In this document: piece after piece, positions 1 through 23,414 of the stretch
How the letters are laid out: each line of letters begins with the position of its first letter
Numbering within the stretch: position 1 is the first letter of the stretch
Source of the DNA: a virus
UHGV virus genome: UHGV-0114356
Length of the DNA stretch: 23,414 bases
Strand: one strand, 5' to 3'
Position numbers and translations under genes: made by a program
The notes under the pieces: model-generated
Told to the model about the DNA's origin: nothing
Databases searched by the model: none
What the model saw: the letters and a program-made list of their open reading frames with translations, nothing else

Positions 1-101
1 GCGTCACGCCGAGCGCTTTCACTTCCTGCTCTACCCAATCCATATACGGAGCCGGTTGCGGTATTTCCGTTAATAGAGATAGTTCCGGTGCTATAAATCA
101 T
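1..101 (-). CDS. hypothetical protein, 5' part only (starts at 101, runs off the window start)
   Basis: ATG at 99-101 on the minus strand with AGGAG 5 nt upstream (rc of 102-115 = atttaggagttgtt). Open frame continues to position 1: MIYSTGTISINGNTATGSVYGLGRAGSESARRD... Gly/Thr/Ser-rich; too short to assign a family. Confidence 0.35.
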   Translation of the reverse strand, partial: MIYSTGTISINGNTATGSVYGLGRAGSESARRD

Positions 102-606
102 AACAACTCCTAAATTTAGACAACATGAAGCCCGGAGAGGTATATAACCATCACCAGAAATAATTTCTGAATTGGTTTTTAATACATGTTGGGCAACGCC
201 AGTGTTGGCATAGCTATAGTTGTATCAAATGCCATTGACCACCCACCCAAATAATAATTGCCGACTACTTTATTCCTTTCTGCTCTGACATTCCCACCTG
301 TCATTACAATTCCTTTATACCTAATATTTCCGTAACCACCAACGTGTCGACAGTTAGCCCCGGTATAAACAATCTGGCAAAATTCATCACCAATATTCAG
401 GTTCGCATTGGCGATATTTATTGTCCCATCAAAAATGAATGGCTTCGTGCAAGTAAGAAGACGTTTGCGTTGACGATTGGTTTATTCAATCCATCAACTA
501 AAATACCATGTAAACGAATTGCCATAACATTTCCCACTTTATTTTACTTACTCAACACAACAAGTATATTAAAATTGAACCTTGTCAACAACACAAAGGA
601 GTCCCA

Positions 607-837
607 ATGAAACTCGCTCTAATTATGCTGCCATTATGTCTGTCCCTCACTGCATGTGGTAGTGGCCTGAATACCGGTAAACCGAATTCCGGCGTTATCC
701 CAAAACCCTTGGATTGGGATAACGGTTCTTTAATTTATGATACCGAAAAGCTTCCAATGACTGGGCAATGGTGCCATGAGATTGATCATGAATACCGACG
801 AATTGGTTCACCTTCAAACTGTGTAGCTAACTACTAA
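607..837 (+). CDS. small secreted lipoprotein (76 aa); candidate superinfection-exclusion lipoprotein
   Basis: ATG 607 preceded by AAGGAG (596-601, 5-nt spacer). N-terminus MKLALIMLPLCLSLTAC is a signal peptide with a lipobox (L-T-A-C); mature part begins CGSG and has two further Cys. AT-rich, opposite orientation to the tail operon, followed by a terminator. Confidence 0.6.
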   Translation: MKLALIMLPLCLSLTACGSGLNTGKPNSGVIPKPLDWDNGSLIYDTEKLPMTGQWCHEIDHEYRRIGSPSNCVANY

Positions 838-870
838 AAGAAACCCCCCGCGCTAAGCGGGGTTGTTTTT
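838..870. terminator. bidirectional intrinsic terminator between convergent lipoprotein gene and J
   Basis: GC stem ccccgc (846-851) / gcgggg (857-862) with loop gctaa, flanked by an A-rich run on the 5' side and ttgttttt on the 3' side; T-tracts on both strands. Confidence 0.6.
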
Positions 871-1480
871 ATCCTGAGAATGAACCAGAACCGCGCGTCA
901 CAATGACGGTCGGTGAATTTATATAAGCCCCCATACTATTTTGAGCGGATACCTTAATTTTAACTGTAACGGCACGACTGGTTACAGGTGATGAGTGCAT
1001 TACAAGACGCTCGTTGCCGTCCATAGGAAGGTTTTTTTCTGAACCTTCAATGTTTATCGTGCAGCCACCAAAACCTTTAACGTTTGCCATAACGCAGATA
1101 TGTCTTCTATGTGCTGCACTTGATGTGTCATTGTATGTAATTGTTTTTTCGAGTACGCCATCATTTAACCTGCTAACGTCAGATCCTGTGTACATATTCG
1201 CAACGTCTCCCACAAAACTGGTAGCTTCCACAGTACCCGTGAATTTACCGCTTGTTGCTTGTATCTCACCAGTAAATCTACCACCACTAGCGTATACTAT
1301 ACCTCTCACAGTTACATTATTGAATTCAGCATCCCCAGCTTTATTTAACTTCCAACCAGCAGAACCAGCTGCATAGTTGTTGGACTGGATATAGTTGCCG
1401 ATTTTGGCGTTCTCAATGGTGCCGTCCTGGATGAAGCTGGCCCGGATGAATGTCTGCCCGTTCTGGATCACGAACGGCAA
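869..1480 (-). CDS. J: host specificity protein J (tail tip/central fibre), C-terminal fragment 3 of 3, out of frame with fragment 2
   Basis: Translation PFVIQNGQTFIRASFIQDG... is collinear with the lambda gpJ C-terminal region (lambda ...MFVAQGNQIFMNDVFLK...). The listed start is an in-frame TTG; this frame is open upstream to a stop at 1640-1642. Confidence 0.7.
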   Translation of the reverse strand: MPFVIQNGQTFIRASFIQDGTIENAKIGNYIQSNNYAAGSAGWKLNKAGDAEFNNVTVRGIVYASGGRFTGEIQATSGKFTGTVEATSFVGDVANMYTGSDVSRLNDGVLEKTITYNDTSSAAHRRHICVMANVKGFGGCTINIEGSEKNLPMDGNERLVMHSSPVTSRAVTVKIKVSAQNSMGAYINSPTVIVTRGSGSFSG

Positions 1481-1482
1481 AG

Positions 1483-3198
1483 CTACGCTATTTCCGGCTG
1501 CCGTGGTGACGGCAGTGTTACAGTCCCGCCGACCATAGTAGTCACGGCGAAACGGTCTGCCAGGAAGATTACCTGTGACTGCATGCCGGAGGGTGTATTT
1601 TGAACCCCTATACCCATCCCGGCAGCGTAATACTGCCCGTTACTGGACACCCCCACCTTGATGTTATACATCGCGCTGAGGTTACCGTTTACGTTCGCAA
1701 TGGCCTGAGCGTTGGTGGTGATGGCTGAGGTATGCCCGTTCACCGTCGCCGTGATGCTGTTTACCTGCGTGGCCATAGCCTGCTGGTAATCGGAGAACGT
1801 CTGATTCAGGCTGTTTATGGATGCCTTGTTGCCGTTGACATCCGTCTGCAGGCTCAGCAGAGAGCGCGCCGTTGCCTCCTTCTCGTTAACGATTACCTCA
1901 TCAATACGATCCAGCTGCGCACTGTTACCGGCGACCGTCGCGGAAAGCCTTTTGCGTGTGGCCACCTGCGCCAGCCCGTTCTGGATTATCGCAATTGCAG
2001 AGTTCTTCACCCCGCCCGTCATGCCGTCCATCGACACAGAAATCTCGTCGATCTTCACTTCGGCCTGAGCCAGCCAGTCAGCGTTCTCCAGGATGTCTTT
2101 CGCCTGCTGCTCGAGTTCGTCGGCATGGTTTTTAATTTCGTCAGCCATGCCAGCAATTTTTTCATTGCTGTCCACCGCGTTCTCGATCAGATCTTTGAAC
2201 GTATCGGAGCCTTTCATGTCCTCCAGGATTGCATCGGTGATATCGGAAACATCGATGCTGGCCTGCCCGCGCACCCAGTCTGTCCAGTCGCTCTGATTCC
2301 CGATGCGGTCAACCAGCCGTGCCCGGTACCAGAATTCCTGCCCTGCCTTCAGCCCCATCTGCTGATAGAGTTTCTGAGGATACGGCACCGACGCCAAAAG
2401 CATTGGATTTGCCCCATCGACTGAAGCGCTGTATTGCAGTTCCGTGCTCAGGGTGTCGGCGGTATCTGCGGGGAAACCCCATGTAATGTTGATCCCTAAT
2501 ACAACATCCTCTGTTGCTGTTAGTCCGACAGGTTTGGGCACTTCACCGGTGCGGCCGGTAAGATGGGTCAACGCAGACGTGGCCCAAAGGCTGGACGCTC
2601 CCCCAGAGTTAATCGCACGGACGCGCACAAGGTAATCGCCCTCGAAAATGCCAGGCACTTCGATATTTCGTAACCCGGTTTCAGGCACGTTTACCCATTC
2701 GTTATTTCCGCGCTTCCACTGTGCCCGGTACGCTATTACGTCCGACTGCAGTTTGCCGTCTTTATCAATTGGCGCATCCCACGAGGCGGTTAGCGTGGCC
2801 ACGCGTTGCCCCTGGCGAACCGCATCATAGCTCGATACCACGATGTTGGTCGGCTGGTTAACTAGCCCGGTCGGAATCAGGCTTATCGGAGGAGTATCGA
2901 GGCGAGCATTGTTATCAACGGCGTCGTATTTCGACGCGTTATACTCCGCACCGGTAATGGTGAAGGTGTTTTCCTCATCATCAAATTTTAGGTTCGTTAC
3001 CCGGAAATACTGCAGGCGCAGCTGACCAGCATCAATGACGAATACGGCATTAGGTAATGGCGCCGCCGTGAACGGCGTGGACAGGATCAGCTGCGTGCCA
3101 TTTACGGCCTGTATCATCCGGCTTTCAACGGTACCGCCCTGGGTGCGAATCATCAGCGTATCGCCCGCCACCGCACTGGTGCCCCGGTCAATGGTCAC
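1483..3198 (-). CDS. J: host specificity protein J, central fragment 2 of 3 (FNIII-like region)
   Basis: Collinear with lambda gpJ from about TLTLDREITLP onward (here AVTIDRGTSAVAG...) to ...SQFLVAANRIAF (here ...SQVIFLADRFAV). Listed start is a GTG; frame is open upstream to 3255. Confidence 0.7.
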   Translation of the reverse strand: MTIDRGTSAVAGDTLMIRTQGGTVESRMIQAVNGTQLILSTPFTAAPLPNAVFVIDAGQLRLQYFRVTNLKFDDEENTFTITGAEYNASKYDAVDNNARLDTPPISLIPTGLVNQPTNIVVSSYDAVRQGQRVATLTASWDAPIDKDGKLQSDVIAYRAQWKRGNNEWVNVPETGLRNIEVPGIFEGDYLVRVRAINSGGASSLWATSALTHLTGRTGEVPKPVGLTATEDVVLGINITWGFPADTADTLSTELQYSASVDGANPMLLASVPYPQKLYQQMGLKAGQEFWYRARLVDRIGNQSDWTDWVRGQASIDVSDITDAILEDMKGSDTFKDLIENAVDSNEKIAGMADEIKNHADELEQQAKDILENADWLAQAEVKIDEISVSMDGMTGGVKNSAIAIIQNGLAQVATRKRLSATVAGNSAQLDRIDEVIVNEKEATARSLLSLQTDVNGNKASINSLNQTFSDYQQAMATQVNSITATVNGHTSAITTNAQAIANVNGNLSAMYNIKVGVSSNGQYYAAGMGIGVQNTPSGMQSQVIFLADRFAVTTMVGGTVTLPSPRQPEIA

Positions 3199-4718
3199 GG
3201 CCTTAAGACCAGCGTTATACCCGGTGATACGCCGTAAACGCGCCCTGACAGGCGTTCATCTGCAAACGCAAATACGGTGCCCGGCACGAATACAAAGCCA
3301 TCAAGTCCAGTCTGAAGCGTGATAATGCGGTCAAGGGAGTTGGAATACACCGCCCACCCGCCACGCCGCTGCGCCTCGCTCTCACGCGTACAACCGATCG
3401 CAGTGATTTGTGTCTGCTTAAACTTGAACTGCCTTACCAGTTCCGGAAACATCACTGCCGTGGTGCGGTCCTGGTAGTGGTTATCCGGATCGCTGAAGTT
3501 AATCAGCGCGCTGGAGAATCGGTTTTTCTCACTGCCACTCGAGTACACCGGCTTACCCACCACTGATGCGCGAGTGAGGATCTGCAACTTCGTAGTGTCC
3601 GCCGGCATGTCAGAGACAACATTGAACATGTTGTTGCCCCAGAAAGTCATTCCGTTGAAGCCCGCGGCAATATCTTTAATCACCTGCCAGGCATCAGCCT
3701 GGGACTGGATGTAAACGTCAAACATGAAGCGTGGCTCGGTACCGCTTCCGCCTTTCCCGTCGGGTACCTTCTGGTCGCAGCGCTGGGCGATGCGATAGAT
3801 CTCCCACTTATCGAGCATTTCTGGCGTCACGCGGCGCCCAAGGCCGAAGCGCGGCTCAGTCAGAACATCGAACCAAATCCACGCCGGGTTATTCGTCCAG
3901 CCCCATTTAAACGTCCCGTCCCATGTTCCGCTATAAGTCCGCGCTATTGGATCATAGTTCGAAGGGATTCGGATGATGCGCCCCTTCGGCATGCAGGAAA
4001 TCTTAGGGATGTTGTTGAATGACTTTGCGTTAAAGGACACGTACAGCAGCGCTGTGTGTGGATATCGCAGGCGAGCATCGATCACTTCAGTAATCGCTTG
4101 CACCTGCGTTTTGTTCTGCAGCATCTGGCTGGTGCTGTCATCGGTGTCACGCACCACTCGAATTTGCCAGCCAGTGCTGGCTTTGGGAAGATTAATACGG
4201 TGGGTTAGTTCATAGAGCGAGCTGAGCTTCTCTGTGACGGTTTTCGTCATGACTGTCGAGTAAGCGCCACCGTCCACCGCCAGATCAATATGGTACTGAA
4301 CCGTAGTGCCGACAATATCCCCATCGTTTTCCTGCTGCTGTAACCCAGGGATGCCAATACGAACCAGCACCGCGTCAATCTGGGTGTTACTCAGTGCGCG
4401 GGTCCATGGTGTGGCCTTTGTCAGCGATACCCCAACCGTAGTTTCATTCTCGACTGCAGGGAATCCCGGTATTGGTGTCTGGGTCTGTGTGCCAGGCCGG
4501 AAATCCCATGACACATTTTCAAAATTCATCGTTCCGTCGGGGTTTCCCAACGGCGTACCGTCCAGGAATATCCGGGTCGCATCCAGGCCACCAGCAAACT
4601 CCCCCTCCCCGAGCGCCAGCAGCATGCGGCAGCGCGCCATTGACTGAGCCGAATCGGGCTGTTCTACAGGTGTGTGCTGCTTCTGGCTGCCACCCTTTGC
4701 ACCAGTGATCGCTTCCAT
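3195..4718 (-). CDS. J: host specificity protein J, N-terminal fragment 1 of 3
   Basis: N-terminus MEAITGAKGGSQKQHTPVEQ resembles lambda gpJ MGKGSSKGHTPREAK; conserved blocks LQNKTQ, IPSNYDP, YSGTWDGTFK, EPRFGLG, CDQKVPDG. Ends prematurely relative to lambda J (about 1130 aa). Confidence 0.8.
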   Translation of the reverse strand: MEAITGAKGGSQKQHTPVEQPDSAQSMARCRMLLALGEGEFAGGLDATRIFLDGTPLGNPDGTMNFENVSWDFRPGTQTQTPIPGFPAVENETTVGVSLTKATPWTRALSNTQIDAVLVRIGIPGLQQQENDGDIVGTTVQYHIDLAVDGGAYSTVMTKTVTEKLSSLYELTHRINLPKASTGWQIRVVRDTDDSTSQMLQNKTQVQAITEVIDARLRYPHTALLYVSFNAKSFNNIPKISCMPKGRIIRIPSNYDPIARTYSGTWDGTFKWGWTNNPAWIWFDVLTEPRFGLGRRVTPEMLDKWEIYRIAQRCDQKVPDGKGGSGTEPRFMFDVYIQSQADAWQVIKDIAAGFNGMTFWGNNMFNVVSDMPADTTKLQILTRASVVGKPVYSSGSEKNRFSSALINFSDPDNHYQDRTTAVMFPELVRQFKFKQTQITAIGCTRESEAQRRGGWAVYSNSLDRIITLQTGLDGFVFVPGTVFAFADERLSGRVYGVSPGITLVLRP

Positions 4719-4727
4719 ATTACATCC

Positions 4728-4753
4728 ATAAAAAAAGCACCCAATTGGGTGCT
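4728..4753 (-). terminator. intrinsic terminator/attenuator between I and J
   Basis: Minus-strand hairpin agcaccc-aatt-gggtgct (4736-4753) followed by a 7-T tract (plus-strand A run 4730-4736), just upstream of the J start. Confidence 0.5.
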
Positions 4754-4772
4754 TGATATTCAGAAAGGAGTT

Positions 4773-5366
4773 TTAGATGTCTTCTGCGACTATGCCGGCA
4801 CTGATGATGGCGCCGCCAATCTCGCGCTCACCATAAAGAAGCGCGACCGGGTTACCCATCGCAAGGGTATTCACCGATCCACCGAAGGCATATGATGGTT
4901 TATTGTCAGGATCGTCTCGCCCCTGTAGTCCTTTGGGCTGGGGAGAAAGCATCTGGTAAATTCCTCCAGCCATCATTCCGATACCAGCGGAGACCATTCC
5001 CGCGCCAATGACACCTGCTGAACCGAACGTCATGCCCGTGACGACGATGCCCGCCACAACCATGACAGCACCCAATATCGTCTGGAACAAACCAGCTTTT
5101 TTTGCCCCTTCCATCACTGGTGCTATGCGAATATCGGTGCTTCCGGCCAGGTTCTTAAAATCATCCGCGCCAATGTTGCGCCTGCCGCGAAACACCGCGA
5201 ACGTCATGCCATTCTTTTTGGCGTTCAGAAGATAGCTTTCCAGCCCGTCCAGGTTGATGCAAAGCGCCTTTACCGCCTCAGCTGATGTCTGCACCGCCAG
5301 CCTGTGAACACGGCCAAACCGGGCTCCCAGCACACCGTACAATCGAATCGTGGTTAAACGCGCCAT
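4773..5366 (-). CDS. I: tail assembly protein I
   Basis: 197 aa; N-terminal MARLTTIRLYGVLGARFGR resembles lambda gpI (MARICLYGDLQRFGRR); Gly/Ala-rich hydrophobic C-terminal half as in gpI. AGGAG RBS upstream of ATG 5366; overlaps the K 3' end. Confidence 0.8.
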   Translation of the reverse strand: MARLTTIRLYGVLGARFGRVHRLAVQTSAEAVKALCINLDGLESYLLNAKKNGMTFAVFRGRRNIGADDFKNLAGSTDIRIAPVMEGAKKAGLFQTILGAVMVVAGIVVTGMTFGSAGVIGAGMVSAGIGMMAGGIYQMLSPQPKGLQGRDDPDNKPSYAFGGSVNTLAMGNPVALLYGEREIGGAIISAGIVAEDI

Positions 5367-6085
5367 GGCTGAATCTCCTGCGGTAGCTCTTTGTGACGGA
5401 CGCAGATCATCGTCCTGTCTTTGAAATAACCGCGCGCATACGGCGTGATGCAGGATGGCTGCCCGTACAGATGGTGAAGCAGTTCACCTTCCTCGGTAAT
5501 GATCCCCGCGTGGTTCCACTTACTGGATTCAACCTGCATGATGACCATACAGCCTGGCGACGTGTCGCATTCGACAAACCCTTCCCGCTCCCAGTTGTCG
5601 AAATACAGGTTGTCCGGGTACTGGCTTTCCCACCATGGGTAATCGACGCGGAAATCGTTAAGCTTCACGCCTTGGGTGGCATGCCAATCCATTACCAGTC
5701 CCCAGCAGTCATTTGAGCCCAGGATAAACGGACGCCCGATAAGGGGTACCGCCTCCGGCATTATCTCAGCGTATTCGTCGCTATCCGGCGCGTAAATACC
5801 CCAGACCACGCCGGAGTTGTTGCATTGCTGGCGATCCAGATCGGATGGAATCGGCCTTGCTCCATCGCCAGGATGGGAATGGATGACGCGCACAATCGTC
5901 CCGATATCTTCGGCGTTCGCCCAATGCTCGCCATCGATGCGGAAATGCTCTGTTGGATTTTCGTGAGTGTTTGGTACAGGAATATAGCGCTGGCGACGGC
6001 CAGACTGAATAACGAATCCGCAGCTCTCGCGCGGGGATTCATCCAGTGCATGCGCCCGGATAGCTGCCATTATGGTTTTATTCAT
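5354..6085 (-). CDS. K: tail assembly protein K (JAB/MPN plus NlpC/P60-like)
   Basis: 243 aa; JAMM-type motif VIHSHPGDGARPIPSDLD and a Cys/His pair (NDCWGLVMDWHA) typical of lambda gpK-family proteins; position between L and I. Confidence 0.85.
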   Translation of the reverse strand: MNKTIMAAIRAHALDESPRESCGFVIQSGRRQRYIPVPNTHENPTEHFRIDGEHWANAEDIGTIVRVIHSHPGDGARPIPSDLDRQQCNNSGVVWGIYAPDSDEYAEIMPEAVPLIGRPFILGSNDCWGLVMDWHATQGVKLNDFRVDYPWWESQYPDNLYFDNWEREGFVECDTSPGCMVIMQVESSKWNHAGIITEEGELLHHLYGQPSCITPYARGYFKDRTMICVRHKELPQEIQPWRV

Positions 6086-6097
6086 TGGTACGTCCGG

Positions 6098-6868
6098 TTA
6101 TCTGGAAAAAAGCACGGTGGCTGGATAGCCCCCAAAATCAAGGGTCGCGGTATTAGGCTCTGCCAGCCCGGCACCAAACCGCTTACGGCAGTCACTCAGG
6201 CAGCCGCCGCACACATCCAGCGCCGGGTCAGCGACAGGATTACCCTTCGCATCAAAATACGCCGTGCCGTTGTAGGTGCATCCATCGCCGCTCCGGTACT
6301 GCCCGCGTAGCGCCCATTCGCAGAGCGAGGTGATTTGTCTGGTTGGGATAACAAGCCCCTGCAAGTCTGCGGGGCTACTGAGTGACCAGGTAACTACCTC
6401 GTCGTCTTCGGAGGTTTTGGTGTCAAGCCAGAAGGTCTGAAGTGTGAACATTGACGAATCAGCTGTAGGGTTTGCGCCACCAGGGTAATTCACAGCATCG
6501 AGATAGACCGCATAGGTATCGATAATGCTCACCCTGGCGTTAACCATGTCCTTAAATTGGAGGCACAGCGCCGTGATATGACCGTCGAGGTTTGAGACGC
6601 TGAGAGACGGCTCCGCCGCCTGGTCTGTTGAAAGCTCCAGGCCTGCTACCTGAAACGGCCAAAAATCGTAGGTATTGCCACCGAATACGATTGGCTTTGG
6701 TCCGAGCTTTTCTTCATCACCATTGGCAGCGTCGATCTCTTCCGGTGTATGGGGGAAAGGTGCGTAGTGGAAACGGTGAATACCGCCACTGAACTCTGAG
6801 GCGTCAACTTCAACCAGGCGTACTCTGCCACCCGGTGCCAGCATCGCCGCCTGATCGACTAATGCCAT
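6098..6868 (-). CDS. L: minor tail protein L
   Basis: 256 aa; blocks YLDAVNYPGGANP and CLSDCRKRFG correspond to lambda gpL (FLDAVNFVNGNSYADP, CSKCLSGCKFRNN). Start ATG overlaps the M stop (TAATG). Confidence 0.85.
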   Translation of the reverse strand: MALVDQAAMLAPGGRVRLVEVDASEFSGGIHRFHYAPFPHTPEEIDAANGDEEKLGPKPIVFGGNTYDFWPFQVAGLELSTDQAAEPSLSVSNLDGHITALCLQFKDMVNARVSIIDTYAVYLDAVNYPGGANPTADSSMFTLQTFWLDTKTSEDDEVVTWSLSSPADLQGLVIPTRQITSLCEWALRGQYRSGDGCTYNGTAYFDAKGNPVADPALDVCGGCLSDCRKRFGAGLAEPNTATLDFGGYPATVLFSR

Positions 6869-7218
6869 TATGCATACACTCCGTAAGCCCGTTTGATGGT
6901 GAACGTCAATTCAGCAAACTTGCTGCTGATCTGATTTTTCCGTACGGAATCGGCGACTACCCGATAAAGCCCCTTCTCTTCTCCCGGCGGCGTGATGATG
7001 AAGGCCTTCACGGTATGAGCCAGGAGGAAGTCGCGCACTGCGTTTACCTCAGACTCACTGCCAACGTGTTTCATTGGCACCTGGATCGCCGTGGAGTTGA
7101 TGCCGTTCTCGGCCACCTGCTCATAGCCATCACCGAACTGCGCAGCGCGCACCGTTTGACTATATTCAATCGCCCCAGCACCGAGCTGCGAGCGCCAGCT
7201 GTATGTTTCAACTGCCAT
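6868..7218 (-). CDS. M: minor tail protein M
   Basis: Internal ATG at 7216-7218 with GGAG RBS (rc of 7219-7230 = tatggagtaaat) gives MAVETYSWRSQ...; FGDGYEQ matches lambda gpM FGDGYSQ. The longer track ORF (start 7269) runs through the upstream terminator, so it is not used. Confidence 0.75.
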   Translation of the reverse strand: MAVETYSWRSQLGAGAIEYSQTVRAAQFGDGYEQVAENGINSTAIQVPMKHVGSESEVNAVRDFLLAHTVKAFIITPPGEEKGLYRVVADSVRKNQISSKFAELTFTIKRAYGVYA

Positions 7219-7229
7219 ATTTACTCCAT

Positions 7230-7255
7230 AAAAAAAGCCCCGCGTATGCGAGGCT
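7230..7255 (-). terminator. intrinsic terminator after the moron gene, immediately upstream of M
   Basis: Minus-strand hairpin agcctcgca-ta-cgcggggct (7236-7255; one mismatch, one G-U) followed by a 7-T tract (plus-strand A run 7230-7236). Confidence 0.55.
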
Positions 7256-7305
7256 CTGTGTCGGTTCAAAGTATGGGCGATACTTTGTAATAAACTGAGA
7301 ACGGT

Positions 7306-7698
7306 TTAACTTCCATTCATTTCGACAAGCCGGTAATCAGTTTTCCCATCCTTGTCTTCAATGCATTCAGCTCTGAATTTCTGCTCAAGACCAAATTTGT
7401 TTTTAGCGCTAAATTCCTGCGTCGCGTAGAACTTACCGTCATTGCCGAGCCATCTGTTAGAGCCAAACGCCGACATATCCAGGGTGCTTTTATTGATCAC
7501 TGACTTTCTAACGTAAGCTTCACAGGCATTACGAAGTTCATCTAATTTTTTATCTGCAAGTTCCTTGGCTTCTTTTTGCTTTTTTTCTTGCTCGGTTGGT
7601 TTATTAACCACCGCTGCAACAAAAATCACAACAAGAAGAAGCAGCAACAGCCCAATGGTTCTTAGGATCTTCTTGATTATTTTATTTAACACAATCAT
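7306..7698 (-). CDS. membrane-anchored moron protein (130 aa), function unknown
   Basis: N-terminal basic stretch then one hydrophobic helix (ILRTIGLLLLLLVVIFVAAVV), a Lys/Glu-rich linker and a C-terminal domain with two Cys. Visibly AT-rich relative to flanking H and M; own terminator downstream; sits where lambda has no gene. Confidence 0.6.
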   Translation of the reverse strand: MIVLNKIIKKILRTIGLLLLLLVVIFVAAVVNKPTEQEKKQKEAKELADKKLDELRNACEAYVRKSVINKSTLDMSAFGSNRWLGNDGKFYATQEFSAKNKFGLEQKFRAECIEDKDGKTDYRLVEMNGS

Positions 7699-7748
7699 CC
7701 CCTGATCATTATGGTTTTCAACATATTAACCAGGGGGTGACGTAAACA

Positions 7749-10700
7749 CTACCTGCCTTTGCTGAAGTTGTAGATCATGCCACCCGGTTTAAGCTGTTTC
7801 TGAACTACCTGCAGTGCGGCATTCTGCATTTCCTCGGCAAGCGCGCGCCCCATGGCATCACCAGAACTGGAAGTTTGCGTTGTAACCGAACCACCAGCAT
7901 CTACGTTAACAGTGGTATTGATAATCGGGGCCATCCCGCCGCCACCCTGGGCACGTACCCCCAAGCGCCCGGCAGAGTCCCGAGTTAGGGGCATGATTGC
8001 TTCAGCACCAGCCTCTGCGAAGACGCCGCCTTTCGCAAACTTAGATGCGCCCTGGAAGGTGAAATGCTGAGGAGTGTCGTAAACACCGTTCACATATTTA
8101 CTGAGGCCAGGAGAGTCATAGACACCACCTTTAGCATTGAAGGTTACGCCAGCAGCGGCGTTTGCATATGCACCACCAGGCGTGCTGCCACCGCCACTGC
8201 CACCGCTTATCCAGCCCATCGCAGCCTGCACCGCATAGGCAACCATCAGCCTGTTTGTCACCTCAACAATCATCTTCAGCATCGATTCGCCGAATTCTTT
8301 TATTGAGGCTTTTCCCGTCGTCATTAAGCTGGTTAGCATGTCAGATAGACCTGTCAGCGTCGAACTAGCCACGTTCTTCACTGCGTCGTAGGTGTTGGTA
8401 GCGGCATCCAGATATTCATTCCATCCAGCAACAGCCCCAGACTTCCAGTCGCCGCGCAGCTTATCCTCTTCAGAGTAATAATTTCTGAGGGCTGCCAGTT
8501 CTTTCTCATAGCCAGCATCATCAAGCTTACCACCACCGTTGAGCCAGCCTTGGCGGAGCTGAGCCTCTTCCATCATGCGCTGGCTCTGACGGCTGCTTAG
8601 GCCTGCGCTGCCTCGCAACGCTTCTGTCTTTTCCGACATCTGCGTGACGTATTTATTCGCCTGCTGCGCCAGGCCATTAATCTTCTGCTGCGCCTCTACT
8701 TCCTTGTTCTTCTGATCCACCACCTTGGCGGCGTTCAGAATGGCCTCACGGCTCGACAGTAGAGATTTCTCCTGGGCGGTCAGCGCTCGTGTTTTGGCAG
8801 CCTCATCCAATTCAGCAAAGCGAGATTGCTGTTTGCTGAATTCGGTATATCTGACCTGCGTCTCCCCAGTCTTGCGCAACGTTTCGAGTGTTTCAGTTAA
8901 CGTTCTGGCCTGGGCACGGTAGTTCTCAAGAGTGCGATCGCCAGCATCCAGCGTGGCTTTTGCCTCTTTGGTCTTTTTGGCTGAGTCTTGTGCAAGCTTC
9001 GAGACTGCGTCTCTTGATTCTCGACTTGTTCCGCCATCACCTTTTACGTTAGACCCTCGCGCTTCAGCCTCATAGTTTGCCTGTGCGTTAGGCGCAGTGA
9101 CGCGCTTCCAAAGCTCGTTATAGCGTTTTTTGTTCGCCTCAATCTCTTTGTCCGCTTCCGCTCCAGCCTTTTTCATTGCCTCAACGTCCATGCCGAGGAA
9201 ATTAGCCAGCGCACCGCCACCCGGGATTTTGTCTGCCCAGCCAGCGATGGTGCTGGTGAACTTGGCGTCCAGAGAGGTGATATTGAGGAACAAGTCTTTG
9301 ATCGAGGACTTAACCAGTTCGAAGATATCGATGATCTGGTTTCCCCAGGCGCGCACGGTAACCCCGATTTGACCGAAAATGTCGGAGGAGAAAGCTTTAA
9401 TCCCGTTCCACGCCTTCCCGATATTATCGGTGGCCTCTACAATTTTATTACTGCGATCCTCCATGGTGTCGGCAAAAAGCGTTATAGCTTCGTTTGCCGC
9501 TGCTGTTTTCCCCTTCGTTTTCTCCAGGGTAATGAGGTGCTTCATCATGGCTTCATCAACAAAGCCATATTGCTGGTTCAAGCTCGCCAGGGCTTTAATA
9601 GGATCGTTTGCCAGTCGTGAAAAATCCGCCAGCGCAGCCTTCGTATCCAGCCCTGCATCACCCATAGCCAGAATGGATTTGGCAATTTTGGTCATCTGGT
9701 CGGCGGTATACTTCCCGGTGTCGTTTAGTTGGACCAGGGTATCAACAGACTCAGCCAAAGAAGCACCAGCGTTATCAGCAACATCCTTTGCCGCGTCGTT
9801 CAGTTGCTGCATGGAGGAAAAGCCAGCCCCGCCCATCAAAATGAGCGATCTGGCAACATTGTCGAACTGCTGGGATGAACTGTAGGCAGCCCCAGCCAGA
9901 AGAGCCAGCAAACCCACCGAGCCAGCAATCGCAAGGTTAAAGGTATTTAACAGGCCACCCGCCCGCCCCAGCTTCTCCGCTGCCTCACTGGTGTTGTTAA
10001 GTCCTTCAGCAGCGTCACTTATGCCTGCTGCCGACTCGGATGTTTCTCTGCTCTCTTCGTTAAACCCAAACAATGCGTCCCGCAAAGCCTGGAGCATTGG
10101 GCCTAATCCACCAAAAGAATCCTTAATTTGCCCGCCTTGCTGGAGCAAGATCAGGAAAGGGGATTGGCCTCCAGCCAACTGTGTCGCGATATCGGTGAAC
10201 TGCGCCGGCAGAGTGCGCAGCGCGGCGCTGTACTGGCCAACGGAAATTCCAGCACGCCGGGCAGCAGCTTCCTGCCGGGATAGCGCCTCTGGCAGCACGT
10301 CAGCCACGCCAGAGAGCCGTTCACGCGTCTGGTTGAGGATGGTGTTGAAATGTTCGAACTGGGTGCCGTTAATGCGCCCCGCTTCGAAGTGTGCCACCAG
10401 CTGCGCATGCTGCTCGTCCAGCGAGTTGAATGCGCGGATCGTCGGGTCGATGGAGCCGAGAAGGTTTTTCAGCGCTGCCGACTGTTTCTCAGCAGCCTGG
10501 GTGGCTGCCAGTTCAGCCTGGGCCCGCATTGATGCCTCAGCGGTTTCACCGAGTTTTTGCCGGGTGTTATCCAGTATTGTCTGGTAACTCTTAAACTCCT
10601 CAGTATTGAGAAATCCCCCCGCATGGAATCTCTGCAAAGCAACCTGCTGGTCCTCGAGCTTTTCCAGCGCAATCAGCGTGGGGTTGATGTTCTCCAACAA

Positions 10701-10904
10701 TCCCTTCAGCGCAGCCTGCTGCTCTTTTGCCCCTTGGGCACCCTGCTTGCCAGCTTCAGCGCCGGCACGAAAAACACTGTTAAGGTCATCCGCTTTATCG
10801 ACAGCACCGGCCGCCGCCTGACCGAGTTTATCCAGCTCATTACTGGCTGTTTTCAGGTCAGAAACATCGGCCCGCAAAGTAATCGAGGCGATCTGGTCTG
10901 TCAT
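7749..10904 (-). CDS. H: tail tape measure protein
   Basis: 1051 aa, Ala/Gln/Glu-rich helical and repetitive, Gly-rich C-terminal part; AAGGAG RBS before ATG 10904; located between G-T and M as in lambda. Confidence 0.9.
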   Translation of the reverse strand: MTDQIASITLRADVSDLKTASNELDKLGQAAAGAVDKADDLNSVFRAGAEAGKQGAQGAKEQQAALKGLLENINPTLIALEKLEDQQVALQRFHAGGFLNTEEFKSYQTILDNTRQKLGETAEASMRAQAELAATQAAEKQSAALKNLLGSIDPTIRAFNSLDEQHAQLVAHFEAGRINGTQFEHFNTILNQTRERLSGVADVLPEALSRQEAAARRAGISVGQYSAALRTLPAQFTDIATQLAGGQSPFLILLQQGGQIKDSFGGLGPMLQALRDALFGFNEESRETSESAAGISDAAEGLNNTSEAAEKLGRAGGLLNTFNLAIAGSVGLLALLAGAAYSSSQQFDNVARSLILMGGAGFSSMQQLNDAAKDVADNAGASLAESVDTLVQLNDTGKYTADQMTKIAKSILAMGDAGLDTKAALADFSRLANDPIKALASLNQQYGFVDEAMMKHLITLEKTKGKTAAANEAITLFADTMEDRSNKIVEATDNIGKAWNGIKAFSSDIFGQIGVTVRAWGNQIIDIFELVKSSIKDLFLNITSLDAKFTSTIAGWADKIPGGGALANFLGMDVEAMKKAGAEADKEIEANKKRYNELWKRVTAPNAQANYEAEARGSNVKGDGGTSRESRDAVSKLAQDSAKKTKEAKATLDAGDRTLENYRAQARTLTETLETLRKTGETQVRYTEFSKQQSRFAELDEAAKTRALTAQEKSLLSSREAILNAAKVVDQKNKEVEAQQKINGLAQQANKYVTQMSEKTEALRGSAGLSSRQSQRMMEEAQLRQGWLNGGGKLDDAGYEKELAALRNYYSEEDKLRGDWKSGAVAGWNEYLDAATNTYDAVKNVASSTLTGLSDMLTSLMTTGKASIKEFGESMLKMIVEVTNRLMVAYAVQAAMGWISGGSGGGSTPGGAYANAAAGVTFNAKGGVYDSPGLSKYVNGVYDTPQHFTFQGASKFAKGGVFAEAGAEAIMPLTRDSAGRLGVRAQGGGGMAPIINTTVNVDAGGSVTTQTSSSGDAMGRALAEEMQNAALQVVQKQLKPGGMIYNFSKGR

Positions 10905-11547
10905 TATTTCGTCTCCTTGTGCATTACCTTGAGAGCCTCGCTTTCCATAATTTGAAGGTCAGCCATGCAGGCCGCCGCATCCTCAACCCCGTGTAACTCG
11001 AACATCCAGGGGAGAACGTTGTAATCAAGGCCGGTCGCCCCGCTCGCGCCGACTCGCCACTGGGTCGCCAGGGAAGAGAAGATGGTGAAAGACTTCCACA
11101 CAGAGGGCAGGATCCCCACCTCTTCCTCCACGTCCTCAGGCGTCAAACCAAAAGCGCTCAGCTCCGCGAGCGTCGGCCCCGGCGTATACAACGCTGCGGC
11201 GACCTGCCTCAGTTTTTTTCGCGGATACCCATAAGCTCTTTGGTGTAGGCCAGACCGATGCTGTCGAACGCGCGAGGATAGTTCTTCAGGAGGACAATTA
11301 CGTTATCGCGGGTGAACTCGTCAGGTAGTGCCCACCCCTCGACAATTTCCATGAGGTAGTCGGCCTGTGGCTCGATAGCATCCTTTTTACCTTCGGCGGC
11401 CTTTTGCAGCTTCTCGTCCATGGAGCGCAGCTCTCCCAGCGTCTTATGGCGGAAAGTGAACGTCAGCTTGCCGTCTTCGGCGCCAGCGCGCGGAATGCTC
11501 GCGGTCACAGAAAAAGTTGGGTTGGGGATCAGGGAAAATTTGGTCAT
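10904..11547 (-). CDS. tail assembly chaperone G-T fusion, made by -1 programmed frameshift (T-like C-terminal part 10904-11218)
   Basis: The -1 frame downstream of the slippery site is open from the G body through the 95-aa T-like ORF (...KKLRQVAAALYTPGPTLAELSAFGLTPEDV...LPSVWKSFTIFSSLATQWR...); the T ORF has no good start of its own (TTG). Arrangement as lambda G/GT. Confidence 0.6.
11209..11547 (-). CDS. G: tail assembly chaperone G
   Basis: ATG 11545-11547 with AGGAA RBS (rc of 11548-11560) gives MTKFSLIPNPTF... (113 aa), ending IREKN; acidic small protein directly after the major tail gene. The longer track ORF (start 11634) overlaps V and is not used. Confidence 0.7.
   Translation of the reverse strand: MTKFSLIPNPTFSVTASIPRAGAEDGKLTFTFRHKTLGELRSMDEKLQKAAEGKKDAIEPQADYLMEIVEGWALPDEFTRDNVIVLLKNYPRAFDSIGLAYTKELMGIREKN
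11212..11218 (-). other. slippery heptamer A-AAA-AAC for -1 ribosomal frameshifting (G to G-T)
   Basis: Minus-strand cgc-gAA-AAA-AAC-tga at the 3' end of G (plus-strand 7-T run 11213-11219); fits the X-XXY-YYZ rule and lies 3 nt before the G stop. Confidence 0.6.
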
Positions 11548-11581
11548 TTCGATTCCTAAGAAAGACTTTGGTTTCAGTAGC

Positions 11582-11604
11582 AAAGAAAGCCCGGCGTACC
11601 GGGC
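11582..11604 (-). terminator. intrinsic terminator/attenuator after major tail gene V
   Basis: Minus-strand hairpin gcccgg-tacg-ccgggc (11589-11604) followed by tttcttt (plus-strand aaagaaa 11582-11588), between the V stop and the G start. Confidence 0.5.
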
Positions 11605-11612
11605 TCGAGTGG

Positions 11613-12545
11613 TTAGCTGACCGTGACGGTGCAAGCAGCAGAGGTGATAGTTTTGCCCGCCGCGTCAGTGACTTCGCAGGTGTAAGAGCCAGCATCACCG
11701 GATGCCACAGATGGAATGTTGAACGTCGAGGCGGTTTTGCCCGGAATTGCGGAGCTTCCTTTCTTCCACACGTAGGTGTAAGGGGCTGAGCCGCCTTGCA
11801 TAACGACGGCTAAATCGAGCGCATCTCCAACACTAACTGCTTTGGTTGATGGCAGATCAGTCAGGAACGCCAGCGGCGTAACGGATGAATCGGCGATCGG
11901 GTAAATCTGCATATCCGATTCGAAGTTCATGCGCGCTTCGTTGCTTTCCACGGCGTTGATTTCGGTCTTAGGCACCTTCTGGAAAGACACTTTGGCAGAG
12001 TAATAACGGTCCGCTTTGCCGCGCGGGTTATGGAACCACACAGCAGTGGTGTCGCTGGATTCGTCAAGTTCACTCAGACGCTTGTAAATTGCCAGCAGCG
12101 GATCGTGCGCGAAGGTGTAGACCTGCACCACGGCGTTTTTGAAGGTCGGGATGGTACGGGCCTTATCGTCTTCAAGGAACTGCACGCTGATGGTCTGCTG
12201 GTCACCACCCTCTGTGGAGAGGGTCATCACCTGCGGCATCGTGATCCACGTGTCGATTTTACGCAGCGTGCCCGCGCCAGTGCCTGCCGGGAATTTGGTG
12301 GTGTCAGAGGTATCGAACGAATCCAGCACGATTTTGGTACCGGCTACGGATTTAACGCGCAGCACCATATTATCGAGTTTTAGCCAGCCGGAGCTCACCT
12401 GCACTACGTCGCCCGCCAGGATGCCAGCGGCAGATGCAACAGTCAGTTCGCATTCAGTAGCGTTAGAGGCAGCGGTAAAGGTGATGGGAGCCTGATAGGC
12501 CTTGGCCACGTTAACACGCGAGCCGTTAGGGATTGCGAATGCCAT
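11613..12545 (-). CDS. V: major tail protein V with C-terminal Ig-like (Big_2-type) domain
   Basis: 310 aa; AGGAGA RBS before ATG 12545; C-terminal ~90 aa (...YTYVWKKGSSAIPGKTASTFNIPSVASGDAGSYTCEVTDAAGKTITSAACTVTVS) has the Ig-like pattern seen at the C-terminus of lambda gpV; position upstream of G/GT/H. Confidence 0.85.
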   Translation of the reverse strand: MAFAIPNGSRVNVAKAYQAPITFTAASNATECELTVASAAGILAGDVVQVSSGWLKLDNMVLRVKSVAGTKIVLDSFDTSDTTKFPAGTGAGTLRKIDTWITMPQVMTLSTEGGDQQTISVQFLEDDKARTIPTFKNAVVQVYTFAHDPLLAIYKRLSELDESSDTTAVWFHNPRGKADRYYSAKVSFQKVPKTEINAVESNEARMNFESDMQIYPIADSSVTPLAFLTDLPSTKAVSVGDALDLAVVMQGGSAPYTYVWKKGSSAIPGKTASTFNIPSVASGDAGSYTCEVTDAAGKTITSAACTVTVS

Positions 12546-12566
12546 AGCACTCTCCTGAATTTAGGT

Positions 12567-12591
12567 AATAAAAAACCCGCCATCTGGCGGG
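12567..12591 (-). terminator. intrinsic terminator between tail terminator gene and V
   Basis: Minus-strand hairpin cccgcc-agat-ggcggg (12576-12591) followed by ttttttatt (plus-strand A run 12570-12575), immediately after the stop at 12592. Confidence 0.5.
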
Positions 12592-13041
12592 TCAGTAGTC
12601 AGCGCGGTACTGCATGCTGACGGGAATGGTGTAGGTTATGGAGCCACTGGACCCGTTGGACGCCGAGGTTGGCCGGTCCTGGATGGGTTGTCTCACCTGC
12701 GGCGGCCCATTGATATAAACAGTCAGGTCACCATCTACCAGCGCAAGCCCTTCAGGAAACGCATCAGCGACAGATTTAGCCAGCCCTCTGGCCTGCGTCA
12801 CGCCGCTGCCTGCTGGCGCAATGATGTTGAGCTGCAGGATGCCCTGATAGGTTCGCAATTGACCTTCCAGGTCTTGCCCCACCGTCTGTGCCGGCAGAAC
12901 ATAAACACGCCCGTATGGTGAGCTATCCGGGGGAGTAAACGGTATGTTCGGCCAGGCTACGGGCAGCCCAAGCGATAAGCAGATAACCGCAATGCGGCTC
13001 TCCAGTAGTTCAGCAATTCGCATTGACTGGTCACTGGCCAT
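12592..13041 (-). CDS. putative tail terminator protein (gpU-like by position)
   Basis: 149 aa; GAGGTG RBS before ATG 13041; directly upstream of the major tail gene, the position lambda U occupies. No sequence similarity to lambda U recognised by eye. Confidence 0.4.
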   Translation of the reverse strand: MASDQSMRIAELLESRIAVICLSLGLPVAWPNIPFTPPDSSPYGRVYVLPAQTVGQDLEGQLRTYQGILQLNIIAPAGSGVTQARGLAKSVADAFPEGLALVDGDLTVYINGPPQVRQPIQDRPTSASNGSSGSITYTIPVSMQYRADY

Positions 13042-13630
13042 TGCGCACCTCGCTCATTGCCTCACGGAACAACTGCGCGGCATCCAGCGCAGTGATGCCC
13101 ACCATGCCGCCGGGTGCCTGGCCGGAATGCCCGTTCTCCAGTGCTGCCGCATATGGCAGATTATTGGTGAAGAAAATCGAGCTGACCTGCCCTACCCGGA
13201 ACACCTCGAGCACTGCCAGACCGCGGGAGTTGGAACCCTGGCCGGAAGCGTCGGGGGTGTCGTTGGATTGGCTTGGCTGGCTGTCAAAGCCCACATACCA
13301 GTTGTTTTTAAACCGCCCGCCGACATAGCCCTCAGGCTTTTTGATGTCCATCGAGTCGTTGACGCGCAGGCCGCGCTTAAGTCGTCCTGATTTGGTCAGA
13401 TTAGCCGGGTCATCACGCAGGGTCGCGTTATGCTCCCGCACCGCAGTGTTGTACGCCGTCGCGGTCTGGTTGACCTGCCAGATATCCGGTTGGCCCACCG
13501 GGGACATCTCAACCAGTTGAGCGAGGATTTTAATACCCGTCCGGCGCACCACCTCGTCCATCTCCTGCTTCGAGCCATCCACGAACAGCTGAATGGCAGC
13601 CAGGAACGGCTGATTAACAGACCCCACCAT
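13031..13630 (-). CDS. putative tail completion / head-tail joining protein (gpZ-like by position)
   Basis: 199 aa; translationally coupled to neighbours (overlapping stop/start); size and position match lambda Z. Family not verified. Confidence 0.4.
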   Translation of the reverse strand: MVGSVNQPFLAAIQLFVDGSKQEMDEVVRRTGIKILAQLVEMSPVGQPDIWQVNQTATAYNTAVREHNATLRDDPANLTKSGRLKRGLRVNDSMDIKKPEGYVGGRFKNNWYVGFDSQPSQSNDTPDASGQGSNSRGLAVLEVFRVGQVSSIFFTNNLPYAAALENGHSGQAPGGMVGITALDAAQLFREAMSEVRNGQ

Positions 13631-13632
13631 AG

Positions 13633-13986
13633 TTACGCCCTCAGTTGGATGTTGTAGGAAATCAGCACATCGGCAGGCTTAACCGGATTCGGCTGCACCA
13701 CGCGCCATTTTTTGCCGTCGATTTCGATGCGGTCATCGATGCGCACTTCCGTCTCGAAAGTGGCCGCCAGCTTCTTGTCGCCGGTGGCGATCAGGGAACC
13801 GTCGATTTCGCGGGAGGAGTATTCGGTGATAACACCGGTTACGGTCGCGGTAATGGCCGGGGTGGTGACCTCTTTGCCGAACTGGTCACGGATGGTGCCG
13901 CCGCCGCGGGTAAGCTGATATGCCTTCCCGTTCTCGGTCAGCAGTCGGGTCGCGGTCGCGCGCATGCGGCGGTAGTCGATTGGCAT
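13633..13986 (-). CDS. putative head-tail joining (neck) protein
   Basis: 117 aa, same size and relative position as lambda FII; no motif recognised. Confidence 0.35.
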   Translation of the reverse strand: MPIDYRRMRATATRLLTENGKAYQLTRGGGTIRDQFGKEVTTPAITATVTGVITEYSSREIDGSLIATGDKKLAATFETEVRIDDRIEIDGKKWRVVQPNPVKPADVLISYNIQLRA

Positions 13987-13987
13987 G

Positions 13988-14470
13988 TCACCCCCTTTCG
14001 ATGCGGATCTGATTGCCGCCCACCACTAGCCCACGCAGCGAGGAATAGAACCAGGGGAATGACGGCGAGGCCTTATTGGTTCCCGGCTCGTACTGCACGG
14101 TCACCGCGCCCTCTACGCGCTCCATCGTCACCGCCCCGCCACCAGCAACCGAAGGCGTGAGGTCAATCTCCTGCGATTCGATAGCCAGGCGACATTGAGC
14201 ATCAACCACGCGCTGTGGAATAGCATCGTCCGGAAGGTCAACGCCATCGAAGCGTAAGCCCGAGCGCGGCCACGACAGCGGCTGTGATGCGCTGGAACGC
14301 TGGCCACGCCATGTTTTGCCTTCCAGAAAGTCCATCGCCTGCATCAGCATCTGGCTGCATTCGCCATCTTCAGCAGGGATGGTGTATCCGCGCCCCGCAG
14401 CGAACGCGCGCAGATCACCAACGCTGGCATAGCTGTTGAAGTCAGACGAATGGGGATCGGCATTAATCAT
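13988..14470 (-). CDS. putative head-tail connector/adaptor protein
   Basis: 160 aa; N-terminal YASVGDLRAFAAGRGY...W...LSWPRSG pattern recalls phage head-tail connector families; position after the capsid gene cluster. Confidence 0.4.
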   Translation of the reverse strand: MINADPHSSDFNSYASVGDLRAFAAGRGYTIPAEDGECSQMLMQAMDFLEGKTWRGQRSSASQPLSWPRSGLRFDGVDLPDDAIPQRVVDAQCRLAIESQEIDLTPSVAGGGAVTMERVEGAVTVQYEPGTNKASPSFPWFYSSLRGLVVGGNQIRIERG

Positions 14471-14483
14471 CTCAGAGCTCCTC

Positions 14484-14795
14484 TCAGGCTTCGAAAAGCT
14501 TCTGCTTTAACGCATATCCCATCAACGCCCACAACTCGCTTTCGGCGTTCTCAATAGCAATTTTCTCGCCAATTTCAGCGTTGTCGTTAGCGGAGGAAAC
14601 TGAGCACGACGGATTCCCTGTTACTGCGAATCCGTTTTGAGTGGTGATGACCGCCCAGCGAAGCACCTGCCAGGTGACGGATACGTGCTTCACGATCTCG
14701 GCATGCTTAATATTCGCCTTCAACTCGCCCAGCGTAACGCGCGGCGCGTTCAAGCCTTTGGCCTGAATTTCCTGCTCAATATCTTTATCGCTCAC
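14484..14795 (-). CDS. conserved phage hypothetical protein (103 aa)
   Basis: Continuous ORF in the operon frame context; no family assigned with confidence. Confidence 0.45.
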   Translation of the reverse strand: MSDKDIEQEIQAKGLNAPRVTLGELKANIKHAEIVKHVSVTWQVLRWAVITTQNGFAVTGNPSCSVSSANDNAEIGEKIAIENAESELWALMGYALKQKLFEA

Positions 14796-14797
14796 AG

Positions 14798-15019
14798 TTA
14801 CTCCTCCAGTCGCCAGTCCAGCGCCAGCCAGTTATCGACTTCGTCAGGGTGAACCTCAGCGCTCAGCGGACCGCCGGGGAACTCTGGCTCGTCACGCACC
14901 ATTACCACCAGCTCAATACCCTGCGGTTCCTGCGGGGCAGGAGTTTTTACATCACCACTCTGCGCGGCAAGCTTTTCAGCCTCACGCTGTGCGCGCTGTT
15001 CTTTGGTTAATCCGGCCAT
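14798..15019 (-). CDS. small acidic hypothetical protein (73 aa)
   Basis: ATG 15017-15019 with strong AGGAGG RBS (rc of 15023-15028), immediately after the capsid-gene terminator; MAGLTKEQRAQREAEKLAAQ...; the listed TTG start at 15037 lies inside the terminator stem and is not used. Confidence 0.45.
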   Translation of the reverse strand: MAGLTKEQRAQREAEKLAAQSGDVKTPAPQEPQGIELVVMVRDEPEFPGGPLSAEVHPDEVDNWLALDWRLEE

Positions 15020-15030
15020 TGGGCCTCCTG

Positions 15031-15052
15031 AAAACAAAGGGGCCGAAGCCCC
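15031..15052 (-). terminator. intrinsic terminator/attenuator after the major capsid gene
   Basis: Minus-strand hairpin ggggc-ttcg-gcccc (15039-15052) followed by tttgtttt (plus-strand aaaacaaa 15031-15038), directly after the capsid stop at 15058. Confidence 0.5.
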
Positions 15053-15057
15053 TATGG

Positions 15058-16194
15058 TTAACCCATGATGATGGCGGAATGTTCAGGCTGAACGGATGCC
15101 ACACCCCATGCCACACCAACCTCGTAACGTACCTGGCGGTACTGGCGGTACAGCGCGATCTGGAAGGTGATGCCGGATGCTGGGTCGGTCACGTTCATCA
15201 CATCGTCGGCGGTATCGCCGCCTTTTGGCATTGCCGGGGTGCGGCACGCCAGCAGGAATGCGTTGCGGTCGAACGCCATGTTTGGCGCAAACTCGCTCAG
15301 CACAGTGACGGCTGCCTGGTCTGCCAGATCCTGACGCAGACCCGGCGCACCAATGGTGATGCTGGAAGAAGTGGCGGCAACGACCAGATACTGATTGTCA
15401 TCACCATCGAATTTCACTGCGGTGCCGACTGCAATCCCACCAGTACCTGCAGAGATAGCAACGATGATGTCGCCTTCTTTCTTCGCACCGTTGACCTTGT
15501 AGCCTGCGGCGGTGCTTTTCGCGGTACGCTTGATGTTGGCGGATTCATGCAGGTTGAAGCCCATCACGCGACCGATGATGCCTTCGCGCAATAGCTGGTC
15601 GGTACCGGCTTCATTCGCTTTGAACAGCACGGACTGCTTACCACGAATGGAGGCCATCGCTTCACCGCCCAGCACCATACGCAGGTCGGTAGTTGGCGCA
15701 CCGTTATCAACCAGAATCTGGCGAGCCAGCGCTGCATCAGACAGATCGTCTTTGATGCTGAATGGCGTATCTTTCGGCGCACCGACAGCGCGAGAGGATT
15801 TGTAGTACAGCGCCGCCAGATCAGCATCCATCTCATTGCTCAGCGCGCGGAAGGCCTGAGAGAACTGGTCAGCCAGGATGACGTCGTAATTACCTGACGG
15901 CCCGATAGCCAGCTGTTCTTCACCGTTCCATTTGACCGGGGCCATTTTGGATTTGGTGATTTTGACATCCACGGTACCGATGTTCTGATCGCCATCGTTC
16001 GGTGCGGTCGCTGCGGGGGTGATATCGACGGTGGTGGTTTTTGGTGCCACCGGCGCGGTGACGGTCTGGTCTTTAGCCGCAGCGTCAGCTTTCGCGTTGC
16101 GCGCAACGGCAGGGATGAAGCCCACCTGCTCGCGGGATACGCGGTTCAGTGCGGTGTACAGAGTAGGAATCAACCCAGTAAGCGTATTGCTCAT
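15058..16194 (-). CDS. major capsid protein
   Basis: 378 aa, the abundant structural gene following a scaffold-like gene and followed by an attenuator; AAGGA RBS before ATG 16194; Ala/Gly/Val-rich composition typical of HK97-fold capsid proteins. Fold not verified. Confidence 0.75.
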   Translation of the reverse strand: MSNTLTGLIPTLYTALNRVSREQVGFIPAVARNAKADAAAKDQTVTAPVAPKTTTVDITPAATAPNDGDQNIGTVDVKITKSKMAPVKWNGEEQLAIGPSGNYDVILADQFSQAFRALSNEMDADLAALYYKSSRAVGAPKDTPFSIKDDLSDAALARQILVDNGAPTTDLRMVLGGEAMASIRGKQSVLFKANEAGTDQLLREGIIGRVMGFNLHESANIKRTAKSTAAGYKVNGAKKEGDIIVAISAGTGGIAVGTAVKFDGDDNQYLVVAATSSSITIGAPGLRQDLADQAAVTVLSEFAPNMAFDRNAFLLACRTPAMPKGGDTADDVMNVTDPASGITFQIALYRQYRQVRYEVGVAWGVASVQPEHSAIIMG

Positions 16195-16213
16195 ATTCTA
16201 AATATCCTTTCGA

Positions 16214-16966
16214 TTAATCGACGATGCTGACGCCATTGCTCAGTGCAGCCTGCTTGCCTGCGCCATCCAGAGCGTCGAACGCACCGCGTTTCATGGTTTT
16301 TTGCCCGGCCTGATGCTGCGACTGGTGAGAGCCGCCGCCGCTGTTACCGGACGCTTTGAGGATGTAATCTTTCTGCGGATGCGACTCGACCAGAGACTCC
16401 AGGGCCTCATCAAAGCTGGCTAACTCGCCGGGCTTGGTGCGTGAGAACACCTTATTGCCCTGGCCGTCGTAGGCCACAACCTTCCCTTCTTCGATTTTGA
16501 AGTTCTGACCGAAGTAGGAACGCACGAACTCAGTCGGGATCGCCATCTTCTCGGAAATGAACTTAGAGCCACCGAAGCGGCCGCCGATCATCTCGTCGTA
16601 GAGTTGAGTTTCCAGCTGTTTGGTCTTGCCGTTCGCCTCGTCCAGTTGCTGTTGGAAAACTTTGGTGATCTCCGCCTTTACCTGGTCAACGGCACCAGCA
16701 TCGATCAGTTTTTTCTGGTCGATTTTGGTCATCATCTCCAGGGCTTCGAGCGCCTTGGCCGGGTCGGTGATGCCAGAGAATTTCGCGAGATTGGCTTCCG
16801 CCGCTTCCTTCGCTTCGCGGTGAGTTTTCGCCTCGCCATTCAGGGAGGTGATTTTGGTCATCGCTGCGACCGCATCGAACGGGATCTCTTTGCCATCATC
16901 ATGGATGTACACAGGCATACCGTTTTCAACGACCACATTTCCGTTAGCATCAAGTTTCAGTTTCAT
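16214..16966 (-). CDS. putative capsid scaffolding protein
   Basis: ATG 16964-16966 with GGAG RBS (rc of 16967-16980 = gctggagcaaaaca) gives MKLKLDANG...; helical, charged, Lys/Glu/Ala-rich; located directly upstream of the capsid gene. The track start at 17005 has no RBS. Confidence 0.55.
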   Translation of the reverse strand: MKLKLDANGNVVVENGMPVYIHDDGKEIPFDAVAAMTKITSLNGEAKTHREAKEAAEANLAKFSGITDPAKALEALEMMTKIDQKKLIDAGAVDQVKAEITKVFQQQLDEANGKTKQLETQLYDEMIGGRFGGSKFISEKMAIPTEFVRSYFGQNFKIEEGKVVAYDGQGNKVFSRTKPGELASFDEALESLVESHPQKDYILKASGNSGGGSHQSQHQAGQKTMKRGAFDALDGAGKQAALSNGVSIVD

Positions 16967-17044
16967 TGTTTTGCTCCAGCCTTCCGGCCATACGTAATGG
17001 GTCATCCGACCCGGGCACCGCGTCGCATCCGCTCAGCGGCAGGC

Positions 17045-17069
17045 ATAAAAAAAGCTGCCCGGAGGCAGC
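17045..17069 (-). terminator. intrinsic terminator closing the two-gene insert
   Basis: Minus-strand hairpin gctgcc-tccg-ggcagc (17054-17069) followed by a 7-T tract (plus-strand A run 17047-17053), just after the stop at 17073. Confidence 0.55.
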
Positions 17070-17072
17070 CTG

Positions 17073-17282
17073 TTAGATAAATTCGACGGTTACTACGCCG
17101 CGCAGTTTGCGGGAATAGAACTCATCCCGCTTGCGCTTGTGGACCCGGAGTGGATATGGATAGAAGCATGCGATTCCTCGCTTAACATCCGCCCATATGC
17201 AGCGTTTGGCCTCGTTGCCGTTAACGAACACTCGGCGCTTACCGCGGCCATCGCCCACATGGTGAAAATCGTCATCTCGCAT
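17073..17282 (-). CDS. small basic hypothetical protein (69 aa)
   Basis: ATG 17280-17282 preceded by GGGGGG (rc of 17283-17297 = cttggggggtgttct); MRDDDFHHVGDGRGKRRVFVNGNEAKRCIWADVKRG...RVHKRKRDEFYSRKLRG, Arg/Lys-rich. Frame choice and start are uncertain. Confidence 0.4.
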   Translation of the reverse strand: MRDDDFHHVGDGRGKRRVFVNGNEAKRCIWADVKRGIACFYPYPLRVHKRKRDEFYSRKLRGVVTVEFI

Positions 17283-17305
17283 AGAACACCCCCCAAGCAA
17301 CTGGT

Positions 17306-17770
17306 TTAGAGAATTTGCCAGTCATCAGCCAAGACGTCGGTTTGGCTTGGTGCCCAAGGCACGCGAGCGCCATTTGGGTATGGCATAGCACCATTGCCCG
17401 GCACCGGATAAATTAAACGAATGTACGGCAGGTCCACAGATGGCGACTGCTGGACCAGCTCAAGCCACAGGCCCTTGCCGTTCCAGCCTGCGCGGGTGAC
17501 ACGCTTGCCTGATTTCAGGGCTTCGACAGCCAGTCCGAAGCTAAGCCCCGCCACTGGTCGGTAGGCTTTGTCGAACACATCTTTCGGACTCCAGCTCACA
17601 TACCCGTTGAAGCGATCGGTATTTGGCTTTCCGCCATCCAGATACTCGACGAGATAACCTTCATCACTTCCGTTTTCGTCACTTGGTAACTCCCAACCAC
17701 GAAAGTCGTTATATGCCAGACGGGTCATCGGGTAAGCATTGATGAGCTTCACGCCAATATGTTGAGTCAT
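17306..17770 (-). CDS. DUF2829-like (Tad2-family candidate) protein with N-terminal extension
   Basis: 154 aa; C-terminal region AVEALKSGKRVTRAGWNGKGLWLEL...VPWAPSQTDVLADDWQIL matches my recollection of the DUF2829 signature (the family containing Thoeris anti-defence Tad2); assignment is from memory, not from a search. Confidence 0.5.
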   Translation of the reverse strand: MTQHIGVKLINAYPMTRLAYNDFRGWELPSDENGSDEGYLVEYLDGGKPNTDRFNGYVSWSPKDVFDKAYRPVAGLSFGLAVEALKSGKRVTRAGWNGKGLWLELVQQSPSVDLPYIRLIYPVPGNGAMPYPNGARVPWAPSQTDVLADDWQIL

Positions 17771-17790
17771 TGTTTTATTACCTTATTCAG

Positions 17791-18894
17791 TTATTCAAAA
17801 GCCGACGCATCCACGCGGCGTAGCTCGTCCAGGGTCAGGAACTCCCCGGCATCGTTGAACATCTCCGGCACGGTGATTTTGCCGTCACGGAGCATCTGCG
17901 CACGAGTAACGCCCAGCACCTGCTCCTGCCGCGCGTAAGGCTGCCTCACAAGCCATTCGGCATAGCTGGTATGCACTGGCACCTGGCCGTCCATGGACGC
18001 TCTGGTTGCGTTGCTCAGTTCGTCAGGCGGTATCTGCAATTCTTCCCACGACTTAGTGATGAGGATTTCACCGGAGCGACAGCAGAAGTGGATTTTGCCG
18101 GGTCCGCGTAGGTATGGGACCACATGCCCCAGCGGCTTGCCGTCGAGCGTGTAGAGCTTGCGGTCGCGGATGATGCACCACTGGCTGGTATGCGTGTCCA
18201 GCGTGGAGGACCACTGCTTGGCCTTCACGATATCGCTGTTGGCCTGGGCGAACTCCTGGCGCGCTGTGGCGGCCATGTGATTCACCGCGGTGCGGGTCAC
18301 CACCGCCAGGTCGCGACGGGATGTGTTGATCACCCCGTCCTCGCGATTTCTCTGCGGCGTACCCGCTACGCGCCGGACAATCTGCTCTACCGTTTCGCCC
18401 TGGAGGAAACCGGAGCGTACAGCGTTGGTGATTTTGTCCAGCCGATCCAATTCAAGCTTCTGACTCCACTCTTTCAGCAACCGCCCCTGAAAGGGCTGCG
18501 CCACTGCTGAGGCGTAAACCTGTTCTGCCGCAATGCTCTGGAGCGGCACATGCTTGAGGATCTGTTTAGGGATGATGCTGCTGAACAGGTTCAGCTGATA
18601 CCCGGTCTCATATTCAACGTAGCGCGTCAGTTCGCGCGTCAGCGCAGCATTAACCGGTTCATAGGCCTGCTGGTTGAGGTCCCGCACACCAGCCAGCAGC
18701 GAAGCTAGGCGGCGGGCGCTGTAGGTGTCGGCACGCTTGCCGTCCAGCAGCACCAGCAGTTTTGCAGCAAGGTCAGCATCCAGCCTGTTCAGCAACGACA
18801 CCATGCGCCGGGCGACGCCAGTGCCGTAGCGGTTCACATAAAGCCCGTGCGCTATGGTTTCGTCCTGAAGCCTGTCATTGACGGAACGGGCCAT
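17791..18894 (-). CDS. head morphogenesis protein (Mu F-like / SPP1 gp7-like minor capsid protein)
   Basis: 367 aa directly downstream of the portal gene with 1-nt spacing; size and position typical of Mu F-like head morphogenesis proteins. Confidence 0.7.
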   Translation of the reverse strand: MARSVNDRLQDETIAHGLYVNRYGTGVARRMVSLLNRLDADLAAKLLVLLDGKRADTYSARRLASLLAGVRDLNQQAYEPVNAALTRELTRYVEYETGYQLNLFSSIIPKQILKHVPLQSIAAEQVYASAVAQPFQGRLLKEWSQKLELDRLDKITNAVRSGFLQGETVEQIVRRVAGTPQRNREDGVINTSRRDLAVVTRTAVNHMAATARQEFAQANSDIVKAKQWSSTLDTHTSQWCIIRDRKLYTLDGKPLGHVVPYLRGPGKIHFCCRSGEILITKSWEELQIPPDELSNATRASMDGQVPVHTSYAEWLVRQPYARQEQVLGVTRAQMLRDGKITVPEMFNDAGEFLTLDELRRVDASAFE

Positions 18895-18895
18895 A

Positions 18896-20299
18896 TCACA
18901 CCTCGCCTATCGTTCTGGTATCCAGCGAGGAGGATTCAGCCAATAACTCGTCCAGGACCTTTTCTGGGTCTGCGTCTGCATCAATCAGGTTAAGCTTCTG
19001 CAGCGCCTTAATGGCATCGATACGGCGGAGGTCGCCACCCTGGCGAAGTGACTGAATAGCCAGCGCCGCAGGCGGGTTAAACTCTTTCGACTCGACATCC
19101 AGCTCAGTGCGAACATCAACGTTGCCACCATCTTTCTCGCCGATGTACTCAGCCATGATTTGCAGGATGTTGTCGATCGCATCTTCAAGGCTGGTAGCCA
19201 TGGTGTAGAGCGGTGACTGCTCCTGCATTTTCTCTTCAGAGGTCTGGTCTACCGATTTGGTAGAGGTGTTCTCTGTACGCAGCAACTTCGCGCCCGCCTG
19301 GCGCATCTGCTCCACAAGTTCTGCCAGCGACTCTTTACCAGCACCGATGGAGGAGCCTGTATGCTCGACGTATTCCAGACCCTGCTTTTGCCGATCAGTG
19401 AACGACGTAGCTGAAGACGAGCCAATTATCAGCTCTTGCCCCTCTTCCAAACCGAACACCGTGAGCAACGGCACCCTGGCGACGTGCAGAATGTTGTCCT
19501 GCTCGCTCTGGCTCTGCCAGTGCTTGATGTTCAGCAGGGCCATGTTGAGCAGTGGCGGTGAACCACACATAAACCCGGTGCGTTTGGTGTAGAGCGTGAC
19601 CAGAGTGATATCCTGGCGGGATGTCTGCCACCCATCGAATAGCGCCCAGGTCGCGGCACCGTCAGCATCTTTAGCCTTGCGGTAAATTTCCACCTTTCCG
19701 GGTGTCAGGTATCGGATTTGCTCGACTTTGGTCTGCCCGAAGTCGTCGCCGTCTTCGACCACAACCTCTTTGATACGCAGCGCAGTCAGCACCACTTTTC
19801 CGTCCACCATTTTCGACTTCCAGCCAATTACCTGGCGTGGATTAAGCATGGTGACATAGGGGCGCGCGCCGGTAGTTTTCTCTTCAGCTTTGGTTTTCAC
19901 CTTTTCGGTGTCCACCCTGGGATAATCCACCAGCGCGTGGGAGAGTCCATACTGCATCGCCAGACCGAAGAATGCCTGCGCCCATACGTCCAGGCGCGTC
20001 CCCTCAAGGTCGAAGTTTTTCGCATACTCTCGCAGCTGATCAGGCACATTCTCGGCAAGCTTAATGGGCTCGGCGAATACACGCCCGATGTTTTGCTTAA
20101 TGGTCTCTTCGTAGGCTGGCAGAAGCGTGGCCACGGCGAGGCGTTTTTTGTAATCCTCTTTGTCTTCCTTGGGCCAGCGAGGGAGATAGGACTCGCCCAG
20201 CTGGCGCATATACAGCGTGCCGCCCATCAGGGCATCGTTGATATCCCACGCCTCGACCATGTTCCCATAGTCCAGATTTGGGGTTGAAATATCAGGCAT
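18896..20299 (-). CDS. portal protein
   Basis: ATG 20297-20299 gives MPDISTPNLDYGNMVEAW... (467 aa); the track start at 20374 would overlap the terminase gene. Large acidic protein immediately after the large terminase gene. Confidence 0.8.
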   Translation of the reverse strand: MPDISTPNLDYGNMVEAWDINDALMGGTLYMRQLGESYLPRWPKEDKEDYKKRLAVATLLPAYEETIKQNIGRVFAEPIKLAENVPDQLREYAKNFDLEGTRLDVWAQAFFGLAMQYGLSHALVDYPRVDTEKVKTKAEEKTTGARPYVTMLNPRQVIGWKSKMVDGKVVLTALRIKEVVVEDGDDFGQTKVEQIRYLTPGKVEIYRKAKDADGAATWALFDGWQTSRQDITLVTLYTKRTGFMCGSPPLLNMALLNIKHWQSQSEQDNILHVARVPLLTVFGLEEGQELIIGSSSATSFTDRQKQGLEYVEHTGSSIGAGKESLAELVEQMRQAGAKLLRTENTSTKSVDQTSEEKMQEQSPLYTMATSLEDAIDNILQIMAEYIGEKDGGNVDVRTELDVESKEFNPPAALAIQSLRQGGDLRRIDAIKALQKLNLIDADADPEKVLDELLAESSSLDTRTIGEV

Positions 20300-20303
20300 G
20301 GGA

Positions 20304-21875
20304 TTAGATCCGTAGGTTGGTGACTTTGCCGACTTTCTTCGGCGGTGAATGCAGGACGGCATATCTAGTGCCATCCCAGTCGTGATCTTCCTGCTGAGTG
20401 TCTACGTCATCAGGGTTCTTACTGTCGCGAACGAGCACCGGAACACGGCTTATCCAGCCGCGGCAATAGTCGAAGACGTAGAATGCTGGTTTCTCAGGTA
20501 CACCAGATTCCAGCTTCTTACCCTCAAGGACGGCCTCCAGCATGTCAGCAAAGAGGGCCGCTCCGTTTACGCGCGATCCCGGTTTCTTGTTGGATGGAAC
20601 CCACTTAACGCCCTGCGATTCCATCTTCTGGGCAATAGAGAGCTCGTCATCGCCAGTGTTGTAGATGGCACCGTCAGCTGGGCCCGGCACAACCTTTTTG
20701 CAGATACCGGGCATGATGTTCAGTTGCCCCTGAGTTATCCCATTGAGTTTTATCTCTTCAGGTTCAGGCAGCTCTTCGCCCATCAGTCGCTTATCAATCC
20801 AGGCCACACCCTTGGCGACGTTTGTCGAGCTCATATTGAGCCCTTTGTTCAGCTCGTCAGGTGGACAGCCATACCACTCGCCAATCAGGATCAGCGACCC
20901 GGCAGGCGGGCAGAACTGGCGACCATCAGGCAGTTCTGCGGCAGTACCGTCGGCTCGCGCCCACCAGAGGTTAGAGAACGGCTTCGACTCACCCCAGTCA
21001 TGGGAACGGTCAACCGTCCAGCTATCCGGGATGCGGAACGGCTTAATGACGTGCAGCGATGCATTCCACAGGTGGTCAAAGCGCCCACCGCTGGTGACAT
21101 CCCAGGAGCCCTCTACCCAAGCTTTGCGGCGGTTCGGGTCTTTGATGGCCATCAGCGTTGCGATGTACTGGGGATCCAGATACGGGTTCTCTTTGAACGA
21201 GCCGTGAATAGCCACGCGCGTCAGCGTCACATCCTCTTCGCGCTCAGTTTGCGGGTTAAACACCTGCTGCGTTTCACGAATGATGGTGCCGCGGGGCGCT
21301 GGCTCGATGAAGCGTTTCTTCACCCAGGTGTGGCCGATGCCAAACGGGTTAGTGGTGCTGAACGTCTCCAGGGGAATAGGCTTAAGTAACGAACCGTCAC
21401 CCAGCGGGTAATTCTCAGGCCGGAACGAGGAGCGCCGGCAAGAGAACATCATCTCGTAGAATTCAGGGGACTGCTGCTTGGTCAGCTCGTTAAAGCCGAT
21501 GAACGGAAACTCCTGGCCGTGATAGTCCCAGTAGTCACCCTCTTCTTTCCCGAAGCGGAACAGCAGCTCCTCTCCAGTCGGCCACACCCAGCGCAGTTCA
21601 GATGCTGACGCCAGATAGCGTGCGCCGTCGTTAAACAGGCGATACATGCGCTTTGACTGGGTAATGATATCGGTGAGGTTCTTATACTCGGTATCGAAAA
21701 TGACACCGCGCCAGAACGAACCATAGCCCAGACCAACCAGACGACGAAAGCGCGCCAGCTGCGCGGCAGTTTTACCCGGCCCGCGCGTGCCCTCGTAGAG
21801 AATTTCGTTACATGGACAGCTCAGGGAGAGCGATTGCGATCCCGGCAAGGGTTTCCAGACGGCTTTGTAATTCAT
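20304..21875 (-). CDS. terL: terminase large subunit
   Basis: Walker A-like P-loop YEGTRGPGKTAAQ near the N-terminus and acidic nuclease-type C-terminal half; start ATG 21873-21875 overlaps the TerS stop (ATGA), giving MNYKAVWKPLPG... Confidence 0.9.
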   Translation of the reverse strand: MNYKAVWKPLPGSQSLSLSCPCNEILYEGTRGPGKTAAQLARFRRLVGLGYGSFWRGVIFDTEYKNLTDIITQSKRMYRLFNDGARYLASASELRWVWPTGEELLFRFGKEEGDYWDYHGQEFPFIGFNELTKQQSPEFYEMMFSCRRSSFRPENYPLGDGSLLKPIPLETFSTTNPFGIGHTWVKKRFIEPAPRGTIIRETQQVFNPQTEREEDVTLTRVAIHGSFKENPYLDPQYIATLMAIKDPNRRKAWVEGSWDVTSGGRFDHLWNASLHVIKPFRIPDSWTVDRSHDWGESKPFSNLWWARADGTAAELPDGRQFCPPAGSLILIGEWYGCPPDELNKGLNMSSTNVAKGVAWIDKRLMGEELPEPEEIKLNGITQGQLNIMPGICKKVVPGPADGAIYNTGDDELSIAQKMESQGVKWVPSNKKPGSRVNGAALFADMLEAVLEGKKLESGVPEKPAFYVFDYCRGWISRVPVLVRDSKNPDDVDTQQEDHDWDGTRYAVLHSPPKKVGKVTNLRI

Positions 21876-22360
21876 CCACCAAGAACCTCGCTCTGCTGCT
21901 TCTGCGCTGCTGCTTCCCACTCATTCACGTTATCGCAGGATGGGACCGGCATAACGTTATGAGTGGCAACCACTGTTTGCTCTACTTTTTGTTTGTTCGT
22001 GTAAGCATCGCCAACTTCCTTGGCCGCCTGCTCCATCAGGGCGGCAGTAAGGGCCATGTTTTTCATTCCCTCTGCTTTCGTAGCCATCCTGTCGAGTACA
22101 CGCAGCCGATATGCCTTATTGGCGATCGGGATATCGGAAATTTCATTCTGGAAGCGTTCGCGAGTTGCGTTGAAAAGTTCGACCCACTTTTTTGCGAGCG
22201 TCTTACCGCTGGCCTTCGTAGGGTCGTGAGATTCGGCCTGTTGTCGGGTTATATTGATCCCGAATTCTTTTTGGACAGCCTCGACCACCTGCGATGGCGT
22301 GTCATAACACGCAAGCGACTGAATGATGAAGGCTTTCACATCAGGTTTTAATGCAGCCAT
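21872..22360 (-). CDS. terS: putative terminase small subunit (DUF2280-like)
   Basis: 162 aa, translationally coupled to terL; N-terminus MAALKPDVKAFIIQSLACYDTPSQVVEAVQKEF resembles the DUF2280-type small-terminase candidates found next to large terminases. Confidence 0.6.
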   Translation of the reverse strand: MAALKPDVKAFIIQSLACYDTPSQVVEAVQKEFGINITRQQAESHDPTKASGKTLAKKWVELFNATRERFQNEISDIPIANKAYRLRVLDRMATKAEGMKNMALTAALMEQAAKEVGDAYTNKQKVEQTVVATHNVMPVPSCDNVNEWEAAAQKQQSEVLGG

Positions 22361-22391
22361 AAATCACCATTCGTCTTATACAGTCCAGTAT

Positions 22392-23030
22392 TTAAGCCAG
22401 TTTCAGCATGCACGTCCCGCATGCTCTGGCGATGTTAAGTTTTGCCACCTCTGCAGGTTGATTGGCTGCGTCCACCAGCTCTTGCACGTCAGTGCTCGCC
22501 CCGTATCGACGTACTACACCGACAAACTCTTCGACATCGTGGCCGCGCAATGTGAGAACTGGCTGCCCGGTCTCTTTGTTGAACTTAGGTGCGCCGAAAT
22601 CATCGGTGGCCTGGGCAATGTGGTAAAGCTCATGCTCTACCAGGGCGCAGAATTCAAGGTCGCTGCATTGTGAGCAGTAGTCGGCTGCCAGCGTGATGAT
22701 GAACTTCGGGATGCGCCCGAACCATTCATACATCTGCTGTTCCATTCTGGCTTTCTGCCAACCACCTGCGCGGAGCATTACCTGTTCGGCCTGTCCGAGA
22801 ACGTAGCGCCCTTTCTTCGCGAATGAGTCAGAAGCCCACATAAAACACAAATCAGCTTCCATTAAATGGGCGTGGTCTGGGTTATGGATGCTTCCGCTAT
22901 CGCTGAGGATTTGATGGCTTATCCAGTCATGCACTTCATTGGCGGGAATCAATCTGGTGTAGGGCTGCCAGTTATCAGGGCCAATGAAATTAACTGGTGG
23001 AAGTGGCCTGCGCTCGTCTTCGTTCACCAT
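22392..23030 (-). CDS. HExxH-motif protein (putative phage metallopeptidase-like), 212 aa
   Basis: ATG 23028-23030 with AGGAT RBS; contains LVEHELYHIAQ (HExxH) and several Cys (CSQCSDLEFC, ARACGTC). Family assignment is tentative. Confidence 0.55.
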   Translation of the reverse strand: MVNEDERRPLPPVNFIGPDNWQPYTRLIPANEVHDWISHQILSDSGSIHNPDHAHLMEADLCFMWASDSFAKKGRYVLGQAEQVMLRAGGWQKARMEQQMYEWFGRIPKFIITLAADYCSQCSDLEFCALVEHELYHIAQATDDFGAPKFNKETGQPVLTLRGHDVEEFVGVVRRYGASTDVQELVDAANQPAEVAKLNIARACGTCMLKLA

Positions 23031-23033
23031 GAG

Positions 23034-23405
23034 TTAATCCTGTTTTATATACGGCAAAAATGCCGAAAACATTCTGTCGAGCAGATAGCAGTAGGTTTCG
23101 TTTGCGTCTTCCGGCTTGGTCGTTACGCCCACATCAGAGCAGACGTAAAAACATACGTGAGCGCATTCGTGAACGAGAGTTGATATCTGCTGATCGAATA
23201 CTCCAATCAGGTAAACTCGCTCTCCCGTATCGGTGTTTTCATAGTTGTTTGCCAGTCCACAGTTGAATGGCCTTTCCTCTCCGCTACCACCAAGGAATTT
23301 ATCAGCGTGCTGAAACTGTTCTCTGGTTGTTGCGAGGTAGACATGCGCACTTTGAAACAGCGGAATGGTGAATGCCGGAAGTCTGTGCCATTTGGCTTTT
23401 GCCAT
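23034..23405 (-). CDS. small HExxH-motif protein (123 aa as listed; 5' end may lie beyond the window)
   Basis: Contains TLVHECAHVCFYV (HExxH); the frame is open to the window edge, so the true start is uncertain; stop is 3 nt before the next gene's start. Confidence 0.45.
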   Translation of the reverse strand: MAKAKWHRLPAFTIPLFQSAHVYLATTREQFQHADKFLGGSGEERPFNCGLANNYENTDTGERVYLIGVFDQQISTLVHECAHVCFYVCSDVGVTTKPEDANETYCYLLDRMFSAFLPYIKQD

Positions 23406-23414
23406 CTGTTGCTC

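Follow-up and report, generated by a model that had tools for sequence, protein, structure and literature searches.

The open reading frame at positions 607-837 on the plus strand of the window, by which the whole analysed stretch of 23,414 nucleotides from UHGV virus genome UHGV-0114356 is meant, likely encodes an independently transcribed outer-membrane lipoprotein that disables the maltoporin LamB as a phage receptor. Such a function is supported by the anatomy of the gene, by homology to an excluder that has been tested experimentally, by strict linkage to LamB-type ends of the tail-tip gene J and by purifying selection. Judged by sequence, the gene appears to be a lambdoid-prophage member of a described and once-tested type, the LamB-linked superinfection-exclusion lipoproteins. 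Here we present the features of the gene and of its family, the phages that carry it, a proposed mode of action with the alternatives to it, and a comparison with known systems.

Gene anatomy and protein family

The lipoprotein precursor gene (607-837, plus strand) consists of 76 codons and a stop in the list of open reading frames. Its product, MKLALIMLPLCLSLTACGSGLNTGKPNSGVIPKPLDWDNGSLIYDTEKLPMTGQWCHEIDHEYRRIGSPSNCVANY, starts with MKLALIMLPLCLSLTACGSG and ends with NCVANY. Codons 1-16 (607-654, plus strand) form the signal peptide, in which Lys2 is followed by a hydrophobic core and then by the lipobox L-T-A-C (646-657, plus strand; L14-T15-A16-C17). The codon of Cys17, the residue predicted to be lipidated, is located at 655-657 (plus strand), and the residue after it, in the +2 position, is Gly. 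The mature part of 60 amino acids (655-834, plus strand) holds two non-lipid cysteines, Cys56 and Cys72, which correspond to mature positions 40 and 56. A ribosome-binding site, AAGGAG, was read from the sequence at 596-601 (plus strand), 5 nt ahead of the ATG, and is kept in the upstream alignment of the homologues. An earlier note on this DNA, made from the letters, had described a 76-aa frame on the strand opposite to the tail operon, with a strong AAGGAG site, a signal peptide with the lipobox L-T-A-C, two more cysteines in the mature part and a terminator shared with J; all of these were found in place.

The terminator in question is bidirectional and intrinsic, is common to the lipoprotein gene and J, and occupies positions 839-870 on both strands; according to the terminator scan its stem spans 846-862 and is followed by a run of T on each strand. 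The hairpin is G+C-rich (-16.4 kcal/mol, z = -2.9 against shuffled sequences) and fills the gap of 31 nt between the stop codon of the lipoprotein gene (835-837, plus strand) and that of J (869-871, minus strand). In phage mEp554 a terminator is annotated at the equivalent place.

Upstream of the gene a candidate sigma-70 promoter was assigned to positions 543-570 (plus strand), composed of TTTACT (543-548), a spacer of 16 nt and TATATT (565-570). The earlier note had named this TATATT as well as TAAAAT at 570-575, and both hexamers are present at these positions, but its statement that no convincing -35 element exists has to be revised, as TTTACT is a candidate for one and several relatives have TTGACT there. 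In the consensus scan the promoter is weak, with 9 of 12 matches, and the number of hits, three against 2.0 +/- 1.6 expected from shuffles, is not in excess. The position of the promoter is conserved upstream of the homologues in prophages and in lytic phages, and in several of them the site has the form TTGACT-16-TATATT. No Rfam family was detected in positions 1-1500 of the window (scan at E <= 1), so that the open reading frame at 607-837 has no competitor among known RNA elements.

The lipoprotein matches PHROG 12984 'lipoprotein' over residues 1-76 with an E-value of 2.3e-50. This family is tiny and uncurated, and the type-C Lpp lipoproteins of mEpimmI phages belong to it. Among 5.8 billion clustered proteins, 29 clusters matched at E <= 7e-13, all of them unnamed or 'hypothetical', and each genome record that was examined has the gene as 'hypothetical protein'. 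When 1.84 billion representatives were searched exhaustively with the profile, three true members of the family emerged and no distant relatives that would deepen the family alignment. Two further matches of this search were rejected as repeat-protein false positives, one being a CshA/SdrD adhesin and the other a protein with a sub-threshold MORN-repeat match. Neither a family in Pfam or NCBIfam (Lom (Ail/Lom) and Bor included) nor a model in PADLOC matched the lipoprotein at E <= 1, and no sequence match was obtained among the PDB chains, which include Llp (phmmer, E <= 10). In the contigs of GTDB genomes pattern matches for related loci were found, none of which was confirmed by tblastn; bacterial loci were taken instead from complete genomes of E. 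coli and from matches to the exact protein.

In alignments of 27-30 relatives Cys17 is invariant, while Cys56 and Cys72 are nearly so. The motifs PNSGV, DTEKLP.TGQWC and RRIGSPSNC are likewise invariant or nearly invariant in the family, and all three are present in the protein of the window. Pairwise comparison with nine relatives gave dN/dS values of 0.08-0.19 for the mature part, at dS of 0.4-2.5. The gene is under strong purifying selection, and with the PHROG match, the conserved cysteines and the dN/dS values it is more than a chance open reading frame. The AlphaFold2 model calculated from a family alignment of 27 sequences is unreliable (mean pLDDT 57, pTM 0.32), and a Foldseek search of the PDB with this low-confidence model delivered only meaningless hits (E >= 5.7). 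The model is too poor for a comparison of its fold with those of Cor and Llp.

Carrier phages, gene J and the receptor

The window represents an HK639-like lambdoid prophage that shares 85% nucleotide identity with HK639 over positions 1349-21965, whereas HK639 possesses neither the lipoprotein gene nor the window-type end of J. The lipoprotein family is rare, as tblastn recovered it from only 44 of 50,697 phage records. DNA and protein searches revealed four kinds of carriers: prophages of E. coli, including strain Nissle 1917; the lytic genera Seuratvirus and Nonagvirus (Seurat, CAjan, slur01, 9g, CSP1 and four phages of the BASEL collection); Dhillonvirus (EP23, HH3, PNS1, Maverick and CS16); and the temperate mEpimmI phages mEp010, mEp013, mEp044 and mEp554. 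In all four the gene is convergent with J and has the J-like tail-tip gene on one side and the side tail fibre gene on the other. Among 30 loci from IMG/VR, the end of the gene lies 28-39 nt from a convergent long J-like open reading frame in 28.

The closest relative that has been studied in the laboratory is Lpp010 (gp116 of mEp010). Negrete-Mendez et al. (2025) brought Lpp010 into E. coli W3110 on a plasmid, and its expression by itself led to exclusion of mEp010, mEp044, mEp554 and lambda (PMC11893012). The LamB-dependent phage mEp013 was not excluded (PMC11893012), so that protection is not universal for users of LamB. The type-C Lpp of mEp554 differs from Lpp010 by two residues, and the protein of the window shares 54% overall identity with it (BLASTP, E = 1e-30). 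From PNSGVIP to the C-terminal NCVANY, 39 of the 52 aligned positions are identical (about 75%, counted manually).

Several observations link the family to one receptor. According to the BASEL receptor table, the carriers in that collection are exactly Bas21-24, the four phages dependent on LamB, and the LptD-dependent Queuovirinae Bas19, Bas20 and Bas25 are absent from the 44 records bearing a homologue. Infection by mEp010, mEp013, mEp044 and mEp554 was abolished by a lamB knockout, and the OmpA-dependent phages mEp021 and mEp515 carry an unrelated lipoprotein of type A (PMC11893012); the latter two are also missing from the 44 records. In every carrier with a determined receptor this receptor is LamB, and in none is it FhuA. 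The last 200 amino acids of the J-like open reading frames in the IMG/VR loci fall into two classes, one comprising the window, 9g and mEp554 and the other SeppeHuegi, both of which are LamB-dependent by experiment. The pairing of both subtypes of the lipoprotein with both classes of J ends in these loci suggests that the target is the shared receptor rather than the phage protein. The J end of lambda was found by sequence comparison to be unrelated to the J ends linked to the lipoprotein, as is also stated in 10.64898/2026.04.02.716166. Since lambda is excluded although its J end is unrelated, LamB is the common denominator of the excluded phages. The receptor concerned is almost certainly LamB, and not FhuA, BtuB or OmpC.

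Gene J of the window (tail tip and host specificity; 869-4718, minus strand) is disrupted. Its N-terminal 496 aa, a middle part of about 606 aa and the C-terminal 214 aa are distributed over frames -1, -3 and -2, as determined by tblastn of the intact J proteins of strain ABWA45 and locus L041 against the window; intact J in the close relatives used for the comparison of lesions has 1304 aa. One lesion is a deletion of 4 bp, with one copy of the tandem CGCC missing near 3227-3230, in a stretch where the encoded protein otherwise matches the one of strain ABWA45 at 100% identity. The other is an extra segment of 35 bp at about 1509-1543, exactly at the junction of the cassette described below; it resembles a remnant of the allele that was replaced (...DRFAVTT-MVGGTVTLP... 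and then, out of frame, AVTTAAGNSVALPF...). Neither lesion is present in the relatives compared. What the earlier note called the receptor-binding gene J is therefore present as a convergent J end, while J itself, split over three frames, is a pseudogene in this window. Programmed or tolerated frameshifts in J were considered and rejected, as ten close relatives possess one uninterrupted J of 1266-1308 aa; in addition, the net gain from both lesions, 31 nt, is not divisible by three.

The C-terminal 214 codons of J with the stop (869-1513, minus strand) encode that end of the central tail fibre which binds the receptor, and belong to the LamB-linked class. This C-terminus is 98.6% identical to that of the intact J of ABWA45, and its last approximately 110 aa are nearly identical to the C-terminus of J from the LamB-dependent phage mEp554. 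Over the last 200 aa of J, relatives of the window class share 62-67% identity with ends of the mEp554 class and about 70-77% with those of the 9g class.

The J end is part of an exchangeable cassette (47-1513) that comprises the 5' remnant of a side tail fibre gene, the lipoprotein gene, the terminator and the receptor-binding end of J. In ten prophage loci the cassette is 98-99% identical, as against only 83-91% for J beyond it (1538-2037), and the boundary is found at the same position in all ten loci. The break of identity at one position in all loci indicates that the block is transferred as a unit. Many prophages of E. coli contain the gene, and the 76-aa protein in its exact form is listed for 388 blocks of the assembly collection. 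Wherever its surroundings were shown, in ten places, J beside it is intact (1266-1308 aa) and convergent; among these ten there are several sites of integration and tail backbones of two types, and two of the genomes contain two copies.

Because J is frameshifted twice, the prophage of the window is probably unable to make infectious tails. Its lipoprotein gene is intact while J is broken; this combination would suit a gene of benefit to the host, although the lesions could also just be recent.

Proposed function and alternative readings

In the proposed mechanism signal peptidase II would cut the precursor before Cys17, which would then be lipidated. Lipoproteins with Asp in the +2 position are retained in the inner membrane. 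With Gly in this position the protein is predicted to be sorted to the outer membrane by the Lol pathway, and a disulfide between Cys56 and Cys72 is probable. The lipoprotein would act on LamB, so that phages with LamB as terminal receptor, including those with this class of J end and lambda, could not infect. By analogy with the action of Llp on FhuA and of Rtp45 on LptD, it would bind LamB directly, and most likely on the periplasmic side. LamB is a trimeric porin without a plug domain, and for this reason the mechanism of Llp cannot simply be transferred. The opposite strand, the weak sigma-70 promoter, the strong ribosome-binding site and the shared terminator point to transcription separate from that of the late tail operon, and with a transcription unit of its own the lipoprotein can be made by the lysogen. 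In the lytic relatives infected cells would make the lipoprotein, and the progeny would be spared from adsorbing to debris.

The step at which infection would be blocked is touched upon by findings on E. coli Nissle 1917, which carries a homologue (WP_021567253.1) of 92% identity (taken from the loci with the same sequence, L009-L013) adjoining an intact J. The resistance of Nissle 1917 to lambda is complete, and only a part of it was accounted for by the cloned repressor gene; the strain nevertheless takes lambda out of suspension, a process that depends on LamB, is inducible by maltose and occurs even after fixation with formaldehyde (PMC5987069). As Nissle 1917 adsorbs lambda, the homologue, if expressed there, does not prevent adsorption. 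These data would agree with a block after adsorption, in which LamB is still bound irreversibly, the next step (insertion of the tail tip, formation of the conduit or passage of the DNA) is stopped, and the cells act as a sink for phages. A lipoprotein placed on the periplasmic side, as inferred from Gly at +2, could obstruct the exit of the barrel. On the other hand, the resistance of Nissle 1917 may be due to its capsule, its O-antigen or other prophage genes, adsorption was measured over 24 h, and in both solved precedents, Llp and Rtp45, binding of the receptor-binding protein is abolished; a block after adsorption is therefore considered rather unlikely. We regard as quite unlikely the broader proposal that LamB is disabled from the periplasm without jamming of a plug, perhaps with adsorption kept, so that protected cells go on binding and inactivating LamB-specific phages and the receptor becomes a decoy to the benefit of the carrier and its neighbours, and that this factor lies behind the complete lambda resistance of Nissle 1917, its inactivation of lambda and the protection of bystanders.

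Three further readings depart from the exclusion of LamB-dependent phages. A moron of benefit to the host (serum resistance, adhesion or envelope stress, in the manner of Bor and Lom of lambda) with no role in exclusion would agree with the location, the usual moron slot with J on one side and side tail fibre genes on the other that lom occupies in lambda, with the gene's own promoter and terminator, and with the lack of an annotated function in Pfam, NCBIfam and PADLOC. It is nevertheless very improbable, given that the family is found equally in the strictly lytic Seuratvirus, Nonagvirus and Dhillonvirus, where a host-virulence factor brings no gain, that it tracks LamB-type J ends and those of no other receptor type, and that the homologue Lpp010 excludes phages when expressed alone. 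The latter experiment, in which Lpp010 acted without a phage partner, also speaks against an accessory protein or chaperone for the folding, assembly or receptor recognition of the C-terminal domain of J, for which the tight linkage to the receptor-binding end of J and the joint transfer with it could be cited. A protein with a conserved lipoprotein signal peptide would leave the cytoplasm, which is the site of tail assembly, the gene is transcribed against the tail operon, and both subtypes of the lipoprotein occur with both classes of J ends, all of which makes this reading highly improbable. A diverged member of the Cor/Llp group that blocks FhuA would be of the same size (precursors of 76-78 aa), with a lipobox, two extra cysteines and a place near J. 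This reading has next to no probability and is refuted at the sequence level, since hhalign detected no shared motif in the mature part, the PDB delivered no match although Llp is contained in it, the spacing of the cysteines differs, and no carrier with a determined receptor uses FhuA.

If LamB is disabled as proposed, the carrier would be immune to lambda and to other LamB-dependent phages. Because the lipoprotein gene is absent from Pfam, NCBIfam and PADLOC, it is missed by predictions of phage susceptibility and in designs for phage therapy and biocontainment. The cassette with the LamB-binding end of J moves between unrelated groups of phages (HK639-like lambdoid prophages, mEpimmI phages, Seuratvirus, Nonagvirus and Dhillonvirus), and its transfer would mean that the modules for attack and for self-protection are exchanged together. 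For the probiotic strain Nissle 1917 the homologue may have a bearing on the resistance to lambda. The gene also raises the mechanistic question of how a lipoprotein of about 6 kDa could switch off a maltoporin that has no plug.

Comparison with known exclusion lipoproteins

Among known systems the nearest is that of the type-C Lpp lipoproteins from mEpimmI phages. They share with the protein of the window the identical C-terminus RRIGSPSNCVANY, the same lipobox and the same two conserved cysteines; their genes are also convergent with J at a distance of about 30 nt with a terminator in common, and the C-terminal domain of J in these phages is of the same class. Differences concern the signal peptide and the first approximately 10 residues of the mature part (GSGLNTGK versus AVDKEAALHNL) as well as the phage backbone, which is that of an HK639-like lambdoid prophage in the window and that of the non-lambdoid mEpimmI group in the tested case. 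According to PMC11893012, exclusion of lambda had not been reported for any lipoprotein from lambdoid phages.

The genes of LamB-dependent Queuovirinae and Dhillonvirus (9g gp69, Seurat, CAjan, Bas21-24 and EP23) encode proteins with 68-91% identity to that of the window, and those of Seuratvirus share about 90% nucleotide identity with the window gene. Position, orientation and upstream region are the same, the gene being situated between the J-like and the lateral tail fibre genes, and the BASEL papers place superinfection-exclusion factors in this locus. As these carriers are strictly lytic, the gene would serve them for lytic conversion or to shield the progeny, and not to protect a lysogen.

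The earlier note had proposed a receptor-blocking lipoprotein beside J in the manner of Cor and Llp. The proposed function is supported by the homology to Lpp010. The sequence comparison with Cor and Llp that the note had suggested revealed no detectable homology. In hhalign the family profile aligned with T5 Llp over 20 columns, which cover the signal peptide and the lipobox only, and with HK022 Cor over its first 53 columns, where the match is weak beyond the signal peptide and includes no conserved mature motif. By these profiles the lipoprotein is an analogue of Cor and Llp in design, not in descent. Cor (phi80, N15, HK022 and T1) is likewise a moron that encodes a small lipoprotein and lies downstream of J in phages of the lambdoid group. 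Cor excludes phages that use the same receptor, FhuA, in place of which LamB is predicted here. In HK022 and N15, cor lies on the strand of J at a distance of 1-1.1 kb, whereas the gene of the window is convergent with J and 31 nt away.

The resemblance to T5 Llp includes a precursor of about 77 aa, a mature part of about 60 aa, a promoter of its own and a place next to the receptor-binding gene. Llp is an outer-membrane lipoprotein with one disulfide that inactivates the phage's own receptor, FhuA, and the lipoprotein of the window is predicted to be alike in these respects. Llp, of about 6 kDa, attaches to FhuA on its periplasmic side and moves extracellular loops, and its disulfide Cys11-Cys58 ties the N- and C-termini of the mature protein together (PMC9586334), while the corresponding cysteines are found here at mature positions 40 and 56. 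FhuA, the target of Llp, is a plugged TonB-dependent transporter whose plug is jammed, for which LamB offers no counterpart.

The Rtp45/Bas18 SE lipoprotein is likewise of about 6 kDa and is encoded in the receptor-binding locus downstream of a J-like gene in small siphoviruses. The receptor that it blocks is LptD, in place of which LamB is predicted here. Rtp45 binds the periplasmic side of LptDE and displaces extracellular loops (10.1101/2025.07.07.663478). For a factor directed against LamB, Rtp45 would by analogy be the best mechanistic model, better than Llp, because LptD, like LamB, has no plug.

The J gene and the cassette boundary

The host-specificity gene J (window 869-4718, minus strand) is distributed over three reading frames, with lesions near 3227-3230 and at 1509-1543. 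Near 3227-3230 a deletion of 4 bp corresponds to the loss of one CGCC from a tandem, and at 1509-1543 an extra segment of 35 bp is present. Ten close relatives carry a single unbroken J of 1266-1308 aa. Probably the prophage in the window is tail-defective, or else the J lesions are assembly errors.

The 35 extra bases are located exactly at the edge of the exchanged receptor-binding cassette. The coding sequence of the resident J allele runs on in them (..TTMVGGTVTLP), and the incoming allele (AVTTAAGNSVALPF..) then follows out of frame. The segment looks like a scar from the imprecise recombination that introduced the cassette.

Side tail fibre gene and tail region

On the minus strand a side tail fibre gene begins at 418-537 (MAIRLHGILVDGLNKPIVNANV...), with similarity to the N-terminus of the Seuratvirus lateral tail fibre, and its open reading frame ends after 39 codons. 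In relatives the part downstream of the stop (179-436, minus strand), which lies in another frame, has its own annotation as a DUF6453 protein. Because strain ABWA45, which carries a close relative, has the same truncation, the gene seems to be fragmented across this prophage lineage.

The slot that separates the tape-measure gene from the minor tail genes (window 7306-7698, minus strand, and the matching slots of L039-L044) is variable. In some relatives (L039) it holds P22 antirepressor-like and Arc-like genes, in others a 128-130-aa ORF without match to any family. This slot may be a further moron slot.

Mosaicism and distribution of the lipoprotein gene

The lipoprotein gene (window 607-837, plus strand) is itself mosaic, as seen in comparison with the allele of E. 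coli Nissle 1917 (L006 6208-6441). Codons 1-17 are identical in DNA between the two, whereas the mature part shows a dS of 0.77. From about 736 onward the 3' part of the gene shares 82-85% nucleotide identity with the alleles of the LamB-dependent phages mEp013, mEp044 and mEp554, as do the terminator and the J end. This different likeness of the 5' and 3' portions places recombination break points inside the gene.

Two genomes, GCA_902505335.1 (L045/L046) and GCA_947047345.1 (L047/L048), each contain two prophages at different chromosomal sites. All of these carry the lipoprotein and the J-end cassette in identical form, and the tail backbones differ. A diverged family member of 72 aa (MKKLIAVVAILLCTNAFANTNEPNSGV...) occurs on IMG/VR contigs of about 28 kb (L035 3020-3238; also L036). 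This protein lacks a canonical lipobox and instead resembles a substrate of signal peptidase I, with the site AFA|NT. No J gene adjoins it; its neighbours are small ORFs on the same strand, and terminase genes lie about 3 kb further downstream. It may represent a soluble periplasmic version of the lipoprotein factor.

The homologue in E. coli Nissle 1917

The homologue in the probiotic strain Nissle 1917, WP_021567253.1 (92% identical), adjoins an intact J in a prophage beside aspS/yecD. It appears that nobody has so far connected this protein with the lambda phenotype of its host: published work found Nissle 1917 fully lambda-resistant, with a prophage factor involved, and found that it keeps the LamB-dependent adsorption of lambda (PMC5987069).

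Follow-up and report, generated by a model that had tools for sequence, protein, structure and literature searches.

An apparent out-of-register junction of two J alleles at a frame break in the lambda gpJ-like gene of a phage contig, possibly made in assembly

The window analysed here is the whole stretch of 23,414 nt of UHGV virus genome UHGV-0114356 and corresponds to ENA ERZ1755931 NODE_975_length_23414_cov_4.516204, a SPAdes-style metagenome contig with a coverage of 4.5. Its genes follow a lambda-like order (tape measure, M, L, K, I, J). According to the ORF list and Pfam, positions 869..4718 of the minus strand hold a lambda gpJ-like tail tip or central fibre gene ("host specificity protein J", TipJ family). 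This gene is present as three ORF pieces in the list (3195..4718, 1483..3198, and 869..1639), which together are collinear with J of E. coli ABWA45, an intact protein of 1304 aa. Its place after the tail assembly genes L, K, and I fits the TipJ family, but the single ORF of ~1050-1300 codons that goes with it was not found in the window; 12 isolate relatives carry single J ORFs of 1066-1362 aa. The late operon seems intact apart from J. Downstream of J, a disruption of the DUF6453 gene was considered and rejected, as the region matches ABWA45 save for one SNP.

Fragment 1 (3195..4718) matches PF24801 with 154.7 bits and PF13550 with 47.1 bits, both above the curated cut-offs of Pfam. PF09327 (Phage_Tail_Tip / DUF1983) is split between the other two pieces, which lie in different frames: fragment 2 matches profile positions 1-71 and fragment 3 matches 62-138. 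Profile positions 62-71 are matched twice, once per fragment, and the domain is not continuous in the window's J. Phmmer matches of the break region include lambda gpJ 8iyk_J (E = 2.3e-8, residues 860-998), the J-like gp24 (23gd_D), and an F2-pyocin fibre. The domains of its pieces and the homology to gpJ structures assign the predicted product to the TipJ / lambda gpJ family; lambda gpJ (PDB 8iyk, 8xcj and others) and E. coli lambdoid TipJ have the same domain set, PF24801 (FNIII-A_GpJ), PF13550 (Phage-tail_3), and PF09327. Unlike these relatives, the window's J has two breaks, one from a 4-nt deletion and one from a 35-nt insertion. Its C-terminal module is of the "...SGSFSG" type that is common among E. 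coli and Enterobacter prophages and is not the LamB-binding domain of lambda.

The first break, also listed in the preliminary description, exists and is a loss of one copy of a tandem GGCG GGCG (4-nt deletion, GGCGGGCG) at ~3234 (3230..3238, minus strand), in a stretch that is otherwise 100% identical to ABWA45. It is common to the only other assembly of the phage that was found, SAMEA4431990 scaffold_811 (L004), hereafter the sister contig. Both GGCG copies are kept in all 11 complete E. coli genomes that have the segment, and the break 1 pattern gave no match in IMG/VR or the JGI metagenomes. For the 507-aa product of break 1, the cluster table names JGI/IMG among its sources, with a longest contig of 24,849 nt, and the contig search gave two ENA contigs only (23,414 and 24,819 nt). 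A slippage deletion in a 4-nt tandem repeat, seen in two assemblies, is comparable to the decay of defective (cryptic) prophages of Enterobacteriaceae; such decay is established for break 1 only, whereas break 2 is seen in one contig. J is still inactivated by break 1 even if break 2 is unreal, and the conclusion that the phage makes no intact J is founded on break 1 and not on break 2.

All sequence-level statements of the preliminary description on break 2 were borne out. Fragment 2 (ORF 1483..3198, minus strand) ends in ...FLADRFAVTTMVGGTVTLPSPRQPEIA, and its stop TAG (1483..1485, minus strand, read as 1485-1483) follows the frameshifted tail PSPRQPEIA. The other frame is open from 1639 (last stop 1642-1640) and reads ...NTAVTTAAGNSVALPFVIQNGQTFIRAS... 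to 869. The lambda J alignment runs on across the break (lambda gpJ residues ~860-998). Each side of the break holds a part of PF09327, which places the break inside J and not at a gene boundary. From the sequence as written, J cannot be made as one polypeptide. Two 12-aa units are indeed offset by 35 nt, with unit A (DNA GCCGTGACT...ACACTG) starting at 1548 and unit B (DNA GCCGTCACC...GCTTTG) at 1513. The units share 7 of 12 residues but only 20 of 36 nt. They are homologous, as had been proposed: their likeness is not due to chance, since both pieces match the same PF09327 positions and each unit occurs singly, at the same place, in intact homologues.

The frame is broken by 35 extra nt (GCCGTGACTACTATGGTCGGCGGGACTGTAACACT; 1514..1548, minus strand), which correspond to the 36-nt coding sequence of the A-type unit AVTTMVGGTVTL without its last nucleotide. 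These 35 nt are absent from the intact J of ABWA45 and ARL09/232, and they are present in register in the A-type J of CX21, H6, and ECONIH4, where they continue with TGCCGTTCGTT.... The A-type stretch of the window is identical to the J of E. coli ECONIH4 over 1509..1692 (minus strand). It contains a 68-nt sub-block common to the sister contig (1625-1692, minus strand) and a 111-nt patch that differs from it (1514-1624, minus strand). This patch is identical to the J of CX21 at 110 of 111 positions, whereas the flank at 1625-2053 is merely 89% identical to CX21. A-type matches end at 1509 and B-type matches start at 1513, and the two overlap in the 5-nt microhomology GCCGT (1509..1513, minus strand). 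With the B-type unit AVTTAAGNSVAL (1478..1513, minus strand), the B-type C-terminal module begins in register and extends to 869; the unit is 100% identical to ABWA45 and the sister contig. In the in-frame B-type version, the junction site reads ...CTGGCTGACCGCTTCGCCGTCACC....

Homologues with the ADRF...PF motif carry exactly one 12-aa unit in 114 of 114 cases, and 24 residues were found in none of them. AVTTAAGNSVAL is the commonest unit (35/114). The two units represent alternative alleles and differ in the C-terminal module linked to them: a short module normally follows the A-type unit and a long one the B-type unit. Both types can reside in one genome: CX15/CX21 have an A-type J (L003) as well as one of B length (L009). 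Mosaicism on a scale of 100-800 nt is seen among the J genes in this comparison. On alignment with these intact genes, break 2 shows itself as an out-of-register junction of two naturally occurring gpJ-like alleles, inside PF09327. The contig follows the A-type allele down to ...ACACTGCCGT and then the B-type allele from the start of its own unit (GCCGTCACC..., AVTTAAGNSVAL, long C-terminal module). Because the alleles share GCCGT alone at the join, the contig has two diverged versions of 35 nt of one domain segment, and its reading frame is shifted.

These comparisons do not agree with the preliminary description of the site as a 12-aa tandem repeat with a 1-nt deletion near 1505-1520. With A-type identity ending at 1509 and B-type identity starting at 1513, the 35-nt offset follows from the join at GCCGT and a deletion is not needed; all 35 nt are missing from intact E. 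coli J. An alignment with intact homologues had been proposed as a check for the 12-aa duplication, and it gave a single unit in every one of the 114. Tandem Repeats Finder gave no DNA tandem repeat in 1300-1800. If a 36-nt segment (12 aa) had been duplicated in tandem in situ, and the copies had then diverged and 1 nt had been deleted, the units would be adjacent, homologous, and 35 = 36 - 1 nt apart, as they are. However, the copies agree at only 20 of 36 nt between flanks with 99-100% identity to known alleles, a different existing allele is identical or near-identical to each copy, and the allele switch falls exactly on the copy boundary. With no duplication in any of the 114 homologues, this model is very improbable.

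A functional break, either a programmed -1 ribosomal frameshift that yields full-length J with a 12-aa insertion or a C-terminal receptor-binding module made by termination-reinitiation, has even less in its favour and is judged the most remote of the explanations. A -1 shift anywhere in 1486-1639 restores the frame, and the stop TAG at 1485-1483 and a TTG at 1480-1478 are just 2 nt apart. Against this, the overlap (1483-1641) lacks an X_XXY_YYZ heptamer in every frame, and gene callers called no fragment 3 gene in the window or in the sister contig. The split interrupts a Pfam domain midway, in a J that break 1 has already disrupted upstream. Every isolate J retrieved from the phage family is a single ORF, and the two-frame arrangement is unconserved, with 114 of 114 motif homologues reading through in one frame.

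The sister contig bears directly on the origin of the junction. It has no mismatch to the window over ~10.6 kb and carries the same private 4-nt deletion; the two differ only at the junction and at the contig end. At the 11 SNP positions in 1570-1624, it has the B-type base in all 11. Its single N-run consists of 14 N where ABWA45 has 10 nt and ends exactly at G1513. With this run filled by the bases of ABWA45, the sister contig would be in frame at the site. A look-up by capsid protein for the rest of the sister contig gave isolate and Logan contigs only.

The junction itself was searched for in several collections. A junction 24-mer had no match in GTDB representative genomes, IMG/VR, or JGI metagenomes, and among the matches listed from 5,426 complete E. 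coli genomes, none spans the junction in one piece and no A-type match extends past 1509. A scan of 153 billion gene positions placed the 571-aa product with the frameshifted tail on the window's contig only; the sole other member of its 90% cluster is an unrelated partial protein. The tail PSPRQPEIA was seen in no homologue and in no other record. A second search for homologues, run with the frameshifted C-terminus, yielded only proteins of 247 aa or less, none with PSPRQPEIA and none from this phage; this search is neutral on read support for the junction. Frameshifted J fragments at the same boundary are known from other short-read and Logan assemblies. Break 2, known from one assembled contig alone, may be an assembly chimera or else an ordinary scar in a gene that was dead before.

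The reading we favour, at a probability of roughly 50%, is that the junction at 1509-1513 was made in sequencing or assembly and never in a phage. In such a case, the sample would have contained an in-frame B-type phage, as in the sister contig, together with reads from a second, A-type J allele. The 68-nt block at 1625-1692, identical in both alleles, would fork the de Bruijn graph, and at ~4.5x coverage, a hole of ~10 nt may have arisen in the B branch, corresponding to the N-run of the sister contig. The assembler would then have retained the dead-end A-type branch and connected it to the following contig via a short terminal overlap. K-mer assemblers may output paths without read support, notably at low k-mer coverage (PMC8172020). 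An assembly or library chimera is favoured by the SPAdes-style source contig with its coverage of 4.5, and by the sister contig, which disagrees at the junction, with B-type SNPs before the site and an N-run at the junction base. It is also in line with the lack of an independent sighting in the collections searched, with two alleles that are both common and can share one genome, and with the similar J frame breaks at the same boundary in other short-read or Logan assemblies.

The window resembles low-coverage strain-mixture chimeras, as outlined in PMC8172020 and bioRxiv 10.1101/155358, in its 4.5x coverage, a shared block longer than k, the Ns of its sister, and a 55-nt chimeric end. Typical graph chimeras, however, switch in register within shared k-mers, whereas the join in the window is out of register and has 5 shared bases. 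A de Bruijn graph cannot join paths via 5 bases, and such a join therefore requires a chimeric junction read or a short-overlap, gap-joining step of a scaffolder. The Hamming gap joiner of SPAdes may accept very short overlaps. It also counts against a chimera that an arbitrary A-type dead end would land on GCCGT by a coincidence of a few percent, and that a 5-nt microhomology beside a 68-nt identity block is the mark expected of genuine homology-facilitated illegitimate recombination. In addition, the downstream contig of the sister assembly starts at the first base common to the junction and the B allele, which is also expected if reads carry both left contexts. The presence of ACTGTAACACTGCCGTCACCACGG in a long read or an isolate genome would count against the chimera reading.

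The contig end provides a second junction. Positions 1..55 (plus strand) belong to hcr, a core gene of E. coli (found in 5403 of 5426 genomes and annotated as hcr), and their length of 55 nt matches the final k of metaSPAdes. This end overlaps the phage tail-fibre homology by 9 nt (47-55), and is thus a second microhomology junction private to the contig; no genome among 5426 E. coli has hcr and the tail fibre joined. The sister contig continues into the tail-fibre gene where the window enters hcr. A second private microhomology junction on the same contig, of exactly 55 nt and missing from the sister contig, adds to the case for a chimera. The hcr end as a local deletion found no support, as the related prophage in ABWA45 sits in malX, far from hcr. 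Integration sites vary in the phage family, so a local deletion at hcr may still have occurred.

A tentative but serious alternative is that a real homology-anchored illegitimate recombination (a gene-conversion patch) took place in a prophage with an already broken J. A strand of a co-resident or co-infecting A-type J allele would have annealed to the B-type J of the prophage within the 68-nt block at 1625-1692. At its other end, it would have been joined at GCCGT by microhomology, out of register by 35 nt, so that 111 nt took the place of 76 nt. The frameshift would be neutral and would persist because J was already dead from break 1; the prophage would be a decaying element, possibly truncated at hcr too. 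The anatomy expected of such an event is present, with a 68-nt anchor (1625-1692), GCCGT (1509-1513), and a 111-nt A-type patch between them. Homology-facilitated illegitimate recombination, in which a homologous anchor is combined with a microhomology join, is described for naturally competent bacteria and for E. coli conjugation (PMC3240628). The window likewise has a 68-nt identity block, a 5-nt microhomology, and a net insertion of foreign-allele sequence, but its junction is known from this one contig, and the same anatomy can also be obtained from a graph fork and a short-overlap join in assembly.

In support of a real event, the left boundary is sharp and in register within the 68-nt identity block, and the right boundary has its 5-nt microhomology. 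A-type and B-type J co-reside in single E. coli genomes, the compared J genes are mosaic on the scale given above, and a graph assembler needs a source for the junction k-mers. Break 1 is a classic slippage product present in two assemblies, so purifying selection on the 3' part of J would already have been lost. Against a real event, the junction occurs in a single 4.5x contig and nowhere else that was searched, and the only other assembly has B-type sequence and an N gap at the site. Two private structural junctions set against zero SNPs over ~10.6 kb to the sister contig would be odd for real lineages, and a common sample origin of the two contigs would require a rare event to be polymorphic at high frequency. 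A simple mixture of H6-like and ABWA45-like phages was also rejected, as the window is 99.6% H6-like over 1962-7239 only and 84-88% elsewhere; with the H6 likeness limited to this interval, the phage is a mosaic in any case.

If the chimera reading is true, break 2 is not a biological feature. The case advises caution in general: a frameshift in a low-coverage metagenome contig, where a conserved segment of a mosaic phage gene borders on an exchangeable module, should not be taken for a pseudogene, a repeat, or recoding before confirmation by reads. If the junction is real, it would be a modest natural case of anchor-plus-microhomology recombination between J alleles where their C-terminal modules start to diverge, and knowledge of gpJ and of prophage decay would be unchanged. 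An unlikely further possibility is that a real junction represents an in-progress, failed swap of host-range modules, in which a lambdoid prophage traded the receptor-binding end of J with a co-resident prophage through a short homologous anchor and a 5-nt microhomology, with ancestral forms (like the sister contig) and recombinant forms coexisting in one gut sample. Such a failed swap would offer a natural snapshot of the origin of mosaic J genes, including non-viable intermediates that are normally purged.

The gpJ-like tail-tip gene J (4718 to 869, minus strand) is divided into three ORF pieces, fragments 1 to 3 (3195..4718, 1483..3198, and 869..1639). It belongs to the TipJ/lambda gpJ family on the evidence of its domains, its gene order, and its homologues of solved structure; in this contig, both its ORF and one of its domains are interrupted. 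At the downstream frame break (break 2, 1478-1640), fragment 2 ends in ...FLADRFAVTTMVGGTVTLPSPRQPEIA at a TAG (1485-1483), and the other frame, whose last stop lies at 1642-1640, is open from 1639 and encodes ...AVTTAAGNSVALPFVIQNGQTF... One 12-aa unit begins at 1548 and a second at 1513, 35 nt downstream. The preliminary description was accurate with regard to this stop, the open frame, and the spacing. The region aligns with lambda gpJ residues ~860-998, and Pfam matches confirm that break 2 lies within one domain, PF09327, with positions 1-71 in fragment 2 and 62-138 in fragment 3.

The two units had been interpreted as a tandem repeat interrupted by a 1-nt deletion near 1505-1520, an interpretation that was not upheld. 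They share 7 of 12 residues and 20 of 36 nt, and TRF reported no DNA tandem repeat at break 2. ADRF, exactly 12 residues, and then PF were found in 114 of 120 C-terminal homologues; none of these 114 has 24 residues between the two motifs, and the frameshifted tail of fragment 2 occurs in none of the 120. In the homologues, a short module (...PFVIQNGQAIIRDTVIGDG...GRLTGVF) invariably comes after the A-type unit AVTTMVGGTVTL, and a long module that ends in SGSFSG comes after the B-type unit AVTTAAGNSVAL. Since each homologue has one unit, tied to its own C-terminal module, the units are alternative alleles and do not form a repeat. Exactly 35 nt (1514-1548) are missing from the intact J genes of the E. 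coli isolates ABWA45 and ARL09/232, both of which align across break 2. No slippery heptamer was detected within the overlap between the two frames. An in situ tandem duplication of the 12-aa segment is very improbable, and recoding by frameshifting or a split gene at break 2 marginally more so: these models are contradicted by how the alleles compare, by the division of one domain between two fragments, and by the absence of both conservation and a slippery site.

Break 2 can be identified with high confidence as the point, inside a domain, where an A-type J allele is joined out of register to a B-type allele. Positions 1692-1509 are identical to the A-type J of isolate ECONIH4, and 1514-1624 match J of isolate CX21 at 110 of 111 positions, the adjoining 1625-2053 being merely 89% identical to CX21. 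From 1513 downward, identity to ABWA45 is 100% over 1400-1513 and 98.5% for the whole module to 869. The A-type matches extend to 1509 and those of the B type begin at 1513, so the two overlap by GCCGT. This motif stands at the unit end in the A allele (CTG CCG TTC) and at the unit start in the B allele (TTC GCC GTC), which accounts for the 35-nt offset and makes a 1-nt deletion unnecessary.

Over its whole length (869-4718, minus strand), J shows fine-scale mosaicism among alleles known in isolates: ~100% E. coli H6 J at 4718-2054, ABWA45-like at 2053-1700, A-type (ECONIH4) at 1692-1509, and an ABWA45-like B module at 1513-869. It does not contain a 96-nt segment near 2054-2081 that is present in ABWA45 and CX21. 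Comparison with the entire ABWA45 J yielded four indels on the minus strand, namely a 4-nt deletion at ~3234 (the upstream frame break, break 1), a 6-nt and a 90-nt gap that both keep the frame and lie near 2054-2081 in a diverged mosaic segment, and the 35-nt insertion at 1514-1548. Break 1 (~3230-3238) is a plain slippage product, in which tandem GGCGGGCG has become GGCG, with one GGCG lost and surroundings 100% identical to ABWA45. It occurs in both metagenome contigs, the window and its sister contig L004, and in 0 of 11 complete E. coli genomes bearing the segment. Of the two lesions that would inactivate J, break 1 has the stronger support.

An exact-protein match identified the window as ENA ERZ1755931 NODE_975_length_23414_cov_4.516204, a SPAdes-style metagenome contig with a k-mer coverage of ~4.5. 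L004 (SAMEA4431990 scaffold_811, 24,819 nt) encodes the identical truncated 507-aa fragment 1, shares the 4-nt deletion, and shows 0 mismatches across ~10.6 kb; by sizes and gene positions, the far ends of the two contigs coincide to within 1 nt. The contigs differ at two sites, break 2 and the contig end. L004 carries the B-type base at 11 of 11 SNP positions in 1570-1624. At the site of the 35-nt insertion, downstream of these SNPs, it has 14 N (9161-9174, the sole N-run within the 12-kb stretch retrieved) where ABWA45 has TGACCGCTTC, and restarts exactly at G1513. At the contig end, L004 runs on into a tail-fibre gene, whereas the window stops in 55 nt (1-55) that are 100% identical to hcr, an E. 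coli core gene found in 5403 of 5426 complete genomes. The hcr and phage tail-fibre homologies overlap by 9 nt at 47-55 (CGGAGCCGG), and no complete E. coli genome joins the two. This join either arose as a chimeric edge in the assembly graph or marks the endpoint of a real deletion.

We put the probability that the break 2 junction is an assembly artefact, a metagenome chimera, at about one half. In favor of an artefact are the coverage of 4.5x, the zero SNPs yet two structural differences relative to L004, and the failure of that second assembly, which follows the B branch, to close exactly this spot. Another microhomology join private to the window, the one at its hcr end, points the same way; its 55 nt of hcr match the final k of metaSPAdes. 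Moreover, A and B alleles occur together in single genomes, such as isolates CX15 and CX21, and k-mer assemblers can produce read-incoherent paths when k-mer coverage is low (PMC8172020). The junction has been sighted nowhere else: its 24-mer has 0 matches in GTDB representative genomes, IMG/VR, and JGI metagenomes, no match spans it among those listed from complete E. coli genomes, and the 571-aa product was found on the window contig only. Further frameshifted J fragments at this boundary come from short-read and Logan assemblies; P0140 and P0179 (Logan) and P0170 (ENA) lose the frame after ...QVIF or after the 12-aa unit, which suggests that assembly or sequencing readily breaks at the module boundary, or that real frameshifts tend to occur there.

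Real recombination within J is somewhat less probable than an artefact. For a graph assembler to join through 5 bases, either a read must carry the junction or the gap joiner must be permissive, as the short-overlap joiner of SPAdes may be. The L004 downstream contig starts at the first base shared by both left-hand contexts. An anchor combined with microhomology is the mark characteristically left by homology-facilitated illegitimate recombination, a process documented in E. coli according to PMC3240628. The A/B fork at 1625 is preceded by a 68-nt block that the window shares without differences with L004 and with A-type alleles; this block could just as well be a recombination anchor as a repeat longer than k in a de Bruijn graph. 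In addition, a further lesion would be neutral in a J that break 1 had already inactivated.

A gene for a 76-aa predicted lipoprotein (607..837, plus strand, lipobox LTAC) is convergent with J, and a GC-rich hairpin and T-run (~841-870) lie between their stop codons. ABWA45 has the identical protein, annotated as hypothetical, and in A-type relatives a gene for the Cor exclusion lipoprotein follows J at a distance of a few genes. In four relatives (L001, L002, L027, and L030), J is followed by tail-fibre genes and then opposite-strand tail-fibre fragments and a 'recombinase family protein'. This is the layout of an invertible tail-fibre segment, and it would account for the breaks of both metagenome contigs here. 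Elsewhere, two relatives (L022 and L023) encode a 723-aa Mu-F-like minor head protein with intein/HINT domain matches and two opposite-strand gene calls inside the gene, one of them DUF559; in closer relatives of the window, this protein has 367 aa.

It is unlikely that a failed host-range module swap, polymorphic within one gut sample, has been caught in the act. Break 2 is a well-known kind of phenomenon in either case: a chimera of metagenome assembly, or an ordinary scar left by recombination in a gene of a defective prophage.

What the first reader, a model, noticed from the sequence alone, without database searches (positions are those of the whole stretch)
3195..3258. Frame break 1 in host-specificity gene J
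Fragment 1 stays collinear with lambda J up to ...GRVYGVSPGITLVL (lambda ...GRVLAVNSQTRTLTL) and then hits TGA at 3195-3197. The alternative frame is open from 3255 and continues the lambda alignment (AVTIDRGTS... versus lambda DREITLPSSGT...). Both frames are J-like within a few codons of 3199-3207 (ggccttaag), so one missing or extra base there would restore a single ORF. Either the prophage has a broken tail-tip gene, or this is a base-calling error.
Basis: seen in the sequence. Interest (0 to 1): 0.45.

Follow-up and report, generated by a model that had tools for sequence, protein, structure and literature searches.

The report
Four-base deletion breaks phage tail-tip gene
The tail-tip (J) gene of an E. 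coli prophage on this metagenome contig is broken by the loss of one copy of a GGCG-GGCG doublet, which is an ordinary inactivating mutation and not a new biological feature.

Summary
The J gene is on the minus strand. Fragment 1 (4718..3198) ends at TGA 3197-3195. The second frame is open from 3255, after TGA 3258-3256. The cause is different from the one proposed. It is a 4-base deletion at 3233-3230, not a single-base indel at 3199-3207. All 17 related J genes examined (84-99.4% identical) read TAC GGC GGG CGT ATC; HK639 has a slightly different version. The window reads TACGGCGTATC, so one unit of the GGCG-GGCG tandem repeat has been lost, the pattern expected from replication slippage. 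Putting GGCG back gives one ORF that aligns without gaps to intact J proteins over 1071 residues. The other 26 late genes are intact. The overlap has no slippery heptamer and no homopolymer. A second ENA assembly carries the same deletion, so base-calling error is unlikely, though coverage is low (4.5x) and the two assemblies may share reads. The truncated product stops inside the hub domain HDIV and lacks the fibre and the receptor-binding domain, so the phage is probably non-infectious. The second J break (about 1513-1547) and the hcr fragment at the contig end look like assembly joins. The finding is ordinary and of low interest.

The parts
3198..4718 (-). J fragment 1: 507 codons. Codons 1-496 (4718..3231) are native J sequence. 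The last 11 codons (3230..3198, VSPGITLVLRP) are out-of-frame read-through after the deletion.
   Evidence: EC09 J residues 1-496 are 100% identical to window 4718..3231; PF24801 FNIII-A_GpJ, PF13550 Phage-tail_3.
3230..3233 (-). Lesion site: the single remaining GGCG unit. Intact relatives have GGCGGGCG here. Because of the repeat, the exact 4 deleted bases cannot be placed within the ancestral 8-mer.
   Evidence: Alignments: 16 relatives have TACGGCGGGCGTATC and HK639 has TATGGTGGGCGCATC. The window and L006 have TACGGCGTATC.
3195..3197 (-). Premature TGA stop of fragment 1. It overlaps the GTG at 3198-3196 of the next frame (GTGA).
3256..3258 (-). TGA in the second frame. It is the upstream limit of the 58-nt stretch (3255..3198) where both frames are open.
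1483..3231 (-). J fragment 2. The native J frame resumes at codon CGT 3231-3229, the R of the conserved GGR. It encodes the rest of the HDIV beta-sandwich, the FN3 domains, the helical region and the first half of PF09327, and ends at a stop at 1485-1483 after break 2.
1513..1547 (-). Break 2 (context only, not the finding itself): about 35 nt of quasi-duplication where H6/CX21-type J sequence joins ABWA45/EC09-type sequence out of register at GCCGT.
   Evidence: The sister scaffold L006 has a 14-N gap ending at the same base.
869..1480 (-). J fragment 3: the C-terminal 203 codons (second half of PF09327 plus the distal domain), 99% identical to EC09 J residues 1091-1304.

Best explanation
The window is a low-coverage metagenome contig. 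It carries the late-gene half of an HK639-like lambdoid prophage of E. coli. Its tail-tip gene J has lost one unit of a two-unit tandem repeat: GGCG-GGCG has become GGCG. This is the expected product of slipped-strand mispairing during replication. The -4 frameshift gives 11 wrong codons and then a TGA stop. The resulting 507-residue product ends about 10 residues into the beta-sandwich inserted in hub domain HDIV. It lacks the last HDIV strands, the linker, the FNIII domains, the helical shaft, the central fibre and the receptor-binding domain. In lambda, J starts tail assembly and carries receptor recognition (textbook knowledge, not tested here). This allele should therefore give tail-less or non-adsorbing particles unless it reverts or is rescued by another J gene in the same cell. 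Shown here: the deletion, its repeat context, the intact state of all relatives, restoration of the ORF by re-insertion, and the integrity of the other late genes. Inferred: the slippage mechanism, that the lesion exists in the sampled DNA and not only in the assembly, and the loss of function.
For: DNA alignments show exactly 4 bases missing, with no other gap, against ABWA45, H6 and HK639 and against 17 relatives of 84-99.4% identity. All 12 complete E. coli genomes carrying this J span 905 bases for the 901-base query. Re-inserting GGCG gives a 1079-codon ORF that aligns without gaps over 1071 residues to H6 J (94.6%) and HK639 J (90.9%). It also recreates the GGR motif shared with lambda J and the F2-pyocin fibre. 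EC09 J residues 1-496 are 100% identical to fragment 1, and fragment 2 has no further stop for 571 codons, so the lesion is recent. The 26 other late genes are full length in a single frame. The overlap has no homopolymer of 4 or more bases and no XXXYYYZ heptamer. The same 507-aa product and the same deletion occur on a second ENA scaffold that is identical over 9094 + 1467 nt. [quoted passage not shown]
Against: The contig has only 4.5x k-mer coverage (name given). The two assemblies carrying the deletion are identical outside the break-2 region, so they may come from the same reads or the same strain and are not shown to be independent. The same contig has two other junctions that look like assembly joins: break 2 and the hcr end. 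The deletion allele was found nowhere else: 0 hits in GTDB species representatives, IMG/VR and JGI metagenomes. No reads were available, and no function was tested.
Confidence: 0.8

Rival explanations
1. The 4-base deletion is an artefact of library PCR, sequencing or assembly, and the real gene is intact.
For: Coverage is low at 4.5x. The contig has two other suspicious joins at short microhomologies: a 5-nt GCCGT at break 2, which coincides with an N-gap in the sister scaffold, and a 9-nt overlap with an hcr fragment that does not flank this prophage in EC09. J is a habitual assembly breakpoint: 14 of 15 listed members of its 90% cluster are 'partial'. The allele is absent from every other collection searched.
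Against: The 8-nt repeat is far shorter than any assembly k-mer, so a de Bruijn graph cannot collapse it. The overlap has no homopolymer, and 4-nt deletions are not a typical short-read error (general knowledge). The deletion is shared by a second assembly that does not share the two suspicious joins. That pattern suggests the deletion is in the reads and did not come from an assembler heuristic. There are no other indels in 26 genes.
Confidence: 0.13
2. The gene is still functional. Either ribosomes shift -1 in the 58-nt overlap, or translation restarts at GTG 3198 (which overlaps the TGA as GTGA), giving a two-piece J whose halves assemble.
For: The shift needed is -1/+2. The stop and a GTG overlap as GTGA, with an AAGG 2 nt upstream. 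Natural systems split hub and fibre into separate proteins, as in T5 pb3/pb4/pb5 (discussed in PMC10721106).
Against: The overlap has no XXXYYYZ heptamer in any frame, whereas the genuine G/GT site of the same contig has A AAA AAC. All 17 relatives are single-frame, so nothing about the arrangement is conserved. The split falls inside a domain (the HDIV beta-sandwich, lambda 483-569), not at the hub/fibre boundary used by T5. The AAGG-to-GTG spacing is too short for a good ribosome-binding site (inference).
Confidence: 0.04
3. The GGCG repeat is a reversible phase-variation switch that turns phage infectivity on and off.
For: The lesion is the loss of exactly one unit of a tetranucleotide tandem repeat, the same unit size as classical contingency loci (general knowledge).
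Against: The ancestral allele has only two units. There is no copy-number variation among 17 relatives, and HK639 has an imperfect repeat (GGTGGGCG). Once only one unit remains there is no repeat left to slip back.
Confidence: 0.02

Closest known systems
Intact host-specificity / tail-tip protein J (TipJ family) of HK639-like E. coli prophages: ABWA45 WP_088765718.1, EC09 WP_484488993.1, H6 WP_016247135.1, and the phage HK639 host specificity protein (ADO67707.1). More distantly, lambda gpJ (NP_040600.1; PDB 8IYK).
   Same: The gene order is the same (M-L-K-I-J) and the Pfam domains are the same. DNA identity around the site is 99.3-99.4%. Residues 1-496 are 100% identical to EC09 J. After repair the protein aligns without gaps over 1071 residues.
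   Different: The window allele lacks 4 bases and is read in two frames (three, counting break 2). Its C-terminal part is a mosaic of H6-type and ABWA45-type sequence.
Frameshift in the side tail fibre gene stf of laboratory lambda (PaPa) relative to Ur-lambda
   Same: A phage tail-fibre gene is inactivated by a small frameshifting indel while the rest of the virion module stays intact (mentioned in PMC10721106).
   Different: stf is dispensable, and lambda PaPa is fully infectious through J. Here the essential J itself is hit, so infectivity should be lost (inference).
Programmed -1 frameshift of the tail assembly chaperones G/GT
   Same: Two overlapping reading frames within a tail gene. An example is present on this contig at 11218-11212.
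   Different: G/GT has a slippery A AAA AAC and is conserved among relatives. The J break has no slippery site and is absent from all relatives.
Tetranucleotide-repeat contingency (phase-variable) loci, for example in Haemophilus influenzae
   Same: A frameshift caused by gain or loss of a 4-nt repeat unit.
   Different: Those loci have long tracts and visible copy-number polymorphism. Here the change is from two units to one, with no polymorphism in 17 relatives.

Membership tests
TipJ / lambda gpJ tail-tip protein gene | N-terminal hub region with the FNIII-A_GpJ and Phage-tail_3 domains | tested here: met
   PF24801 scores 1.6e-45 and PF13550 scores 3.2e-12 in fragment 1.
TipJ / lambda gpJ tail-tip protein gene | Collinear similarity to solved J-type proteins across the break | tested here: met
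   The repaired protein matches PDB 25vf_A (3e-250), 23gd_D, 9l9p_S and lambda 8iyk_J (9e-101). A BLASTP alignment to lambda J runs straight through the repaired site.
TipJ / lambda gpJ tail-tip protein gene | Position after the tape-measure, M, L, K and I genes | tested here: met
   Pfam labels of the neighbouring genes and one-to-one matches to the EC09 genes.
TipJ / lambda gpJ tail-tip protein gene | A single uninterrupted ORF of about 1150-1300 codons | tested here: not met
   The gene is read in three frames: 507, 571 and 203 codons. It is a disrupted allele of the family, not a functional member.
Frameshift pseudogene made by slipped-strand deletion | Near-identical orthologues are intact at the site | tested here: met
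   17 of 17 relatives are intact, including 11 E. coli genomes at 98.8% identity or more.
Frameshift pseudogene made by slipped-strand deletion | The indel equals one unit of a tandem repeat present in the ancestral allele | tested here: met
   GGCGGGCG becomes GGCG.
Frameshift pseudogene made by slipped-strand deletion | The lesion is present in the organism's DNA, supported by reads | not testable with these tools
   Only assemblies are available. Two assemblies agree, but their independence is unknown.
Programmed ribosomal frameshift | A slippery heptamer in the region where the two frames overlap | tested here: not met
   None in any frame between 3270 and 3180. The positive control A AAA AAC was found at the G/GT site.
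Programmed ribosomal frameshift | The two-frame arrangement is conserved among relatives | tested here: not met
   All 17 relatives are single-frame.
Phase-variable simple-sequence contingency locus | A multi-unit repeat tract with copy-number variation between strains | tested here: not met
   There are two units in every relative and one in the window. HK639 has an imperfect repeat.

The most novel reading that the evidence does not exclude
The split J is still used. Translation would restart at the GTG that overlaps the premature TGA (GTGA, 3198-3195). This would give a separate hub piece and a separate fibre/receptor-binding piece that assemble non-covalently, a lambda-type tail tip caught turning into a T5-like multi-protein tip. 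Alternatively, the GGCG doublet could act as a crude on/off switch for prophage infectivity.
Probability: 0.03. Interest if true: 0.4.

Novelty: already known. Interest (0 to 1): 0.08.

Why it matters
The main value is for annotation and quality control. This J should be annotated as a frameshifted pseudogene, with the lesion at 3233-3230. The prophage should be treated as probably unable to make infectious particles. The contig should be used with caution, because its second J break and its hcr end look like assembly joins. It is a tidy example of prophage inactivation by loss of one unit of a short tandem repeat. It opens no new question.

Tried and rejected
1. That stretch is identical to the intact relatives, and the only gap is the 4-nt one at 3233-3230.

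2. Homopolymer miscall is rejected. The overlap has no run of 4 or more bases.

3. Programmed frameshift is rejected. There is no slippery heptamer and no conservation.

4. I looked for the deletion allele elsewhere. The exact 36-mer junction gave 0 hits in GTDB species representatives, IMG/VR and JGI metagenomes. A looser 19-mer gave 27, 31 and 1 hits, none of which is a J homologue by BLASTN, so they are chance matches.

5. I tried to identify the samples through the literature, searching the two ERZ assembly accessions, the SAMEA4431990 sample accession and the 'HEQI17' label. No paper was found.

6. I considered whether the hcr fragment marks the prophage's integration site. In EC09 the same prophage lies next to yciI/tonB, not hcr, and the sister scaffold continues into the tail fibre gene. 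The hcr end is therefore not the natural flank.

7. The large homology search, structure prediction and fold search were not used. The DNA-level comparison with near-identical intact genes already answers the question.
Full report
**Observation.** The J gene lies on the minus strand.
- An ORF of 507 codons runs from 4718 to 3198. It ends ...FADERLSGRVYGVSPGITLVLRP and stops at TGA 3197-3195.
- The neighbouring frame has a TGA at 3258-3256 and is open from 3255. It reads ...RRITGYNAGLKAVTIDRGTSAVAGDTLMIRTQGG... and continues for 571 codons to 1483.
- A third fragment of 203 codons follows (1480..869).
- Fragment 1 carries PF24801 (FNIII-A_GpJ) and PF13550 (Phage-tail_3). Fragment 2 carries a borderline fn3 match (24.7 bits, curated cut-off 25) and profile positions 1-71 of PF09327. 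Fragment 3 carries profile positions 72-138 of PF09327.

**Where the lesion is.**
- A 901-base query across the break matches 12 complete E. coli genomes and phage HK639. Every match spans 905 bases.
- Alignment with the intact J genes of E. coli ABWA45, E. coli H6 and phage HK639 shows a single gap of 4 bases. The relatives read GTT TAC GGC GGG CGT ATC; the window reads GTTTACGGCGTATC.
- I extended this to 17 relatives of 84-99.4% identity: 4 from annotated records and 13 IMG/VR contigs found with the intact 40-mer. Sixteen have GGCGGGCG and HK639 has GGTGGGCG. Only the window and one sister contig have a single GGCG.
- The lesion is thus the loss of one unit of a two-unit tetranucleotide tandem repeat. 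The remaining unit is at window 3233-3230.
- The 11 residues VSPGITLVLRP are out-of-frame translation. In a BLASTP alignment, window SGRVYGGRIT pairs with lambda AGISTGGRVL (lambda 487-496). The deleted bases remove part of the conserved GGR. The same GGR is present in the F2-pyocin fibre, PDB 25vf.

**Repair test.** Re-inserting GGCG gives one ORF of 1079 codons. It aligns without gaps over 1071 residues to H6 J (94.6% identity) and HK639 J (90.9%). It also matches solved J-type proteins end to end.
- EC09 J residues 1-496 are 100% identical to window 4718..3231, and residues 498 onward continue in the other frame from 3231.
- There are no further stops in the 571 codons after the shift, so the lesion is evolutionarily very recent, if it is real.

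**Provenance.** An exact-protein look-up shows that the window is ENA metagenome contig ERZ1755931 NODE_975_length_23414_cov_4.516204. That is a SPAdes-style name with low k-mer coverage.
- The same 507-residue product is encoded on a second ENA scaffold, ERZ28578782 HEQI17-1_SAMEA4431990 scaffold_811 (locus L006).
- L006 is identical to the window over 9094 + 1467 bases, including the deletion. It differs at only 11 positions, all within window 1570-1624, and has a 14-N gap next to them.
- The deletion is therefore reproduced in a second assembly. I cannot show that the two assemblies come from independent samples; a literature search for the accessions found nothing.
- The deletion junction is absent from GTDB species representatives, IMG/VR and JGI metagenomes. 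Looser 19-mer hits are chance matches in unrelated organisms.

**Real mutation or artefact?**

Evidence for a real mutation:
- The event is a clean 4-nt repeat-unit loss, not a homopolymer slip. The overlap has no run of 4 or more bases.
- The 8-nt repeat is much shorter than any assembly k-mer, so the graph cannot collapse it (inference).
- All 26 other late genes match their EC09 counterparts at full length in one frame.
- The sister assembly shares the deletion but not the two suspicious junctions of this contig. That pattern suggests the deletion is in the reads and did not come from assembler heuristics.

Evidence against:
- Coverage is low.
- The two assemblies may share reads.
- The contig does contain two probable mis-joins (see below).

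I put the real-mutation reading at about 0.8 and the artefact reading at about 0.13.

**Recoding and phase variation.**
- The shift needed is -1/+2. No XXXYYYZ heptamer exists in any frame between 3270 and 3180. The genuine G/GT chaperone site on this contig shows A AAA AAC at 11218-11212, with the -1 frame continuing into ORF 11191..10904.
- No relative has the two-frame arrangement.
- A phase-variation switch is also unlikely. There are only two repeat units, with no copy-number variation in 17 relatives.

**Consequence (inferred).** The lesion maps to lambda J residues 492-494. In the lambda tail-tip structure, residues 483-569 are a beta-sandwich inserted in hub domain HDIV between strands beta24 (477-482) and beta25 (570-578) (PMC10721106).
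- Downstream come the linker, FNIII-1 and FNIII-2, the helical shaft, the central straight fibre and the receptor-binding domain (PMC11101478).
- The 507-residue product therefore has an incomplete HDIV and lacks everything needed to close the tube and bind a receptor.
- In lambda, J initiates tail assembly and determines host range (textbook knowledge, not tested here). This allele should give tail-less or non-adsorbing particles unless it is rescued by another J gene.
- The premature TGA overlaps a GTG (GTGA), so restart of translation is conceivable. Even so, the split would fall inside a domain, unlike the natural hub/fibre split of phage T5. I give a functional split about 3-4%.

**Context: the other oddities of the contig.**
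- *Break 2 (about 1513-1547).* The window follows H6/CX21-type J sequence up to ...GTAACACTGCCGT. It then jumps back to ABWA45/EC09-type GCCGTCACCACGG.... This duplicates about 35 nt (EC09 J residues 1091-1103 are hit twice) in the middle of PF09327. The N-gap in L006 ends at exactly the same base. E. coli genomes such as CX21 carry two prophages whose J genes share this region. Fourteen of the 15 listed members of the 90% cluster of fragment 1 are 'partial' J proteins, presumably cut by contig ends. Break 2 is therefore most likely a join between two J alleles made by the assembler. From memory, SPAdes can merge scaffold neighbours on very short overlaps; I did not check this.
- *The hcr end.* Window 1-55 is the interior of E. 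coli hcr, 100% identical across the complete E. coli genomes sampled (5,403 of 5,426 genomes have a match to the window). It overlaps by 9 nt the first 55 nt of the side tail fibre gene. In EC09 this prophage lies next to yciI/tonB, not hcr, and L006 continues into a 275-codon tail fibre gene. This looks like a chimeric contig end.
- Neither point changes the verdict on break 1. Both show that the picture of a J gene broken in three pieces overstates the damage. Probably only the 4-base deletion is biological.

**Comparison with known things, and verdict.** This is a disrupted allele of the TipJ / lambda gpJ family in an HK639-like prophage.
- The nearest precedent is the frameshift in the lambda PaPa side tail fibre gene stf (mentioned in PMC10721106). 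The difference is that here the essential J gene is the one hit.
- The mechanism, loss of a short tandem-repeat unit by slippage, is textbook.
- Novelty: already known. Interest: low, about 0.08.

Noticed in passing
window 1513-1547 (minus strand): Second J frame break. About 35 nt are quasi-duplicated where H6/CX21-type J sequence joins ABWA45/EC09-type sequence out of register at a GCCGT microhomology, in the middle of PF09327. The sister scaffold L006 has a 14-N gap ending at the same base, so this is probably an assembly join between two J alleles.
   Followed up: partly
window 1-55: The first 55 bases are the interior of E. coli hcr (100% identity in the complete E. coli genomes sampled; 5,403 of 5,426 genomes match the window). 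They overlap by 9 nt (47-55) the 5' end of the side tail fibre gene. In EC09 the same prophage lies next to yciI/tonB, and L006 continues into the tail fibre gene. This is a likely chimeric contig end, or otherwise a large deletion.
   Followed up: partly
window 11212-11218 (minus strand), ORFs 11547..11209 and 11191..10904: Ordinary programmed -1 frameshift site of the tail assembly chaperones (G/GT type). The slippery A AAA AAC sits just before the G stop, and the -1 frame runs into the DUF1799 ORF.
   Followed up: partly
window 607-837 (+), hairpin 843-866: A 76-residue predicted lipoprotein gene (lipobox LSLTAC) convergent with J and followed by a GC-rich hairpin with a T run. It is 100% identical to a hypothetical protein in ABWA45 and EC09. 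It sits where lambda has lom and where H6 has cor, so it may be a moron or an exclusion gene.
   Followed up: no
window 11547-11616: EC09 carries a 792-nt 'phage tail tip fiber protein' gene between the tail tube and chaperone genes. The window has only a 68-nt intergenic gap there.
   Followed up: no
window 1570-1624: All 11 differences between the window and sister scaffold L006 cluster here, right next to break 2. The window has the H6/CX21-type variant and L006 the ABWA45-type variant, which suggests two J alleles in the sampled population or genome.
   Followed up: partly
window 182-394 (minus strand): A DUF6453 family gene (71 aa), 100% identical to the EC09 copy, lies between the lipoprotein gene and the tail fibre gene start. 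The mechanical ORF list shows only a 41-aa piece in this interval.
   Followed up: no

Follow-up and report, generated by a model that had tools for sequence, protein, structure and literature searches.

The Late Operon and Its Intergenic Hairpins

The window, i.e., the whole stretch of DNA analysed (23,414 nt), very probably represents the late operon, coding for virion structure, of a lambdoid prophage similar to HK639 that adjoins the E. coli gene hcr, a confidence that covers this identification jointly with the mechanism proposed below. Its structural ORFs are all located on the minus strand and are thus co-directional. The Q gene and the late promoter fall outside the window, and in two relatives (L002 and L003) lysis genes are found upstream of terminase. 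Promoter-like sites are depleted in the window (4 observed versus 11.1 expected), the minus strand holding a single weak one. A search of the window for internal sigma-70 promoters found no convincing candidate and, therefore, the distal genes must be expressed by read-through. Since J is frameshifted in this prophage and the tail-fibre region is missing beside hcr, the prophage may be defective, and the present function of this particular copy is uncertain.

Six hairpins followed by T-tracts are placed between genes of this operon, all of them on the coding (minus) strand. The one upstream of the scaffold gene (17052–17071) is formed by AGGCTGCC-UCCG-GGCAGCUU and T7 (17053–17047), with a folding energy of −13.9 kcal/mol; it lies about 85 nt upstream of the true scaffold start (16966) and closes a variable slot containing a Tad2-like ORF and orf17073, at the point where a conserved scaffold leader starts. 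The hairpin GGGGC-UUCG-GCCCC (15038–15053; −11.2 kcal/mol) is found 4 nt past the stop codon of the capsid gene, and is followed by an interrupted T-tract, TTTGTTTTC, which leads into CAGGAGG, the Shine-Dalgarno sequence of the following gene. The major tail gene V is bracketed by two sites, the upstream one (12574–12593; GACCCGCC-AGAU-GGCGGGUU plus T6; −14.6 kcal/mol) separated by 1 nt from the end of the tail-terminator gene U and by 30 nt from V, and the downstream one (11587–11606; GAGCCCGG-UACG-CCGGGCUU; −14.1 kcal/mol) located 9 nt past the V stop codon and followed by the weak tract TTTCTTTG. A 10-bp hairpin with a T-tract, AGAGCCUCGC-AUAC-GCGGGGCUUU (7234–7257; −15.6 kcal/mol), serves orf7306, a low-GC accessory gene, as its terminator and stands 17 nt before M, followed by ATGGAG, which provides the Shine-Dalgarno sequence of M, and by the M start codon at 7218. 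The last of the six, AAGCACCC-AAUU-GGGUGCUU plus T7 (4735–4754; −12.7 kcal/mol), lies 18 nt before the J start codon (4718). Moreover, a seventh, bidirectional terminator (846–862, both strands; CCCCGC-loop-GCGGGG with T-rich tails on each side; −11.4 kcal/mol on the minus strand and −12.3 kcal/mol on the plus strand) separates the end of the J reading frames from convergent plus-strand ORFs at 344–837, and it is also present in L002.

The six intergenic sites occupy the top ranks of a terminator scan, in agreement with the original prediction that the coding strand carries at least six hairpin-plus-T-tract terminators, before the scaffold gene, after the capsid gene, on both sides of V, before M and before J. 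The hairpins are not weak (−11.2 to −15.6 kcal/mol), and their stems of 6–10 bp capped by tetraloops, often of the very stable UNCG type (UUCG, UACG, UCCG), agree with the G+C-rich stem of about 5–12 bp and the short loop of intrinsic terminators. The U-tract is a clean T6–T7 before J, M, V and the scaffold gene, and interrupted at the two sites that follow V and the capsid gene. All have the canonical structure of intrinsic terminators, at which transcript release by unmodified RNA polymerase is predicted. A second scan found eight coding-strand sites at ΔG ≤ −8 and six at ≤ −12, compared with 0.65 and 0.07 expected from 100 dinucleotide shuffles and with three and one on the opposite strand. 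However, the description of these terminators as unusually dense does not hold, since the same scan gives 4–6 sites per late operon in lambda, HK97, HK022 and N15; their density is normal for lambda-like late operons.

Conservation among Related Prophages

It had been proposed that terminator positions be compared across related prophages. Among 18 related prophages and phage, drawn from about 10 genera of enterobacteria, all six slots are kept by nearly every member. The stems are invariant and the loops hypervariable, and both wobble pairs and compensatory changes are present. In the hairpin upstream of V, 99.1% of the cells of an alignment of 14 distinct sequences are paired, with one compensatory change from G-C to A-U and a hypervariable loop; before J, the same invariant stem carries seven different loop sequences, and the hairpin after the capsid gene is kept in every relative that spans the site. 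Four of the six sites hold perfect T6–T7 tracts family-wide. Taken together with the mechanism proposed below, the six sites are very probably genuine, selectively maintained Rho-independent terminators. The site downstream of V, which is the insertion point of a 0.7–1.4 kb accessory cassette in relatives, behaves differently: its hairpin is retained in 18 of 19 loci, five of which have lost the T-tract, and since the hairpin persists there without a T-tract, termination is not what is selected at that site.

Proposed Working of the Terminators in the Late Operon

The arrangement of the sequence points with good confidence, again jointly with the identity of the locus, to terminators that silence the virion genes in the lysogen and are read through by Q-modified polymerase. 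During lytic growth, a Q-type antiterminator would modify RNA polymerase at the late promoter outside the window, enabling it to read through all six sites. Unmodified polymerase, including that starting at the promoters of accessory genes (morons) in the lysogen or initiating spuriously, would stop at them. This would keep the virion genes silent in lysogens and make a closed transcription unit of each accessory cassette. The claim that the operon needs antitermination is supported by the lack of convincing internal promoters and by the Q-like antiterminator encoded by HK639. In addition, the read-through mRNA would keep the hairpins, which probably also act as exonuclease barriers or processing elements flanking the genes of the most abundant products (scaffold and capsid proteins, and V), and three of the terminators double as fixed edges of the accessory-gene slots where cassettes swap.

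The second of these roles could also be the principal one. It is conceivable, although not favoured, that the hairpins work chiefly as RNA elements, setting the amounts of mRNA segments as exonuclease barriers or processing sites, with termination being incidental. They bracket high-copy genes, namely the scaffold and capsid genes (the sites before and after this pair) and V, their UNCG-type tetraloops are frequent, and the persistence of the hairpin after V without any T-tract in five relatives lends some support to the suggestion that hairpins serve as mRNA stabilisers. However, a hairpin that only confers stability needs no T-tract, whereas perfect tracts are kept at four of the six sites, and the hairpins before M and J precede low-copy tail-tip genes. 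Moreover, such a role is compatible with antiterminated read-through of genuine terminators rather than exclusive of it.

Accessory-Gene Slots and the Recurring 12-Nucleotide String

A different reading takes the terminators as passive relics of moron insertions and the string that recurs at three of them as a mobile cassette end or recombination linker spreading between slots; this is considered unlikely, but several features of the locus speak for it. Recurrent mosaic breakpoints are found 0–5 nt from three sites adjoining variable accessory-gene slots in most relatives: from the 5' edge of the hairpin before the scaffold gene (10 of 13 loci), from the hairpin after V (12 of 18) and, before M, at position 7239 (13 of 17). 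The hairpins before J, upstream of V and after the capsid gene were also examined and are not located at breakpoints, and the strong conservation of the stems argues for function, not relics.

The slot between the tape-measure gene H and M varies in content among relatives. In the window it holds orf7306 (7306–7698, minus strand), a moron-like gene encoding 130 amino acids with an N-terminal transmembrane helix and with a GC content of 39.7%, compared with 54.5% for the window and 54–56% for H and M. A promoter-like match at 7721–7694 is weak (9/12), and its −10 element overlaps the orf7306 start codon. Among relatives, the slot contains from none to about three different genes, and H and M are adjacent in lambda. 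No fewer than four unrelated types of hairpin share one identical TTTTTATGGAG tail there, and the same hairpin (AGCCACCTTCGGGTGGCT, followed by T-tract and ATGG) stands before M in L003 and before J in HK022. Morons carry their own promoter and their own terminator (Cumby et al. 2012, PMC3594210). As an extra gene between otherwise adjacent genes, with a deviant GC content, its own terminator and a small membrane-anchored product, orf7306 resembles morons (Juhala et al. 2000) such as HK97 gp15, which is likewise located in the tail operon. However, the terminators before J, upstream of V and after the capsid gene follow no accessory gene in this family and, therefore, moron insulation does not directly explain half of the sites.

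The string itself, CATAAAAAAAGC, is present at 4727–4738, 7227–7238 and 17044–17055, i.e., before J, M and the scaffold gene (0.17 copies expected from shuffles), and the J and M sites share the longer GCTTTTTTTATGGA, exactly as originally noted; placed side by side, these two agree at 21 of the 24 nt that lead to the start codon. No further copies with one mismatch were found in the window, and a search of Rfam returned no matching family. The 12-mer coincides with breakpoints before M and before the scaffold gene but not before J, and the breakpoint after V lacks it. Furthermore, the stems and upstream flanks of its three copies are unrelated, and the proposed comparison of the motif across related prophages found the exact string at all three sites only in the lineage of the window itself: HK639 has the J copy only, and the same string is found before J in HK022 and N15 and also before the capsid gene in N15. 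A propagated unit or mobile element defined by the 12-mer is not supported by these sequence comparisons. From the idea of a propagated cassette boundary, the boundary survives, in that three of the six terminators, two of them with the 12-mer, stand at breakpoints; the propagation of the motif is not supported.

Read from its letters, the 12-mer is an assembly of generic parts (a stem-closing GC, T7, the usual AT and G) rather than a separate element. In E. coli K-12, 20 of 29 terminator-like sites have A directly after the T-run and 11 have AT; at J and M, the final G opens the abutting Shine-Dalgarno sequence of the gene that follows. In the late arms of HK97, HK022, N15 and HK639, the pattern [GC]T6-8ATG occurs on the coding strand only, and each T5+ATG there has a hairpin before it and a Shine-Dalgarno sequence and start codon after it. 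ATG follows the T-tract in 8 of 18 independent phage slots versus 1 of 29 host terminators (Fisher p = 0.001 in a post-hoc test), an excess that the abutting Shine-Dalgarno sequence does not explain at the scaffold slot (ATGCCT) or at the V slot of HK022 (ATGACC).

Loop included, the hairpin between U and V agrees over 21 nt with the terminator that precedes the major tail gene of HK97, in unrelated flanks, which would suit a mobile origin. However, this exact 21-mer is found in at least eight unrelated contexts in IMG/VR, and short terminator queries match phages of Vibrio, Acinetobacter and Yersinia; convergence within a small sequence space is, therefore, expected to yield identical short terminators.

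A combined view, in which the hairpins of lambdoid late operons are selected mainly as RNA elements and recombination joints and not as terminators, appears improbable. It is based on the hairpin after V, which outlives the loss of its U-tract in five lineages, as regards the RNA role, and on the three hairpins that form exact seams for swaps of accessory, anti-defence and moron cassettes, as regards the joint role.

Equally doubtful is the possibility that the sites are partial attenuators even for antiterminated polymerase, producing a stepwise drop in transcription that matches virion protein stoichiometry. One site follows the capsid gene and two precede the low-copy genes M and J, which would suit such steps, and partial termination is among the possibilities raised for phage L (PMC8022706). 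However, a step-down would be counter-productive at the strong terminator directly upstream of the abundant V, which has no promoter-like site after it, and Q-type complexes have been described as essentially termination-resistant (PMC9388147). Terminators silencing the lysogen and read through by Q-modified polymerase are preferred here.

The Scaffold Leader and Short Upstream Reading Frames

Between the T-tract upstream of the scaffold gene and the true scaffold ATG (16966), a leader of 85 nt (16967–17051, minus strand) shows a mean pairwise identity of 97.6% over 15 loci, compared with 78.4% at the third codon positions of the scaffold gene. The terminator itself belongs to the resulting ultra-conserved leader of 105 nt, and the segment just past its T-tract can pair with the scaffold Shine-Dalgarno sequence. 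An in-frame upstream ATG at 17005 was considered as the scaffold start and excluded by a 1-nt indel in L001, L004 and L005. Post-transcriptional autoregulation of scaffold synthesis is described for P22, and, as part of the improbable combined view above, the leader could be a cis element for a P22-like control of this kind.

The ATG after the T-tract was also considered as the start of a regulatory mini-ORF or uORF, namely the two-codon ATG-GAG-TAA before M, pointed out in the original prediction, and a 14-codon ORF before the scaffold gene, a reading that is very improbable even though such an ATG recurs in several slots of several phages and the scaffold-leader ORF ends in ATGA within the conserved leader, since the M mini-ORF is intact only in the window, L002, L004, L007 and L012 (CAA or AAA replaces TAA elsewhere, and L008 lacks the ATG), these ATGs are preceded by no Shine-Dalgarno sequence but immediately by T-tract and hairpin, and the few substitutions in the scaffold-leader ORF alignment are two non-synonymous to one synonymous.

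Comparison with Known Phages

The closest characterised phage is HK639 (NC_016158 / HM208537), which carries orthologous DNA with 85.8% identity over the region. The "terminator" features of its record match five of the six window sites, all except the one after the capsid gene, where the hairpin is present but unannotated. HK639 differs in having an extra gene between V and G, with two flanking terminators, and, in the H–M slot, three accessory genes instead of the single one in the window. Upstream of its holin/lysis and late genes, a CDS for a Q-like antiterminator is followed by four terminators.

More distant phages repeat the arrangement. In HK97, HK022 and N15, coding-strand terminators follow the major capsid gene and the morons, flank the major tail gene on one or both sides and directly precede J. 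Those in the records of HK97 and N15, annotated as putative, lie downstream of the capsid gene, around or downstream of the major tail gene, and upstream of J. The HK97 and HK022 records are those of Juhala et al. 2000. These three phages and the window have a common layout of hairpin, T-run, ATGG(R)G and start codon, and the exact string GCTTTTTTTATG is present in HK022 and N15. However, their head and tail-shaft genes are mostly non-homologous to those of the window, matches being restricted to the V C-terminus, H, M, L, K, I and J at 30–60% amino-acid identity, and their hairpin sequences differ from those of the window, except for the U/V hairpin common to HK97.

Outside this group, a predicted terminator inside a single-promoter late operon is found in the P22-like phage L (Zaworski et al., PMC8022706), whose authors consider the case not unique and its role unknown. 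Phage L is a podovirus with another gene order, for which only one such site is discussed (PMC8022706). The window shares with Q-antiterminated lambdoid late operons the organization of one long co-directional operon with internal terminators and no evident internal promoters, and its terminators are an ordinary, already described feature, since intra-operon terminators are known in lambda-like phages.

Intrinsic Terminators in the Late Operon

The minus strand carries all sizeable ORFs between about positions 22360 and 869, and these constitute a lambdoid siphovirus late operon, which runs from the genes for the small and large terminase, portal, minor head protein, scaffold, P22-type coat protein and head–tail connectors to the tail genes Z, U, V, G/T, tape measure (H), M, L, K, I and J. 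Six minus-strand hairpins followed by T-tracts head the list obtained in a consensus scan, with hairpin energies of −11.2 to −15.6 kcal/mol, and all of them are intergenic: before the scaffold gene (T_scaf, 17071–17052), after the capsid gene (T_cap, 15053–15038), on both sides of V (T_Vup, 12593–12574; T_Vdown, 11606–11587), before M (T_M, 7257–7234) and before J (T_J, 4754–4735). Moreover, a custom scan based on perfect or one-mismatch stems, ViennaRNA energies and a compulsory T-rich tail yields eight coding-strand sites at dG ≤ −8 and six at dG ≤ −12, compared to means of 0.65 and 0.07 in 100 dinucleotide shuffles, and to three and one sites, respectively, on the opposite strand. The six coding-strand terminators named in the original prediction are thus borne out, and the reading given to them is right in part. 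Additionally, a seventh, bidirectional terminator (846–862, both strands) closes the convergent plus-strand ORFs at 344–837, and an eighth, weak site inside gene I was set aside. Across the whole window, runs of five or more T number 14 on the coding strand and 36 on the other, and each of the three coding-strand T7 runs is a terminator tail.

The conservation of these sites was followed in 18 relatives, comprising 14 prophages collected from genome contigs with the V protein as query (from Enterobacter, Atlantibacter, Kluyvera, Leclercia, Silvania, Pseudescherichia, Yokenella and Siccibacter), three E. coli prophages and Escherichia phage HK639. The six slots, i.e., the intergenic places of the terminators, are filled in nearly all loci spanning them, and the stems are almost invariant while the loops change freely, with nine different loops in the U/V hairpin (T_Vup) and seven in the J hairpin. 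In the U/V hairpin, 99.1% of cells are paired, a value that falls to 24–63% when the 3' partner is slid; one pair shows a G–C to A–U double change in two sequences, and two wobble changes are also found. Given the relatedness of the sequences, these counts by themselves carry only modest weight, and the stronger signal of selection on structure is that stems stay fixed where loops are free. Together, the six sites display canonical terminator anatomy, are specific to the sense strand and are under purifying selection, which makes this set a clean comparative case of such selection acting on internal terminators. A scan of the whole window against Rfam at gathering thresholds gave no match. The idea that the leader in the J slot is an unusually widespread E. 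coli sequence was discarded, as it is found only in the 12 genomes with this prophage type.

The Shared 12-mer and the ATG after the T-Tract

The 12-mer CATAAAAAAAGC occurs exactly three times in the window, as predicted, at 4727–4738, 7227–7238 and 17044–17055, against 0.17 expected occurrences. The three copies follow unrelated stems with unrelated upstream flanks. In the relatives, the exact 12-mer is not retained at all three sites: HK639 keeps it at J only, and the scaffold slot reads GGCCT-T6-ATG in most loci. The same 12-mer also occurs upstream of J in HK022, and upstream of both J and the capsid gene in N15. Taking a rate of about 3 in 19 late-operon terminators, its presence at three of seven in one phage has a P of about 0.08.

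The wider pattern [GC]T6-8ATG is found on the coding strand of the late arm three times in HK97, three in HK022, two in N15 and four in HK639, versus none on the other strand. In these late arms, each T5+ATG has a GC hairpin upstream and a start codon within ~10–15 nt downstream, usually with a recognisable Shine–Dalgarno sequence. As a host baseline, 150 kb of E. coli K-12 provided 43 terminator-like sites, 29 of them with a clear T-run, which is followed by A in 20, AT in 11, ATG in one and ATGG in none. According to these counts, a T-run plus AT is a generic terminator tail. The ATG itself follows the T-run in 8/18 phage sites versus 1/29 in the host (p = 0.001 in a post-hoc test), an enrichment that is real and mostly accounted for by the abutting Shine–Dalgarno sequence: in six of eight independent phage cases the extra G is the first G of this element (GGAG, GGGGG or GGGTG), which tight gene packing places directly against the terminator. 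A small residue beyond this explanation is formed by the scaffold slot (ATGCCT) and the V slot of HK022 (ATGACC).

Before M, the conserved element is TATGGAG, i.e., the Shine–Dalgarno sequence. The proposed two-codon mini-ORF, ATG-GAG-TAA, is present in the window and four relatives and is not conserved as an ORF, since the third codon elsewhere is CAA or AAA, leading to out-of-frame reading into M, and one relative (L008) carries TTGGAG and lacks the ATG.

Terminators as Seams of Accessory-Gene Slots

In the original prediction, the shared motif was taken to suggest a propagated cassette boundary. When BLASTN matches of the window to each relative are chained and every interruption of at least 25 nt is listed, three recurrent breakpoints are seen to coincide with terminators. 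At the 5' edge of T_scaf, a breakpoint lies 0–5 nt away in 10 of 13 loci, and upstream of it 9–868 nt of other DNA replace the Tad2-like ORF and orf17073 of the window. The T-tract of T_Vdown contains a breakpoint in 12/18 loci, and the relatives carry here cassettes of 0.7–1.4 kb, each with a second terminator just before G. In T_M, the breakpoint falls inside the terminator, at position 7239, in 13 of the 17 loci, and at least four unrelated hairpin types in this H–M slot share a single tail, TTTTTATGGAG-N5-ATG. The BLASTN chains against the relatives show no breakpoints at T_J, T_Vup and T_cap, so the term cassette boundary is right for half of the terminators. Thus, three of the six terminators are seams of accessory-gene slots, and this property belongs to the terminators and not to the 12-mer.

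The only window gene in the H–M slot is orf7306 (7306–7698, minus strand), which has 39.7% GC versus 54.5% in the window and encodes a small product with an N-terminal transmembrane helix or membrane anchor, assigned to PHROG 35526, a family with no functional annotation. In its place, HK639 contains a lipoprotein gene, a hypothetical gene and a YafO-family toxin gene. Morons are extra genes of deviant composition with their own terminator (PMC3594210), a pattern that orf7306 fits, being comparable to the gp15 moron in the same operon of HK97; the search for a promoter of orf7306 yielded nothing better than a weak match, in which the −10 element and the start codon overlap. The slot that separates the minor head protein gene from the pre-scaffold terminator is variable as well, and carries an ORF of 154 aa (17306–17770, minus strand) with a Pfam Tad2-like domain (Thoeris anti-defence 2; E = 4.6e-20) that is absent from HK639 and several relatives. 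One of the terminator-bounded accessory slots hence carries a Tad2-like anti-defence gene. A further recurrent replacement cassette at 14462–14921 (minus strand), comprising orf14484 (Phage_gp49_66 family) and part of orf14798, has no bounding terminator, unlike the other slots.

Sequence identity between terminators of different phages raises the question of whether they move as units. The U/V hairpin of the window is the HK97 terminator before the major tail gene (gp12), with 21 identical nt including the loop, U having no detectable match in HK97 and V matching in its C-terminal third only; likewise, the hairpin before M in the relative L003 is that found before J in HK022. However, the first of these cases was rejected as proof of transfer between HK97-like and HK639-like phages, as 49 IMG/VR contigs contain the exact 21-mer ACCCGCCAGATGGCGGGTTTT, with at least eight unrelated kinds of flanking sequence. 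Short terminator queries also return 80–90% matches in Vibrio, Acinetobacter and Yersinia phages. Convergence is an adequate explanation, because short GC stems capped by tetraloops allow few sequences compared with how many terminators the databases contain; identical short terminators evidently arise repeatedly and independently, or move, among phages.

Possible RNA Elements at and beside the Terminators

The hairpin after V (GCCCGG-UNCG-CCGGGC; 11587–11606) is kept in 18 of 19 loci, including five (L009, L011, L013, L014 and L016) where it stands without a T-tract; in L011 and L016, the G gene follows the hairpin directly. Since the hairpin persists where the T-tract was lost, something besides termination is conserved after V, which suggests a selection on this structure that would be independent of termination. 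A 3' barrier protecting the V mRNA is the obvious candidate role, and the bracketing of V and of the scaffold-plus-capsid segment by these sites fits this idea.

The non-coding scaffold leader (16967–17051, minus strand), which comprises the 85 nt from the T-tract of T_scaf to the start codon at 16966, shows 97.6% identity among 15 loci, in contrast to 78.4% at third codon positions of the scaffold gene. In its predicted consensus fold, UGCCU just after the T-tract pairs with the scaffold Shine–Dalgarno sequence. No covariation is found in the alignment fold, which has almost no variation, and a single sequence folds no better than its shuffled versions (z = −0.53). The leader could be a cis-regulatory element for scaffold expression. 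An ATG at 17005 was rejected as the scaffold start, as a 1-nt indel in three relatives (L001, L004 and L005) breaks the frame; the HK639 annotation and the PHROG match both place the start at the downstream ATG, 16966.

Antitermination and State of the Prophage

Promoter-like sites are depleted in the window (4 versus 11.1 expected), and the coding strand holds a single weak one; thus, genes distal to each terminator depend on read-through. In HK639, four terminators lie between a gene for a Q-like antitermination protein and the holin gene. Both observations argue for the predicted need for antitermination, a textbook situation for such operons; the window does not reach the Q gene of this prophage. 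During lytic growth, polymerase modified by Q, the antiterminator of lambdoid late operons, would very probably read through the six sites, judging from the family. In the lysogen, the same sites would stop unmodified polymerase, keeping moron units closed and virion genes silent. The hairpins may further act on the late mRNA by stabilising or delimiting parts of it, for which the comparison of relatives offers one piece of support. Lysogen insulation, mRNA stabilisation and control of stoichiometry are candidate roles of the internal terminators (cf. PMC8022706).

Regarding the prophage itself, HK639 is the best phage match (85.8% identity over 80% of positions 4000–18000), and the best E. 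coli prophages reach ~94%. Since positions 1–55 belong to hcr, an E. coli core gene matched at 100% identity in thousands of genomes, and prophage homology begins at about position 47, the window is one end of a prophage in an E. coli chromosome, at the prophage/chromosome junction. J is a single continuous gene in HK97 and in the relative EC09, and is divided here into three minus-strand reading frames (3195–4718, 1483–3198 and 869–1480), the first frameshift being a 4-nt deletion (GGCG) near 3230 relative to L002 and L003. Moreover, the tail-fibre genes located downstream of J in EC09 are absent beside hcr. With J broken and these genes missing, this prophage copy may be defective, or assembly errors may lie behind the split J. 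Facing the end of J are two small convergent plus-strand ORFs (344–610 and 607–837) without Pfam matches, located in a region of low GC (41%).

Comparison with Known Lambdoid Phages

Internal late-operon terminators are already known, as records of lambdoid phages have listed them since 2000 and HK639, the closest relative, has them annotated too. Literature searches found nothing on HK639 and terminators and no Term-seq work on lambdoid late operons, and a paper on prophage sRNAs in EHEC (PMC4104026) was set aside because it treats the region beside the late promoter and not these terminator sites. The RefSeq record of HK639 contains "regulatory: terminator" features before the scaffold gene, before and after V, and before G, M and J. 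After coordinate conversion, these features coincide with sites of the custom scan and, therefore, five of the six window terminators have annotated orthologues. The HK97 record lists eight putative coding-strand terminators in the late operon, among them sites downstream of the major head gene, flanking the major tail gene, following the gp15 moron and preceding I and J; that of N15 marks putative rho-independent terminators flanking the capsid gene, downstream of the major tail gene and ahead of gene 21, which is the J homologue of this phage. The same scan applied to reference late operons of ~18–19 kb each finds six sites in lambda, five in HK97 and four each in HK022 and N15, compared to 7–8 per 21.5 kb in the window, so the density, at first regarded as unusual, is typical of the lambdoid class. 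The feature is, thus, an ordinary and previously annotated property of lambdoid late operons, with a generic shared motif.

Follow-up and report, generated by a model that had tools for sequence, protein, structure and literature searches.

Since the genes H and M abut in phage lambda, an open reading frame (ORF) located between their equivalents constitutes an extra gene, and the question raised by the locus described here is what such a gene encodes and what role it might serve. The DNA concerned, referred to throughout as the window, is a single stretch of 23,414 nucleotides from the viral genome UHGV-0114356, in which an AT-rich ORF intervenes between the tail tape-measure gene (TMP) and the M homologue of a lambdoid tail operon (Table 1). 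Tail-operon morons are a recognised source of both prophage protection and host conversion, few of them having a known function, and the locus represents a compact and well-delimited test case, with a fixed 5' leader, a fixed 3' terminator, and at least seven alternative exported cargos occupying this one site in a set of more than 100 related phage contigs. The reading preferred here, which is advanced tentatively and as something less than an even prospect, is that the ORF is a functional moron housed in a dedicated slot of an HK639-like lambdoid prophage, and that it codes for an exported envelope protein which would bring about the exclusion of superinfecting phages. Tail-operon morons encoding envelope proteins are already known; what is new is that this ORF is drawn from an uncharacterised, mostly phage-borne family, and the most interesting by-product of its analysis is the conserved architecture of the slot.

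Table 1. Features of the TMP/M junction in the window, with positions, strand and supporting evidence.
Feature	Position	Strand	Evidence or remark
Tail tape-measure gene (lambda H equivalent)	7749-10904	minus	Pfam TMP_2 2e-45, Tape_meas_lam_C 7e-20, phrog_24
Leader hairpin	7690-7744	minus	dG -22.6 kcal/mol, z -4.3
9-codon upstream ORF (uORF), MLKTIMIRG*	7695-7724	minus	read from sequence
Accessory ORF, 130 aa	7306-7698	minus	first residues MIVLNKIIKKILRTIGLLLLLLVVIFVAAVVNKPTEQEKKQKEAKEL; phrog_35526
Hydrophobic segment, residues 15-31 (IGLLLLLLVVIFVAAVV)	7606-7656	minus	sequence; preceded by four Lys/Arg
Lys/Glu-rich long helix, residues 36-66	7501-7593	minus	AlphaFold2 (AF2) models
C-terminal domain, residues 56-130	7309-7533	minus	one helix on a 4-stranded antiparallel sheet (predicted)
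Perfect 8-bp AT-rich inverted repeat	7267-7274 / 7280-7287		judged not significant
Intrinsic terminator	7230-7257	minus	10-bp stem (6 GC pairs), 4-nt loop, T7
M homologue (minor tail protein), 116 aa	6868-7218	minus	Pfam Phage_min_tail 1.8e-19

The upstream border of the slot is formed by the TMP gene, which encodes a protein of 1051 aa and ends with a TAG stop at 7749-7751, and the downstream border by the M homologue, followed in order of transcription by homologues of L, K and I. The initial annotation, made from the letters alone, had placed a 130-aa ORF at this junction and had remarked upon its AT-rich contrast with its surroundings; the coordinates were borne out, on the minus strand and with Pfam matches for both neighbours, as was the contrast, the ORF having a GC content of 0.397 and a GC3 of 0.42 compared with values of 0.544-0.558 and 0.59-0.64, respectively, for the five flanking tail genes (TMP, M, L, K and I). 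In both GC and GC3 the ORF consequently exhibits the base composition unlike that of its flanking genes by which a moron is recognised, and between window positions 1600 and 22000 no 400-bp bin other than that of the ORF is low in GC. Two candidate starts are available, an ATG at 7698 giving 130 aa and a GTG at 7692 giving 128 aa, the latter corresponding to the 128-aa hypothetical protein annotated by NCBI in the chromosome of E. coli ABWA45, which carries a prophage 100% identical to the window over positions 6800-8200; the entire window matches the best E. coli prophages to only about 94%. Comparison of the ORF with six homologues yielded dN/dS values of 0.05-0.15 at dS values of up to 1.9, confirming that it is a real gene under strong purifying selection.

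Some part of the window is matched by 5403 of the 5426 complete E. coli genomes, only 11 of which carry most of it, so that some segment within it is near-universal in E. coli. A second low-GC region (0.40-0.43) occupies window positions 1-1200, beyond the J-like gene, with small ORFs on both strands (344-610, 607-837 and 869-1480), and is probably another accessory region.

The comparison of the H-M junction across related prophages that the initial annotation had proposed was conducted on two sets of viral contigs. Eighty were fetched via M (≥89% identity), of which 63 held both slot borders; the slot measured 310-3772 bp and was in no case empty (0/63), the ORF being present in 23 of these contigs with near-identical M and other cargo in the rest. 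A set of 72 was fetched via the ORF, and in all 71 with a readable flank it lay downstream of a lambda-type TMP gene, usually as the first gene and at a distance from M ranging from about 60 nt to 2.4 kb. The other genes recorded in first position were mostly lipoproteins of five unrelated types (129, 138, 142, 153 and 162 aa), together with membrane proteins; a lipobox was detected in 27/63 and a hydrophobic N terminus in 48/63 of the first-position genes, which share the same leader. Cargo in second position comprised a Doc/Fic protein (Pfam Fic, 6e-12), Arc-like plus Ant-like genes and a 537-aa protein, the Doc/Fic and Arc/Ant-like genes fitting an accessory or competition locus. Neighbouring cargo also varied in the presence of the ORF, which is preceded by a 320-aa gene in the slot of E. 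coli 21AR0133 and followed by two small genes in that of E. coli H6. In phage HK639, whose TMP C-terminal 250 residues and M are respectively 91% and 96% identical to those of the window, the ORF is absent, and the slot holds three unrelated genes, led by one for a lipoprotein, with an annotated terminator behind them. Judged from these sequence comparisons, the slot is a variable site, specialised in envelope proteins, at which alternative genes are swapped.

The same comparisons bear upon the proposition that the ORF product serves in tail structure or assembly and is peculiar to this lineage of phages. Its location inside the tail operon after the tape-measure gene in 71/71 readable close-homologue loci is what would be anticipated of such a protein; against this, its restriction to only 23 of 63 phages with near-identical M, its replacement elsewhere by unrelated lipoproteins, and the occurrence of homologues outside tail operons (P0071, P0073 and phi644-2 gp46) are all at variance with a structural function, as are its signal anchor and conserved Cys pair, which are typical of exported proteins. 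A test for co-evolution between the ORF and the tape-measure protein was negative, the identity of the one being uncoupled from that of the other: in the related contig L005, the ORF is 95% identical though the TMP is only 42-55% identical. The variable occupancy and this uncoupling largely refute a structural role, which is left with a very small probability, and mark the ORF as mobile cargo. The initial annotation had held that homologues invariably present between H and M and bearing structural annotation would overturn its view of the ORF as a horizontally acquired moron; occupancy proved variable, and that view was sustained both by the comparison of the slots and by the existence of distant homologues in other contexts. 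It can be stated with high confidence that the ORF is an accessory, mobile and functional gene.

A different position in the tail operon is affected in the E. coli ABWA45 prophage (L001), where positions 10450-11199 hold an extra 250-aa hypothetical gene, lacking from the window, between K (C40 peptidase) and L; this may be a second cargo site of the operon.

The 3' border of the slot was found to be constant. The terminator, described in the initial annotation as a GC hairpin plus T7 private to the ORF, is a genuine and strong one (dG -16.1 kcal/mol, z -5.3) situated directly before the Shine-Dalgarno sequence (SD) of M (GGAG, 7224-7227), and every relative examined has at this point a GC hairpin with a cargo-dependent stem, after which come a T-run that does not vary, ATGGAG and the start of M. 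Being a constant border whatever the cargo, it belongs to the slot and not to the ORF, so that the transcription terminator with which a moron is expected to be furnished is present, but as the property of the slot. The AT-rich inverted repeat to which the initial annotation had also drawn attention is indeed present and perfect, but has been set aside as a functional element: about 0.4 perfect 8-bp repeats were estimated to arise by chance in the 650 bp scanned, a second such repeat was found in the same scan, single-base changes within it are uncompensated in relatives, and the other type of 3' untranslated region lacks it.

With regard to the protein itself, the initial annotation had proposed a single N-terminal transmembrane helix, a Lys/Glu-rich linker and a C-terminal domain with two Cys residues. 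The hydrophobic segment was readily identified, and membrane anchoring of the product is plausible from the sequence; as V26-A27-A28 also fits the -3/-1 rule of signal peptidase I, the segment could serve either as a signal anchor or as the core of a cleaved signal peptide. The putative linker corresponds to a charged helix in AF2 models, the C-terminal part of which carries C59 and is predicted to belong to the folded domain. Modelling with 20 homologues (pLDDT 87) returned helices at residues 2-31 and 36-66 and four strands at 80-127, and modelling of the domain alone with 32 diverse relatives raised the pLDDT to 93; the structure prediction recommended in the initial annotation thus gave a consistent helix-on-sheet domain. 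Its predicted fold, small and cystatin/NTF2-like, would be a generic one, and its recognisable motifs are C59, NKSTLD, FSAKNKFGLE and AxC112, the two Cys foreseen (C59 and C112) proving to be near-invariant in the family.

One helix packed on a curved antiparallel sheet, as in the predicted ORF domain, is also found in VirB8/TraE, DcrB, YpmB (PepSY) and cystatin/NTF2-like proteins, of which VirB8 and DcrB additionally combine an inner-membrane tether with a periplasmic domain in the manner proposed for the ORF product. A relationship with DcrB or VirB8 was set aside, the likeness being confined to the level of the fold. The inner-membrane subunit of a spanin (Rz-like) was likewise considered and rejected. 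Inner subunits of two-component spanins have an N-in/C-out topology and a mostly helical periplasmic domain, and are encoded in the lysis cassette with an outer-membrane lipoprotein partner. The C-terminal half of the ORF product is a predicted beta-sheet domain, which makes the similarity of architecture superficial; the gene lies between tail genes, outside the lysis cassette, with no embedded or adjacent lipoprotein gene to supply a partner, and has no Pfam match.

The family to which the ORF belongs was delineated by profile searches. The ORF matches phrog_35526, a family of unknown function, at 1.3e-77 over residues 3-130, and an exhaustive profile search returned 82 remote relatives at E ≤ 1e-3, in which the domain is almost always located at the extreme C terminus. 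A transmembrane or signal/hydrophobic segment precedes the domain in 62/82, and an N-terminal zinc ribbon is present in 16/82, most of these having a hydrophobic segment between ribbon and domain. The two Cys are conserved at 88% and 93%, beside PST-D and FSAKNxFG motifs, giving a family signature 'C..PST-D..FSAKNxFG..AxC' to which the ORF conforms in profile as well as in motif. All 32 aligned domains match phrog_35526 and 30 match phrog_29597, the domain family as a whole spanning four PHROG families, each of unknown function. The combination in relatives of a cytoplasmic zinc ribbon, a membrane segment and a conserved Cys pair places the domain outside the cytoplasm, and an extracytoplasmic location for the C-terminal domain is accordingly considered very probable.

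Apart from the Pfam Fic match of the second-position cargo, neither the ORF nor its remote relatives nor any alternative cargo had a meaningful match in Pfam (E ≤ 0.01) or NCBIfam, and PADLOC-DB (E ≤ 0.1) gave none for the ORF or five relatives. No PDB sequence matched the family profile at thresholds as lax as E = 10, Foldseek found no match at E ≤ 0.001 among PDB and viral models, megablast of the ORF region against isolated phage genomes returned nothing, and literature searches found no paper on the family. Against the same isolated phage genomes, tblastn gave weak matches only, to four records of three Burkholderia phages. The domain recurs in distant Burkholderia and Pasteurella phages and in metagenomic phage contigs, and yet is absent from Pfam, NCBIfam, PADLOC and the PDB.

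The genomic settings of the more distant relatives are varied. In the related siphophage L017, P0075 (127 aa; match to the domain profile at E 6e-16) is likewise located between the tape-measure gene and M, as part of a 5-kb island that also contains HicA, Arc and Ant genes, and ORF71 of Pasteurella phage Pm86 is directly upstream of its tape-measure gene. P0071 adjoins a P22-type arc/ant (immI) region and P0077 a terminase gene; the gp46 lipoprotein of Burkholderia phage phi644-2 stands alone in an accessory region, and P0073 belongs not to a tail operon but to an element that contains Rep3, SbcCD-like and ribonucleotide reductase genes. The island of L017 (5490-10395) comprises HicA/HicB-like genes, three Arc-like genes and one Ant gene, and elsewhere in the same phage (1257-2201) Phage_gp49_66, Sequestin and Tad2-like (anti-defence) genes lie between the tail chaperone and the TMP. 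Certain of the lipoproteins that occupy the first position of the slot, namely the 129-aa proteins of L103 and L170 and the 138-aa proteins of L140 and L169, carry NAKNSYGAY or GKNGFGAY plus a DPDSAKF motif, resembling the FSAKNKFG and NKSTLD of the ORF, a likeness that hints at remote homology between the ORF and these lipoproteins; hhalign comparisons of the ORF domain with the alternative lipoprotein cargos gave borderline E values of 0.02-0.03.

The closest functional precedent is provided by gp15 of phage HK97, the first moron to be described, a member of the YebO family that confers superinfection exclusion (PMC3594210). This small inner-membrane protein blocks genome injection in a tail-dependent manner, and is thought to act at the inner membrane on the incoming tail or TMP (PMC3594210). 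The gp15 gene and the ORF alike are insertions of low GC content that adjoin the tape-measure gene of a lambdoid tail operon and are followed by a terminator, and in both cases the product is small with one N-terminal membrane segment. The two differ in that gp15 lies upstream of the TMP gene and the ORF downstream, and in that the ORF product has a predicted folded periplasmic domain (80 residues) and a Cys pair, which gp15 lacks; no similarity of the ORF to YebO/gp15 was detected, and exclusion, demonstrated for gp15, is proposed for the ORF product by analogy.

Comparable features are shared with two other groups of envelope proteins. Cor (phi80/N15/HK022), Llp of T5 and Bor of lambda are outer-membrane lipoproteins that block FhuA or give serum resistance; like the ORF product they are small and exported, and are encoded by accessory genes in or next to tail modules, and those of Cor and Llp are functionally linked to phage entry. 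Alternative cargos of the slot are lipoproteins of this general kind, whereas the ORF has no lipobox at its N terminus, no sequence similarity to these proteins and no Pfam match, which sets it outside the Cor/Bor/Lom/Llp class. The lactococcal Sie2009-type proteins and Ltp of TP-J34 are prophage-expressed, are tethered to the membrane by the N terminus with the C-terminal domain outside the cytoplasm, and prevent the injection of DNA; Ltp, which has helix-turn-helix repeats, targets the tape-measure protein. The ORF product resembles them in its combination of membrane tether and extracytoplasmic C-terminal domain; the hosts are by contrast Gram-positive, the folds unrelated, and no homology was detected.

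On the preferred reading, the exported ORF product has a cytoplasmic N terminus and an external C terminus, is either anchored in the inner membrane or released into the periplasm, and displays a presumably disulfide-bonded helix-on-sheet domain on a charged helical stalk. Its target could be a tail-tip or tape-measure component of an incoming phage, or else some factor of the host periplasm or inner membrane on which that phage depends, and DNA entry would be blocked after adsorption, thereby protecting the lysogen or infected cell by superinfection exclusion. The gp15 precedent, the location of the Pm86 and L017 homologues beside a TMP gene and that of another beside a P22-type immI region were counted in favour of such a role; the lack of PADLOC, Pfam and NCBIfam matches, the generic fold and the location of P0073 outside a tail operon were counted against it. 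Exclusion by the ORF product, mentioned in the initial annotation as a frequent role of membrane morons in tail operons, is, on the strength of these analogies, judged a distinct possibility of appreciably less than even likelihood. If correct, it would reveal a new family of periplasmic exclusion proteins and, in the slot, a natural panel of swappable specificities for siphophage DNA crossing the periplasm.

The same gene class, that of late-operon morons encoding envelope proteins, also includes factors of lysogenic conversion such as lambda Bor and Lom, and the ORF product might similarly confer a host benefit unrelated to phages, be it in serum resistance, adhesion, stress tolerance or susceptibility to colicins or antibiotics. 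Consistent with this, many alternative slot cargos are lipoproteins, and the 70 close homologues of the ORF, the named ones mostly from Enterobacter, have hosts (Enterobacter, Escherichia, Salmonella and Leclercia) that include clinical isolates. A conversion factor is nevertheless held to be unlikely: the domain family, with its four PHROG families, is found overwhelmingly in phage contexts, including those with Rep3/SbcCD-like/ribonucleotide reductase and terminase neighbours, and no similarity was found to Bor, Lom or other known conversion proteins.

Exclusion of superinfecting phages by a lysogen presupposes that the cargo is expressed in it, a matter on which the 5' leader bears. In the window, the predicted hairpin is formed by pairing of a 5' arm at 7727-7736 (CCCCUGGUUA) with a 3' arm at 7699-7708; the SD GGGG (7699-7702) lies inside the 3' arm, and the outer stem pairs bases around the AUG. 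A conserved leader of the form CCCCTGGTTA..ATG..AATCA(A)GGGGATG precedes ORF-type and lipoprotein-type cargos alike, and the same fold was predicted for 41/41 distinct leaders of related loci whatever the cargo, with a median of -21 kcal/mol and a z of about -6 relative to mononucleotide shuffles; from its distribution the predicted hairpin is, like the terminator, a possession of the slot and not of the ORF. RNAalifold applied to the leaders recovered an invariant 4-bp core only, with no double compensatory change, a weak signal due in part to a 1-nt indel that misaligns the hairpin arms, and the hairpin consequently rests on per-sequence folding. The leader also contains the uORF, which ends with its TGA stop running into the main start codon (ATGA); homologues of 139 aa have a single additional A, by which the uORF is brought into frame and lengthens the N terminus of the protein.

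Two classes of leader could be distinguished by their potential promoters. In the first, represented by fifty loci, GTTACA-17-TAT(C/T)AT or a near variant of its -10 was called promoter-like by the promoter scan, the commonest form of this GTTACA class scoring 9/12 with a predicted start inside the hairpin loop. The second, represented by forty-three loci including the window, has TAGTGT-17-TAATAT, which scores 6/12, its -10-like TAATAT lying in the window at 7723-7728 and its -35 position being occupied by the tape-measure stop codon; the scan found no usable or convincing sigma-70 site in the window leader. The one promoter-like site that it did propose, at 7721..7694, was discarded because its -10 overlaps the start codon, so that the transcript could not encode the ORF. 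A transcript directed by the leader -10 would begin in the hairpin loop and so would be devoid of the inhibitory arm.

Taken together with the folding predictions, these features raise the possibility that the leader may restrain translation of late read-through transcripts by fold-back inhibition, the mechanism of IS10 and IS50, where transcripts reading through from outside are poorly translated. In both settings the first gene has its ribosome-binding site and start codon paired with a segment lying upstream; the likeness of the slot leader to these elements is one of sequence and folding only, and its internal promoter is weak in the window class. Fold-back inhibition, if genuine, would explain how genes in a highly transcribed late operon come to be reserved for the lysogenic state.

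The lack of a convincing promoter in the window leader makes expression in the lysogen conjectural, which counts against exclusion, and the ORF may be made only in lytic growth. According to this alternative, translation would occur from the late tail transcript by coupling to TMP termination, which would melt the hairpin, and the product would act in the periplasm of the producing cell, where it might prevent secondary infection or modulate enzymes of the wall or of lysis. The geometry of the window class is compatible with such coupling, the TMP stop being about 5 nt before the hairpin base and 12 nt before the CCCC core, and the leader class having no good promoter; the overlap of the uORF stop with the ATG points the same way, a stop/start overlap being the usual sign of translational coupling, as does the presence of the homologue P0073 in a non-tail context, beside replication and nucleotide-metabolism genes. 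Weighing against it, half of the related leaders have the promoter-like GTTACA-17-TAT(C/T)AT with a start in the hairpin loop, which is suggestive of independent expression, the gene is outside the lysis cassette and without a lipoprotein partner, and morons expressed in the lysogen are classically recognised by a terminator placed immediately behind them (PMC3594210). A lytic-cycle role is therefore assigned a low probability.

Returning to the preferred reading of a moron serving exclusion, the slot is framed at its 5' end by a predicted leader hairpin in which the first cargo gene has its ribosome-binding site and start codon base-paired, and at its 3' end by an intrinsic terminator abutting the ribosome-binding site of M, with alternative cargo genes swapped between the two by recombination and the first of them nearly always encoding an exported envelope protein. 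A bolder version, offered as a speculation that is improbable as a whole, would have the TMP/M junction of HK639-like phages as a purpose-built exchange site, in which the leader silences the cargo on the late read-through transcript while a short loop-started transcript escapes, so that cargo would be made only in the lysogen; the PST-D/FSAKNxFG/Cys-pair domain would then be a new and widespread periplasmic phage-exclusion module that recognises an incoming tail-tip or tape-measure component.

The leader hairpin was also observed in the related loci L003-L006 and in about 100 IMG/VR loci. In four contigs with slots of about 603-605 bp (L149, L150, L164 and L166), the first ORF is a 41-codon remnant of the 162-aa lipoprotein (MMVNKVFTVAG...), apparently a decayed cargo behind an intact leader.

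Follow-up and report, generated by a model that had tools for sequence, protein, structure and literature searches.

Structural genes of a probable HK639-like prophage represent a known head-plus-tail lineage with resemblances to Rac-like phages, T1 and lambda

The stretch of DNA analysed here (23,414 nucleotides, hereafter the window) very probably represents the operon of late structural genes in a temperate siphovirus prophage of HK639-like type, composed of several modules and belonging to an established and widespread head-plus-tail lineage. The arrangement is already known rather than a new mosaic: judged by sequence comparison, the head resembles that of Rac-like phages, the tail shaft that of T1, and only the tail tip appears distantly lambda-like. 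Membership of the HK639 group is assigned solely from the structural arm, the window ending just upstream of the terminase genes and so leaving the early region, with immunity and antitermination, outside it. All genes lie on the minus strand and nearly every one can be named by homology to Pfam or PHROG families (Table 1), from which their predicted assembly roles are deduced; an Rfam search of the window gave no matches.

Table 1. Features of the window, with coordinates, strand and supporting family matches.
Feature	Coordinates	Strand	Family evidence
Putative phage metallopeptidase, accessory, upstream of terminase	22392..23030	-	PF18894 E 5.3e-43
Small terminase subunit TerS, N-terminal DUF2280	21872..22360	-	PF10045 E 2.5e-51
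Large terminase subunit TerL, 523 aa	20304..21875	-	phrog_2 E 3.2e-27
Portal protein, DUF4055 type	18896..20299	-	PF13264 E 4e-43; phrog_145 E 1.7e-148
Mu F-like head morphogenesis (minor head) protein	17791..18894	-	PF04233 E 3.4e-7; phrog_241 E 1.8e-155
Moron with C-terminal Tad2-like (DUF2829) domain	17306..17770	-	PF11195 E 4.6e-20, aa 77-154
75-aa accessory ORF (17073-17300) and terminator-like hairpin (17071-17052)	17052..17300	-	phrog_3540 E 3.5e-32
Scaffolding protein, DUF6651	16214..16966	-	PF20356 E 6.7e-68; phrog_206 head scaffolding E 4e-24
Major capsid protein, distantly P22-coat-like	15058..16194	-	PF11651 E 6.7e-12; phrog_283 E 4.6e-121
Small head-module gene, 73 aa as called in relatives	14798..15019	-	phrog_1514 E 3.6e-32
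N4 gp49 / Sf6 gp66-family accessory gene	14484..14795	-	PF13876 E 1e-14
Neck block	12592..14470	-	PF20557, PF13554; phrog_477, phrog_161, phrog_169, phrog_179
Adaptor Ad1	13988-14470	-	phrog_477
Head closure Hc1	13633-13986	-	phrog_161
Neck1/tail completion	13031-13630	-	phrog_169
Tail terminator	12592-13041	-	PF13554
Tail tube protein V: T1-type tube domain (aa 1-215) and C-terminal Ig-like domain	11613..12545	-	PF08813 E 9.6e-45; Ig_3
Tail assembly chaperones G (11209-11547) and G-T	10904..11547	-	PF08748, PF08809; families of T1 gp40/gp39
Tape measure protein H	7749..10904	-	PF06791, PF09718
H-M moron: promoter-like site, 128-aa membrane-anchored protein, terminator-like hairpin	7234..7721	-	phrog_35526 E 1.3e-77
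Tail tip assembly genes M, L, K, I	4773..7218	-	PF05939, PF05100, Prok-JAB+NLPC_P60, PF06805
M	6868-7218	-	
L	6098-6868	-	
K	5354-6085	-	
I	4773-5366	-	
Central tail fibre / host specificity gene J	869..4718	-	PF24801, PF13550, PF09327 across three ORFs

Three modules can be proposed. The first, for packaging and head, would comprise the DUF2280 TerS, TerL, the DUF4055 portal, the Mu F-like protein, the scaffold, the P22-like coat and the 73-aa gene. The second, for neck and tail shaft, would run from adaptor, head closure, Neck1 and tail terminator to the tube and the G/G-T chaperones, of phage T1 types. The third would hold the tape measure and tail tip genes (H, M, L, K, I and J), a superfamily common to lambda, HK97, N15 and T1 in which the window's version appears nearest that of HK97/HK022.

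The preliminary description had read the operon as a mosaic, with a lambda-like tail module joined to a non-lambda head module, yet a single reference phage is collinear across both. HK639 (NC_016158), a lambdoid temperate siphovirus of Escherichia, aligns with the window from TerL to J (positions 1349-21965, 85% nucleotide identity, the match covering 76% of the window). From TerL through the second of the three parts of J, its structural proteins show 73-97% identity to those of the window (TerL 92%, portal 95%, capsid 94%, M, L, K and I 86-95%, but H only 73%), and gene order, the G/T frameshift site and the intergenic positions of terminators all correspond. Differences lie elsewhere. The N-terminal domain of TerS is swapped relative to HK639, where it is unrelated and alignment is confined to aa 92-162 of the window protein (44%), and the C-terminus of J also differs. 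The metallopeptidase, Tad2-like and gp49-like genes have no counterpart in HK639, nor do the 75-aa ORF and the gene for the 128-aa membrane protein; HK639 carries instead one gene between V and G, and lipoprotein, HK639_17 and YafO genes between H and M.

The combination is widely distributed. In 11 complete E. coli genomes, matches extend over 80% or more of the window. A capsid protein related to the window's is encoded by 562 IMG/VR contigs, and the best 80 of those reaching the tail all carry a neck and tail of the window's type. Twelve close relatives and at least 10 distant ones keep the head with this tail; distant relatives with the pairing, whose capsids are 71-77% and V proteins 40-45% identical, occur in Rahnella, Erwinia, Serratia, Yersinia and Photorhabdus. 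The persistence of the pairing in distant relatives points to an old, conserved architecture rather than a junction unique to this element.

The packaging and head genes named in the preliminary description (DUF2280 TerS, Walker-A TerL, portal, Mu F-like protein, separate scaffold and capsid) are all present as placed, and their non-lambda character is borne out: tblastn of the packaging and head genes against lambda gave no match below E 0.1. In TerS the DUF2280 domain would serve in DNA recognition, and residues 65-159 match a TerS family (phrog_5334, E 9.5e-6). TerL carries the Walker A motif GTRGPGKT and starts at 21875 as in relatives, 21920 being a mechanical ORF start; this type of TerL accompanies the portal in only 52 of 107 relatives sharing the latter. 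Neither TerL nor the capsid has a sequence relative among PDB structures. A terminator-like hairpin (15053-15038) lies 3' of the capsid gene.

Beyond the HK639 group, the set of portal, Mu F-like protein, scaffold, capsid and small head gene is found in the same order and with 40-75% identity in the Rac-like phage vB_EcoS-673R7, Klebsiella phage 5 LV-2017 and Flyfo siphovirus Tbat2_3 (portal 67-72%, 73-aa head protein 40-56%); capsids of phages with other tails are 74-75% identical, and the metallopeptidase, whose gene falls outside the interval of the preliminary description (11613-21920), is 72% identical to that of the Flyfo siphovirus. Rac-like and several Klebsiella-type temperate phages have the portal-to-73-aa-gene segment in common with the window. 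In the three phages named, however, adaptor, terminator, tube and chaperones are different, as is the terminase in two of the three, and the tail tips are either nearly identical to lambda's or of DUF1833 type. In the Rac-like phage record L is 93.5% identical to lambda L, and E. ruysiae and S. flexneri have Rac-like prophage loci whose L, K, I and J are 79-98% identical to lambda. At least nine of 33 species-level relatives of the capsid gene have other neck and tail modules: heads and tails do reassort within the wider phage group.

The small joining genes at 12592-15019, previously assigned by position only, have recognizable homologues (phrog_477, phrog_161, phrog_169 and PF13554), although two of the four neck-block proteins are without a Pfam match. 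None of the neck proteins matches lambda in tblastn searches. Instead, terminator (PF13554), tube (PF08813), G (PF08748) and T (DUF1799) belong to the same families as in phage T1 (Drexlerviridae, NC_005833), at 27-38% amino acid identity, identifying neck and shaft as T1-type; head closure, Neck1 and terminator are 27%, 35% and 30% identical, respectively, and T1 proteins from head closure to J span 27-51%. Residues 1-212 of V are 38% identical to T1 gp41, which has no Ig domain; that of the window's V is 50% identical to the C-terminus of the HK97 tail tube. The T1 terminase, by contrast, is unrelated to the window's, as are its portal (PF06381), its capsid (PF09950) and its DUF4054 adaptor, and tblastn with the window's TerS, TerL, portal, Mu F-like, scaffold and capsid proteins found nothing in T1.

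The predicted G/G-T frameshift proved real. A slippery heptamer of X_XXY_YYZ form, A_AAA_AAC, lies near the end of G (11218-11212), and the -1 frame is open to 10904, reaching the tape measure gene, as for a programmed -1 frameshift. Eighty-eight relatives, T1 among them, with G proteins 31-96% identical to the window's, have retained the heptamer. Its occurrence in T1, together with the shared Pfam families, might suggest that the neck and shaft were recently acquired from a virulent phage of the T1 type (T1 itself is virulent), giving a fresh temperate/virulent hybrid. We consider this extremely unlikely, since identity to T1 is low and uniform, V of T1-like phages is only 35-40% identical, and the module occurs at 40-99% identity in temperate relatives of many genera; no virulent phage more than 70% identical to the neck/shaft block was found among 50,697 phage records. 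Given this spread among temperate relatives, any transfer would be ancient and could have run in either direction.

The order of the tail genes (V, G/GT, H, M, L, K, I, J) was given correctly and is that of lambda (NC_001416), which also has the -1 frameshift chaperone layout. A tail that is lambda-like from V onward is nevertheless not supported. Only H, M, L, K, I and J fall in the same Pfam families as their lambda counterparts (28-35% amino acid identity; H 28%, M, L, K and I 29-34%), the match in J being limited to the N-terminal 40% of the window's protein. V, G, T, terminator and neck, on the other hand, are T1-type. Lambda V combines PF16461 with Big_2, as against PF08813 and Ig_3 in the window, and the two give no tblastn match; lambda G (PF06894) and T (PF06223) contrast with PF08748 and DUF1799, and lambda FII (PF05354), Z (PF06763) and U (PF06141) with PF20557 and PF13554. 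Lambda V scores just below threshold against PF08813 (23.8 bits, cut-off 24.2), so any relationship would be distant. No similarity to the window was found for lambda Nu1, A, W, B, C, Nu3, D, E, FI, FII, Z, U, V, G or T, and the 'several sequence blocks' said to follow lambda reduce, at the DNA level, to one 146-nt HSP at 71% inside H.

Even the lambda-matching tail proteins are closer to T1 (27-43%, against 28-35% for lambda), except H and M, which are equal; for M, L, K and I the T1 range is 29-43%. From M to J, HK97 is closer than either (44-75%). In HK97 and HK022, M, L, K and I are 44-49% and J 52-75% identical, while the 3' part of J and the region downstream are 78-99% identical in DNA. 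These phages have an HK97-type head and protease, their neck, tube domain and chaperones differ from the window's, and no similarity was seen upstream of the C-terminal quarter of H.

A distinctive junction within 12592-15019, between a lambda-type tail (V-J) and a foreign head, is therefore very unlikely, even though the gene order and the families of H-J are lambda's, the head genes are without lambda similarity and other tails do accompany relatives of the head. V, G, T, terminator and neck do not match lambda, HK639 and hundreds of contigs run collinear across the supposed junction, and the pairing extends to distant relatives. The joint between head and tail, considered not sharply locatable within this interval, can be mapped to 14471-14800, between the adaptor and the 73-aa head gene, the last gene in common with phages having other tails. 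The most recent visible exchange, a patch at 11400-16300 relative to E. coli EC09, spans this joint and does not end there.

That patch is one of several. Blocks of about 100% identity to EC09 alternate with blocks of about 80%, and the nearest relative differs from block to block: H is 99% identical to EC09, whereas the TerS block is 76% identical to EC09 and 99.7% to L073, and the best donors are L053 for the capsid block (96.4%) and Enterobacter hormaechei for V (99.0%). From this pattern we infer homologous recombination among co-circulating relatives as one route of variation within the lineage. A second would be whole-module exchange at joints (inside TerS, at TerL/portal, at the 73-aa gene/adaptor, at H/M and inside J), and a third the gain and loss of small accessory genes at fixed intergenic sites. 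The window is ENA metagenome scaffold ERZ28578782 scaffold_811, and some block borders outside 11600-22400 could be assembly chimeras.

With such a source, and with lesions in J that were found in no other assembly searched, the whole patchwork might be supposed to result from the merging of several related prophages in one scaffold. This is highly improbable. An isolate assembly (GCA_032660945.1) is 99.97% identical across 11613-21920, with two mismatches and one gap over 10,308 nt; in other isolates, matches to other blocks stay at 100% across the borders between blocks, and the microhomology at the J junction, 5 nt, is far below assembler k-mers. The established HK639-like lineage remains the preferred reading.

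That accessory genes are inserted within the modules was correctly noted; they are present or absent among relatives between conserved neighbours and, as expected of morons, may have their own promoter and/or terminator, such sites being consensus matches only. The Tad2-like gene occurs in five of 109 relatives having both flanking genes, and the 75-aa ORF in 36 of 109. The hairpin following this pair has an 8 bp stem and a T run and is terminator-like. Against the PDB, the Tad2-like domain finds SPO1 Gp34.65/Tad2 (8sme, E 5.4e-11) and other solved Tad2 proteins (E 5e-11 to 1e-9). It also matches AcrIIA7, making its target uncertain, and sequestration of a Thoeris nucleotide is a putative function. 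Between H and M, where spacing across relatives varies from 0 to 3.6 kb, a promoter-like site (7721-7694), the gene for the 128-aa protein (7306-7692), which has a hydrophobic helix at its N-terminus, and a terminator-like hairpin (7257-7234) form a unit; the gene is present in 17 of 65 relatives. The gp49-like gene sits exactly at the head/neck joint. It is found in five of 94 relatives, is absent from HK639 and EC09, and is 99.7% identical in nucleotides to an Enterobacter MAG; consensus matching revealed neither a promoter-like nor a terminator-like site.

J, intact in EC09 (1304 aa), is split in the window by two frameshifts: four nucleotides are deleted near 3233, and 35 are inserted at 1513-1547, with the 5-nt microhomology GCCGT at the junction of the insertion. 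We suggest tentatively, at somewhat less than even chances, that the insertion is a genuine recent join of two J alleles and the head/neck joint a recurrent exchange point. The join may have formed out of register at GCCGT, between H6-type and EC09-type alleles. If so, it would preserve, in a non-functional state, illegitimate recombination of the kind thought to make phage mosaic boundaries. The exchange point at the head/neck joint may serve both swaps of whole tail modules and the insertion of cargo such as the gp49-like gene.

The packaging and head genes of the window are not those of lambda (NC_001416), as the preliminary description had stated: when each protein was run by tblastn on the lambda genome, no hit was better than E 0.1, and their Pfam families are also unlike those of lambda Nu1, W, E and FI. 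The same description had the genes from V through J following lambda in several sequence blocks as well as in order, and this could not be sustained. DNA similarity to lambda is restricted to a single 146-nt HSP (71%) within the tape measure gene H, and protein similarity to H through J, with identities of 28% for H, 30% for M, 29% for L, 34% for K, 31% for I and 35% for the N-terminal part of J. No match to lambda was seen for V, G, T, the tail terminator or the neck proteins. Domain families differ too: lambda has PF06141 (U), PF16461 plus Big_2 (V), PF06894 (G), PF06223 (T), PF06763 (Z) and PF05354 (FII), whereas the window has PF13554 (tail terminator), PF08813 plus an Ig domain (V), PF08748 (G) and DUF1799 (T).

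In phage T1 (NC_005833), terminator, tube, G and T are of exactly the window's families, and proteins from head closure through J are 27-51% identical to those of the window, values above those for lambda in L, K, I and J and similar to them in H and M. The closest classical phage for M to J is HK97, at 44-75%. In searches of a phage collection, the tube domain of V (residues 1-215) matches T1-like phages at 35-40%, and its Ig domain matches tube and decoration proteins of many phages, those of HK97 and HK75 at about 50%. By the families shared with T1, the tube and Ig matches and the closeness of HK97 over M to J, the tail has a neck and shaft of T1 type; the tape measure and tip that follow belong to the broad lambda/HK97/N15/T1 superfamily. 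The lesson for annotation is that a gene order like that of lambda is not homology: here the shaft and neck are of T1 type, and a distant relationship to lambda is confined to the tip. The earlier account was an accurate general impression in which half of the tail was mislabelled. The head-tail joining genes can now be named by homology (see table). The V gene is itself a mosaic at the level of domains, with a T1-type tube domain and an Ig domain (residues 208-310; 11613-11900) like that of HK97 and HK75; the T1 tube protein lacks an Ig domain.

The expected G/GT frameshift proved to be real. The slippery heptamer A_AAA_AAC lies at 11218-11212, where the 3' end of G reads ...CGC GAA AAA AAC TGA, and the -1 frame is open to 10904, where H starts. 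The heptamer is conserved in 88 relatives, T1 among them, with G proteins at 31-96% identity.

Features of the window, in the order read from 23.4 kb to 0.9 kb; presence is counted among relatives having both flanking genes
Feature	Coordinates	Strand	Family, motif or remark	Presence
123-aa ORF	in 22392-23405	minus	HECAH (HExxH) motif; precedes metallopeptidase	
Putative phage metallopeptidase	in 22392-23405	minus	PF18894; just upstream of TerS	
TerS	21872-22360	minus	DUF2280	
TerL	start in relatives 21875	minus	Walker A GTRGPGKT	
Portal		minus	DUF4055	
Head protein		minus	Mu F-like	
Tad2-like gene, 154 aa	17306-17770	minus		5/109
75-aa ORF		minus	after Tad2-like gene	36/109
Scaffold		minus	DUF6651	
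Capsid		minus	distantly P22-coat-like	
73-aa head gene	14798-15019	minus		
gp49-like gene	14484-14795	minus	N4 gp49/Sf6 gp66 family	5/94
Adaptor Ad1	13988-14470	minus		
Head closure Hc1, Neck1/tail completion, tail terminator		minus	in this order after Ad1	
Tube protein V		minus	C-terminal Ig domain	
G and G-T chaperones		minus		
Tape measure H		minus		
128-aa membrane protein	within 7234-7721	minus		17/65
M, L, K, I		minus		
J	869-4718	minus		

All long ORFs in an ORF listing of the window fall on the minus strand. Terminator-like hairpins lie 3' of the genes for the 75-aa ORF, capsid, tail terminator, V, the 128-aa protein and I; Escherichia phage HK639 (NC_016158) has annotated terminators at four matching positions, before scaffold and after tail terminator, V and I. 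Scans of the window found no tRNA and, at gathering thresholds, no Rfam family. The structural genes have 55-59% G+C, higher than typical E. coli, and among species-level relatives the nearest come from Pseudescherichia, Yokenella, Kluyvera, Enterobacter and Leclercia, which together suggest that the phage group circulates among several genera of Enterobacteriaceae.

The mosaic is not distinctive to this genome: a single reference phage, HK639, is collinear with it over both head and tail modules, which refutes the preliminary description on this point. HK639 aligns with window positions 1349-21965 at 85% nucleotide identity, and its structural proteins, from TerL to the first two parts of J, are 73-97% identical; it lacks the pair formed by the metallopeptidase and the 123-aa HECAH ORF. 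Flyfo siphovirus and phages of Klebsiella and Citrobacter also have the metallopeptidase. At 90-94% identity, at least 80% of the window is present in eleven complete E. coli genomes, the exact V protein was found in 212 blocks of the assembly collection, and IMG/VR has 562 contigs encoding a capsid relative; among the best 80 of these, all that reach far enough carry the same neck and tail.

That lambdoid phages are modular mosaics is textbook knowledge; this mode of evolution and the moron concept come from Hendrix, Juhala and colleagues, and the conserved -1 frameshift of tail chaperones from Xu, Hendrix and Duda. The arrangement seen here is already known and departs in nothing from these descriptions. 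Its value for discovery is small, the architecture having been deposited with HK639 and being common in Enterobacteriaceae prophages; the practical gain is in annotation, where the mapped head-tail joint and the four insertion sites of accessory genes aid the reading of related prophages. In the papers that mention it, HK639 is either a lambdoid phage (as in PMC12315714) or a label for prophages in Enterobacter/Klebsiella genomes; Enterobacter genomes are reported to contain HK639-like prophages (PMC5974468). A literature search on this head type found no specific paper.

Module exchange does occur in the wider family. When one genome from each species was scanned for capsid relatives, 41 loci emerged, mostly in Enterobacterales; a gene-by-gene identity matrix sorts them into three groups. 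The close group (including Pseudescherichia, Yokenella, Kluyvera, Enterobacter, Leclercia and Atlantibacter) has capsids 85-98% identical, and its neck and tail are likewise of the window's type, at about 85-99%. A distant group (including Rahnella, Erwinia, Serratia, Yersinia, Photorhabdus and Franconibacter) keeps the same head and tail pairing, with capsid at 71-77%, adaptor at 51-58% and V at 40-45%. The third, with at least nine full-length loci, combines the same head genes with other tails: portal is at 67-73% and capsid at 73-76%, but there is no relative of adaptor, terminator, V, G or T. In its Rac-like members, identity to lambda is 79-98% for L, K, I and J, so that the combination envisaged earlier, a tail tip truly like that of lambda on this head, exists in Rac-like prophages, though not in the window. 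Klebsiella phage 5 LV-2017 and Flyfo siphovirus have the same head with a DUF1833-type tip.

Similarity to the phages with other tails stops after the 73-aa gene, and that of neck and tail starts at the adaptor, which places the head-neck joint at 14471-14800, inside the block of 12592-15019 proposed previously but much narrower. The rare gp49-like gene sits exactly at this joint. Further joints lie inside TerS, between TerL and portal, between H and M, and inside J; at the H-M joint, identity in three distant relatives rises from 41-54% for V, G and T to 76-92% for M, L and K. The N-terminal (DUF2280) domain of TerS has been swapped independently of both its C-terminal third and TerL. This swap was noted in the window and in the relative loci L135, L136, L140 and L142, and in HK639 and many relatives similarity to the window TerS is confined to its C-terminal third. 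The window's TerL type is present in 52 of 107 relatives; about half of the relatives with the same portal have an unrelated Terminase_2 and Terminase_6N/6C pair instead. Sequence searches with TerL and capsid against solved structures gave no matches.

Insertion of the accessory genes within the modules is borne out by their variable presence between conserved neighbours (see table). The hypervariable gap between H and M, where the 128-aa gene lies, ranges from 0 to 3.6 kb across relatives and elsewhere contains Fic, YafO (toxin) or lipoprotein genes; that between V and G ranges from 0 to 1.6 kb and is geneless in the window. With its promoter-like site and strong terminator-like hairpin the 128-aa gene has the classical moron layout, and its product, which has an N-terminal transmembrane helix, may be a moron of the superinfection-exclusion type. 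The gp49-like gene has neither promoter nor terminator of its own. Between the Mu F-like and scaffold genes, the Tad2-like gene encodes a C-terminal Tad2-like/DUF2829 domain that matches solved Tad2 (anti-Thoeris) proteins (E 5e-11) and also AcrIIA7, preceded by an additional N-terminal domain (phrog_9467). On the plus strand, a 76-aa lipoprotein (607-837; lipobox LTAC; phrog_12984) is encoded between J and the side tail fibre gene. In T1, N15 and HK022 this position is occupied by cor, but identification as Cor was rejected, as BLASTP showed no similarity to the Cor protein of E. coli H6.

On a finer scale the window is a patchwork. Against E. coli EC09 it is 99.5-100% identical over 1-1200, 2801-6500, 7201-11300, 17101-17800, 18701-21700 and 22601-23200, and only 76-87% identical over 1501-2800, 7001-7200, 11401-16300, 17801-18300 and 21901-22400. 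The largest of the replaced blocks (11401-16300) extends from V to the capsid gene inclusive and crosses the head-tail joint. Diverged blocks have other best donors: Enterobacter hormaechei B17-3 for V (99.0%), an Enterobacter MAG for gp49 (99.7% nucleotide identity), an IMG/VR contig for the capsid (96.4%) and two IMG/VR contigs for TerS (99.7%). E. coli ABWA45 matches 6501-7200 at 100%. The source being a metagenome scaffold, chimerism was checked. A chimeric assembly as the origin of the whole patchwork is rejected for 11613-21920, all of which is 99.97% identical in an isolate assembly (GCA_032660945.1); other isolates match at 100% over block borders, and the structure within this region is therefore real.

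Compared with J of EC09, which is intact at 1304 aa, the window's J is divided into three ORFs by two frame shifts: a GGCG tandem repeat near 3233 has lost one copy, the stretch around it being otherwise identical, and 35 extra bases are present at 1513-1547. Here J tracks the H6 allele up to ...ACACTGCCGT and then switches to the EC09 allele from (GCCGT)CACCACGG..., the insertion being an out-of-register join of the two at the 5-nt GCCGT microhomology that duplicates the coding segment for AVTTxxGxxVxLP. Neither lesion was seen in any other assembly searched; the 32-nt junction sequence is absent from IMG/VR, and no complete E. coli genome matches 1400-1700, which spans it, in a single piece. 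The lesions reflect either prophage decay or an assembly error. Beyond J, positions 47-182 are 99.3% identical to HK97 19158-19293 (the J-stf intergenic region and the start of stf), and this segment may lie behind the matches of at least 99% to the window in 3,630 E. coli records.

Follow-up and report, generated by a model that had tools for sequence, protein, structure and literature searches.

Why does the head-assembly block of a temperate phage carry two genes that canonical head modules do without, and what does the larger of the two encode? The question is raised by the virus genome UHGV-0114356, and the stretch of DNA analysed here (23,414 nucleotides, referred to in full as the window) contains the locus. 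An earlier note on this DNA, made from its letters alone, had proposed an anti-defence role for the larger gene, which encodes a protein of 154 amino acids (aa). The smaller gene encodes a basic protein of 69 aa.

A variable junction in the head module

The two genes are located in the late region of an HK639-like lambdoid enterobacterial prophage, where all of the genes considered here lie on the minus strand. The gene order is metallopeptidase-like, small terminase (DUF2280), large terminase, portal (DUF4055), Mu-F-like minor head protein, the 154-aa and 69-aa genes, scaffold (DUF6651), P22-type major capsid protein and small head protein, after which come a 103-aa gene, a DnaT_2-type adaptor and the tail genes (Table 1). 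The earlier note had placed the two genes between the Mu-F-like head gene and the scaffold gene, and every position that it gave is correct. The 154-aa open reading frame (ORF) begins with ATG 20 nt past the stop of the 367-aa Mu-F-like gene. A simple consensus scan of positions 14300-19000 found no sigma-70-like promoter upstream of it and, since no promoter of its own was found, the gene is probably transcribed with the late head operon by read-through. In 11 of 5,426 complete Escherichia coli genomes there are prophages that match the 1-kb region at 98% identity, and the PGAP/RefSeq name of the 154-aa product in those prophages is 'DUF2829 domain-containing protein'.

Table 1. Features of the locus and of the surrounding head module in the window
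Feature	Position	Strand	Basis
Mu-F-like minor head gene, 367 aa	17791..18894	-	ORF list
Approximate extent, relative to ET729, of the ~500-bp cassette with the Tad2-like gene only	17299..17800	-	three-way DNA alignment
154-aa two-domain protein of the N4 gp49 / Kapi1_043 / phrog_872 type	17306..17770	-	ORF, stop codon included
N-terminal domain, residues 1-75, conserved beta-alpha-beta-beta-alpha module accompanying sponge domains	17546..17770	-	
C-terminal Tad2-like (DUF2829) domain, residues 76-154	17309..17545	-	
69-aa basic protein, phrog_3540	17073..17282	-	ORF, stop codon included
Intrinsic-terminator-like hairpin and T7 tract	17045..17071	-	scan and folding
Scaffold gene (DUF6651)	starts 16966	-	start agrees with annotation in relatives
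103-aa Acb4-like gene	14484-14795	-	PF13876, 55 bits against a cut-off of 27

The junction between the Mu-F-like and scaffold genes occurs in four states. In E. coli strain 167 it is empty (106 bp), and in HK639 it holds an unannotated 38-aa hydrophobic ORF and a different, annotated terminator. In E. coli ET729 and in a Salmonella contig the 69-aa ORF stands alone and is followed by the same hairpin as in the window, while the window and the 11 E. coli genomes carry the Tad2-like gene together with the 69-aa ORF. Alignment of the window, HK639 and ET729 reveals a Tad2-like cassette of ~500 bp with the final codons of the Mu-F-like gene on one side and the small ORF on the other; its exact ends are uncertain, since the TTTGA(A/G)-like sequence of the junction is present on both flanks. 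In related prophages the junction is empty or holds no gene other than the 38-aa or the 69-aa ORF, which makes the Tad2-like gene optional cargo and not head machinery. The note's view that canonical head modules do not need these genes is borne out, and the check that it named, whether related prophages lack the insert at this junction, has a positive outcome: the collinear modules of strain 167, HK639, ET729 and the Salmonella contig are all without the Tad2-like gene, which is neither universal nor bound to head assembly. When the gene pair is held against the criteria for a moron, presence/absence polymorphism is seen, the terminator is common to variants that lack the Tad2-like gene, and a promoter is not found by simple consensus scan.

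Homologues of the two-domain 154-aa protein are found at other cargo sites. Kapi1_043 is encoded between Rz (lysis genes) and terS of the P22-like prophage Kapi1, and gp49 of phage N4 adjoins the virion RNA polymerase in an anti-signalling hotspot, so that the genomic site differs from that in the window in both cases. In a Klebsiella podovirus-type prophage, the homologue lies between scaffold-like and capsid genes. This arrangement, the position of the pair within the head block of the window between the Mu-F-like and scaffold genes, and the strongly basic character of the 69-aa protein would be expected if the products of both genes were minor parts of the virion or of head assembly specific to this phage lineage, such as an internal or decoration protein in one case and a small head protein that binds DNA in the other. 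Such a function is nevertheless highly improbable, as one or both genes are absent from collinear head modules, homologues of both occur at non-structural loci and the larger protein's C-terminal domain is unambiguously Tad2.

The 69-aa ORF was described in the earlier note as Arg/Lys-rich and is so: 17 of its 69 residues (25%) are R or K and its pI is 10.1. The protein is matched by phrog_3540 (E=2.6e-32), while Pfam and PDB sequence searches with it returned no match and its AlphaFold2 (AF2) model, built from 12 sequences, is unusable (pLDDT 51). Comparison with the ET729 copy (33 synonymous and 18 non-synonymous differences) gives a dN/dS of 0.065, and the ORF is a real gene. Phages of Acinetobacter and Pseudomonas carry members of the family too, at unrelated positions, and the 69-aa protein is the product of a separate mobile accessory gene.

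The 69-aa ORF is followed by a GC-rich stem-loop (17071..17052) with 8 bp and a 4-nt loop and then by T7. Its folding dG is -14.4 kcal/mol (z = -2.6 vs shuffles), in agreement with the strong hairpin that had been noticed there. The further claim that the inserted pair has its own terminator stands only in part. The hairpin is present, but ET729, which lacks the Tad2-like gene, has the same hairpin after its 69-aa ORF and HK639 has another terminator at this junction; because of this, the terminator belongs to the junction or to the small ORF and not to the Tad2-like cassette.

The 103-aa gene farther along the head module is a member of the Acb4 family. It forms a precise cassette that is present in the window and in one E. 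coli relative and is absent from HK639 and ET729. The head module thus holds two independent sponge-family insertions, one Tad2-like and one Acb4-like. The pair is mirrored in phage N4, where gp48 (Acb4 family) adjoins gp49, a protein composed of the same N-terminal domain and Tad2.

The C-terminal Tad2-like domain

The likeness of the C-terminal segment to DUF2829/Tad2, which the earlier note had pointed out, is confirmed by profile, by matches to solved structures, by predicted fold and by pocket residues. Pfam PF11195 ('Tad2-like') matches residues 77-154 with 72.4 bits, well over the gathering score of 25 (E=4.6e-20; profile positions 2-73 of 73). A phmmer search of PDB sequences finds Tad2 of Bacillus phage SPO1 (8SME, E=5.4e-11), ModTad2, SptTad2 and HgmTad2/AcrIIA7. 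The AF2 monomer model of the 154-aa protein, built from 48 homologues, has a mean pLDDT of 85 and contains the elements of the Tad2 fold, namely helix alpha1, an antiparallel sheet and the C-terminal helix alpha3. When this model was used as the Foldseek query, all 19 PDB matches with E <= 1e-3 were Tad2 structures.

The residues of the ligand pocket are also conserved. The SPO1 Tad2 paper lists W25, N26, W73, S76, T78 and D79 as contacts of 1''-3' gcADPR, and the HgmTad2 paper reports that mutation of the equivalent residues (W21/N22 and S90/T92/D93) abolishes binding. Alignment to SPO1 Tad2 and HgmTad2 with HMMER places W96, N97, W139, S142, T144 and D145 of the window protein at these positions. 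The GWNG motif is present in 120 of 120 close homologues and W-x-x-S-x-x-D in at least 110 of them. SPO1 Tad2 (Gp34.65; PDB 8SME/8SMF/8SMG), the founding member of PF11195, shares its domain family and fold with the C-terminal domain of the window protein, and the segments GWNG and W-x-P-S-Q-T-D-V-L-A-x-D-W, which hold all of the main gcADPR contacts, are identical in the two. The differences are that SPO1 Tad2 is a single domain of 89 aa, whereas the window protein has a 75-aa N-terminal domain in addition, and that in the window protein the loop between the pocket tryptophans is 5 residues shorter and three adenine-side contacts are changed (I63, T65 and D67 of SPO1 Tad2 to P, P and G, in a part where the alignment is uncertain). 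Overall identity between the domains is ~35-40%.

The stretch between the two pocket tryptophans bears on specificity. SPO1 Tad2 does not bind cyclic dinucleotides, whereas HgmTad2 (HgmTad2/AcrIIA7; PDB 8KBI-8KBM) does so by means of a long insertion between these tryptophans. There are 42 residues in this stretch of the window protein, compared with 47 in SPO1 Tad2 and 65 in HgmTad2, and because the stretch is so short an HgmTad2-type pocket for cyclic dinucleotides is unlikely; on the same count, the protein does not fall in the dinucleotide-binding subgroup of HgmTad2, SptTad2 and SaTad2. ModTad2 of a Myroides odoratus prophage (PDB 9EIB, with His-ADPR) has P-S-V-S-D where the window protein has P-S-Q-T-D, as well as an extra pocket, and the insertions of both ModTad2 and HgmTad2 are absent or shorter in the window protein. 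The inter-tryptophan stretch is hypervariable, ranging from 39 to 62 residues even where the N-terminal domains of the homologues are nearly identical, which fits the specificity plasticity reported for Tad2 (Thoeris types I, II and IV, CBASS and Pycsar). Tad2 proteins sequester signals of Thoeris, CBASS and Pycsar, and one of the first five Tad2 homologues tested did not inhibit type I Thoeris. The ligand specificity of Tad2 varies widely and is not readable from sequence.

Given the very high affinity of HgmTad2 and SptTad2 for c-di-GMP, the protein might act mainly in the lysogen, either by sequestering a host messenger (c-di-GMP or another cyclic nucleotide) or by pre-loading the cell with sponge. 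The outcome would be altered host physiology or protection of the prophage at induction, making the gene a lysogenic-conversion gene, and such transcription would be kept from the head genes by the terminator just downstream. This role is unlikely, however, because in the window no sigma-70-like promoter is seen upstream of the gene, which begins 20 nt past the Mu-F-like gene, because the insertion responsible for HgmTad2's dinucleotide pocket is far shorter here, and because the same protein is found in lytic phages such as N4.

DUF2829 also includes the AcrIIA7 anti-CRISPR proteins, which would imply binding of tracrRNA and a block of Cas9 loading. Against such a function, type II-A CRISPR-Cas9 is rare in Enterobacteriaceae. 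The window protein matches the AcrIIA7 structures 8KBI (E=8e-8) and 9KZR (E=1.3e-6), homologues are labelled 'anti-CRISPR protein' in some phage records, and a 2026 paper reports that tracrRNA is bound by AcrIIA7 without its head domain. The match spans only ~30 residues around GWNG, however, and the N-terminal 'head' of AcrIIA7 consists of two helices whereas the N-terminal domain of the window protein is beta-alpha-beta-beta-alpha, so that the proteins have the core family in common but the window protein is not placed with AcrIIA7. The same 2026 paper found full-length pdAcrIIA7, with its N-terminal domain, to be inactive, and another laboratory saw no anti-Cas9 activity for Tad2 proteins. 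An AcrIIA7-type activity is therefore very improbable, and it, a messenger sponge of the lysogen and a head component are each less likely than a Tad2-type sponge.

The N-terminal domain and its fusion partners

The first 75 residues of the 154-aa protein, which the earlier note could not place, are part of an architecture that extends over the whole protein. PHROG 872 (phrog_872) matches residues 1-153 (E=2.1e-60), identity to N4 gp49 is 43% over the full length (E=9e-45) and identity to Kapi1_043 is 62%. Among the best 120 matches listed, homologues are 147-228 aa long and query coverage is at least 97% in 119. By sequence, the protein is placed in the N4 gp49 / Kapi1_043 / PHROG 872 family, the members of which share the two-domain architecture end to end, and the idea that it may be a new fusion does not hold. 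Kapi1_043 is the top-expressed gene of prophage Kapi1 in lysogens according to a 2026 transcriptome paper, which also proposed from homology that it is Tad2-like. The literature that could be searched contains no published test or biochemistry on any protein that combines this N-terminal domain (N-domain) with Tad2, nothing relevant was found in it on papers connecting N4 gp49 with Tad2, and no sponge among the 84 that bioRxiv 2025.08.24.671296 tested has the N-domain motif.

The N-domain is modelled as beta-alpha-beta-beta-alpha with a pLDDT of ~97 over residues 11-40. It has no match in Pfam, even at E <= 10, or in NCBIfam (which has no match for the 154-aa or 69-aa protein as a whole either), and no match in PDB by profile or by fold. 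Conservation is nevertheless evident, as ~30 of 70 positions are at least 90% conserved in phages of Proteobacteria, Firmicutes and Bacteroidota. The conserved core, Y-I-G-T-K...P-M-x-R...E-G-Y-L-V-x-Y...Y-x-S-W-S-P-x-x-x-F, is present in the window protein, whose N-domain is 50% identical to the N-terminus of N4 gp49. Searched with a profile of the domain, 1.84 billion representatives yield 2,734 clusters at 50% identity, of which 1,310 have E <= 1e-10. The domain is frequently encoded alone as a phage protein of ~73 aa, examples of the stand-alone form being P0127 and a 78-aa protein of phiEaP8.

The partners of the domain are mostly sponges. Known sponge families are the fusion partners in 102 of the 143 best N-domain representatives, namely Tad2 in 47, Sequestin (PF21825) in 38, Acb4 (PF13876) in 16 and the Acb2/Tad1 hairpin in 1. 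The domain is N-terminal in 108 of the 143, C-terminal in 14, internal in 13 and alone in 8; these positions are all that was taken from a single-linkage clustering of fusion partners, which put Tad2, Sequestin and Acb4 in one component because triple fusions exist. In the supplementary tables of the Sequestin/Lockin preprint the N-domain is found in many Sequestin homologues and, in a diverged form, in a few Lockin homologues, and it is not mentioned in the text of that preprint. With RyR-Tad, the sponge partners are thus Tad2, Sequestin, Acb4, Acb2/Tad1, RyR-Tad and, in the diverged form, Lockin.

Fusion of sponge domains to one another is frequent according to the literature. The Acb4-Tad2 protein of Pasteurella phage Pm86, Tad2-Sequestin, and Acb4-Sequestin of Ab09/YH6 follow the same principle of two small oligomeric modules in one polypeptide. 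In these proteins both halves are proven sponges, whereas the N-domain of the window protein is not Acb4 and has no known ligand. Since fusions of Acb4 to Tad2 and to Sequestin are known, the N-domain was considered as a divergent Acb4 and rejected as such: it has no PF13876 match at E <= 10, hhalign gives a probability of 0.1% against the window's own PF13876 protein, and there is no PDB match.

The closest parallel is RyR Tad (gp68 of Pectobacterium phage vB_PatP_CB1; bioRxiv 10.64898/2026.06.04.730250), likewise a fusion of an N-domain to a gcADPR sponge. The two N-domains are homologous (hhalign 97.2%, E=4e-11, 31% identity). The sponge domain of RyR Tad is RyR-repeat-like (PF02026) and not Tad2, and its N-domain is without the RGW-LP-DENG and DGGKPN loops. 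The RyR Tad N-domain is a domain-swapped dimer in the crystal, and by itself it has no activity against type I Thoeris (bioRxiv 10.64898/2026.06.04.730250). In the monomer model of the window protein the first strand of the N-domain (residues ~3-9, in which G6 is nearly invariant and K8 invariant) is unpacked, with a pLDDT of 72, and this would fit a strand swap as in RyR-Tad. By analogy, the N-domain may at the least contribute to oligomerisation of the 154-aa protein.

A bolder reading, held tentatively and judged less probable than its opposite, is that the N-domain is an autonomous counter-defence module, that is, a new sponge or a protein inhibitor directed against another signal or system, and not a passive dimerisation handle. 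It is favoured by the many stand-alone copies together with the conservation of ~30 of 70 positions, and it is also left open by the wide spread of the domain (~2,700 clusters) and by its partners, most of which are sponges of immune signals. The signature of being fused to known sponges is the route by which Sequestin was discovered.

Proposed role and significance

The 154-aa protein is likely to be a Tad2-family sponge that serves counter-defence, and its gene is optional cargo within the late head operon of an HK639-like prophage. The proposal starts from the family assignment, the predicted fold, the residues of the pocket and the gene's status as cargo, all of which are shown here, and it draws the tetramer, the ligand and the phenotype from relatives that have been solved or tested. 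The C-terminal domain would form a homotetramer with ligand pockets between the subunits, and the pockets would bind an ADP-ribose signal derived from TIR. The likeliest such signal may be 3'cADPR (1''-3' gcADPR) of type I Thoeris, with His-ADPR or N7-cADPR as possible ligands; 3'cADPR is slightly favoured because P-S-Q-T-D is common to the window protein and SPO1 Tad2, while ModTad2, which binds His-ADPR, has P-S-V-S-D. Sequestration would keep the signal from the Thoeris effector, and lytic growth after induction or infection would then not be aborted. The N-domain would contribute to oligomerisation and possibly add a second counter-defence activity. Late co-expression with head genes, which is an unusual timing for an anti-defence gene, counts against a sponge, as do the changed I63/T65/D67 contacts and the inactivity of the RyR-Tad N-domain alone against type I Thoeris.

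As a Tad2-family gene the 154-aa gene adds little, as the family is large and named in Pfam and the locus is already annotated in RefSeq genomes. Its two-domain architecture is known as well, and the N-domain, delimited here, is the main open lead. The locus gives a view, at single-gene resolution, of temperate enterobacterial phages loading counter-defence cargo into the junctions of their late operons, with one junction that exists in four alternative forms and a further, Acb4-like cassette in the same head module. Since both sponge cassettes lie inside the head module, both are probably co-expressed with capsid proteins. The N-domain defines a sub-family that takes in gp49 of the model phage N4 and the top-expressed gene of Kapi1, and its association with sponges offers a concrete, testable way towards a new counter-defence function and further sponge families. 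If the N-domain is indeed an autonomous module, it could be used as bait for more sponge families among its uncharacterised partners.

Accessory genes and hairpins of the head module

The head module of the window carries a further gene-sized cassette that is flanked by the small head protein gene and the adaptor gene. Its 103-aa product belongs to PF13876 (Phage_gp49_66), the Acb4 anti-CBASS sponge family, and a phmmer search of this protein against solved structures returned no match. E. coli VREC0761 shares this cassette with the window, whereas phage HK639 and E. coli ET729 lack it. A second terminator-like hairpin lies immediately 3' of the major capsid gene and is common to the window, HK639, ET729, and VREC0761. 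The small head protein encoded downstream of the capsid gene contains a Gln/Glu-rich stretch that differs in length between these four and that in ET729 includes CAGCAGGAACAG repeats.

At the junction between the Mu-F-like minor head gene and the scaffold gene, HK639 has a short hydrophobic ORF in place of the two genes of the window, followed on its 3' side by a terminator that differs from that of the window. ET729 possesses an intact homologue of the small basic ORF, for which its RefSeq record holds no annotation.

Coordinates of features in the window and in related genomes
Feature	Location	Strand	Details
Lambda-J-like tail tip protein	window 869-4718	(-)	three ORFs: 3195-4718, 1483-3198, 869-1480
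PF13876 protein, 103 aa	window 14484-14795	(-)	Pfam match 55.3 bits, cut-off 27
Small head protein	window 14798-15037	(-)	downstream of capsid gene
Second terminator-like hairpin	window 15037-15053	(-)	GGGGCTTCGGCCCC plus T-rich tail
Hydrophobic ORF, 38 aa	HK639 (L001) 3170-3286	(-)	MPQIMVGLVSIALGLAAIVISSRSIYEMWRFMREQKNK; unannotated
Small basic ORF homologue, 69 aa	ET729 (L002) 3175-3384	(-)	intact

Split tail tip gene

The lambda-J-like tail tip protein is spread over three ORFs, and the Phage_Tail_Tip profile is divided into positions 1-71 and 72-138 where the reading frame changes (approximately 1480-1485). A frameshift is the likely reading, which would mean that the prophage is defective or that the sequence contains an error.

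Sponge proteins and the Tad2 insertion

Among the 143 best representatives carrying the N-domain (residues 1-75 of the 154-aa protein; P0252-P0394), the partner regions of 41 fusion proteins have no Pfam match. WDGH, AP2, and HNH_3 domains occur as fusion partners in single cases, and in some proteins more than one sponge domain is joined to the N-domain. Phage N4 (L013, within 2109-2962) encodes both a PF13876/Acb4-family protein, gp48, and an N-domain plus Tad2 protein, gp49; the Pfam name 'N4 Gp49' is thus at odds with the RefSeq gene numbers, since the PF13876 member is gp48.

In the alignment of homologues of the 154-aa protein of window 17306-17770 (A2), the segment between the two Tad2 pocket tryptophans was compared among proteins whose N-domains and GWNGKG motifs are almost identical. 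This segment ranges from 39 to 62 residues, and its sequences are unrelated, having been replaced wholesale. This pattern suggests that the specificity-determining insertion has either recombined or diversified rapidly.

What the first reader, a model, noticed from the sequence alone, without database searches (positions are those of the whole stretch)
22392..23405. Two adjacent HExxH-motif genes immediately upstream of the terminase genes
The two ORFs directly upstream of terS each contain an HExxH motif (HECAH and HELYH) but are not obviously similar to each other. They are separated by 3 nt, so they are probably co-translated. This position, between the lysis region and the packaging genes, is a common moron site in lambdoid phages. 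Paired zinc-metallopeptidase-like proteins here are not part of the canonical packaging or head module; they could be a processing protease pair or a defence/anti-defence module. Function is not determinable from sequence.
Basis: partly seen in the sequence, partly recalled or inferred. Interest (0 to 1): 0.45.

Follow-up and report, generated by a model that had tools for sequence, protein, structure and literature searches.

The report
Two unrelated zincin genes before terminase
Two neighbouring prophage genes each carry a strictly conserved zinc-protease motif, but they are unrelated and inherited independently: the larger one almost always accompanies one type of DNA-packaging gene, the smaller one is a free-moving accessory gene, and neither has a known target.

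Summary
Two minus-strand genes, orfA (23405..23034, 123 aa, HECAH) and orfB (23030..22392, 212 aa, HELYH), lie 3 nt apart directly upstream of terS and terL. HExxH is expected 0.07 times in the window's 26 products and occurs only in these two. It is invariant in both families.

They are not a pair. Profile comparison finds no relationship beyond the motif. Only 19 of 80 orfA loci carry orfB, and only 1 of 251 orfB loci carries orfA.

orfB is Pfam PF18894. It has a DUF2280-type small terminase gene downstream in about 94% of the 251 loci, across several bacterial phyla and at least four unrelated terL types. In one near-identical phage, orfB, the spacer and the DUF2280 domain are replaced together by a different terS N-terminal part.

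orfA (phrog_1365) gives a confident minimal zincin-like model (HExxH-x19-E). It sits in front of at least five terS types. Relatives occur in N4-like and T7-like phages and as an unannotated ORF in P22 immI.

Both belong to catalogued but uncharacterised families. The best reading is two independent Zn-peptidase-like genes, with orfB an accessory of the DUF2280 packaging-recognition cassette. Substrates are unknown.

The parts
23034..23405 (-). orfA: 123-aa small zincin-like protein (phrog_1365 family)
   Evidence: ORF. phrog_1365 E 4e-36. AF2 model pLDDT 88, pTM 0.83, with four strands plus an HExxH helix (74-91) plus a helix 103-120. 30 BFVD matches at E<=1e-3, all small phage proteins, a few named SprT-like, PolyVal metallopeptidase or IrrE.
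23157..23171 (-). HECAH motif of orfA (H79-E80-C81-A82-H83)
   Evidence: One search gives the coordinates. H79, E80 and H83 are invariant in alignment A4, which spans P22-like, lambdoid, N4-like and T7-like phages.
23097..23099 (-). E103 of orfA, candidate third zinc ligand (HExxH-x19-E; 'ANETYCY' motif)
   Evidence: E103 and Y107 are invariant in A1 and A4. E103 lies at the start of the helix that follows the HExxH helix in the model. The ligand role is inferred from gluzincin spacing, not measured.
22392..23030 (-). orfB: 212-aa PF18894 'putative phage metallopeptidase'
   Evidence: Pfam PF18894 E 5.3e-43, 146.8 bits against a cut-off of 23.7. phrog_513 E 5e-101. 3664 homologues and 1093 clusters at 50% identity.
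22620..22634 (-). HELYH motif of orfB (H133-E134-L135-Y136-H137)
   Evidence: H133 and E134 are invariant and H137 is kept in >=90% of 127 diverse members.
22530..22541 (-). H164-D165-V166-E167 of orfB, candidate third-ligand segment
   Evidence: H164 98%, D165 93%, E167 95% conserved. The ligand role is inferred.
22866..22874 (-). H53-A54-H55 of orfB (conserved HxH)
   Evidence: H53 96% and H55 95% conserved. Together with C204/C207 this may form a second, structural metal site (inference only).
22410..22421 (-). C204-G205-T206-C207 of orfB (conserved C-terminal CGxC)
   Evidence: C204 97%, G205 96%, C207 89% conserved.
22361..22391 (-). 31-nt orfB-terS spacer with two phased words (ACTGGAC at 22389..22383, ATAAGAC at 22379..22373; the second copy is degenerate in this window)
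   Evidence: In relatives, two copies of a lineage-specific word lie 10-11 nt apart at a fixed distance from the terS start.
21872..22360 (-). terS-like gene; residues 1-103 are the DUF2280 domain (22360..22052)
   Evidence: Pfam PF10045 E 2.5e-51. Weak phrog_5334 'terminase small subunit' match in the C-terminal part.
20304..21875 (-). terL (probable start ATG 21875, in an ATGA overlap with the terS stop)
   Evidence: phrog_2 terminase large subunit E 3e-27. The start follows the E. coli H6 annotation and the sequence.
21966..23026 (-). Cassette (orfB + spacer + first ~130 codons of terS) replaced as one block in the near-identical IMG/VR locus L007
   Evidence: blastn: flanks are 96% and 92% identical, and the cassette is replaced by 553 bp encoding the N-terminal part of a 216-aa terS whose N-terminus gives a marginal HTH_psq match.

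Best explanation
Two unrelated small genes of the zinc-metallopeptidase (zincin) type have been placed side by side by phage mosaicism. They are not a two-gene system.

orfB (PF18894) belongs to the DNA-recognition half of a DUF2280-type terminase module. It is inherited together with the spacer and the DUF2280 domain of terS, whichever terL follows. I infer that it is a soluble Zn-dependent endopeptidase acting at packaging initiation. My best guess is that it cuts terS itself or a protein bound to the DNA to be packaged.

orfA is a 123-aa minimal gluzincin-like protein (HExxH-x19-E). It is a mobile accessory gene in the orientation of the late genes. It sits just upstream of whatever terS a phage has, and elsewhere in other phages. 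It most likely cleaves a host or phage protein unconnected with orfB.

Shown: the motifs and their conservation, the orfA fold prediction, the independent distribution of the two genes, the orfB-DUF2280 linkage, and the cassette swap.

Inferred: zinc binding, peptidase activity, and any substrate.
For: Motif and conservation.

orfA fold: AF2 pLDDT 88 with a beta sheet, an HExxH helix and a helix carrying E103. BFVD matches are all small phage proteins, some annotated SprT-like, PolyVal metallopeptidase or IrrE.

orfB: PF18894 at E 5e-43. A published HHpred run on a homologue 51% identical to orfB gave P. abyssi metallopeptidase 4JIU_A at probability 93.7 (PMC12860723 Table S7; identity).

Independence: 19 of 80 orfA loci carry orfB, and 1 of 251 orfB loci carries orfA. 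In E. coli complete genomes, only 10 of 70 matching records extend into orfA.

orfA precedes Terminase_2, P22 GP3, Sf6-type, a 216-aa terS with a marginal HTH_psq match, and DUF2280 terS genes.

orfB-DUF2280 linkage: DUF2280 lies within 100 nt downstream in 80/80 close loci and 77/91 distant IMG/VR loci, with 8 more further away. In GTDB genomes of several phyla the figure is 75/80. Counts of isolated phages per genus are the same for the two genes for nine of the ten genera that are listed in both outputs (Klebsiella 8 vs 9).

The unit precedes at least 4 unrelated terL clusters. orfB identity tracks the terS N-domain (Spearman 0.83) more than the terS C-tail (0.55). Pairs with orfB >=75% identical but a different terL have terS-N 71% and terS-C 27% identical. 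Cassette swap in L007.

Against: DUF2280 terS works without PF18894 in 181 Salinibacter phage records, where the upstream gene encodes a hydrophobic 172-aa protein without HExxH and with no Pfam match. Bordetella phage PHB04 has PF18894 away from any DUF2280 gene. So orfB is not a universal requirement of this terS type.

Conserved linkage could reflect co-inheritance for a reason other than packaging. An HExxH motif alone does not prove peptidase activity.
Confidence: 0.5

Rival explanations
1. One reading: the two HExxH proteins form a functional pair, either a processing-protease pair or a two-gene defence/anti-defence module inserted as a moron.
For: The genes are 3 nt apart with a shared SD arrangement. 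The adjacency recurs in 19 IMG/VR loci with two divergent orfA alleles, about 93-100% and about 60% identical.
Against: Only 1 of 251 orfB-centred loci has any orfA-family gene within about 4 kb. 61 of 80 orfA loci lack orfB. Upstream neighbours of orfB fall into 73 clusters. There is no convincing PADLOC hit.
Confidence: 0.04
2. orfB is a host-directed or anti-defence protease that merely travels with DUF2280 terS. For example, it might destroy a host sensor that recognises this terminase type, or it may simply never have been separated from terS. It would have no role in packaging itself.
For: DUF2280 terS exists without orfB in Salinibacter phages. L007 packages with the same terL and no orfB. 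In 30 of 80 bacterial genomes unrelated DNA lies between orfB and terS. The literature treats it as an accessory gene (PMC12860723).
Against: Linkage survives divergence to about 35-45% identity, several phyla, at least four terL families and insertions between the two genes. Free-moving accessory genes such as orfA do not behave this way.
Confidence: 0.25
3. One or both proteins are not peptidases. The HExxH-centred metal site would instead serve another role, for example a DNA-end or nuclease helper comparable to the HNH partner of HK97-type terminases, a DNA-binding assembly factor, or another hydrolase.
For: 36 of the 128 diverse orfB relatives examined are at least 245 aa long through an N-terminal extension. 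Pfam finds weak HTH matches (HTH_Tnp_1, HTH_8, MerR and others) in roughly 15-20 of the 127 aligned members. orfB also has extra conserved HxH and CGxC motifs. orfA gives a weak local match to an HExxH-type peptide hydroxylase model (E 0.006, below its cut-off).
Against: The full zincin signature is conserved in both families: HExxH with an invariant Glu, plus a downstream acidic or His residue. orfA's predicted topology fits a zincin. Published HHpred links a homologue of orfB to a minigluzincin. Acinetobacter phages carry an HNH gene in addition to orfB, so orfB does not replace HNH.
Confidence: 0.15

Closest known systems
Pfam PF18894 PhageMetallopep (= PHROG 513)
   Same: orfB scores 146.8 bits over the whole model and carries the family's HExxH motif.
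   Different: The family has no experimentally known function. The PHROG label 'transposase' appears to be a propagated annotation; the HTH-extended relatives are one possible source, which I did not check. The linkage to DUF2280 terS shown here is not mentioned in the papers I could find.
Minigluzincins (proabylysin 4JIU, projannalysin) and thermolysin-type gluzincins
   Same: orfA has a small soluble alpha/beta domain with HExxH on one helix and an invariant Glu 20 residues after the second His on the next helix. From my own knowledge, thermolysin has H146 and E166 at the same spacing, preceded by Asn as in orfA's 'NE'. A published HHpred run on a homologue of orfB hit 4JIU_A at probability 93.7.
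SprT / Wss1 / Spartan DNA-dependent metalloproteases (PF10263)
   Same: They are small zincins that act on DNA-bound proteins. Some relatives of both genes are annotated 'SprT-like'. Some orfB relatives carry an HTH-like extension.
   Different: The Pfam scores are below threshold: orfA 13.6 bits against 25.6, and orfB-family best E 0.012. The SprT third-ligand pattern HExxHx5H is absent from both sequences.
HNH endonuclease partner of HK97-type terminases (gp74; from my own knowledge)
   Same: It is a small metal-motif protein encoded directly upstream of terS and inherited with the terminase genes. This is the nearest positional analogue for orfB.
   Different: orfB has no HNH motif. Acinetobacter phages carry an HNH gene as well as orfB. 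No nuclease evidence exists.
ImmA/IrrE (M78) metalloproteases paired with HTH proteins
   Same: HExxH followed by a conserved acidic residue about 27-30 residues later. They associate with HTH domains. One BFVD neighbour of orfA is named IrrE.
   Different: Neither protein hits PF06114. There is no repressor-type partner gene. The genes lie among late packaging genes, not in an immunity region.

Membership tests
Pfam PF18894 PhageMetallopep (orfB) | Whole-protein HMM score above the gathering threshold | tested here: met
   146.8 bits against 23.7, E 5.3e-43, model positions 2-134 of 134.
Pfam PF18894 PhageMetallopep (orfB) | Conserved HExxH motif | tested here: met
   H133 and E134 invariant, H137 >=90% in 127 diverse members. 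All 128 examined members carry an HExxH motif.
Zincin / gluzincin metallopeptidase fold (orfA) | HExxH on an alpha-helix preceded by a beta sheet | tested here: met
   AF2 model pLDDT 88: strands 11-13, 21-25, 50-56 and 63-69, with helix 74-91 holding H79-H83. This is a prediction only.
Zincin / gluzincin metallopeptidase fold (orfA) | Third zinc ligand Glu on the following helix | tested here: inconclusive
   E103 is invariant and sits at the start of helix 103-120, 20 residues after H83.
Zincin / gluzincin metallopeptidase fold (orfA and orfB) | Zinc binding and peptidase activity | not testable with these tools
   Needs purified protein.
Zincin fold (orfB) | Structural similarity to a solved zincin | tested here: inconclusive
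   The AF2 model is unusable (pLDDT 52). There are no PDB sequence hits. The only link is a published HHpred hit to 4JIU_A (93.7%) for a homologue 51% identical.
SprT-like (PF10263) | HMM score above threshold and the HExxHx5H pattern | tested here: not met
   orfA scores 13.6 bits against 25.6. orfB-family best E is 0.012 in 7 of 127 members. Neither has a His six residues after the second His.
ImmA/IrrE peptidase M78 | Pfam match and an adjacent HTH repressor substrate | tested here: not met
   No M78 hit at E<=1. The neighbours are terS and variable small ORFs.
Two-gene module (pair of HExxH genes) | Consistent co-occurrence and adjacency across genomes | tested here: not met
   19 of 80 orfA loci have orfB, and 1 of 251 orfB loci has orfA.
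Known anti-phage defence systems (PADLOC) | Match to a defence-system protein model | tested here: not met
   orfA has no hit. orfB has only a 14-bit local match to an unrelated model.
Terminase module component (orfB with DUF2280 terS) | Conserved linkage with terS independent of the rest of the genome | tested here: met
   Linkage in 80/80, 85/91 and 75/80 loci. At least four terL clusters follow the unit. orfB co-varies with the terS N-domain. Cassette swap in L007. Exceptions: Salinibacter phages and Bordetella PHB04.
Terminase module component (orfB with DUF2280 terS) | Requirement for DNA packaging | not testable with these tools
   Needs genetics.

The most novel reading that the evidence does not exclude
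PF18894 proteins are an unrecognised third component of DUF2280-type terminases. They would be DNA-tethered zinc peptidases, some with their own HTH, needed to start packaging. They might do this by processing terS or by clearing bound proteins from the packaging site. The phased tandem words glued to the terS start would mark that site.
Probability: 0.2. Interest if true: 0.6.

Novelty: new member of a known kind. Interest (0 to 1): 0.38.

Why it matters
Both genes belong to large families that are annotated only as 'hypothetical', 'putative metallopeptidase' or, wrongly, 'transposase'. orfB's family has at least 1093 clusters at 50% identity. orfA's relatives reach P22, N4-like and T7-like phages.

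PF18894 turns out to be inherited as one cassette with the DNA-recognition domain of a widespread but unstudied small terminase type (DUF2280). This converts a vague 'moron' into a concrete question that can be tested with a single point mutant: does this terminase type need a zinc peptidase partner?

If it does, that would add a new kind of accessory factor to phage DNA packaging, alongside the HNH proteins. If it does not, the pair remains an ordinary example of mosaic juxtaposition.

Tried and rejected
- **orfB structure.** AF2 from 121 close homologues gave pLDDT 52.
- **PDB sequence and profile searches.** Searches with single sequences and with profiles A1, A2 and A3 found nothing.
- **Relationship between the two families.** hhalign gave 0.5-1.3% probability, so a paralogue idea was rejected.
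- **PADLOC and NCBIfam.** Nothing meaningful.
- **A conserved upstream partner of orfB.** None exists: 73 clusters among 170 neighbours.
- **Small upstream ORFs versus the HTH extensions.** I tested whether the small ORFs upstream of orfB correspond to the HTH extensions of long family members. There were no hits.
- **Apparent long orfB forms in fetched loci.** These were over-extended ORF calls in GC-rich DNA. The genomic context of true HTH-fused forms therefore remains untested.
- **The 150-780 nt inserts between orfB and terS.** They hold no conserved gene.
- **Alignment A5.** It was too divergent for a genome scan; A6 was used instead.
- **Literature.** Searches for PF18894, DUF2280, 'putative phage metallopeptidase', hkcC and SprT-like plus terminase found no functional study.

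Full report
**1. What is in the sequence**

The last 1.6 kb of the window holds four minus-strand genes in a row:
- orfA, 23405..23034, 123 aa
- orfB, 23030..22392, 212 aa
- a 162-aa DUF2280 protein, 22360..21872
- terL

orfA ends in TAA. Three bases later the orfB ATG follows, and an AGGA lies 7 nt upstream of that ATG inside the last orfA codons. HECAH is encoded at 23171..23157 and HELYH at 22634..22620.

From the composition of the 26 minus-strand products (7254 aa), 0.07 HExxH motifs are expected in total. Two are found, both here.

The lysis genes lie beyond the window end. A contig with a 100% identical orfA reads NinG, Q, holin, lysozyme, Rz, a 66-aa ORF, orfA, orfB, terS. A 91% identical E. 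coli prophage has the same layout, followed by portal, scaffold and a P22-type capsid gene.

**2. What the two proteins are**

*orfB* matches Pfam PF18894 'putative phage metallopeptidase' over the whole model (E 5e-43). It also matches PHROG 513, which is labelled 'transposase'.
- The family is large: 3664 homologues and 1093 clusters at 50% identity.
- In 127 members of 33-55% identity, H133 and E134 are invariant. H137, H53, H55, H164, D165, E167, C204 and G205 are kept in at least 90%, and C207 in 89%.
- 36 of the 128 diverse members examined are at least 245 aa long through an N-terminal extension. Pfam finds weak HTH_Tnp_1, Fis-type or MerR-type matches in roughly 15-20 of the 127 aligned members. 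These HTH-like extensions are one possible origin of the 'transposase' label, but I did not check that.
- The AF2 model from close homologues failed (pLDDT 52). No solved structure is detectable by sequence.
- The only structural lead is published. HHpred on a Burkholderia phage homologue, 51% identical to orfB, hit the P. abyssi metallopeptidase 4JIU_A at probability 93.7 (PMC12860723, Table S7). From my own knowledge, 4JIU is the minigluzincin proabylysin.

*orfA* matches only PHROG 1365, of unknown function, plus a sub-threshold SprT-like hit.
- Its AF2 model is confident (pLDDT 88, pTM 0.83). It has four strands, a helix 74-91 carrying HECAH, and a helix 103-120.
- Foldseek against BFVD finds 30 matches at E<=1e-3. 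All are small phage proteins. A few are named SprT-like, PolyVal metallopeptidase, IrrE or metalloprotease.
- PDB searches give nothing above noise.
- An alignment of relatives from ST64T, P22, mEp044, N4-like KP8 and phCDa, and T7-like RSB3 keeps H79, E80, H83, E103 and Y107 invariant down to 27% identity.
- The pattern HExxH-x19-E preceded by Asn matches the thermolysin-type gluzincin arrangement (my own knowledge). I read orfA as a minimal gluzincin-like protein, with zinc binding and activity untested.

The two families are unrelated beyond the motif. Neither convincingly matches a PADLOC defence model.

**3. They are not a pair**

- Of 80 IMG/VR loci centred on orfA, 19 have orfB next door, 18 of them with the same 3-nt junction. 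The other 61 do not.
- In those 61, orfA is followed directly, or after one small gene, by other small-terminase types: Terminase_2, P22 GP3, Sf6-type, and a 216-aa terS with a marginal HTH_psq match.
- Of 251 loci centred on orfB (80 close and 91 distant from IMG/VR, 80 from GTDB genomes), one has an orfA-family gene within about 4 kb.
- Upstream neighbours of orfB fall into 73 unrelated clusters among 170 loci.
- In E. coli complete genomes, 70 records match the region but only 10 extend into orfA.
- orfA relatives also occur away from terS. One is an intact but unannotated 125-aa ORF between sieA and orf59a/mnt in P22 immI. Others are in N4-like and T7-like lytic phages.

**4. orfB belongs with the DUF2280 small terminase**

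- A DUF2280-like ORF lies within 100 nt downstream of orfB in 80/80 close loci and 77/91 distant IMG/VR loci, and further away in 8 more.
- The same order is found in Pseudomonas JBD44, Acinetobacter Ab105-2phi and Vibrio XM1.
- It is found in 75/80 bacterial genomes, mostly Alpha- and Betaproteobacteria but also Acidobacteria, Chloroflexota and Armatimonadota.
- Among isolated phages, the per-genus counts for the two genes agree for nine of the ten genera that are listed in both outputs (Acinetobacter 62, Pseudomonas 44, Vibrio 8, Burkholderia 7 and so on; Klebsiella 8 vs 9).
- The unit precedes at least four terL clusters that are unrelated at E<1e-10.
- orfB identity tracks the terS N-domain (Spearman 0.83) better than the terS C-tail (0.55). 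Pairs with orfB at least 75% identical but a different terL type keep 71% identity in terS-N and only 27% in terS-C.
- A natural swap shows the same boundary. IMG/VR locus L007 is 96% and 92% identical to the window on either side. It replaces window 23026..21966 (orfB, the spacer and about 130 codons of terS) with 553 bp encoding the N-terminal part of a 216-aa terS with a marginal HTH_psq match.

So the inherited unit is orfB plus the spacer plus the DUF2280 domain. The terS tail and terL form a separate unit.

The linkage is not absolute. 181 Salinibacter phage records have DUF2280 terS with a hydrophobic 172-aa protein upstream that has no HExxH and no Pfam match. Bordetella phage PHB04 has a short PF18894 gene that is not next to DUF2280.

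**5. A cis element seen on the way**

The spacer before the DUF2280 start holds two copies of a 5-8 nt word, 10-11 nt apart, at a fixed distance from the ATG. The word differs between lineages but both copies change together. Examples are TATGAC/TATGAC, CTGGAC/CTGGAC, TTTATAC/TTTATAC and CCTTGACG/CCTTGACG.
- 31 of 63 unique spacers have an exact repeat of at least 5 nt at period 8-13. Shuffles give 4.6 on average, with a maximum of 11.
- Where 150-780 nt of unrelated DNA separates orfB from terS, the element stays attached to terS.
- GAC-N7/8-GAC occurs in 85 of 175 unique 40-nt upstream segments, against 2% of random windows. TGAC-N6/7-TGAC occurs in 59 of 175, against 0.1%.
- In this window the second copy is degenerate: ACTGGAC at 22389..22383 and ATAAGAC at 22379..22373.

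The element therefore belongs to terS, not to orfB. I infer a protein-binding site (a terS site, a packaging site or a translational operator). From my own knowledge, the lambda cosB sites upstream of Nu1 are a loose precedent. None of this was tested.

**6. Mechanism, with degrees of belief**

| Claim | Probability |
|---|---|
| The two genes are independent | about 0.9 |
| Both encode folded proteins with an intact zincin-type metal site | about 0.8 (orfA), about 0.7 (orfB) |
| orfB is functionally tied to the DUF2280 recognition half of the terminase | about 0.6 |
| orfB acts as a peptidase at packaging initiation, on terS or on DNA-bound proteins | about 0.2-0.25 |

The main rival for orfB is a host-directed or anti-defence protease that simply co-travels with this terS type (about 0.25). 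A non-peptidase metal protein is also possible (about 0.15). For orfA I can only say that it is a mobile, probably late-expressed minimal zincin with an unknown target.

**7. Novelty and verdict**

Both proteins are members of catalogued but uncharacterised families, and the literature I could search treats PF18894 as an accessory gene of unknown role. The genes themselves are ordinary new members.

What is new here is comparative. The 'pair' dissolves. PF18894 turns out to be a cassette partner of DUF2280 terS, with a phased tandem element at the terS start. This is moderately interesting and directly testable.

Noticed in passing
window 22361-22391 (words at 22383-22389 and 22373-22379); e.g. 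L137, L122, L138, L163, L285, L337 just upstream of terS: Directly upstream of DUF2280 terS genes lie two copies of a lineage-specific 5-8 nt word, 10-11 nt apart, at a fixed distance from the start codon. The core is GAC-N7/8-GAC, and TGAC-N6/7-TGAC in many lineages. Both copies co-vary. The element stays with terS when DNA is inserted between orfB and terS. It is enriched about 25-fold (GAC form) and far more (TGAC form) over random windows. It may be a terS or packaging-site binding element, or a translational operator.
   Followed up: partly
window 21966-23026 versus L007 4380-4932: A near-identical IMG/VR phage replaces orfB, the spacer and the first ~130 codons of terS by the N-terminal part of a 216-aa terS with a marginal HTH_psq match. 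It keeps orfA on one side and the terS C-tail plus terL on the other. This is a natural domain swap with a breakpoint inside terS.
   Followed up: yes
L257 2489-2866 (+) = Salmonella phage P22 NC_002371 about 13849-14226: P22 has an intact but unannotated 125-aa ORF of the orfA family (HECAH and ANETYCY conserved). It lies between sieA and orf59a/mnt in the immI region, in the direction of the late operon. HK620 annotates its counterpart as hkcC. A second, partial orfA-like match lies elsewhere in a differently numbered P22 record (AF217253, 37516-37692).
   Followed up: partly
P0249-P0390 (long members of the orfB family): 36 of the 128 diverse PF18894 representatives examined are at least 245 aa long through an N-terminal extension, and a subset gives weak Pfam HTH matches (HTH_Tnp_1, Fis-type, MerR-type). 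This may be the origin of the 'transposase' label of PHROG 513, though I did not check that. None of these forms was present in the loci I fetched, so their genomic context is unknown.
   Followed up: partly
L265-L341 between the PF18894 gene and terS: In 30 of 80 bacterial genomes, 150-780 nt lie between the PF18894 gene and terS. The inserts are not conserved, and several look as if they hold an opposite-strand ORF, though reverse-strand ORFs were not called. The orfB/terS junction may therefore be a further insertion site for accessory genes.
   Followed up: partly
L163 3562-4029; Acinetobacter phage records: In many Acinetobacter phages an HNH or Vsr-like endonuclease gene overlaps the start of the PF18894 gene, giving the order HNH, PF18894, DUF2280, terL.
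   Followed up: no
L258 2890-3294 (ST64T gp50) and L021, L033, L037, L070: A 134-204 aa protein family (motif SQYGELLYMSKTAFEA; annotated 'head decoration protein' in ST64T; no Pfam hit) often lies between orfA and terS.
   Followed up: no
window 21872-21920: The mechanical ORF list starts terL at GTG 21920, overlapping terS by 49 nt. The likely true start is ATG 21875, in an ATGA overlap with the terS stop codon, as annotated in the E. coli H6 prophage.
   Followed up: partly
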